From Candidatus Micrarchaeota archaeon (GTDB lineage Archaea; B1Sed10-29): DNA of 21,610 bases. The DNA lies in assembly GCA_964388265.1 (NCBI GenBank), contig CAYLXZ010000007.1:8241-29850 (forward strand), given 5' to 3'. Positions 1 through 21,610 of the stretch are shown in pieces. Numbering within the stretch: the stretch's first letter is position 1; each line of letters begins with the position of its first letter. Under the pieces are notes generated by a model. That model saw only the letters and a list, made by a program, of their open reading frames with translations, did no database searches and was not told the origin of the DNA. Both the position numbers and the translations under genes were made by a program.

Positions 1-6
1 AGCTGG

Positions 7-38
7 GTTTAAATAGTTTAAGTCTCTGCAAGAATTAA
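7..38. repeat. 32-bp direct repeat copy 1 (copy 2 at 2643-2674); contains a minus-strand TATA-like box
   Basis: gtttaaatagtttaagtctctgcaagaattaa vs gtttaaatagtttaattctctgcaagaattaa, 31/32 identical. Confidence 0.9.
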
Positions 39-41
39 GCA

Positions 42-54
42 AGCCTTGGCCGGG
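42..54 (-). repeat. Duplicated 3' end of tRNA-Thr (att/target-site-duplication-like), 13 bp
   Basis: agccttggccggg is identical to 4807-4819 (discriminator + acceptor 3' strand + T-stem 3' strand). Confidence 0.85.
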
Positions 55-90
55 CTTTTACATTAAATGTAAAGATAGGGGGGTCTCTGT

Positions 91-390
91 TTATTTCTTT
101 TTTCTTCTGTTGAATTTTTTGTAGATGTTTTTTCTATGTCCTACTGCTTCTATTTTTATGATTTTTTCTTCGTAGTTAAGTATTGCTATTACTCGATAGT
201 CTCCTGATCTGAGTTTATGGTCGTCGTATTCTTGTAGTCTTTCAAAGTATACTTTGGGGTTTTCTCGCGCTTCTTCTAGTTTCTTAAGTATCTTTTGGGC
301 TTTTTCTGATTCGAGTTTGTACAGGTCTTTCTCAGCTTTTTCTGTGTATTTAAGTTTCCAGGGCTCTTCCTCTAGGTCGATGTCTTCCAT
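91..390 (-). CDS. RelE/ParE-family type II toxin
   Basis: 99 aa, basic; WKLKYTEKAEKDL...KLRSGDYRVI...VGHRKNIYK is the typical RelE pattern; lies downstream of a small antitoxin-like gene. Confidence 0.9.
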   Translation of the reverse strand: MEDIDLEEEPWKLKYTEKAEKDLYKLESEKAQKILKKLEEARENPKVYFERLQEYDDHKLRSGDYRVIAILNYEEKIIKIEAVGHRKNIYKKFNRRKKK

Positions 391-411
391 TATTCCACTT
401 TCCCTGGTTTT

Positions 412-663
412 CTATTGGTTTGGTTCTCCTATTCTTTTCTTCACTTTGCTGTGGCTGGTTAGGTTTCCTTTCTTTATATCTAGTCTTGCTTTTAGCAGCC
501 CTATTCTGAATTCATCTGTGTATTCTCCTTCTTCATCTCCTTCAGGTATTAGTTTAAGCATTTGTTTTATTACGTCATCGTAGCTTTCTTTAGATGTTTC
601 CTTAAGCGAGGCTAAGGTCTCTTTTGTCTCAGGGCGTACTTGGACGGTTGTGTATTCGGTCAT
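412..663 (-). CDS. Putative antitoxin (RHH-like N-terminus) of the RelE toxin
   Basis: TTVQVRPETKETLASLK...ESYDDVIKQML N-terminus and acidic C-terminus; ATG at 663 has a GGTGAG RBS (ORF track starts at 675). Confidence 0.8.
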   Translation of the reverse strand: MTEYTTVQVRPETKETLASLKETSKESYDDVIKQMLKLIPEGDEEGEYTDEFRIGLLKARLDIKKGNLTSHSKVKKRIGEPNQ

Positions 664-703
664 GTATCTCACCATCTTTCTTTTCTACCTAGCCCCATAA
701 AAA

Positions 704-733
704 CCTATGGGTAATCTATAGGTTATCTATAGG
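704..733. promoter_or_regulatory. Putative operator of the antitoxin-relE operon
   Basis: ctatgg/ctatag/ctatag at 705, 716 and 727 (11-bp period), next to a minus-strand TTTTTAT box at about 697-703. Confidence 0.55.
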
Positions 734-756
734 ATCTGTTTTTTTACAAGTAGAAA

Positions 757-812
757 GATGTTGATAGTCAACAAACAAAAGGTTTAAGAGCCATGATGTT
801 GATAATCAACAA
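757..812 (+). promoter_or_regulatory. HEPN-MNT promoter with two palindromic operators flanking the TATA box
   Basis: TGTTGA-tag-TCAACA (759-773) and TGTTGA-taa-TCAACA (797-811) bracket caaaaggTTTAAG (776-788). Confidence 0.7.
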
Positions 813-824
813 TAGGTTTCGAAA

Positions 825-1184
825 ATGGGAAAACTCAAAAACCTAAAAGAAGGATACAAAGAACACCTGGAAAGTGCAAAGATCCTAGAAGACCAAGGTA
901 ACTACAAATCAGCAGTTGAACTCTACTTCAAGGCAATGACATCCTTAACTGACCACATAATCAAAAAAGAAACTAATCGAACTCCAAAAAACCATTCAGA
1001 AAGATTCAGAATAACTGAGAACAAATTCCCAGAGATATACAAGATACTAGATTCTGTTTTCAGCACCTACAGAAAAGCCTACACCCAAAAAAGAGGTGAA
1101 AAACATGTTAGAAAAATTAAAAAAGGAATACAAAGAATCATCAGAACTCAAGGAAATGAAGAAAAATTTAAAACCCCTAATTAA
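825..1184 (+). CDS. HEPN domain protein (putative toxin)
   Basis: Helical 119 aa; HLESAKILEDQGNYKSAVELYFKA start and RTPKNH..RF motif; overlaps a nucleotidyltransferase gene. Confidence 0.75.
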   Translation: MGKLKNLKEGYKEHLESAKILEDQGNYKSAVELYFKAMTSLTDHIIKKETNRTPKNHSERFRITENKFPEIYKILDSVFSTYRKAYTQKRGEKHVRKIKKGIQRIIRTQGNEEKFKTPN

Positions 1185-1680
1185 AGGGGAAATAGTAGAT
1201 CTAATATTCTTCGGGTCATCCACCAAAGGAAAATACAGACCAAGAGACCTAGACCTAGCTATAATAACAAAAGACCCAAAAGGAATAGATATGGACAAAC
1301 TAACCGAGATAAGAAACAAAATCCACGGAAAAACAGAAGAAATAGACACAGAAGTAATTCCAATACAGGAACTATACACAACAGAGTTTGGATTCAACAT
1401 CCTTACAGAAGGATACAGCATAAGAGAGGAAAAACCCATAAATGAACTGATAGGGGTAGAACCCTACAATATCTACTCTTACTCCCTTGAAAACCTCAAT
1501 AAATCCAAGAAAACAACCTTCAATCGCTCTCTAAAAAGAATACTCAAGGAAGAAGAAGGAGAAAAGATAGGAAGAGGTGTTATAAGAATACCTAAGAGAA
1601 AATCAGGAGAAATAGAAGACTTCCTAAAAAACTGGGGAGTATGGGAAAACACCAGAAAATTCAAAACCATCAACTACTAA
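1156..1680 (+). CDS. Minimal nucleotidyltransferase (MNT, Pol-beta superfamily) with an extra C-terminal domain
   Basis: FFGSSTKG...RDLDLAII is the GS-x-DxD signature; likely ATG at 1156 (ORF track starts at 1096). Confidence 0.85.
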   Translation: MKKNLKPLIKGEIVDLIFFGSSTKGKYRPRDLDLAIITKDPKGIDMDKLTEIRNKIHGKTEEIDTEVIPIQELYTTEFGFNILTEGYSIREEKPINELIGVEPYNIYSYSLENLNKSKKTTFNRSLKRILKEEEGEKIGRGVIRIPKRKSGEIEDFLKNWGVWENTRKFKTINY

Positions 1681-1747
1681 CCACGTACGGATAAATCAGC
1701 TGAAAGCAAGACTATTCCATCCTCTTTCTCTATAAACTTTAGTTGAG

Positions 1748-1762
1748 AGCCTTGGCCGGGAG
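1748..1762 (-). repeat. Duplicated 3' end of tRNA-Thr, 15 bp
   Basis: agccttggccgggag is identical to 4807-4821. Confidence 0.9.
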
Positions 1763-1809
1763 CACAAATAAACTACAGAATAGTTACACCACATATAAAA
1801 AAGAGGTAA

Positions 1810-2064
1810 TTACCGGGAGCGAGTGCTATGGTGGTTGCTGGGTAGGAGAATTTTCTTTAAGATTTTGAATAGTGTTGTTAGACCTAATCCTATTAATAAA
1901 ACCATAGTGATATGGTAGGGTGAATATATACTACTTCGGAAGAATAGACTACCTGTGATTCCAGTTTTAAGTACTAATATGATTGCTATTGCGAAGGCTA
2001 TAGTGGCTGGTAAAGATTCTAAAATTGAGTTGGTTAATTTATTCTTCTTTATCCTCACTTTCAT
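1810..2064 (-). CDS. Small hypothetical membrane protein (2 TM)
   Basis: 84 aa, two hydrophobic segments; upstream GTGAT RBS-like site and TTTTATA box. Confidence 0.6.
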   Translation of the reverse strand: MKVRIKKNKLTNSILESLPATIAFAIAIILVLKTGITGSLFFRSSIYSPYHITMVLLIGLGLTTLFKILKKILLPSNHHSTRSR

Positions 2065-2138
2065 CTAATCACTATTTAGTATAAGGAGTTATAGATATAA
2101 AAGTCTCACATTCAGAAAAGTAGGGCGCAAACCTCTAT

Positions 2139-2612
2139 TTAACAGTACTTGTGTGGAGGCGTGAATTGACTGCCCCCTATACCTAAAGTTACTTCAAATT
2201 CGTCATGACTTCCGTAGTTGCATCTGAGGGTAAACGGAAGTTTCTTATTTTCTTCATTCATCGTACCTGTCGCAATAACATCACTGTCTATTGCACATGC
2301 AGAATTTACTGAGGTTTGTTTATAACAGTAAAGGACGACTCCTCCATTTGCTTCGTAATCATAGGGACCAATATAGTTAACTACACCTTCACATTTTATA
2401 CTACTCCCAGTATCTTTACAGTCATAGGAAGAAAAGGATAGATAAGACGTAAGTTTTTCCGAAAATTCGGTATTAACTGTATAATCTACTGAACTCTTTT
2501 CCTCTCCACCGCCTATACCCTCTACTCCGAAGGAACTATACATGAATACAAATGCCAGTACTAATACAGTTATCAGTACTAACACAACTGCAATAAGTTT
2601 ATCATTCTCCAT
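2139..2612 (-). CDS. Membrane-anchored or secreted Cys-containing hypothetical protein
   Basis: N-terminal hydrophobic helix, beta-rich ectodomain with 6 Cys; TATA box lies in the 2643-2674 repeat. Confidence 0.75.
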   Translation of the reverse strand: MENDKLIAVVLVLITVLVLAFVFMYSSFGVEGIGGGEEKSSVDYTVNTEFSEKLTSYLSFSSYDCKDTGSSIKCEGVVNYIGPYDYEANGGVVLYCYKQTSVNSACAIDSDVIATGTMNEENKKLPFTLRCNYGSHDEFEVTLGIGGSQFTPPHKYC

Positions 2613-2642
2613 ATTTCATCACGTTTATGTAAATAGAACTGT

Positions 2643-2674
2643 GTTTAAATAGTTTAATTCTCTGCAAGAATTAA
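2643..2674. repeat. 32-bp direct repeat copy 2; likely promoter of 2139-2612
   Basis: 31/32 identity to 7-38; minus strand reads ...AAACTATTTAAAC; overlaps the stop codon of the upstream gene. Confidence 0.9.
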
Positions 2675-2937
2675 TCACACTGTCTCTTTTTTTCTAACCA
2701 ATTTGCTATGTCCTCGCCGAAACTAAGGGTGACTAAGACTAATACAAGCACGAGAAAAGCAGTTGTTATCGCATATAGGGGTAGGAAGGCGTTTGATTCT
2801 TTTTCTACAAGTTTATATACTGAGATGGCTGCTGTTCCAGCTATAATACTTACAAAGAAATCGTATATAATCCTATGCCTATCTCTAACCTTAGCCATCC
2901 TTTTCCTGGCTTCTTCAGCCCAAGTACCTTTTCTCAT
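2671..2937 (-). CDS. Small hypothetical membrane protein (2 TM)
   Basis: 88 aa, basic N-terminus followed by two hydrophobic segments. Confidence 0.65.
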   Translation of the reverse strand: MRKGTWAEEARKRMAKVRDRHRIIYDFFVSIIAGTAAISVYKLVEKESNAFLPLYAITTAFLVLVLVLVTLSFGEDIANWLEKKRQCD

Positions 2938-2996
2938 AAGAGAACACTTACATTTTCTGTTTTTTCAGTCAATCTAATCTCTTTCCTATAATTTCA

Positions 2997-3500
2997 TTAC
3001 GTTGACAGGAAGATTAGTATTCCTGTTATTACTGCTAAGATTATTCCTATTATTGCTGCTTTTTTTATCTTGGATTTTTTACTTCTTGTTTTTCCTTTGC
3101 TTTCTGTTATTGTTGTTTCTTTTGTTTCTGAAAGTGCTTTATCGAATGCCTTATCTCTTTCTTCTTCTTTTTTCTTTTGTTCTTCTCTCCATTTTTTTCC
3201 AAATGGTATGCATGGGTGTCCTCCTTTTATTGATAGGGTTTGTTCAGGGTGTTTTCTTTTAAATGTAAGAGTTGCAGGTGGTTTTGGAACTAAGTGTTCT
3301 TCGCAGAAGTATTCACTACAGTGTTGGCATCTGTAAACTTTTCCTTCTTTATCGCACATGTGGTAGTGGCATTTCTCTTCTTTTTTCTTTGGTTCTTTCT
3401 TCTCTTTATCTGTCTCTTTTTCACTGTGCACTTGGGATTTGTGTATCTTCATTCCTCTCTCGGTATCGAATTCCTTGCCACACACCGGGCATTGAGCCAT
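2997..3500 (-). CDS. C2H2 + AN1-like zinc-finger protein with C-terminal membrane anchor
   Basis: CPVC...HKSQVH; CHYHMC...CQHCSEYFCEEH...HPC; terminal hydrophobic helix; ATG at 3500 with GAGGT RBS. Confidence 0.8.
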   Translation of the reverse strand: MAQCPVCGKEFDTERGMKIHKSQVHSEKETDKEKKEPKKKEEKCHYHMCDKEGKVYRCQHCSEYFCEEHLVPKPPATLTFKRKHPEQTLSIKGGHPCIPFGKKWREEQKKKEEERDKAFDKALSETKETTITESKGKTRSKKSKIKKAAIIGIILAVITGILIFLST

Positions 3501-3510
3501 TTGTTTTACC

Positions 3511-4080
3511 TCAGTCAAGTGCTGTTACATCAGTAACGTTCAAATAATACTTCTTCCGAGTTGAATTTGGCTTACATCTGTATTCCGTTATCTCAACTTC
3601 ATGTCCATAAGAAATTTCTTCTGGAGGCTGTTCACATTTATCAACAGGAATAACGCTCCTTAGGGGATCATAAGAATCCCAAGGGATATCTACTGTAGGA
3701 TCATGATTGGTTTCTTCTTTAATCCAGAAAGTTCTTTTCTGGCATTTACATGCATCATAGCTCTCTACAACTGCTTCTATTCTACACTGACCACAGTAAA
3801 AGTAATCATATTTTACGGGTAGAAAAATAGATTTGCCTTCTTTATTTTCTGTCATAATAGTATATTCAAAACCTGAATATGTTATATCTGTATTGGCTGT
3901 AGGATATGTTTCTATGGTTACTGTTTCGTTTACATATTCTTCTGGGTTTAGAACTACATCTTTCTTGGAAGTTCCAGCGGAAAGAGAACCTTCAACACAT
4001 CCAGTTAAGGATAAGGTTCCTGCTAATACCACTACAGCAATAAACAGTGAAACACCTTGGGATTTACTCAGTTCATCCAT
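3511..4080 (-). CDS. Putative lipoprotein, Cys-rich
   Basis: Hydrophobic signal ending in an LSLTGC lipobox; likely start 4080 or 4089 rather than 4155. Confidence 0.7.
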   Translation of the reverse strand: MDELSKSQGVSLFIAVVVLAGTLSLTGCVEGSLSAGTSKKDVVLNPEEYVNETVTIETYPTANTDITYSGFEYTIMTENKEGKSIFLPVKYDYFYCGQCRIEAVVESYDACKCQKRTFWIKEETNHDPTVDIPWDSYDPLRSVIPVDKCEQPPEEISYGHEVEITEYRCKPNSTRKKYYLNVTDVTALD

Positions 4081-4146
4081 GTTTACCATTGGTCGCTGAT
4101 GGAATAAATAATTTAAGGGGGCGGAAGATAAAGATAATGATTCTAT

Positions 4147-4572
4147 ATGAGTCAACTACATGAGGAACGTTTAAAACTACTCCAAGATATTTATAATGGT
4201 GAATACAGCGAGAGGAAAATCGAGGAGGGAGAATACAATAAAAAACGAATAAAAGGATTTAGGGATGAAGGACTAATAACAGGAGACTTAGACTCCCTAC
4301 AACTAACTCCTACAGGATACAAGTTGATTGCTTCCCATAATTCTCTAAAGGCATCTGAAGAATCTCTTGATGTTTCTGAACAATCTTTAAAGTCCAGTGA
4401 ACTATTATTAATAGCTACTTTATTCCTTCTTGTAGTATCATTAACACAAGTATTTATATTAGCCGTGAAATACAGTTCCTGGTTAGTTAGTGGGGTTTTT
4501 TTAATGGCGGCAGGGGCAGTATTAACGACCTTTCTTATCCTTCATTTCTTTGTTCCAAATATCCCGATTTAA
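4147..4572 (+). CDS. Hypothetical protein: winged-helix-like N-terminus plus 2 C-terminal TM helices
   Basis: FRDEGLI....LQLTPTG resembles a wHTH wing; two hydrophobic segments at the C-terminus. Confidence 0.6.
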   Translation: MSQLHEERLKLLQDIYNGEYSERKIEEGEYNKKRIKGFRDEGLITGDLDSLQLTPTGYKLIASHNSLKASEESLDVSEQSLKSSELLLIATLFLLVVSLTQVFILAVKYSSWLVSGVFLMAAGAVLTTFLILHFFVPNIPI

Positions 4573-4755
4573 CCTGTTTCTTCTTCGATGAACTTCCACC
4601 TATGCTCTAATCCTTCCTTGAGTAACTCTTTCTGTTCTTCTACTTCTTTAGCATCTATAAAATCCAGGTCGCTGTCTACATAAGTATCTTTCATTTCTTT
4701 AAATAGAAGTGCCCCATCACTGGTTGTTGCTTCAAGTAGTTTAGTTGGTTCAATG
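4569..4755 (-). pseudogene. Possible 5'-truncated gene remnant (or a 41-aa ORF from ATG 4694)
   Basis: Open frame IEPTKLLEATTSDGALLFKEMKDTY...EEETG* with a protein-like acidic composition, running directly out of the hairpin repeat. Confidence 0.35.
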
Positions 4756-4808
4756 TTTTTCTTTTGGTAGGCTGTAGGTTTTCTTTTTCTGGAAAAAGAA
4801 AAGTTTAG
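4756..4808 (-). repeat. About 50-bp hairpin-containing dispersed repeat, copy 1
   Basis: Minus strand ctaaacttttctttttccagaaaaagaaaacctacagcctaccaaaagaaaaa; matches 7171-7224 on the + strand. Confidence 0.9.
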
Positions 4809-4879
4809 CCTTGGCCGGGAGTTGAACCCGGGGCCTTATCCTTACCATGGATACGCTCTACCAACTGAGCTACCAAGGC
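4807..4879 (-). tRNA. tRNA-Thr(GGT)
   Basis: GCCTTGG/CCAAGGC acceptor, TATCC-ATGGTAA-GGATA anticodon arm, CCGGG-TTCAACT-CCCGG T arm, U discriminator, no CCA. Confidence 0.97.
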
Positions 4880-4888
4880 TTAGGGATT

Positions 4889-5539
4889 CTAGTACTTTGT
4901 TAGTTTTTTAAGAAGATTAGGGTCGTTCTCTTCTATGTATTTATCTACTTTGTCTTTTATTTCTTTATGTACGGATTCTATGTCTTTTTCCCCGTCTATT
5001 CTATGTAGTTCTTCTCTCTTATCGACTAAGTCCAGGTAGTTCTGTCGGATTCTCCGCATTTTCTTCTTTTTCTCGAATAACTCCGCGCTTGGCCTTTCCT
5101 CCATTCTATTCAAGCTTTCTTCCACGGATACATCCAGGTAAAAAGCTATGTCTGGGGCTGGGAACCTTTCGTTTATCTTCTCTATCCATTCTAGAGGCAG
5201 ATCTAGTTGTCCAAAAGCCATGCTGGAGTAGAAATATCTGTCAGTGACGACTATATGGTCGTTATTTAGGGCAGGAAAGATATCTTTCTCCAAGTGATGT
5301 GATCTATCAGCTGCGAACAGGAGCTGTAAACACTCTTGTGTAGAGCTCCATTCATGGGTTAACTGTCCTCTTATTAATCCACCTACCAGATTGTTGGTAG
5401 GTTCTTTTTCCTGGTTAGCTTGGAATCCTTTTTCCCTTAGATATTCGACTAGTTTATTGGCTTGAGTTGTTTGTCCTGAACCATCTGTACCTTCTATAGC
5501 GATAAATAAACCGTTTCCATCTTCTCTCATGTGTTTCAT
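4889..5539 (-). CDS. tmk: Thymidylate (dTMP) kinase
   Basis: FIAIEGTDGSGQTTQ P-loop, KEPT, LLFAADR, DRYFYSS and PDIAFYLDV motifs. Confidence 0.93.
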   Translation of the reverse strand: MKHMREDGNGLFIAIEGTDGSGQTTQANKLVEYLREKGFQANQEKEPTNNLVGGLIRGQLTHEWSSTQECLQLLFAADRSHHLEKDIFPALNNDHIVVTDRYFYSSMAFGQLDLPLEWIEKINERFPAPDIAFYLDVSVEESLNRMEERPSAELFEKKKKMRRIRQNYLDLVDKREELHRIDGEKDIESVHKEIKDKVDKYIEENDPNLLKKLTKY

Positions 5540-5620
5540 TTTTCCCGCTCCATATTACAAGTTATTTAATTGTAGTTATCCTTATATTATTAAGTTAATC
5601 GTTCACTGGGAGAGTTAAAT

Positions 5621-6694
5621 ATGAAGATCAGAAGGATTGCTTACACGGTTTTAGGTGTATTTATCTTTTTTCTAGCTATTGTTCTGCTTAAAGAGAGCAC
5701 TGGACTACTTTCATCTTTCTTTAAATCTTATCTGTCTTCCGTGAGTGACCCTGTTAGTTCTCTTGGTTTAGGATGGGTTTTGTCGTACTTGATGCTTTCC
5801 GGTTCTCCTGTAGCTGCTTTGAGTTTGGATTTCTTGTCTATTGGTGTTCTTGAACAGATACCGGTGTTCATGATGCTCGTGGGCTCAAGGCTCGGAGCTG
5901 CTTTTATCTTGATTCTAATCGGTGTGGTGGAGTACTACCGTGGCAAGAGCGATGACCTGGCTGACTCGACTTCTTTGGCTTTCTTAACTTTCATAATAAC
6001 CTACACGGTGTTTATCCCGGTTATCTTTATTGGTAGCTTCTTCCTGGGGAGAGGTCTAGGGGAGTTCCCTATTTATTCTCCAGGTTCAGTTGTCTTGGGG
6101 ATCAACAGCTTCTTTAAGATATTTACAGATAGGATAATAGCTTTCTCTGGGTCTTTCCCATCGTTCTTGCTTTCTTTCATCTTACTGTGGATTGGTTTAA
6201 GTGTTTTTGACAGGGCTTTCAAGAACCTTGATCCTCGTAGAGTTAAATCGAGCTTTATTGCTTTTGCTATGAGGCGTAAGTGGTTCTCTTTCTTCCTTGG
6301 AGCTGTGGTAACTTTGTTCGCTGCTTCTGTTTCTCTTTCTCTAGGTATACTAGTTCCTCTTTACAATAAGGGCTTCGTGGAGAGAAGGAGTTTGATTCCT
6401 TATATCATGGGTGCTAATATAACTACGTTCGCTGATACTTTCATTGTAGCTATGTTGCTGGAGAGCTCTCTGGCTTTCAACGTGGTGTTGGCTGCTGCAG
6501 TGGCTGGGTTGATAGTGACGGTTATTTATCTTCACTATTATCATTACTACTTTATGTTTCTTCAATCTTCAATTAACTATCTCTTATTCAGATCAAGGAG
6601 AATGATTGTGTTCTTTATCTTGCTCTTGGTTATTCCTTTGGTTCTGTTGTTTAATTCTCAGTTGGCTTCATTGGTTGGCTTGCTGTTCTCTTAG
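5621..6694 (+). CDS. Na+/phosphate cotransporter family membrane protein
   Basis: Polytopic with two repeats: SGSPVAA...GSRLGA and SVSLSL...PYIMGANITT. Confidence 0.8.
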   Translation: MKIRRIAYTVLGVFIFFLAIVLLKESTGLLSSFFKSYLSSVSDPVSSLGLGWVLSYLMLSGSPVAALSLDFLSIGVLEQIPVFMMLVGSRLGAAFILILIGVVEYYRGKSDDLADSTSLAFLTFIITYTVFIPVIFIGSFFLGRGLGEFPIYSPGSVVLGINSFFKIFTDRIIAFSGSFPSFLLSFILLWIGLSVFDRAFKNLDPRRVKSSFIAFAMRRKWFSFFLGAVVTLFAASVSLSLGILVPLYNKGFVERRSLIPYIMGANITTFADTFIVAMLLESSLAFNVVLAAAVAGLIVTVIYLHYYHYYFMFLQSSINYLLFRSRRMIVFFILLLVIPLVLLFNSQLASLVGLLFS

Positions 6695-7030
6695 CTGCCC
6701 TGTTATGAGTTTTCCTTTTCCTTTTGGTATCATTACTTCCTCTGTTTCTCTTTCTGTCCTTATTTGAAGCACGTCGTATTTTTTCTTTGGCTCGATCTTA
6801 ACGCTGCCTATTATTGAGTAGAGGAAGTCCTGGTATCTCTCAGTTTCTTTCATCAATCTTTTCCGGCCTTTCTTCCATATTATTATTCTTCTGTTGGTTA
6901 GTATGAGGCTGTGTAGTTCTTTTCCTTTCTTGGATTTCATCTGTGTGATTATCTGGATGTTTTCTCCGGATCCAAGTGTTTCTTGGATTTCTTCGAGTGT
7001 GTCTTCGTCTACTTCTCCGATTTTTTCCAT
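6668..7030 (-). CDS. Prokaryotic PH-domain protein
   Basis: LGSGENI...LILTNRRIIIW...Y..I.SV pattern. Confidence 0.7.
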   Translation of the reverse strand: MEKIGEVDEDTLEEIQETLGSGENIQIITQMKSKKGKELHSLILTNRRIIIWKKGRKRLMKETERYQDFLYSIIGSVKIEPKKKYDVLQIRTERETEEVMIPKGKGKLITGQLREQQANQ

Positions 7031-7126
7031 GTTTGCATCTGTATACCTTAGGATTAAGTTCTTTTTAATTGTTTATTTTCTAGTTTGCTTTGGGTTTGTA
7101 TCAAAACTTTTTCTAAGTTTGGGATT

Positions 7127-7149
7127 CTAAACCTTTTCTAAAGGTTTAG
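7127..7149. repeat. Perfect 10-bp hairpin
   Basis: ctaaaccttt-tct-aaaggtttag; an imperfect related hairpin lies at about 7102-7121. Confidence 0.75.
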
Positions 7150-7150
7150 T

Positions 7151-7163
7151 TGTAGGGAAGGGG
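7151..7163 (-). repeat. Duplicated 3' end of tRNA-Leu (12/13 identity)
   Basis: tgtagggaagggg vs tgcagggaagggg at 7304-7316. Confidence 0.7.
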
Positions 7164-7170
7164 TTCTCAC

Positions 7171-7224
7171 CTAAGCTTTTCTTTTTTTAGAAAAAAGAAA
7201 ACCTACAGCCTATCAAAAGAAAAA
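7171..7224 (+). repeat. About 50-bp hairpin-containing dispersed repeat, copy 2
   Basis: ctaagcttttctttttttagaaaaaagaaaacctacagcctatcaaaagaaaaa; inverted copy of 4756-4808. Confidence 0.9.
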
Positions 7225-7270
7225 ATCTAATTGAATGTAGTGCCTAAAATAGTTATTACAAGACAAGTCC

Positions 7271-7300
7271 TTTTTTGCGAACTTTTTCGTTTAAAAAGTT
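7271..7300 (-). repeat. Hairpin + GCAAAAAA element just 3' of tRNA-Leu
   Basis: AACTTTTT-AAACG-AAAAAGTT-CGCAAAAAA; similar to 7489-7520 in the tRNA-Arg intron. Confidence 0.7.
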
Positions 7301-7303
7301 CTT

Positions 7304-7387
7304 TGCAGGGAAGGGGATTTGAACCCCTGAAGGCACTAAGCCAATGCGCCCTGAACGCATCGCGTTTGACCGCTCCGCCATCCCTGC
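7304..7387 (-). tRNA. tRNA-Leu(CAG)
   Basis: GCAGGGA/TCCCTGC acceptor, ATGCG-TTCAGGG-CGCAT anticodon arm, long variable arm, AGGGG-TTCAAAT-CCCCT T arm. Confidence 0.97.
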
Positions 7388-7417
7388 ATACCTAAGTGTG
7401 TATTAATGTTTTTATAG

Positions 7418-7561
7418 CGGGCCCGAGGGGATTTGAACCCCCGACTTGCTGGTTTCTCCAAACTTCTATTCCTTTATAGATGTTTCAGTTTTTTGCAAAT
7501 TTTTTCTCTTTGAAAAAGTTTTCCGAAGCCAGCCGCGCTGTCCGGACTGCGCTACGAGCCC
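7418..7561 (-). tRNA. tRNA-Arg(TCG) with a 69-nt intron at 37/38 (7454-7522)
   Basis: GGGCTCG/CGGGCCC acceptor, GCTGG/CCAGC anticodon stem, loop CT-TCG-G|A; canonical BHB with CTTC:GGAG helix, 3-nt bulges and AAACTT:AAGTTT outer helix. Confidence 0.95.
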
Positions 7562-7588
7562 TTTAAGTAGTATTTCCAACAGCTTTCT

Positions 7589-8704
7589 TTAAATGTTTCT
7601 GTTTCTCTTCACCGGCTGTTTTTCTCCTGTGAATTCATCTTCTTTTCTGTGGTCTCTTTTTCTCCCTTCGCTGTCTTCTCCATTCCTTTTACTTCTTTCT
7701 AAAGGTATGAATAGTTCTATTAAAGCGCAGAACGGTGATATGAATAGTGTTCCGTAGAGTAGAACAAAGGAACTTATAACTAAACCGGTGATGACAGGTA
7801 GTGCCTGGAGCATTATTCTAAGCATCGGAACCTGTTCGAACATGCTGTTTATAACGGCTTCGGATACTTTATCCTGCATCTGTTCGACTATGGTGGACTG
7901 GATGTTCGTTGCCATCCCTCCTTCTCCGTAGCTTTCTTTGAAGTTGTTATAGGAGTTGTTCATGACGTTATCCTGTTCTTCTTGGGTTAAATCGCTCCAG
8001 GTAAGGTCGTATTTTTCCTGTAGGGATTTATTGTACTCTGGAAGTATCTCTGGTTTGAATATGTTTTCCACGAACCAGTCCCTGGAGACGTTTCCCATTC
8101 CGCCTGTGCTCATGCCGGTTAGGTTCATCTGCTGGGTCTGCGCCTTAGTCACGTTCATGAGAGAGGATTTTAACTGTCCTTGTCTTTGTTGTAGATTGGC
8201 TGATGTCATTAGAAGCCCGACTAAGAAACCACCTATGCTTAGAGTGTATATAGCCTTTTTAGAGAGCCCCCAACCGTATTTGAGTCTTCTGAATTTCCCT
8301 TCTTTTTTCTCTGGGTGGCTTAGGTATGCTTGTAGGGCTACGCCCAGGGCGTAGAAGGAGATCATTAGGAAGAATACTGCCTGGTTCTTGAAGAAAGGGA
8401 ATAGAATGAGCGCAGGGATGAAGGAACCTATGATCCCTGCCATCACTATTTTAACTGAATCGAGTTCTCTGTTAAAGTAGTGTATGGTCATGAGGGCTCC
8501 TGAGAGCACGAAACCAGTTGATATTAGAAGTAGAGCTGTTTGTATGTTAAACAGTTGCATTGCTTTTCCGAGTTGGAAAGCGAAGTCAAAGGATATCCCT
8601 ATTTCTTGATATAGGTATAGCCATACGAGATTCAGTACTGTGAATATTCCTGTGGTTATTCCAAGGCATTTAGCTGAGTTTTTCTTAATCTGTAAGCACC
8701 TCAC
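7589..8704 (-). CDS. Hypothetical polytopic membrane protein with a large helical loop
   Basis: About 6 hydrophobic segments; start overlaps the end of map, so probably co-transcribed. Confidence 0.8.
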   Translation of the reverse strand: MRCLQIKKNSAKCLGITTGIFTVLNLVWLYLYQEIGISFDFAFQLGKAMQLFNIQTALLLISTGFVLSGALMTIHYFNRELDSVKIVMAGIIGSFIPALILFPFFKNQAVFFLMISFYALGVALQAYLSHPEKKEGKFRRLKYGWGLSKKAIYTLSIGGFLVGLLMTSANLQQRQGQLKSSLMNVTKAQTQQMNLTGMSTGGMGNVSRDWFVENIFKPEILPEYNKSLQEKYDLTWSDLTQEEQDNVMNNSYNNFKESYGEGGMATNIQSTIVEQMQDKVSEAVINSMFEQVPMLRIMLQALPVITGLVISSFVLLYGTLFISPFCALIELFIPLERSKRNGEDSEGRKRDHRKEDEFTGEKQPVKRNRNI

Positions 8705-9575
8705 ATCCGTCTTTCTCTACTTTAAGGGTTTTTTCTGCTTGTGATACGAGTGATCCTTCATCATCTTTTAATACAGGATAGGCTTTTAAACCTTTCCGGT
8801 CAGTGAGTTTCTTGAGAGCGAGTTTAAGTTTCAAGTCGTTGTAGTCTTCGGTTATCCATCTCTTTGCAAAGGGTAAGGACCTGTATTCTTTTTTTGTATG
8901 TTTCAACAGTTTTCTCGCGGTCTTGTTCCGAACCTGTATGTCTTCACTGTAGCTGTAGATTTCTGTGTGGCTTCCTTTTTTGATTCTACCTTCTCCTGTG
9001 GAGGCGAAGGGTTCTATGGCTATTATTTCACCTTCCTTTAGGTCTACTCCGTTTTCGGTTGGGATGTTTGGAATGGTTGGATTGCTGTGTGAGTTCCATC
9101 TTTTCAGCCCGTGTCCCGTTAGGTTTCTCACGGGTTTGAATCCTTTTTCTTCTATGGTTTTCTTTATCTCTTTCCCTATCTCCGATGTGTTCCTTCCTTT
9201 TTCTACGAGGGAAATAGCATTTTCCAGAGCTTCTTCACTGGCTTTAACCAGTTCTTGGTTTTCTTCGGTGAAGTCAATAGTGTAGGCTGTGTCTCCGCCT
9301 ACGTATCCGTCTATGTGTGTTCCTATGTCTATCTTGACTACTTGGTCTTCTTTGAATTTCCTGCCTGGGTCCTTGCCAGGGGTGTAATGTGCGGCTTCTT
9401 CGTTTCTGGATATGTTGACTGGGAAAGCGGGTTTCGCTCCTTTTTCCCGTATGAATTCCTCTATTTCTTCAGCTGCTTCGAGGTAGGTCATTCCTTTTTC
9501 TATCAGGTCTTTGGATTTCTCTCTGGCTTCTGCGGCTATTTCACCGGCTTTTCTGTATTTTTCCATTGCGTCCAT
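8685..9575 (-). CDS. map: Type II methionine aminopeptidase
   Basis: AFPVNIS.NEEAAHYTP, DIGTHIDGY..DTA, NLTGHGL, AIEPF and SQAEKT motifs. Confidence 0.96.
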   Translation of the reverse strand: MDAMEKYRKAGEIAAEAREKSKDLIEKGMTYLEAAEEIEEFIREKGAKPAFPVNISRNEEAAHYTPGKDPGRKFKEDQVVKIDIGTHIDGYVGGDTAYTIDFTEENQELVKASEEALENAISLVEKGRNTSEIGKEIKKTIEEKGFKPVRNLTGHGLKRWNSHSNPTIPNIPTENGVDLKEGEIIAIEPFASTGEGRIKKGSHTEIYSYSEDIQVRNKTARKLLKHTKKEYRSLPFAKRWITEDYNDLKLKLALKKLTDRKGLKAYPVLKDDEGSLVSQAEKTLKVEKDGCEVLTD

Positions 9576-9579
9576 GGGT

Positions 9580-11925
9580 TCACGTCCATCTGTTCAGTTC
9601 GGATTGTTTTCCAGCGTATTTTAAATCGTTTTTCTTTACTCCAAGTTCTTTAAGAATCTTCATTGCGGCTGGTATGACCTGGTGGTCTATGTAGTAGTTT
9701 GAGTCGTATCCTTTGCCTTTGAATAGCTCTATGGGTTGTGATCTGTCGGATATTGAGCCTCTTCCTTCGGTTATTATGTATCCTATCACTGTTCCTCCTT
9801 TCACGTTGTATCCTTCGTCTTCGAGTTTTCGTGCTGCGGTTACGTGTGGGCCTATTGATTCGTAGTTATCTATGTTTTTCTTCATCGTGGTGTATATAAC
9901 TAATTTCTCCGGATCTACTTTTTTGTCTTTGAGGTTTTGAACTACTTTTTCCACGTGTTCAACGGCTTTTTCTGGTTTTCCTTCTTCAAGGACTTTTTTA
10001 ATCACTTGTTCTTGGGTTTCTTTAGCTATTTTTGCCCAGTCTCTTCTAACGAGGGCGAATCCTTTTATCTCGAGTTTTCCATCTTCTTTCATCAGCGCGT
10101 ATTTCTTTTTGGCTGCTTTCCCGCTTTTCTTTGACACGAACACTCCTCTTGGGTAGTATCCTTCGTACTCGAGCTTCATCTTACCTGGAAGGTCGTTGTT
10201 TATATCTTCCAGCCAGTTTTCCAGGTCTTCTTTTGACTGAGAATCTTTTAATTTCAAGAAAACGGAATCTGTGTCTCCGTAGATGACGTTAAAGCCGTTT
10301 TCCTCGGCTTTTTCAATCGTGTTCTTTATGTATTGCCTGCCCCACCCTGTTATCGTTGCTTCTGCGCATTCTCTGGAGTACCATCGGGCTCTTGCGTATC
10401 CGAGGTACCCTATGACTGAGTTCGCTATTATCTTCAATGCCTGTGACCTGTATTCGAGCCTTTCTTTTTCTTTTTCATCGTCTGTTTCCTTTATCTTTTC
10501 TTTGACTTTGTCTCTGGTTTCTATGAGTTTTTCAACTACTTGTGGAACCAGTGATCCTCCTTTTTTATGGAATTTCTGTCCGGTTGGCGCTTTGTAGTGT
10601 TCTTTCTCGCATTCTTCATCTTCACAGAGCGTGTGGGGCCCTATGTTCTTCGCTACTACTATCGTGGGGTAAAGTGACTTGAAGTCACAGACTACGAGGT
10701 CTTCGTGCAGCCCTGTTTCCGGTGTCTTGACGTAGGCTCCTTTAACTGGGTTTCTCTGCCTTTTCTTCACTTTTTCTTTGTACGGTCTTCTTGGGATGAG
10801 TATGTCTTTTTTGAATGCTTCTCTGCTCAGTAGCCATTCCACCATGTTCGAGGCACTTTGCCTGGATACATCGTACGGTGGAAGACCTATTAGTCGTGTT
10901 AGTTCTTTGTATAGGGGTATTACTTCTTCTGATACTTGGTATGCGGCTATTGAATCTTCGAGGTTATATTTTTTGAGTTCTTCGAGTTTTTCTCCGCCTT
11001 CTTCCCAGTATTCGTATATCTGTTTGGAGGTTAGATCTGTTTTTTCTTCTCCTGTGAACTCTTCGTACACGGTTTCCAGGGAGTTTTTCGGTAGGTTGAG
11101 CGATCCTATGCCTGATAGGAAGTCCACGGCTTTGTAGGTGTCGAGGTGCATTCTTCCGAACATCTTGGCGCTTGATGCGAATCCTCTTTTCCTGATTTTC
11201 GCTTCTGATCCATCGGTTCCTAAGTCGAGTTTTAATCCGTGTTCCTGGGCTCTGTGTTCGAGGTACGGCCAGTCGAACCTCGTGCCGTTGTAGGTTTCTA
11301 TGATGTTTTTGTCTTCTTTTTTGATTTTTTCGATAAGTTTCTCTATGGTTTCTTTCTCCGTTCCTTGTTCCTCTGTCCAGTGGAATACTTTTTCTTCGTC
11401 TTCGTCTTTGTAGGATATGAGGGTTATCGGGTCTTCATCTGGATCTGGTTTTCCTTTGGCGTGTACTTCGAGGTCGAAAGCGCATTTGCTGAGTTCTGGA
11501 ACTTCTTTTTCTCTTTCGGGCAGTTCGTTGATCTCTTTGAGTGTGTTGTCCTTGGTTTCCATGTCGTAGTAGGTTAGGGGGTAGAGGTCTTTGTCTATTA
11601 GGTACCGGTACCTGTAGGGTATTGTATGTTCTCTGGGTTCTCCGATCTCTTTTTCTTCTTCTGCGTATTTTTTAACCGCGTTCAGTTCACTTGGGTCTTT
11701 TAGAATGATTTTAAGTGCTTTTCCCTGTTTTTTATTGACTTCTTCGAGTTTCTCCACTTCTTCTCTTTCTTCGAGTGTTTTTTTAGCTTTTTCCATGTTT
11801 TCTGGGAGTAGGTAGAAGTAGTGGTTGAATCTCTGTTTAAGTATGCGGTTTTCCTGTCCGATTACCTGGGTTTTAACGGTGTTTGGTTCTTCGCCTTTAT
11901 CTATGTCGAGTATGTAGTTTTCCAT
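9580..11925 (-). CDS. polB: Family B DNA polymerase (archaeal PolB3-type)
   Basis: Exo motifs FDLE, YNG..FD, YNLED; Pol motifs DFKSLYP, KIIANS, YGDTDS, KKKYA; C-terminal PIP-like QSELNRW; no intein. Confidence 0.97.
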   Translation of the reverse strand: MENYILDIDKGEEPNTVKTQVIGQENRILKQRFNHYFYLLPENMEKAKKTLEEREEVEKLEEVNKKQGKALKIILKDPSELNAVKKYAEEEKEIGEPREHTIPYRYRYLIDKDLYPLTYYDMETKDNTLKEINELPEREKEVPELSKCAFDLEVHAKGKPDPDEDPITLISYKDEDEEKVFHWTEEQGTEKETIEKLIEKIKKEDKNIIETYNGTRFDWPYLEHRAQEHGLKLDLGTDGSEAKIRKRGFASSAKMFGRMHLDTYKAVDFLSGIGSLNLPKNSLETVYEEFTGEEKTDLTSKQIYEYWEEGGEKLEELKKYNLEDSIAAYQVSEEVIPLYKELTRLIGLPPYDVSRQSASNMVEWLLSREAFKKDILIPRRPYKEKVKKRQRNPVKGAYVKTPETGLHEDLVVCDFKSLYPTIVVAKNIGPHTLCEDEECEKEHYKAPTGQKFHKKGGSLVPQVVEKLIETRDKVKEKIKETDDEKEKERLEYRSQALKIIANSVIGYLGYARARWYSRECAEATITGWGRQYIKNTIEKAEENGFNVIYGDTDSVFLKLKDSQSKEDLENWLEDINNDLPGKMKLEYEGYYPRGVFVSKKSGKAAKKKYALMKEDGKLEIKGFALVRRDWAKIAKETQEQVIKKVLEEGKPEKAVEHVEKVVQNLKDKKVDPEKLVIYTTMKKNIDNYESIGPHVTAARKLEDEGYNVKGGTVIGYIITEGRGSISDRSQPIELFKGKGYDSNYYIDHQVIPAAMKILKELGVKKNDLKYAGKQSELNRWT

Positions 11926-11999
11926 GGGTGTTTCCTTTTTCCGTTGGTTTTTAATATCTAAGTTCCTTAATTGATTTAAAGTTATTGATTGGTGACTGA

Positions 12000-12455
12000 A
12001 TGGCTCGACGAGATGATGAAGGTAAAGGCGGTGGAAGAGTAGGGGTTCTTAACTCCAAGATGAGCGTCATAGCTCAGAGGCTTAAAGTCCTGGATAAGAA
12101 TGTTAAGGTACTGGCTAAGACAGTTACCCATAACAACAACCGGCTTAAGAAACTTAAGAAAGAAGTAGATCAACTTAAAGAAGAAGGCGTAGAGACAGGT
12201 GGATCCGAATCCACGGGCGGATCCGCTGAACTTGAAGATAAAGTTGATGAATTATCAGATAAAGTTGAATCTATAAAGGAGACAGTGGAGGGTAATAAGG
12301 AAGGTTTAGAGGATTTTGAGGATCAGGTAAGTGAATTTGAGTATGTTATCGATTCTATTAATCCTGTTGAGTACTTGACTTCCGAGGAGATAAGTGAATT
12401 GATCGATGAGAAGATAGAGAAGGCTAAGAAGGAAATGGAAGGCACTGAATCTTAG
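12000..12455 (+). CDS. Coiled-coil hypothetical protein
   Basis: Two heptad stretches separated by a G/S/E linker; C-terminal YVIDSINPVEY motif; GGTGA RBS. Confidence 0.85.
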   Translation: MARRDDEGKGGGRVGVLNSKMSVIAQRLKVLDKNVKVLAKTVTHNNNRLKKLKKEVDQLKEEGVETGGSESTGGSAELEDKVDELSDKVESIKETVEGNKEGLEDFEDQVSEFEYVIDSINPVEYLTSEEISELIDEKIEKAKKEMEGTES

Positions 12456-12471
12456 GGTTTGAAGCATTGGC

Positions 12472-13956
12472 TTAATCTTGAGTTAGGTAGGGTCTGAGGT
12501 TTACTCTGTATGGTTTTCCCTCTTTTTTCTTCACTGCTACTTGGTTGTCTTTTACGAAGTCCTGTCTTAGGGTTGTTTCTTTAAGGAGAGGTTGGTATAT
12601 ATTTATCTCGTTTTTGGCTCCTACTGCGTATCCTATTCCGTATGAATTGGCGTTGGTGAGGATTTCGAGTATGTTTTCGTTCAGTCTTTCAGTTGGCTTT
12701 GCGGGTGTGTATGTTTTGGCGTGTGGTAGGATTACTAATGCTCTTAGTCTTTTTTGGAATCCTTCTTGTTTGTTTTCTTCGTAGAGTGTTTTGAGGAATG
12801 AGTATGCGAAGGCTCTTTTAAGGTTTGATGGGAGTGCGGAGGTGTCTATTCTTATCACGGTTCCCATTGACTGTAGGTAGGCGGATACCATTGATCTTAG
12901 ATCCATTTCTCCGTCCATGAAGTCGGGGTAGATTTGGTTGAGTACCTTCATCCATCTTACTCCTCTGTATTTGTGGAAGGTTTTCACGTCTTCTTTTACC
13001 GCGGTTAATTCTTCTTCTATGTCTTTCAGGGATTTCAGTTTCTTGTCGTTGCTTATTATTTCGTCTATCATCTCTGCGGTTTTTTTACCTGCGTATTCGT
13101 TTTCTTCGTCGGGTACGTTGATCACTTCTCTGAATGCTTTCTTGTCAAGTTGATTTAGATCTATCTGTATCTCTCCTGGCTTTAGGTTTCGTACGGGTAG
13201 GCCTATGGGCTGTAGTCCTGGGTATTCTTGGTGTGGGAACTTGGGGTTCGGTGAGCTTAGTGACTTGAATCTGTTTGAATCGTCGAATATGACTCCGTTG
13301 ACTCCTGCGAGCACGCAGTTTTCGAGGAGTAGGTGTATGGCTTTCTGTCTTTGTTTTTCTTCTCCTATTATGGTTGTGGCTTTGAATTTGTCTATTGTTT
13401 CCTCTGCTTTTAATCCGTCTTGTTTTTTACCGAGCAGTAGCTTGCCTTTCTCTGGTTCTATTTCTTTTTCTTCTTTTCCGGTGAGGAGCGCTGGAAGTAG
13501 GACAGGTCTTTTGAATAGTAGGGATTCTTCTTCTTCGCTGATGTTTTTCAGTTCGGTTAGGTCTACTTGGTATTTCTTGCTGAGTTCTTGGAGTTTCTTC
13601 TCTTTTTCATGGACGTTTTGGAACATTTCCTCGACTTTTGCGTCGATTTTCTTTGTCTCTGGCTTGGTGTACTGTGGGCCTGTGGATAGTGAGAAGAATC
13701 TGCCTTTCTGTGTGGGGTAGTTTTCTTCGAATAGGAGTGAGTACCCTCCGAGCTCTGTGTTCAACTTCGATACATCACCAGCTACTACGAAGTACTTGTT
13801 CAGAAACAGGACGAAGCCCTGTAGCTCTCCATCTTCTCGATCCTCCACCGCTGTTAATGTATGGCTCTCTGGGTTCTTGAACAAGTGAACCTCTGTACCG
13901 GACCATTCGCCTTTGAAGAGCCTTTGCCACGGCCCCCTTGGAAAGTCAAGTTCCAT
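12472..13956 (-). CDS. HerA/FtsK/VirB4-like P-loop protein with degenerate Walker motifs
   Basis: Motif order LLLGK...TTIIG[EEKQRQK]A...LLEN...VIFD...LVIL[PHA]...YGIGYAVGA matches HerA-family layout; ATG at 13956 with GGTGA RBS. Confidence 0.7.
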   Translation of the reverse strand: MELDFPRGPWQRLFKGEWSGTEVHLFKNPESHTLTAVEDREDGELQGFVLFLNKYFVVAGDVSKLNTELGGYSLLFEENYPTQKGRFFSLSTGPQYTKPETKKIDAKVEEMFQNVHEKEKKLQELSKKYQVDLTELKNISEEEESLLFKRPVLLPALLTGKEEKEIEPEKGKLLLGKKQDGLKAEETIDKFKATTIIGEEKQRQKAIHLLLENCVLAGVNGVIFDDSNRFKSLSSPNPKFPHQEYPGLQPIGLPVRNLKPGEIQIDLNQLDKKAFREVINVPDEENEYAGKKTAEMIDEIISNDKKLKSLKDIEEELTAVKEDVKTFHKYRGVRWMKVLNQIYPDFMDGEMDLRSMVSAYLQSMGTVIRIDTSALPSNLKRAFAYSFLKTLYEENKQEGFQKRLRALVILPHAKTYTPAKPTERLNENILEILTNANSYGIGYAVGAKNEINIYQPLLKETTLRQDFVKDNQVAVKKKEGKPYRVNLRPYLTQD

Positions 13957-14030
13957 TCTTTCACCGTCTGGTAAATTAAAAAACTTTATATTAATAAACC
14001 TTCCTTGCTTTAACAACTTAGGGGGATACC

Positions 14031-14567
14031 ATGAATGACGAAGATGTCGAGAACATAAAAGAGATAGTTACCTCGATGAAGGACTCCGGAGCATCGGACG
14101 AAGAGATCAAGAACAACCTGAAGCAGATGGATTTCTCCGAAGAACAGATAGAGAAAGTTCTGAATCAAATAGAAAGCGAAGGAGAACCGGAGGCCGATGA
14201 ATTAGAGGAACAGGTTAAGAAGGTTAGCGAAGGAATGGAGCCTATAACCGAGAAAATCGAGGAAATAGACCAGAAAGCAGAGGAAAGTCAAGAGAAACAT
14301 GAATCCGTTGAAGAGAAGGTGAAAGAGGTTCAGGGAACAGCTGAAGAACATAAACAGAAACTTGAAGGCGTGGAAGAGAAAGCGGAAGAAGCTGCTGAAG
14401 AAGTTAAAAAAGTCAAGGAAAACCATGAAGAGGCTCATGGAGTGAGCAATCAGAAGATATACCAAGAAGTAAGGGATCTGAAGAACCAGGTCAGTGCATT
14501 GAAAGATATAAACGAAGATATACTTAAAACTAATAAGAAACTGCTCAGAGAACTTTCTGAGGAGTAA
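14031..14567 (+). CDS. Acidic coiled-coil hypothetical protein with a small N-terminal helical domain
   Basis: MKDSGASDEEIKNNLKQMDFSEEQI N-terminus, then long E/K heptads; GGGGG RBS; divergent from the ATPase-like gene. Confidence 0.85.
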   Translation: MNDEDVENIKEIVTSMKDSGASDEEIKNNLKQMDFSEEQIEKVLNQIESEGEPEADELEEQVKKVSEGMEPITEKIEEIDQKAEESQEKHESVEEKVKEVQGTAEEHKQKLEGVEEKAEEAAEEVKKVKENHEEAHGVSNQKIYQEVRDLKNQVSALKDINEDILKTNKKLLRELSEE

Positions 14568-14572
14568 GAGAG

Positions 14573-14821
14573 TCAGTCATCATCTTTTTCTTTTAATTTG
14601 ATTGGAAGCCCTTTGAACACTTTATCCAGTATAGATAGGTCTCCTGACTTGAGTTTACCTGTGTCGGCTTCCTGGTAGATATCAAGTTCTTCAGGGTATT
14701 CACCGTGTTCGAGCGGTAGGTCGGCTATCGGATCCGGAAGTATGGGGTGCTGCTCCATCTTCTTTTTCTTCTTAGGTGGACGTGACTGTATGACCACGTG
14801 TTTAGTCTTTTTTTCACTCAT
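14573..14821 (-). CDS. Small soluble Pro-rich protein (last gene of the RHH operon)
   Basis: ATG directly abuts the upstream TAG; YPEELDI resembles the motif shared by the three upstream genes. Confidence 0.75.
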   Translation of the reverse strand: MSEKKTKHVVIQSRPPKKKKKMEQHPILPDPIADLPLEHGEYPEELDIYQEADTGKLKSGDLSILDKVFKGLPIKLKEKDDD

Positions 14822-15175
14822 CTAATCACCTTTTATCTTCTTACCAAGCCACTTAGCCGTTGGTCCAAGGGTTCCTTTCAGCGCTTTCGCTGTGTGTGAT
14901 TCTTTAGCGTCTTTATCCGGACTTACTTTCATGGTTATGTCATCGGGAATCGTATAGTCTGGTTTTCTCTTGGACTCTATCTCGATGGGATCCATTACTT
15001 GGGCTTGGGAACTGGATTTGGAGGGTTCTTTAGAGCTGTTGAAGGTTTTGGATATTCCTGTTCCTATTCCTGCGATTAGGGCGATTCCTCCGATTGCCTT
15101 TGCGAGGAATATGTATCCTCCTATGTAGAGGAAGCCTGCTACGGCGATCATTGTAAGGACGTTTCCGGTATCCAT
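14822..15175 (-). CDS. Small membrane protein, paralog family A
   Basis: N-terminal hydrophobic hairpin, Ser linker, VMDPIEI...IPDDITMKVSP, basic amphipathic tail; AGGTG RBS. Confidence 0.85.
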   Translation of the reverse strand: MDTGNVLTMIAVAGFLYIGGYIFLAKAIGGIALIAGIGTGISKTFNSSKEPSKSSSQAQVMDPIEIESKRKPDYTIPDDITMKVSPDKDAKESHTAKALKGTLGPTAKWLGKKIKGD

Positions 15176-15184
15176 TTTTCACAC

Positions 15185-15529
15185 CTATTTAAGCATCTTG
15201 AATAGGCCTTTGGCAGCTCCTTTAACCATTATTCCGGCGCTGTTCACCATGTCTCCGGCCTTCACTCTTTTCTTTTTACCGTCCGGGTAGACGCTTATTT
15301 CCCCGTCTTCTGGGTATAGGTTAGGTGGGTCTCCTGTGTCTTCGTATACTACGGGGTGGAGGACTGTTTCTTCTTCTCCGGACCCTGAATTTCTTTTGCT
15401 GGAGCTGTTTCCTGTTGAGTACATCATCAGCGCTACTGCGGCTGTTAGGCCTCCGACTATCACTATTGATTCGAGGTAGATTCCTGCGAATACCGCTGTT
15501 AGTGCTACGATAGCGGTTTCAATCTTCAT
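15185..15529 (-). CDS. Small membrane protein, paralog family A
   Basis: Same layout, VLHPVVY...YPEDGEISVYP; ATG at 15529 overlaps the upstream stop. Confidence 0.85.
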   Translation of the reverse strand: MKIETAIVALTAVFAGIYLESIVIVGGLTAAVALMMYSTGNSSSKRNSGSGEEETVLHPVVYEDTGDPPNLYPEDGEISVYPDGKKKRVKAGDMVNSAGIMVKGAAKGLFKMLK

Positions 15530-15860
15530 CCGATCCACCCCCTATCTTTTTCGTGGCTGCCCCTATGCATTTTCCTAGGTAGCCTAAGCCTTTACCTAGA
15601 TCTGCTTTTGCTCCGGTTTTGTGTGGGCTGAGGTTTATGCTCATGTCGTCTGGGTATATGGAGTCGGGGCCGTCGTACTCTCTCTTTACTTTTATGGGTT
15701 GGACCTTGACGTTGGATGAGTTGTTTGGGGAAGAGGTTTTTTCTTTGGTTAGGAGGTGGGTTAGGCCTGTGGCTATTCCTGTGAGTAGGGCTATCTGTGT
15801 GAGTCCGAGGTATAGCATGGTTAGGGCGGATGCTCCGAGTATTAGGGTGGATTTATTCAT
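15519..15860 (-). CDS. Small membrane protein, paralog family A
   Basis: Same layout, VKVQPIKV...YPDDMSINLSP; ATG at 15860 with GGAGGTGG RBS. Confidence 0.85.
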   Translation of the reverse strand: MNKSTLILGASALTMLYLGLTQIALLTGIATGLTHLLTKEKTSSPNNSSNVKVQPIKVKREYDGPDSIYPDDMSINLSPHKTGAKADLGKGLGYLGKCIGAATKKIGGGSDED

Positions 15861-15999
15861 CTGTTCCACCTCCTTTTGAGGTGAGTGTTCTTATTGCTGA
15901 TCTTACGGCTTCGGAGCGGGTTGGATATGTTCCTTCGGCTACTTCTTTGTCGAGTCTTTTTTTAAGTTCTTTGGTTAGTCTTACTTGTACGGGATCCAT
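15853..15999 (-). CDS. Ribbon-helix-helix (CopG/CdrS-like) transcriptional regulator, 48 aa, absent from the ORF track
   Basis: MDPVQVRLTKELKKRLDKEVAEGTYPTRSEAVRSAIRTLTSKGGGTDE*; GAGGAG RBS; stop overlaps the next ATG. Confidence 0.88.
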   Translation of the reverse strand: MDPVQVRLTKELKKRLDKEVAEGTYPTRSEAVRSAIRTLTSKGGGTDE

Positions 16000-16019
16000 T
16001 TTGATCTCCTCGGAAATGC

Positions 16020-16082
16020 GTAACTACTTATCTGTAGTTACACATTACTGTTGTAGTTTACCTGCACTACGCTTTATAAATA
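16020..16082 (-). promoter_or_regulatory. Promoter and palindromic operator of the RHH operon
   Basis: GTAACTAC-ttatct-GTAGTTAC (16020-16041), further TAC/GTA half-sites, and minus-strand TATTTATAAA at 16073-16082. Confidence 0.65.
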
Positions 16083-16119
16083 TTACGTTTTTGCAGGGGG
16101 GGTAACTAAAAAGAATCCC

Positions 16120-16410
16120 TTACCCTCCGAGGAGTTGAGCCATCTCTGCGGAGTAGTATTCCTGTGACTTGCGTTTCCGCCTTTCTCTAAGTAGAATTAG
16201 AACAGCGAGCAGGGCTAAGGCTACGAACCAGTACTCCTGCAGTCCGAATATTTCTAAGAAAGCTATGCTACCTACTGCTACTATGAATATAGATATGCTT
16301 CTAAGAAGTATCAGTATTAGGATTAATCCTCCTATGAATAGCCAGGTTATCCCTTGTGTGTATGCCATGAAGGATATTAATAGTAGTACGATGGCTGAGA
16401 AGGGATCCAT
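16120..16410 (-). CDS. Small, very hydrophobic membrane protein (3-4 short TM) with a basic tail
   Basis: 96 aa; starts 4 nt after the upstream stop. Confidence 0.85.
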   Translation of the reverse strand: MDPFSAIVLLLISFMAYTQGITWLFIGGLILILILLRSISIFIVAVGSIAFLEIFGLQEYWFVALALLAVLILLRERRKRKSQEYYSAEMAQLLGG

Positions 16411-16414
16411 TTTA

Positions 16415-16657
16415 TCAGTCCTCGTCGTCGCTTTCGGCCATTGCTTCTGCGAATCCTTTGAATACTGGGTATCCGAAGAAGAGTATTACTGCTATTATGA
16501 GGAGTTCGTAGTGGCTGAAGAATGTTAGGTAGGCTATTACGGCTGCGAGTATTACTCCAAGTGGCTTGTTGTCGAGTATGTCGGTGCTCCATTTGAGGAG
16601 GAATATGAATGCTATTATTGTGAATGCGAGTCTTAGGTCGCTCCATAGCGCGGACAT
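16415..16657 (-). CDS. Small membrane protein, paralog family B
   Basis: IFLLKWSTDILDNKPLGVILAAVIAYLTF; GGTGA RBS. Confidence 0.85.
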   Translation of the reverse strand: MSALWSDLRLAFTIIAFIFLLKWSTDILDNKPLGVILAAVIAYLTFFSHYELLIIAVILFFGYPVFKGFAEAMAESDDED

Positions 16658-16716
16658 TTATTCACCTTGTTTATATTTATTCACTTGTAATTTATATCCC
16701 ATGGTATTCAAGGGGG

Positions 16717-17022
16717 TTAGTCTCCTTTTATTCCGAAGATTATTATGGATGATATGAATCCGAATCCGATGCTTCCGGCTATCCAGTAGAACATGAATAG
16801 GGCTCCGATCACGTACCATAGTCTGTAGAATAGGTAGATTAGGAATCCTGCGGTTACGTATTTAATTGGCTTGCTTCTTATTCTTTTGCTGACCATGGCG
16901 TAGATTTCTATTGAGACTGCGAAGAAGAAAACCCATTTGAACTGTGGTAGGAGCTTTGCAAGGATTAGTGGAAGGGATATTATGAATCCGAATATCAGTG
17001 CTTTTAGTAGGTTCGCGTTCAT
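16717..17022 (-). CDS. Small membrane protein, probable paralog family B
   Basis: IEIYAMVSKRIRSKPIKYVTAGFLIYLF; GGGTGA RBS. Confidence 0.8.
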   Translation of the reverse strand: MNANLLKALIFGFIISLPLILAKLLPQFKWVFFFAVSIEIYAMVSKRIRSKPIKYVTAGFLIYLFYRLWYVIGALFMFYWIAGSIGFGFISSIIIFGIKGD

Positions 17023-17033
17023 GTTTGTTCACC

Positions 17034-17351
17034 CTATGCTTTCCTCGCTTTCTTCACTTTGGATTTTTTCTTTTTAGCTTCTTCTGCACCGGCTCCTCCT
17101 CCGAGTGCGAGGTCGAACATCAGGTTCAGAGGCCCGTGTGGCAGTACGACTATGAGTAGGATTATAGGTATCCATAGTCCAGCCCATCTGAACAGTAGGA
17201 GGTATGATAGTACGAGTGTAATTAATGTGACCGCGGTTGAATCTGTTATTCTTCTTCTAACCCAGTGTATTATGAAAACGAGGCACAGTAATCTCACTCC
17301 AAGTAACACCAGGTCTATTAACCCGAGGCTCGGCATCAGTGATTCCAGCAT
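17034..17351 (-). CDS. Small membrane protein, paralog family B
   Basis: VFIIHWVRRRITDSTAVTLITLVLSYLLL; Lys-rich tail. Confidence 0.85.
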   Translation of the reverse strand: MLESLMPSLGLIDLVLLGVRLLCLVFIIHWVRRRITDSTAVTLITLVLSYLLLFRWAGLWIPIILLIVVLPHGPLNLMFDLALGGGAGAEEAKKKKSKVKKARKA

Positions 17352-17398
17352 CTGTTTTTCATCCTCTCTCAGTTTTTGTTAGGGACATTAAAAAGGGC

Positions 17399-20300
17399 TT
17401 ATGACATTTCTTCAACGTCAAGCCCTTCGAATCTGTAGCCCCATCCTTCGTGGTCCGTTTTTCCACCTGTGCCTTCGGCTCCGAGTTCTGTGTCGAGTGT
17501 GTAGTGCCATTCACAGAAGTTATCCTTGTTTACGTTACAGTTTCTTCCTAGTCCAAATGCTAACCTGTGTCTGTTTTCCCCTGGGTTAACTAGGAATATA
17601 TCGTTTTCCTCTCTGTCTTTGTCCCAATCTGTGGCAGTGAAGTCGAGTTTTCGAGTTTGGCCTGGTTGTTGTTTATCATCGATTTTATTGCTTTTCTTAC
17701 TATTACATCCTGGTCCTGTGCATCTTTTCCCGTATCTTAACATGCTTTTTGTAGGGATTTCTGCTATTTTTTCCAGGTTATCTTCTTTGATGTCCAGTAC
17801 TATCCCGCTTTCTCCTCTTGCTGTTATAAATATTTCTCTATGGTCATCTGGCTTGTTGTCGAAGTCTCCTATGGTTGCTGAAGGCTCGTAGTAATGTTTA
17901 AAGTCCATGATATCGCCCGATTCAAATCCCCCATTTTGATCATCTACAAAGGATGGATTGGTGTAGAGGGATTTTATAGGGTTTGCTATGATTGAATTGC
18001 CCTTTGTTCTCACCAGGATAGCGTCATCATCTGGGTTCCTTGGATCTTCTAATAGATCCCCTATCTCGTTGACTGACCCCAGTTTTCCCGCTATCTTCGT
18101 GTTTGATGGGTTCTCTCCAACGTTCGGGCTGTGGGGAAGCCCGGTTACATTATGCTTGTGGATGTTATCTGTTGCTAGATTGTCGTTGAGCAGTACCTGG
18201 TGTAAGTCACCGTATTTACCTATTAATCCGGCGGAGGTCTTGTATTCCTTATCTAATAACCACCATTGATCTTTTCCGTCTTTTGTTTTTTCCCAGGTTT
18301 CGCATATTCTATCGTTATTGTAATCGCAGTTTTCACCGACTATGTATATTACTCTTTCTCCTCCTCCGGTTCGGTCTATGGTATTGAACATTATGAGATC
18401 GTTCTTCTTTCCATCGTTATCTCCATCGAAGAGCTTCATGAATTGTTGATTGTCATCGATGTTGTTCAGTGGCCCGTTAAACTGTTCCTTGAGATTTTTC
18501 TCTATTCGGAAGGTTTTGATCTTACAGCTTAATTTGTTGTCTATGATATCTCCGTTTTGAGTTCCCTGTGCTTCGTAGGGTAACGTGCAGTTGGAGAATA
18601 TCTTCACTTTATTCCTATGTTTTATTTTATCGGTTCCAAAACCTGCAGATTGTCTTATGGCTATTTCTCCTCCTGCTATGAATGTTCGGCCACCTCCACT
18701 TGTGTCTCCGCAGATTCTCGCTGGTGTTTTGCCTTTGTTTTGGGTTATTCTTTCTATGTATACCTCTGAATCTTCTTCTTTGTATGTTATTATGTAGTCG
18801 TTTCCGCTTACTATTCCGTCTCCTTCTACGTCTATGTCGTCGAATGACCCGTGGGTTAATCCACATAGATGATTTTCTTTGATGTGGTATATTCTGGAGA
18901 AACCGTCACTGTTCTCGATGGTTTCGTGGAGTTTTTCGCCTGTAATCTCTTCATTAACTTTATATATTGTTGCCCCTGTTCTTTTGTAATCGCCTGGTGG
19001 TTGTTCCTCATGCCATTTATTCAGCATAGTTCTTACTTCGTCTGCTGACCCGAATAGGTATAGGCCTGTTCTTGTTTTCTTTCCTATTGGTTGTTCTGGG
19101 ATTTTGAATGGGTAGCTGTTTTCGTAGGAAGTTAGGTATTTATTGAATTTTTCTTGGTAGATTCCTCCGCTCGCGCTTACTCCTGCTACTACAGCTGCTT
19201 TTCCTATTTTACCTGTTCGTTTTGTTGTGAATGCTCCAGTCTCTTCTGGTAGGCTAAGCTCTTCTATGAGGAACCCCTCAACAGAGTCTTCTATTGATCC
19301 TGAGGAGGTGTTCCAGTATATGTTAGGTGCTTTATCTGGCATTTTCAGCTTCCCATTTTCTATCATGAATAGCTTGGTAGCTGTCTTATCATCGTCTGGG
19401 TTCACGAGCCCTGTGAGGTTGCTGAGGAAGCTTTTCAGGTCTTGGTTGTCCGCGTAGTGTAGGGTAAGTGTTTCACCGCCTGTGGATAGGTAGGTTTTTT
19501 CTCCTTTATCGAGATCTCCTTCGATTTTAAAGGAAGATTCTGCTATATCATCTGCAGTCCATTCTGACTTATCTAAATCGTACTGTGCGCTGATCAGATT
19601 TTCTACATCTTCTTTGAACTCACCTGCGTTTATACCTGTTTGGAATGCTGGCAGGTTGCTTTCCTTGCTGAGCGTTAGTAGTAGTTGGAAGTTTTGTATT
19701 CCATTTGTCTTTATTTTTGTTTTTTCTGCGATTGATATGTTTATAGGGGAGTTTTCATTTGGTGAGGTGAGGGTTACATTGTATTCTCCTGCTCCGCGGG
19801 GGAACCCGTTCTTCACCACTATATCGCATTCGTCTCTGACATTATCGTCAGTACAGGTTTCTGGAATACTATTTATATCATTGAGGTAGTCTTTGAAATT
19901 GGATTTTGTAGGTTTTTGATTAACCAGCATGACTTCGCGGGTTGTTTCTCCTTCCCAGTTTTCCCCTGCTTTGAGGTAGGTTTTCAGGTTGTTGGTGAGT
20001 ATGTCTATGGTGCAGAATTGGCTGCTGCAGTCTGGGTTTGCATCGTTGTAACCGGCTATTTCAAGCGGTGCGAAGTAAGCTCCTTGGAGCTGTGATTCAT
20101 CTTTTTCTGTAACCATGAGGCTTCTGTTCCATGTTCTTTCCACGCTTATATATCTGTTGTCTTCATTTGCCTTTTCAAAGGTTCCTGTGATACCGAGAGT
20201 TAATTCAATAAAGTTGGGTATTCCCGCGGCATATGTAAGACCCACGTATCTTCCGGTTTCTCCATAACCTCCGTATGTGCCTCTTATATCTATATCCAGA

Positions 20301-21610
20301 TTATCTTCATAGTTTCCATTTCGGTATCCTTTTATATTCAACCAGGATCCATCTTCACTTAGGGACGGTACTTCACATCCTTCTTTTGTTTCAAAGCCGA
20401 TGCGTTTTTCGTCTTCTTCGTTCGGATTTATTTCTGAGAGGCCAGCGGTTTTCGGGTCAATGCAGTTTGTTAGGTTGAATGTTTTGCTTTCTATACTGTA
20501 TTCATCGCTTTCCACGTCTATTGTGATTGTTTTTGGGTTTTCTTCAAGTTCTTCAGGGTTACTGGTATCTAAACTACATTTGAAGTGGTCTATGGTGGTC
20601 TGTGCTCCTACTTCTTCTTCTATCACGCATTCGCCTGAAGTGTCTCCTATTCCTGACCCACTTAATTTTATTTTATCTATACCGGAACTGTAGTTTGCCG
20701 GTCCTCCAGCTAATTTGTTTTTTATCCTTATTCCTGTTTCTGTGTCGAGTACGTGGAACTTATCTTTTCCTATATTGATTTCGGCAGGAGTTACTCCTTG
20801 TACGTTGAAGCCGAAGTACGTGTCGTCATCCTGTGTTAGTTCGGATGTTAAGTATGCGTCGCTGCTTCTTACGACTTTTCCTCTGAACTCTATCTCTACG
20901 CTGTCCCCTGTTTCCAATTTTTTAGGTTCTTCGACGAATGAAACGGTTCCCTTGTACTCGTCTGATTGGGAGCATCCGCCGTATTCTTGCCCTATTTCTT
21001 CGCCGTCTCTCTTCATTTTCTCGCATTTAACTATCTCGTGTTTGCTGTTTATCTTAAGCTCTCCACCTAAGTCCTTGTTTCCGTAGTTCTGTATCTCTAA
21101 GGTTAATTTCACTTTGTCTCCTGGCTTGACGTTATCCTTGGTTGTTGGTACCCATTCACCGTCTTCGTCTTTGGTTTCCTTGATCTTAGTGAAGGATATG
21201 CCTTCTACTTCTGTCACGTTGATTCTGTAGGGTTTCTTTCCGGCTGCCCATTCGTTAGGTGGGTTTGCGATTATGTAGGTTTGTCCACCTTCTTTTGCGT
21301 TTGCTACGACGGTTGTTTCGGAGGTTTCTCCCGCAGGAAGGGCTTTTTCTTCGAAGGATACTCCTATCGTGCCTTTATCGCAGGTCATTCTACTTATATC
21401 TCCTTCTTTGTCCCAGCTTTCGCTTTCATCGCAGTTGAAGTCAGTTTTTTCAGTGTTCTCTATTGTCAGTTGATTTGTGTCTAAGTCTTCGTTTTTGTTG
21501 TTTGTAACTTCTATTTTTAGTTTTATTTCGTCTCCCTGCATTACACCGTATTTTTCATGGTCTTCGGAGCTGTAATCTTTCCATTCACCGGTTTCAGGAT
21601 CCTTTATCAT
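17399..21610 (-). CDS. Very large extracellular/surface protein, probably 5'-partial
   Basis: Frame open to the window edge; two Ig/CARDB-like units (QGDEIKLKIEVTN, PGDKVKLTLEIQN), many Cys pairs, DxDxD loops, no C-terminal TM. Confidence 0.85.
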   Translation of the reverse strand: MIKDPETGEWKDYSSEDHEKYGVMQGDEIKLKIEVTNNKNEDLDTNQLTIENTEKTDFNCDESESWDKEGDISRMTCDKGTIGVSFEEKALPAGETSETTVVANAKEGGQTYIIANPPNEWAAGKKPYRINVTEVEGISFTKIKETKDEDGEWVPTTKDNVKPGDKVKLTLEIQNYGNKDLGGELKINSKHEIVKCEKMKRDGEEIGQEYGGCSQSDEYKGTVSFVEEPKKLETGDSVEIEFRGKVVRSSDAYLTSELTQDDDTYFGFNVQGVTPAEINIGKDKFHVLDTETGIRIKNKLAGGPANYSSGIDKIKLSGSGIGDTSGECVIEEEVGAQTTIDHFKCSLDTSNPEELEENPKTITIDVESDEYSIESKTFNLTNCIDPKTAGLSEINPNEEDEKRIGFETKEGCEVPSLSEDGSWLNIKGYRNGNYEDNLDIDIRGTYGGYGETGRYVGLTYAAGIPNFIELTLGITGTFEKANEDNRYISVERTWNRSLMVTEKDESQLQGAYFAPLEIAGYNDANPDCSSQFCTIDILTNNLKTYLKAGENWEGETTREVMLVNQKPTKSNFKDYLNDINSIPETCTDDNVRDECDIVVKNGFPRGAGEYNVTLTSPNENSPINISIAEKTKIKTNGIQNFQLLLTLSKESNLPAFQTGINAGEFKEDVENLISAQYDLDKSEWTADDIAESSFKIEGDLDKGEKTYLSTGGETLTLHYADNQDLKSFLSNLTGLVNPDDDKTATKLFMIENGKLKMPDKAPNIYWNTSSGSIEDSVEGFLIEELSLPEETGAFTTKRTGKIGKAAVVAGVSASGGIYQEKFNKYLTSYENSYPFKIPEQPIGKKTRTGLYLFGSADEVRTMLNKWHEEQPPGDYKRTGATIYKVNEEITGEKLHETIENSDGFSRIYHIKENHLCGLTHGSFDDIDVEGDGIVSGNDYIITYKEEDSEVYIERITQNKGKTPARICGDTSGGGRTFIAGGEIAIRQSAGFGTDKIKHRNKVKIFSNCTLPYEAQGTQNGDIIDNKLSCKIKTFRIEKNLKEQFNGPLNNIDDNQQFMKLFDGDNDGKKNDLIMFNTIDRTGGGERVIYIVGENCDYNNDRICETWEKTKDGKDQWWLLDKEYKTSAGLIGKYGDLHQVLLNDNLATDNIHKHNVTGLPHSPNVGENPSNTKIAGKLGSVNEIGDLLEDPRNPDDDAILVRTKGNSIIANPIKSLYTNPSFVDDQNGGFESGDIMDFKHYYEPSATIGDFDNKPDDHREIFITARGESGIVLDIKEDNLEKIAEIPTKSMLRYGKRCTGPGCNSKKSNKIDDKQQPGQTRKLDFTATDWDKDREENDIFLVNPGENRHRLAFGLGRNCNVNKDNFCEWHYTLDTELGAEGTGGKTDHEGWGYRFEGLDVEEMS

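Follow-up and report, generated by a model that had tools for sequence, protein, structure and literature searches.

The 3' ends of two tRNA genes of a Candidatus Micrarchaeota archaeon recur behind the genes themselves, enclosing a series of small units that lack a recombinase. Arrays of this type are found in at least ten of 31 genomes of the class, relatives have empty sites at the corresponding tRNA-Thr gene, and in some a tyrosine integrase lies beside Thr cores. Judged from the sequences, these arrays probably grew by tandem accretion of the CIME type at att cores, driven by a zinc-ribbon tyrosine integrase of only intermittent occurrence.

Duplicated tRNA 3' ends and the units between them

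The window analysed is a 21,610 nt stretch of a fragmented, 82% complete metagenome-assembled genome (G000). Bare numbers below are window positions; C7 is the contig containing the window, and C5, C8, C11 and C12 are other contigs of G000. The features concerned are as follows.

3-41, minus strand: arm following a core (P'-like), the start of unit C, which runs left to C7:7329
42-54, minus: exact copy of the tRNA-Thr(GGT) 3' 13-mer, an att-like core
55-90, minus: palindromic 'type-2' unit end, closing with TGTAAAAG before the core
91-390, minus: ParE/RelE-family toxin gene, unit B (Pfam PF05016, E 7e-10)
412-675, minus: putative antitoxin gene adjoining the toxin, unit B (weak DUF7557/VAPB_antitox match, below cut-off)
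825-1184, plus: probable HEPN-type partner, unit B, so read because of its size and pairing with the nucleotidyltransferase; a HEPN profile search gave no match
1096-1680, plus: minimal nucleotidyltransferase (MNT), unit B (PF18765 and PF01909 above cut-off, MntA below)
1748-1762, minus: tRNA-Thr(GGT) 3' core, exact at 1748-1760, with 15 bp identity to the tRNA
1763-1802, minus: 'type-1' unit end, 89% identical over 54 bp, including the core, to C7:7329-7382
1810-4572, unstranded: unit A cargo, six ORFs of 84-214 aa, with no Pfam match above cut-off
2639-2677, minus: coreless second copy of the 3-41 arm (92% over 39 bp), probably an eroded internal boundary
4569-4760, minus: start-less gene tail of 64 codons
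4756-4802, unstranded: REP-like hairpin repeat directly behind tRNA-Thr, with an inverted copy at 7178-7224
4806-4880, minus: tRNA-Thr(GGT), target gene, core at 4807-4819
4889-5539, minus: thymidylate kinase gene, a conserved host neighbour
5621-7030, unstranded: Na/Pi-cotransporter-like and bPH-like genes
7151-7163, minus: copy of the tRNA-Leu(CAG) 3' end with one mismatch
7164-7303, minus: non-coding hairpin unit behind tRNA-Leu, 140 bp (fold z -2.8)
7303-7388, minus: tRNA-Leu(CAG), target gene, core at 7304-7316

The Thr 13-mer, CCCGGCCAAGGCT, comprises five nucleotides of the T-stem strand, seven of the acceptor strand and the discriminator. This is the register that the first-pass annotation had proposed, along with the positions of the two Thr copies and the Leu copy and enclosed segments of about 3.0 kb, 1.7 kb and 140 bp. 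All of these were borne out: the 13-mer is exact at both Thr positions, the Leu copy matches at 12 of 13 positions, and the Thr units A and B and the Leu unit measure 3046 bp, 1693 bp and 140 bp. The array had also been suspected of continuing past the left edge of the window, and it does: a third exact Thr copy at C7:7329, 912 bp to the left, closes a further integrase-less unit (C, 940 bp), which contains a 10-N scaffold gap and encodes a 268 aa beta-helix protein.

Copies of tRNA 3' ends are far more frequent in G000 than shuffling predicts, a check that the same annotation had recommended. The 27 distinct tRNA 13-mers have five exact non-tRNA copies in the whole genome, against a mean of 0.08 and a maximum of two in 300 rounds with shuffled 13-mers; when up to one mismatch is allowed, there are 20 such copies against 3.6, and the occurrence of a copy at this level within 200 bp downstream of any of the 29 tRNAs has a p value of about 0.0005. 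Copying is selective, 17 of the 27 cores having no copy at all. A Leu-like 13-mer at C12:18584 lies inside a long ORF and is probably a chance match. The 13-mers were also considered as 3' exons of split tRNAs, but the orphan cores have no 5' halves ahead of them, and this reading was abandoned.

The Thr units of G000 carry toxin-antitoxin pairs and small secreted-type proteins, several unit A ORFs having signal-peptide-like or membrane segments as read from the sequence. The start-less tail at 4569-4760 indicates a deletion at the front of unit A. The type-2 end is joined to three different cores in this genome; it also lies ahead of Thr-type cores at C5:8717 and C11:5035. A ParE module with one left edge, composed of T-loop and core, occupies different host sites in G000 and G004, at 84% identity.

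Relatives differ from G000 in gene content here: the end of pheT and the tRNA-Thr core are 17-28 bp apart in G001, G002 and G004, which carry the empty site, and 6166 bp apart in G000. The hairpin unit behind tRNA-Leu(CAG) has no counterpart in these three genomes, and the genes at 5621-7030 are absent from the matching place; no Leu core closing the latter segment was seen. An attempt to map the crossover from the ligase empty site failed because the relatives are too diverged. Contigs of sequencing run X1, possibly the source sample, give depth in all 30 bins of window positions 1-7700, and one of 1156 bp includes the third core along with its type-1 end. Runs X3-X6, of which X5 and X6 are the same data, match small shares of the window only and were given no weight for habitat or strain.

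Arrays across the class and a rarely present tyrosine integrase

The genomes were searched with Thr-, Leu- and Ser-type 13-mer patterns. Many matches proved to be genuine tRNAs or chance occurrences in coding sequence; in each of G010, G014, G026 and G029 the paired repeats belong to separate tRNA genes, and a candidate on contig C55 of G007 has no tRNA. The longest array, in G023, consists of a tRNA-Thr(CGT) gene followed by 14 copies, eight of them exact, over 28 kb, with units of 153-5314 bp. Overall, 22 of 37 core copies are exact, and ten of the 17 mismatches fall at positions 1-4, adjoining the element arm, several of them recurrently. An AGAG/GGAGC motif follows 13 of 31 Thr cores, at +16 in 11. 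Unit ends are of a few recurring arm types, combined differently; many units consist of one gene or one toxin-antitoxin pair between tight arms, and orphan cores are found behind housekeeping genes. One copy in G008 has the base of another isoacceptor, its unit being 91% identical, and in that genome one micro-unit is found at two tRNAs. G018 likewise has one micro-unit at two Leu tRNAs, where each core copy matches the local tRNA; this matching, together with the joining of the type-2 end to three cores in G000, makes duplication of the target a simpler explanation than a core borne by the element.

Beyond G000, its arm patterns had no match in viral or metagenome contigs, and six viral 18-mer matches did not extend to a longer arm match. 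Of two genome matches, L062 and L063, the latter falls in coding sequence; nothing informative was found outside G000 except, in G023, an end resembling type 2 that precedes a degenerate core.

An intact tyrosine integrase gene (389 aa, zinc-ribbon) is present once in G023, at positions 78360-79529 of that genome's own contig C12, starting about 75 bp past a Thr core, with the catalytic R, HxxR, W and Y all intact in alignment. As decay of integrase genes predicts, short stubs of this gene's 5' end occur too: a second unit of G023 contains one, and in G022 one follows an orphan Thr core at a distance of about 60 bp. Among 32 metagenome relatives of the integrase, 27 of which were inspected, tRNA-Thr(GGT) has an exact 13 bp copy 7.8 kb away beside the integrase at L144, tRNA-Pro has an exact 13 bp copy 4 kb away at L158, and a tRNA-Thr gene directly precedes the integrase at L141. 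E169 and W280 are invariant in all five aligned integrases. The best matches of the G005 integrase in a phage collection were GacPV1 (38% identity), ThalV2 (35%) and BJ1/Humcor1 (30-32%); a separate viral search found no relative. No integrase homologue was found in seven of the ten array genomes, and PF00589 had no match at all in G018 (98% complete) or G019 (96%); the PF00589 and PF07508 matches of G002 were set aside, this genome containing foreign-looking contigs.

That the units carry no recombinase, as first noted, holds for all three Thr units and the Leu unit, and the wider search then advised for tyrosine, serine, Cas1 and HUH-type enzymes gave no match to PF00589, Cas1, resolvase or Y1 transposase in the 82% complete G000 assembly. 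Local integrase profiles, applied to peptides from 15 aa upwards, detected no integrase or stub there, and no recombinase family was found in the 27 profiled ORFs of the window, a 1403 aa ORF at 17399-21610 lying outside that scan. PF07508 gave one sub-threshold match in G000, at C8:16996, overlapping a TFIIE-alpha ORF. Three TnpB-like genes lie elsewhere in the genome, with no link to the arrays.

With neither an integrase nor a stub found in G000, the enzyme proposed for its window has to be taken from relatives. On this model the tRNA end would be restored at every integration and earlier units displaced further from the gene; loss of the integrase gene with retention of both arms would then turn units into CIMEs, which could be moved or reshuffled upon the return of an integrase-bearing element. 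Toxin-antitoxin cargo would favour retention of a unit, hairpin units of 64-258 bp would be the minimal case of arms without cargo, and orphan cores behind housekeeping genes may reflect secondary-site insertion or relocated pieces of arrays. We infer the activity of the enzyme, its crossover point, the mobility of integrase-less units and the enzyme acting at tRNA-Leu.

Alternative explanations

The arrays could instead be a dedicated integron-like system. Its cassettes would ordinarily move without an integrase gene of their own, being captured and reshuffled at tRNA 3' ends, perhaps via folded single-stranded circles, and would not in the main be the result of decay. The single integrase for 14 units in G023, the many tightly bounded units of one gene or pair, the recurrence of one micro-unit at two tRNAs in both G008 and G018, and the strong folding of micro-units (z < -3.5 in eight of the ten folded) would all suit such a system, as would brine contigs with other joints at cores (30 to 4756, 54 to 754 and 732 back to 41). 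However, these joints all stem from a single data set that was filed twice and have 80-85% likeness over sides of 28-47 letters, a kind of match that often derives from other organisms or repeats; moreover, the integrase lies inside a unit and not at a fixed platform, the stubs indicate decay, and the integron-integrase profile TIGR02249 scores 46.8 bits against a cut-off of 265. Cores fold back on their own units beyond shuffled expectation in three of 37 copies and none of 24 at Thr, and general fold-back was rejected. We regard this reading as distinctly unlikely, and more improbable again is a casposase or other staggered-cut transposase that inserts at the T-arm boundary and duplicates a 13-15 bp target each time. 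The exactness of 22 copies and their usual agreement with the local isoacceptor, even where unit or arm is common to several, fit such an enzyme, and casposons can form tandem arrays at tRNA ends (PMC5137440). Yet none of 40 units has terminal inverted repeats (at most two matched terminal bases, and five of 15), so casposons are disfavoured; Cas1 was not found in nine of the ten array genomes, and in the tenth, G008, it is a CRISPR cas1 beside a 15-repeat array. Y1 transposase and PF07508 occur only in array-free genomes (one and three of 31), the published A. boonei casposon duplication overlaps its tRNA by just 5 bp, and recurrent variants at core positions 1 and 2 are unexpected of fresh duplication. 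These results speak against the casposase suggested in the first-pass annotation; its broader idea of an enzyme acting in trans from outside the units is retained in accretion by integrase, the evidence pointing to a tyrosine enzyme. Its proposal that a single enzyme serves tRNA-Thr and tRNA-Leu alike stays conjectural, the integrase having turned up next to Thr cores and none beside a Leu micro-unit array.

It is possible, if on balance unlikely, that the tRNA-Leu hairpin units stand apart and owe nothing to the integrase, being either local tRNA-end duplications from the invasion of tRNA genes by REP-like hairpin DNA, which also appears in introns, or a conserved RNA feature. The 140 bp Leu unit has a hairpin in common with tRNA introns of the family (E 1.5e-7); six of 18 micro-units match the 76 introns, with no match in 20 shuffle rounds; the genome has 17 occurrences of one 15-mer from the G000 unit; several micro-units have a G-run that reads like the 5' T-stem strand; and no integrase was found beside the Leu arrays. 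Against this, Thr arrays too contain micro-units, of 124-258 bp, which are placed between gene-bearing units and have arms in common with them, the register is identical, and the Leu unit is not conserved, since G001, G002 and G004 have no unit behind tRNA-Leu(CAG). This alternative bears on the Leu units alone and does not conflict with tandem accretion by the integrase at Thr. Assembly artefact or chance repetition is hardly credible: the scaffold gap immediately adjoins the window on its left and the assembly is fragmented, but the chance test, the X1 contigs and arrays of like kind in independent genomes all argue otherwise.

Known systems and significance

The principle of island building seen here is already known. 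CIMEs of the ICESt1/ICESt3 model of tandem accretion (PMC5704250) similarly lack integration and transfer genes, keep both att ends and form stacks next to a target gene's 3' end, some of which include an integrase-bearing element. In G000, three Thr units and one Leu unit are flanked by two att-like cores without such genes, stacked at the target gene end, with empty sites in relatives; a cognate integrase is found at the Thr site in G023, G022 (as a stub) and L144, and was not found in G000 or for Leu. Unlike the described CIMEs, these units occur in small-genome archaea, in arrays of up to 14 and down to a pure hairpin of 64 bp, and have no conjugation genes that we could see.

Short 3'-end att sites and integrase loss have been described in archaea (PMC8371274). 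SNJ2-type haloarchaeal pleolipoviruses likewise use a very short, stem-loop-free core at a tRNA 3' end with the integrase near att (PMC5861418, PMC8371274); the 14 bp SNJ2 core (PMC5861418) is close in size to the exact 13 bp cores at L144, L158 and in G023. However, SNJ2-type enzymes have Gly/Ala at Glu/Asp-I and Ala/Val at His/Trp-III, whereas the class integrase retains the Glu and Trp and has a C-terminal zinc ribbon, and in these loci the core comes ahead of the start of the gene and not after its end. The enzyme of GacPV1, a Geoglobus pleomorphic virus, aligns with it and has the same catalytic residues and zinc ribbon, but GacPV1, ThalV2 and the Halorubrum BJ1/Humcor1 are whole viruses, and the accessible text of PMC10919331 gives no account of arrays of integrase-less units for them. 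Casposons resemble the arrays in their short direct repeats, tRNA targets and tandem arrangement (PMC5137440, PMC6563490), and differ in their terminal inverted repeats, Cas1-solo and register. Integrons, including archaeal ones (10.1101/2022.02.06.479319), also combine one integrase with many small cassettes, many of them toxin-antitoxin pairs, but here the repeat is a tRNA end and not attC, the enzyme is not IntI, and there is no fixed platform. In contrast to SSV-type split integrases, the G023 gene is whole and starts after the core, and the G000 cores have no integrase fragments. No account of such arrays was found in the literature searched, which lay largely outside subscription journals; this register may already appear in the supplementary att tables of PMC5861418 and PMC6563490. 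Two features set the arrays apart: units consisting of hairpins alone, some of which have a hairpin in common with tRNA introns, and orphan cores behind housekeeping genes.

The arrays show archaea of 0.6-1.3 Mb, many without a detectable tyrosine recombinase, gaining toxin-antitoxin, defence-type and surface genes in steps of one or two genes. They also provide a candidate enzyme and, in G023, a natural 14-unit substrate for asking whether 13 bp of a tRNA end with no stem-loop are enough for an att core, as has been asked of SNJ2 (PMC8371274). Where archaeal intron sequence originates is a question on which the hairpin-only units, overlapping as they do with tRNA introns, could shed light. 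More speculatively, and with fairly low probability, this class of small-genome archaea may possess a tRNA-anchored cassette system, in which a rare viral-type integrase picks up and reorders integrase-less cassettes together with 64-258 bp micro-cassettes made of hairpins alone at the 3' ends of tRNA-Thr and tRNA-Leu, with switching between isoacceptors, new docking sites behind housekeeping genes and trade of hairpins with tRNA introns. If so, it would amount to an attC-free counterpart of the integron and give archaeal tRNA intron sequence an origin that can be traced.

Stacked units behind tRNA genes in the source genome

The three tRNA-end repeats reported in the first-pass annotation, two of tRNA-Thr and one of tRNA-Leu, were all recovered, and the suspicion that the array continues to the left of the window was correct: the window covers 8241-29850 of contig C7, and at 7329 the 13-mer core of tRNA-Thr(GGT) is found exactly once more, as its third copy. 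The order is tRNA, 3046 bp (unit A), core, 1693 bp (unit B), core, 940 bp (unit C), core, a stretch of about 450 bp containing a small SHOCT gene, and pheT; G+C content is 35-36% in the array, against about 37-48% elsewhere in the window. Across the source genome, G000 (726 kb, 45 contigs, 82% complete), tRNA 13-mers have five exact non-tRNA copies, compared with 0.08 for shuffled 13-mers.

Three relatives, G001, G002 and G004, have 17-28 bp between the end of pheT and the core, and some 70-110 bp between tRNA-Leu and tmk; since this spacing leaves both sites empty, the Thr and Leu regions are insertions in G000. Only the pheT side is visible in G003, and the G005 contig stops 36 bp past the tRNA. 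The unit contents and recurring ends in G000 are as follows.

Unit A: six unannotated ORFs, a gene tail without a start and an arm copy that lacks a core
Unit B: a ParE/RelE pair and a probable HEPN-MNT pair
Unit C: a beta-helix protein
Type 1 unit end: C7:9988 and C7:7329
Type 2 unit end: C7:8282, C5:8717 (core behind tRNA-Thr(CGT), closing a 1289-bp unit) and C11:5035
Orphan tRNA ends: C1:37524, C1:52506, C11:4442, C32:5581 and 6657 (Ser type) and C4:17494

The orphan ends have a T-loop-like lead-in and the upstream tRNA is absent; several are directly 3' of host-gene stop codons, and most adjoin ParE or HEPN-MNT modules. The C11 ParE module is also found in G004 at another host site, with 84% identity and an identical left edge, and G004 has an AbiE pair enclosed by two Thr-like ends.

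Other repeats are present in G000. A 15-mer with a GTAG core, here termed REP-like, occurs at 17 places including window 7235-7249, adjoining A/T-rich hairpins and often near tRNAs; a search of G000 for an associated Y1 transposase found none. The low-GC contig C29, encoding AbiEi-like and GmrSD/AlbA genes, has three copies of a 15-21-bp repeat (391, 1854 and 5619), and is probably another accretion site. A 32-bp gene tail is duplicated at C10:711 and 2249, 1538 bp apart; direct repeats resembling IS200/IS605 ends are found at C10:21453 and 23601 (46 bp) and C14:6480 and 8342 (24 bp), and there are three TnpB-like genes, on C1, C3 and C4.

The window genes, which include PolB, a methionine aminopeptidase family member and intron-bearing tRNAs, together with the small genomes across most of the class, suggest a DPANN-type archaeon. 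One such tRNA (window 7417-7561, reverse strand), with a hairpin-rich intron, was called SeC by ARAGORN, its G004 orthologue being called Arg(TCG). A run of around ten short membrane-type ORFs, nearly devoid of Pfam matches, at 14573-17351 is kept in G001.

Distribution of arrays and hairpin micro-units

Pattern searches of the 31 class genomes, or parts of them (15 genomes for some patterns), followed by inspection, revealed tRNA-linked core copies in at least ten of the 31, among the matches listed. Thr arrays are found in G000, G018, G023, G024 and G028, Leu arrays in G000, G006, G008, G012, G015, G018 and G019, and orphan cores in G004, G020 and G022. The G023 array has 14 copies spanning 28 kb, with cargo including an AbiE pair, an AAA_14/DUF4143 ATPase, peptidases and a nuclease-fold protein; the G018 cargo includes ParE, HEPN-MNT, AbiE and PemK modules. 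ARAGORN missed a tRNA-Thr(GGT) with an apparent short T-loop insertion in G029 (L185:6950).

The Leu units, 64-177 bp long, are without exception non-coding and strongly folding. Ten of the 18 micro-units (nine Leu, one Thr) were folded, giving z scores of -1.9 to -6.4, and six of the 18 match tRNA introns of class genomes, with no matches in 20 rounds of shuffling. Behind the Leu micro-units of G008 (C4:57100-62250; L237:1115-6246) are a 593-aa ORF, a 15-repeat CRISPR array, cas1 and two ORFs whose lengths suit cas2/cas4; this may be a compact type V system.

A candidate integrase and the origin of the units

The first-pass annotation supposed an enzyme acting in trans; tyrosine recombinase, serine recombinase, Cas1 and Y1 transposase were sought throughout the 82% complete G000 assembly, and none was detectable. 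Within the G023 array, a single tyrosine integrase gene is intact; its 389-aa product has a zinc ribbon at the C terminus, and the gene starts around 75 bp past a core. Stubs of it occur in G022, behind an orphan Thr core, and in a second unit of the G023 array. A full-length homologue is present in each of G005, G007, G023 and G025, the G024 one runs into a contig end and the G008 one is broken; none was found in seven of the ten array genomes. Recombinase matches in G002 are unreliable, as several of its contigs (L040, L042, L043, L097, L098) look foreign. Metagenome relatives adjoin tRNA 3' ends, with exact 13-bp copies in the G000 register at L144 (tRNA-Thr) and L158 (tRNA-Pro); within one family the core is upstream of the integrase gene in either orientation (L141, L138 and L158 versus L144, L139 and L044). 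Among named proteins, the closest are the GacPV1 (38%) and BJ1 (30%) integrases, both from archaeal viruses, and the ESM Atlas contains clusters of archaeal phage integrases, some of them with a zinc ribbon.

The observations are best fitted by att recombination with later loss of the integrase, corresponding to CIME-type accretion as described in PMC5704250; tandem integration and integrase loss in archaea are noted in PMC8371274. A casposase, the alternative builder raised at first pass, is disfavoured: terminal inverted repeats occur in 0 of 40 units, Cas1 in one of ten array genomes, there beside a CRISPR array, and the published casposon register (PMC5137440, PMC6563490) differs from the G000-type 13-mer. 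A general attC-like fold-back was rejected, being found in only 3 of 37 copies.

Under recombination by an integrase, the core might be borne by the element, as suggested by mismatches between copy and tRNA that recur and cluster by arm (10 of 17 at positions 1-4, adjoining the element arm) and by one G008 copy with the base of another isoacceptor; against this, shared units and arms often bear the core of the local isoacceptor. Mismatch-tolerant overlap, resolved toward the host tRNA, could yield both outcomes. Joints in brine contigs skip or reorder units, one being compatible with a ParE-module circle; all of them belong to a single data set and have short sides, and they are only a hint of unit rearrangement.

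The principle of island building is already known; a literature search, without most subscription journals, found no paper on arrays of this kind in DPANN archaea. What is added is their spread through one class, a candidate enzyme within a 14-unit array, the occurrence of arrays in near-complete genomes where a tyrosine recombinase was not found, and the presence in the same arrays of gene units and micro-units, with overlap between the latter and tRNA introns.

Follow-up and report, generated by a model that had tools for sequence, protein, structure and literature searches.

A conserved envelope-associated gene block of DPANN archaea carries a HerA/VirB4-fold protein without Walker motifs and is linked to the type IV pilus locus

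The twelve open reading frames at positions 12000..17351 of the window (the whole stretch of 21,610 nucleotides that was analysed, from a tiny archaeon of symbiotic type) were confirmed at these positions (Table 1). Other genomes contain the same genes in an identical order, which shows that they are real genes and not chance reading frames, and their placement between polB and a giant surface-protein gene, as described by the sequence-only reading, agrees with the ORF positions. That reading also saw a single tight gene block; the genes stand, but they do not form one operon, since CC1 and CC2 lie on the opposite strand and create converging and diverging gene pairs. Of the four proteins that had been assigned to family A, A1-A3 are clear paralogs but A4 has no transmembrane stretch in the window; in other families, the gene at this position carries a membrane hairpin, which is lost in the window's A4. 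Similarly, three of the four proteins grouped as small and polytopic, T1-T3, are paralogs of each other (hhalign, 94.6-98.3%). T4 is not one of these paralogs (2% against T3), and its membrane part resembles family A (86% and 70%). When the twelve proteins were compared with Pfam and NCBIfam, the sole family cut-off passed was that of RHH (Pfam RHH_1, 30.9 bits versus 20.5), and none of the twelve matched a described accessory family; a scan of named genomes with single proteins gave no matches. The giant ORF has 1403 amino acids in the window, where the contig ends, and its counterpart on contig C12 has 2949. A true duplication was considered for the second copy of the block on C12 and rejected; polB and map likewise occur twice, at 72-79%, as do C22/C2, so that this copy likely comes from a co-binned sister species.

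Table 1. Positions of the genes and regulatory features of the block and of its borders in the window.
Feature	Position	Strand	Description
polB	9580..11925	-	conserved downstream border, map next; not considered a component of the machine
CC1	12000..12455	+	151-aa soluble coiled-coil protein
pHerA	12472..13956	-	dead HerA/VirB4-fold protein, 494 aa, ATG at 13956
CC2	14031..14567	+	178-aa protein: N-terminal three-helix motif, linker, coiled coil
A4	14573..14821	-	82 aa, occupies the fourth family-A position
A3	14822..15175	-	N-terminal hydrophobic hairpin and P-I-x-I-E...P-Y/F-x-I-P tail
A2	15185..15538	-	A1/A3 paralog
A1	15519..15869	-	A2/A3 paralog; start probably ATG at 15860
RHH	15853..15999	-	48-aa ribbon-helix-helix regulator; in the block of the window's family only
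Palindrome GTAACTAC-N6-GTAGTTAC	16020..16041	.	lies between the promoter and the start of RHH; probable autoregulatory operator
TATA box (TTTATAAA)	16073..16090	-	A-rich BRE-like element upstream; predicted internal promoter for RHH-A1-A4
T4	16120..16410	-	membrane protein of three helices, with a membrane part akin to family A
T3	16415..16657	-	membrane protein of three helices; most conserved among the T1-T3 paralogs
T2	16717..17022	-	T1/T3 paralog
T1	17034..17351	-	T2/T3 paralog; follows the giant surface-protein gene directly
Giant surface-protein gene, 3' part	17399..21610	-	cut by contig end

The TATA box and the BRE-like element are conserved in all five loci of the window's family, and the palindrome is perfect in three of them, has one mismatch in one and is absent in one. 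A genome scan for the palindrome found no other site with fewer than three mismatches except in the C12 copy, and this putative element is likely the autoregulatory operator of RHH. The best NCBIfam match of RHH is CdrS (E 1.7e-7), at 31.1 bits versus a CdrS cut-off of 100. Linkage to ftsZ is a feature of CdrS, and the two ftsZ genes, on contigs C13 and C5, have neither an adjacent RHH gene nor the operator. The RHH gene is a family-specific insert and not the CdrS-like regulator that had been suggested.

The block was surveyed in two phyla, that of the window and the Iainarchaeota, where kin genomes in the counts are not independent of each other. Of the 18 loci of the window's phylum, 16 show the complete order T1-T2-T3-T4-A1-A2-A3, CC2, pHerA, CC1, and the other two are cut by contig ends. 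In the Iainarchaeota, T3-T4 are followed by CC2 and the oppositely oriented pHerA in 21/21 loci, and pHerA lies next to CC1 in 19/21. The presence of pHerA is near-universal and single-copy (25/26 and 79/81 genomes). Thus, the synteny and co-occurrence across DPANN genomes that had been proposed as a check are found in both phyla, and these results support the view that DPANN archaea have a conserved, envelope-associated set of genes that includes a dead HerA/VirB4-fold protein.

pHerA consists of a 160-aa alpha/beta N-terminal domain and a HerA-like domain (residues 165-495). The latter has the HerA-FtsK motor fold (HerA 4d2i, Z 24.5; VirB4 4ag5, Z 21.1), which it has in common with HerA/VirB4/FtsK ATPases; unlike these, pHerA has an N-terminal domain of unassigned fold and has neither Walker A (GxxxxGK[ST]) nor Walker B (hhhhDE) at the aligned positions in 36/36 copies, so that the description as a degenerate HerA/VirB4-like protein was borne out. 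A GxxxxGK[ST] string occurs elsewhere in three pHerA sequences. Pfam VirB4 did not match any of 39 pHerA members. The N-terminal domain gave no Foldseek match at E<=0.001 and none at Z>=8; its best structural match is the YbjN fold (Z 7.8), and its closest neighbours are secretion-chaperone folds (Z 6-7.8, weak). HerA's N-terminal barrel is missing from both structure-match lists for this domain, which may nevertheless be such a barrel. The domain was found in 0 of 33 outside genomes in a search run without a positive control. As a negative control, the phylum of G052 gave solely ordinary HerA-type C-terminal matches (25/41 genomes). In contrast to HerA/VirB4 systems, there are no nurA/mre11/rad50 and no T4SS genes beside pHerA. 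A search for an active HerA paralog elsewhere found none above the HerA/DUF87 cut-off in G011, a 91%-complete relative with the whole block, which rules out an obligatory active HerA partner. Literature searches found no description of pHerA or of the T/A proteins.

The block is linked to a pilus ATPase (Pfam T2SSE, 71.8 bits) that lies outside the window. In both phyla combined, this ATPase is found upstream within 66 kb in 27/31 same-contig cases: at 11.5-44.7 kb in 12/12 cases of the window's phylum and at 36-66 kb in 15/19 Iainarchaeota cases, while in the other four of the 19 it is 96-124 kb away, twice downstream. Between the ATPase and the block lie TadC and pilin-like genes as well as an exosortase-family gene and genes for giant surface proteins (two genomes read through; G011, G012, G015), and the giant genes link the block with the pilus operon in relatives. 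The TadC platform is a gene of 680-800 amino acids directly behind the ATPase (T2SSF, 20 bits, under the cut-off of 25.2), followed by pilin-type genes (K/R-G-hydrophobic). The tie of the block to polB is as tight as that to the pilus genes. Gene order places the block at the far end of a type IV pilus supercluster. The claim of an undescribed machine holds for a conserved block with a dead ATPase; the sequence-only reading missed the anchor of the block, the type IV pilus ATPase-TadC locus of DPANN, so that in part the block turns out to be a system of a known kind.

CC1, with its conserved C-terminal motif (E-x-K-Y-x-x-D-x-x-N-P-x-x-F/Y-V-T), is a DPANN-wide family that adjoins the type IV pilus ATPase in other phyla. 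CC2, with a three-helix N-terminal motif (M-x-x-x-G-x-S-x-x-x-I-x-x-x-L-x-x-x-G), adjoins CC1 and the pilus ATPase in other DPANN. The CC1/CC2 profiles find ATPase-adjacent genes at E 1e-7 to 1e-16 and match 27 of the 28 genomes of G050's phylum. In a set of 29 outside archaea, the eight with this ATPase type (E<1e-200) are the same eight that have a CC1 gene. In 80 ATPase loci, CC1 is nearby in 31 (adjacent and divergent in 22 of these), and in the other 49 there is no CC1 within the sequence covered, 13 of them being too short upstream. hhalign against ArlC/FlaC_arch gave 12% for CC1 and 17% for CC2 with four ArlC sequences only, and an Atlas lead from CC1 to ArlC (0.83) was the sole named family among 30 matches. 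The CC1 profile also ranks the sigma-1 structure 6GAO high, which is the structure named in the part of PMC11291902 consulted; NAR1_03220/NAR1_01690 are putative counterparts.

The link between CC genes and the pilus ATPase is already published: the excerpts of Hamm et al. 2024 (PMC11291902) used here report that pilus loci of cluster-2 DPANN encode coiled-coil proteins and that Ca. Nha. antarcticus expresses them. These CCP loci (cluster-2 DPANN, Undinarchaeota; CpaF, TadC), as far as the excerpts describe them, have the same ATPase type, TadC and two coiled-coil genes. In contrast, CC1 and CC2 here are 12-66 kb from the ATPase, are split by the dead HerA-fold gene, and are flanked by T/A membrane genes instead of the M family; they lie about 10-12 genes from the pilus genes in compact loci and farther in the Iainarchaeota (within ten is the criterion of Hamm 2024). 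No cluster-1 lineage is named in these excerpts, and Supplementary Dataset 13 (CCP homologs, 569 species) may include cluster-1. The ATPase, platform, class III pilins and prepilin peptidase of archaeal type IV filaments (PMC13705601; Epd/system 1, archaellum) also occur in our genomes, and according to Sivabalasarma and Albers 2026 (PMC13705601), such components are scattered in DPANN, with subsystem identity mostly ambiguous.

In 23 of the 80 ATPase loci, paralogous membrane genes (M) converge on CC2, where the T/A genes sit here. M and T/A exclude each other: M is present in 8/8 outside DPANN genomes and in 1/30 T-bearing genomes (one weak internal match), and T3 was found in 0/22 outside genomes. 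Since no homology between M and T was detected by hhalign (<=3%) or HMMER, with a reversed control, the replacement reading rests on position and distribution. Outside the window's family, T2 starts with a class III (prepilin-type) signal, K/R-G followed by a hydrophobic helix, in most relatives (26/30, compared to 4/28 for T1, 1/35 for T3 and 3/33 for T4); in the window's family it was found in 0/5 T2 copies, the window's own included. A prepilin peptidase (Peptidase_A24, over cut-off) is encoded in 5/5 genomes. What appears from the sequences to be new is the dead ATPase between the CC genes, the T/A set in place of the M set and the prepilin-type signal on T2.

Taken together, these results, all of them genomic, suggest that in Iainarchaeota-related phyla the block likely encodes an accessory module for the type IV pilus machinery of DPANN, a reading to which we give a probability of roughly 0.6. 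The module would comprise two coiled-coil proteins, the Walker-less HerA-fold protein and eight small membrane-type proteins, and its energy would come from the pilus ATPase. The archaellum has coiled-coil scaffolds and a RecA-fold helper (ArlCDE/ArlX, ArlH); CC1 and CC2 may similarly form a cytoplasmic scaffold round the motor, like ArlCDE/ArlX, and pHerA may be a ring without catalytic activity that connects this scaffold with the tails of the A proteins in the cytoplasm. At the base of the filament, a membrane collar would be built from T1-T4 and the A hairpins, T2 presumably being trimmed by the prepilin peptidase. The whole machine would attach the cell to hosts by displaying pilins together with giant sortase-linked surface proteins, and in the window's family an autoregulated RHH may have taken over control of the A genes.

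It may be the giant proteins, and not the filament, that T1, T2, T3 and the dead ATPase serve. T1 directly follows the giant gene in most loci, the T/A set and pHerA are confined to lineages with giant surface proteins, and the four loci that retain T3-T4-CC2-pHerA without T1 and T2 are those detached from giant genes. A separate export or anchoring complex, in which the T/A proteins and pHerA hold or thread the 2,300-2,900-aa giants and the pilus operon is a co-regulated neighbour, would fit this distribution and the secretion-chaperone-like neighbours of the N-terminal domain; however, in DPANN that lack these giants CC1/CC2 still adjoin the pilus ATPase, and T2 carries a pilin-type signal, and we consider such a complex unlikely. 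A domesticated T4SS/Ced-like conduit, with T1-T3 as VirB2-like pilins, pHerA as a shrunken VirB4 scaffold and the pilus ATPase as a VirB11-like motor, draws on the VirB4 match of the C-terminal domain, on TrwB and CedB clusters among the Atlas neighbours of pHerA, and on an alignment of the N-terminal domain with VirB4 7o42 (124/163 residues, rmsd 3.5, the longest alignment listed, at a background-level Z of 5.7). Ced/Ted likewise combine small membrane proteins with a chromosomal HerA/VirB4-fold gene, and CedA1 was once deemed a plain membrane protein and later seen as a pilin (PMC9905601). Unlike Ced/Ted, the block lies in a pilus-operon context, its ATPase is predicted to be inactive, its largest membrane protein has 117 amino acids and at most three helices, leaving no 6-7-helix CedA/VirB6 channel, and the T proteins have three helices, not two. 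In addition, HerA outscores VirB4, the T3 profile found no pilin in a sequence search of the PDB, and G011 has no active HerA/VirB4-type ATPase over cut-off, so that this earlier Ced/T4SS reading is weak and a conduit decidedly improbable. Slow rearrangement might also have kept surface genes, CC1/CC2, pHerA and polB together without a shared complex; orientations are mixed, polB and map keep their order beside the block, and long syntenic runs are retained in DPANN genomes. Yet the block order persists across two phyla at 19-30% protein identity, CC2-pHerA-T3-T4 are still together in G062-type loci after polB and CC1 have gone, and the layout of CC2 with a membrane set recurs with a different membrane family, which makes a mere neighbourhood very unlikely. 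A complex for cell division or membrane remodelling that a CdrS-like regulator controls is hardly credible: CdrS is the best match of RHH, the core single-copy genes adjoin polB, and CC1 lies beside a gene that we take to be SepF-like in G034 (one genome in its phylum), but the conserved block holds no division gene and RHH, confined to one family, and its operator lie away from ftsZ.

Beyond the accessory pilus module, we tentatively consider a wider possibility, which is doubtful at present: one ancient DPANN host-attachment machine built on a pilus motor, the basal body of which was rebuilt in the Iainarchaeota branch, where a captured HerA/VirB4 translocase would have become a dead ring scaffold and a new small membrane set, with one prepilin-processed polytopic subunit, would have replaced the collar of other DPANN. 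Tomography has revealed barrel-like docking structures in DPANN without gene assignments (PMC11329633), and most DPANN pilus systems were left unclassified in a 2026 survey (PMC13705601). If true, the machine would combine parts of a pilus with parts of a translocase, and its genes would be candidates for the attachment structures that cryo-tomography has shown. The block provides a list of parts present almost universally in two phyla, and CC1/CC2 tie cluster-1 and cluster-2 loci together.

All twelve open reading frames claimed by the sequence-only reading were found in the window as described, and among their products only the ribbon-helix-helix regulator (RHH) passed a family cut-off. The other products are two coiled-coil proteins (CC1 and CC2), a HerA/VirB4-fold "dead" ATPase (pHerA), four small three-helix membrane proteins (T1-T4) and four small proteins of family A (A1-A4).

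Genes of the block and their positions in the window
Gene(s)	Coordinates	Strand
CC1	12000-12455	+
pHerA	12472-13956	-
CC2	14031-14567	+
A4-A1	14573-15869	-
RHH	15853-15999	-
T4-T1	16120-17351	-

The window's assembly (G000) comprises 726 kb, with 82% completeness and 1.9% reported contamination, and a giant surface-protein gene is interrupted at the window edge, which is the contig end. Contig C12 carries the whole region again (polB 79% and map 72% identical) as map-polB-block-giant plus the beginning of the pilus ATPase gene (60-79% identical), with 72% DNA identity to the window across 8.9 kb. Since C22 and C2 of this assembly are doubled likewise, C12 (and C22 versus C2) likely represents co-binned sister-species contigs despite the reported contamination; we counted the C12 copy as a relative of the window locus. 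The window also encodes a 371-aa membrane protein of no family (7589-8704, minus strand), which follows polB-map in numerous loci of the two phyla compared, and a tRNA-like sequence (~7290-7390, minus strand), by appearance a candidate tRNA gene.

The sequence-only reading had named synteny and co-occurrence across DPANN as its check, and this was borne out: the block order is kept in the window's phylum and the core order in a second phylum, called Iainarchaeota from the names of its homologs. Only about 30 genomes, all of one class, make up the window's phylum, and depositors label its members Diapherotrites or Micrarchaeota. As a single query, pHerA matched 27/30 relatives; it occurs in 25/26 own-phylum genomes that are at least 75% complete and in 79 of 81 Iainarchaeota genomes (47/47 of the best ones), single-copy except in split or doubled assemblies. 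In a sample of 20 loci per phylum, picked for long contigs and with duplicate L037 removed, the full order T1 T2 T3 T4 A1 A2 A3 CC2< pHerA CC1< ("<", opposite orientation) was found in 16/18 own-phylum loci, the other two being cut by contig ends. The Iainarchaeota loci, mostly with one A-like gene, kept T3-T4..CC2<-pHerA in 21/21, pHerA-CC1< in 19/21 and T1-T4 in 16/21. pHerA is also present in three further genomes labelled Micrarchaeota, and in G170 the gene order is the same and the T genes are divergent. The N-terminal domain of pHerA was detected in 0/33 and T3 in 0/22 other archaea. Thus, the block is real and conserved. The block and the ATPase are present on both C1 and C8 of G015, scoring identically, which likely reflects an assembly duplication, and a frameshift near the pHerA start in G022 (C31:56803-58249) is an error or a pseudogene.

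What anchors the block was not visible to the sequence-only reading from the window: a pilus operon upstream of the giant genes, with pilin-like genes, a TadC-like platform, a 760-aa T2SSE ATPase and an exosortase-family gene. The ATPase lies upstream of pHerA at 11.5-44.7 kb in 12/12 own-phylum genomes with both on one contig (different contigs in 10 others). The distance is 36-66 kb, again upstream, in 15/19 same-contig Iainarchaeota genomes and 96-124 kb in 4/19, with four more on other contigs. In G000, TadC and pilins are on C3 and prepilin peptidases on C1 and C4. These results suggest that the block is an accessory module of the DPANN type IV pilus machine, to which we assign a probability of roughly 0.6. 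The gap in G051 and G080 is occupied by pilins, TadC, the ATPase, a sortase and giant genes, of which there are three or four (plus a few unrelated genes in G051). That the block is a separate exporter for the giant proteins we consider unlikely. The tandem giants there (L100, L134, L137, L138; 2,250-2,850 aa) share the N-terminal motif Y-x-x-x-E-D/E-K-Y/W-Y-x-x-x-D...P-I/V-Y-x-V-I-D-P, which precedes their first membrane helix and may be a targeting signal. In G085:C13, G091:C4, G111:C19 and G070:C14, an insertion of 500-600 residues interrupts the pilus ATPase frame (1,280-1,360 codons) at profile position 483-488 and is likely an intein.

The predicted structure of pHerA is confident (pLDDT 84.6), and its modelled residues 165-495 matched HerA (4d2i; Z 24.5, rmsd 3.7, 283 aligned) and VirB4 (4ag5; Z 21.1, rmsd 3.7, 286 aligned). 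Walker A and Walker B are absent at the aligned positions in 36/36 copies. A T4SS/Ced-like conduit is an improbable reading of the block. The N-terminal domain modelled alone (pLDDT 90.7) had no clear match, the top one, a YbjN/secretion-chaperone fold, reaching only Z 7.8 and VirB4 (7o42) Z 5.7 over 124 residues. An obligatory active partner was ruled out since G011 carries the block with zero DUF87 matches above cut-off; G000 has three. One G000 frame of 3,789 codons (C2 ~26000-34900; L098:11025-19901) contains a DUF87/HerA-type ATPase match and may encode a giant protein with a fused translocase-type domain, and a 1,124-codon frame (C11:11834-12445; L099) with a DUF87 match above cut-off apparently contains an intein.

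Profiles placed CC1/CC2 directly next to the same ATPase in other phyla, including Undinarchaeota. CC1 was found by profile search in 27/28 genomes of G050's phylum, and of 29 outside archaea exactly the same eight carry this ATPase type and CC1; the two are unlinked in G034 and G038. CC1 is near 31 of 80 named ATPase loci, 25 of which also have CC2 and paralogous membrane proteins (family M), and M genes converge on CC2 in 23 of the 80. In the window's branch, T/A genes converge on CC2 likewise, with pHerA between CC2 and CC1. That the block is a mere gene neighbourhood is very unlikely given this recurrence. M is present in 8/8 outside DPANN genomes and, as a weak match, in 1/30 T-bearing genomes; because homology between M and T was not detectable, they are positional counterparts only. 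For cluster-2 DPANN and Undinarchaeota, Hamm et al. (2024, PMC11291902) describe two loci that encode CpaF, TadC and coiled-coil proteins, so the coiled-coil/pilus-ATPase link is already published. In a further lineage, loci of G037 (L227:7777-12010) and G060 (L228:7469-11826) show a Tad-like arrangement, with a divergent pilus ATPase-TadC operon facing both a MinD-like gene and a protein that has the N-terminal motif of CC2.

T1-T3 are mutually paralogous, and T4 is nearer family A. A scripted motif scan found a K/R-G plus hydrophobic helix start in 26/30 T2 copies outside the window's family (27/30 before L041 was dropped as an internal false match), and in 4/28 T1, 1/35 T3, 3/33 T4 and at most one of 12-14 for A1-A3. 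Local pilin-like genes carry the same K/R-G motif, which is missing from 5/5 T2 copies in the window's family. CdrS is linked to ftsZ, and RHH had been read as CdrS-like. RHH has a separate TATA box ahead of it, along with a palindrome that is perfect in 3/5 family loci; the gene lies inside the block solely in this family, and the palindrome was not found at ftsZ. The CdrS link is thus not upheld, and a role in division is highly improbable.

As an accessory pilus module, the block may work as follows, each step being inferred from the genes. The active pilus ATPase would power assembly, with CC1/CC2 as its scaffold; pHerA would form a non-catalytic ring joining scaffold to membrane, and the T and A proteins a collar round the filament base. 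The archaellum, too, has coiled-coil scaffolds (ArlCDE, ArlX) and a RecA-fold helper (ArlH). In a literature search with most subscription papers outside its reach, neither pHerA nor the T/A proteins were found described. Taken together, the block is most likely the DPANN pilus locus as it occurs in cluster 1, distinguished by a dead HerA-fold subunit and by a membrane set that is new, and it would serve to present pilins and giant proteins for host contact.
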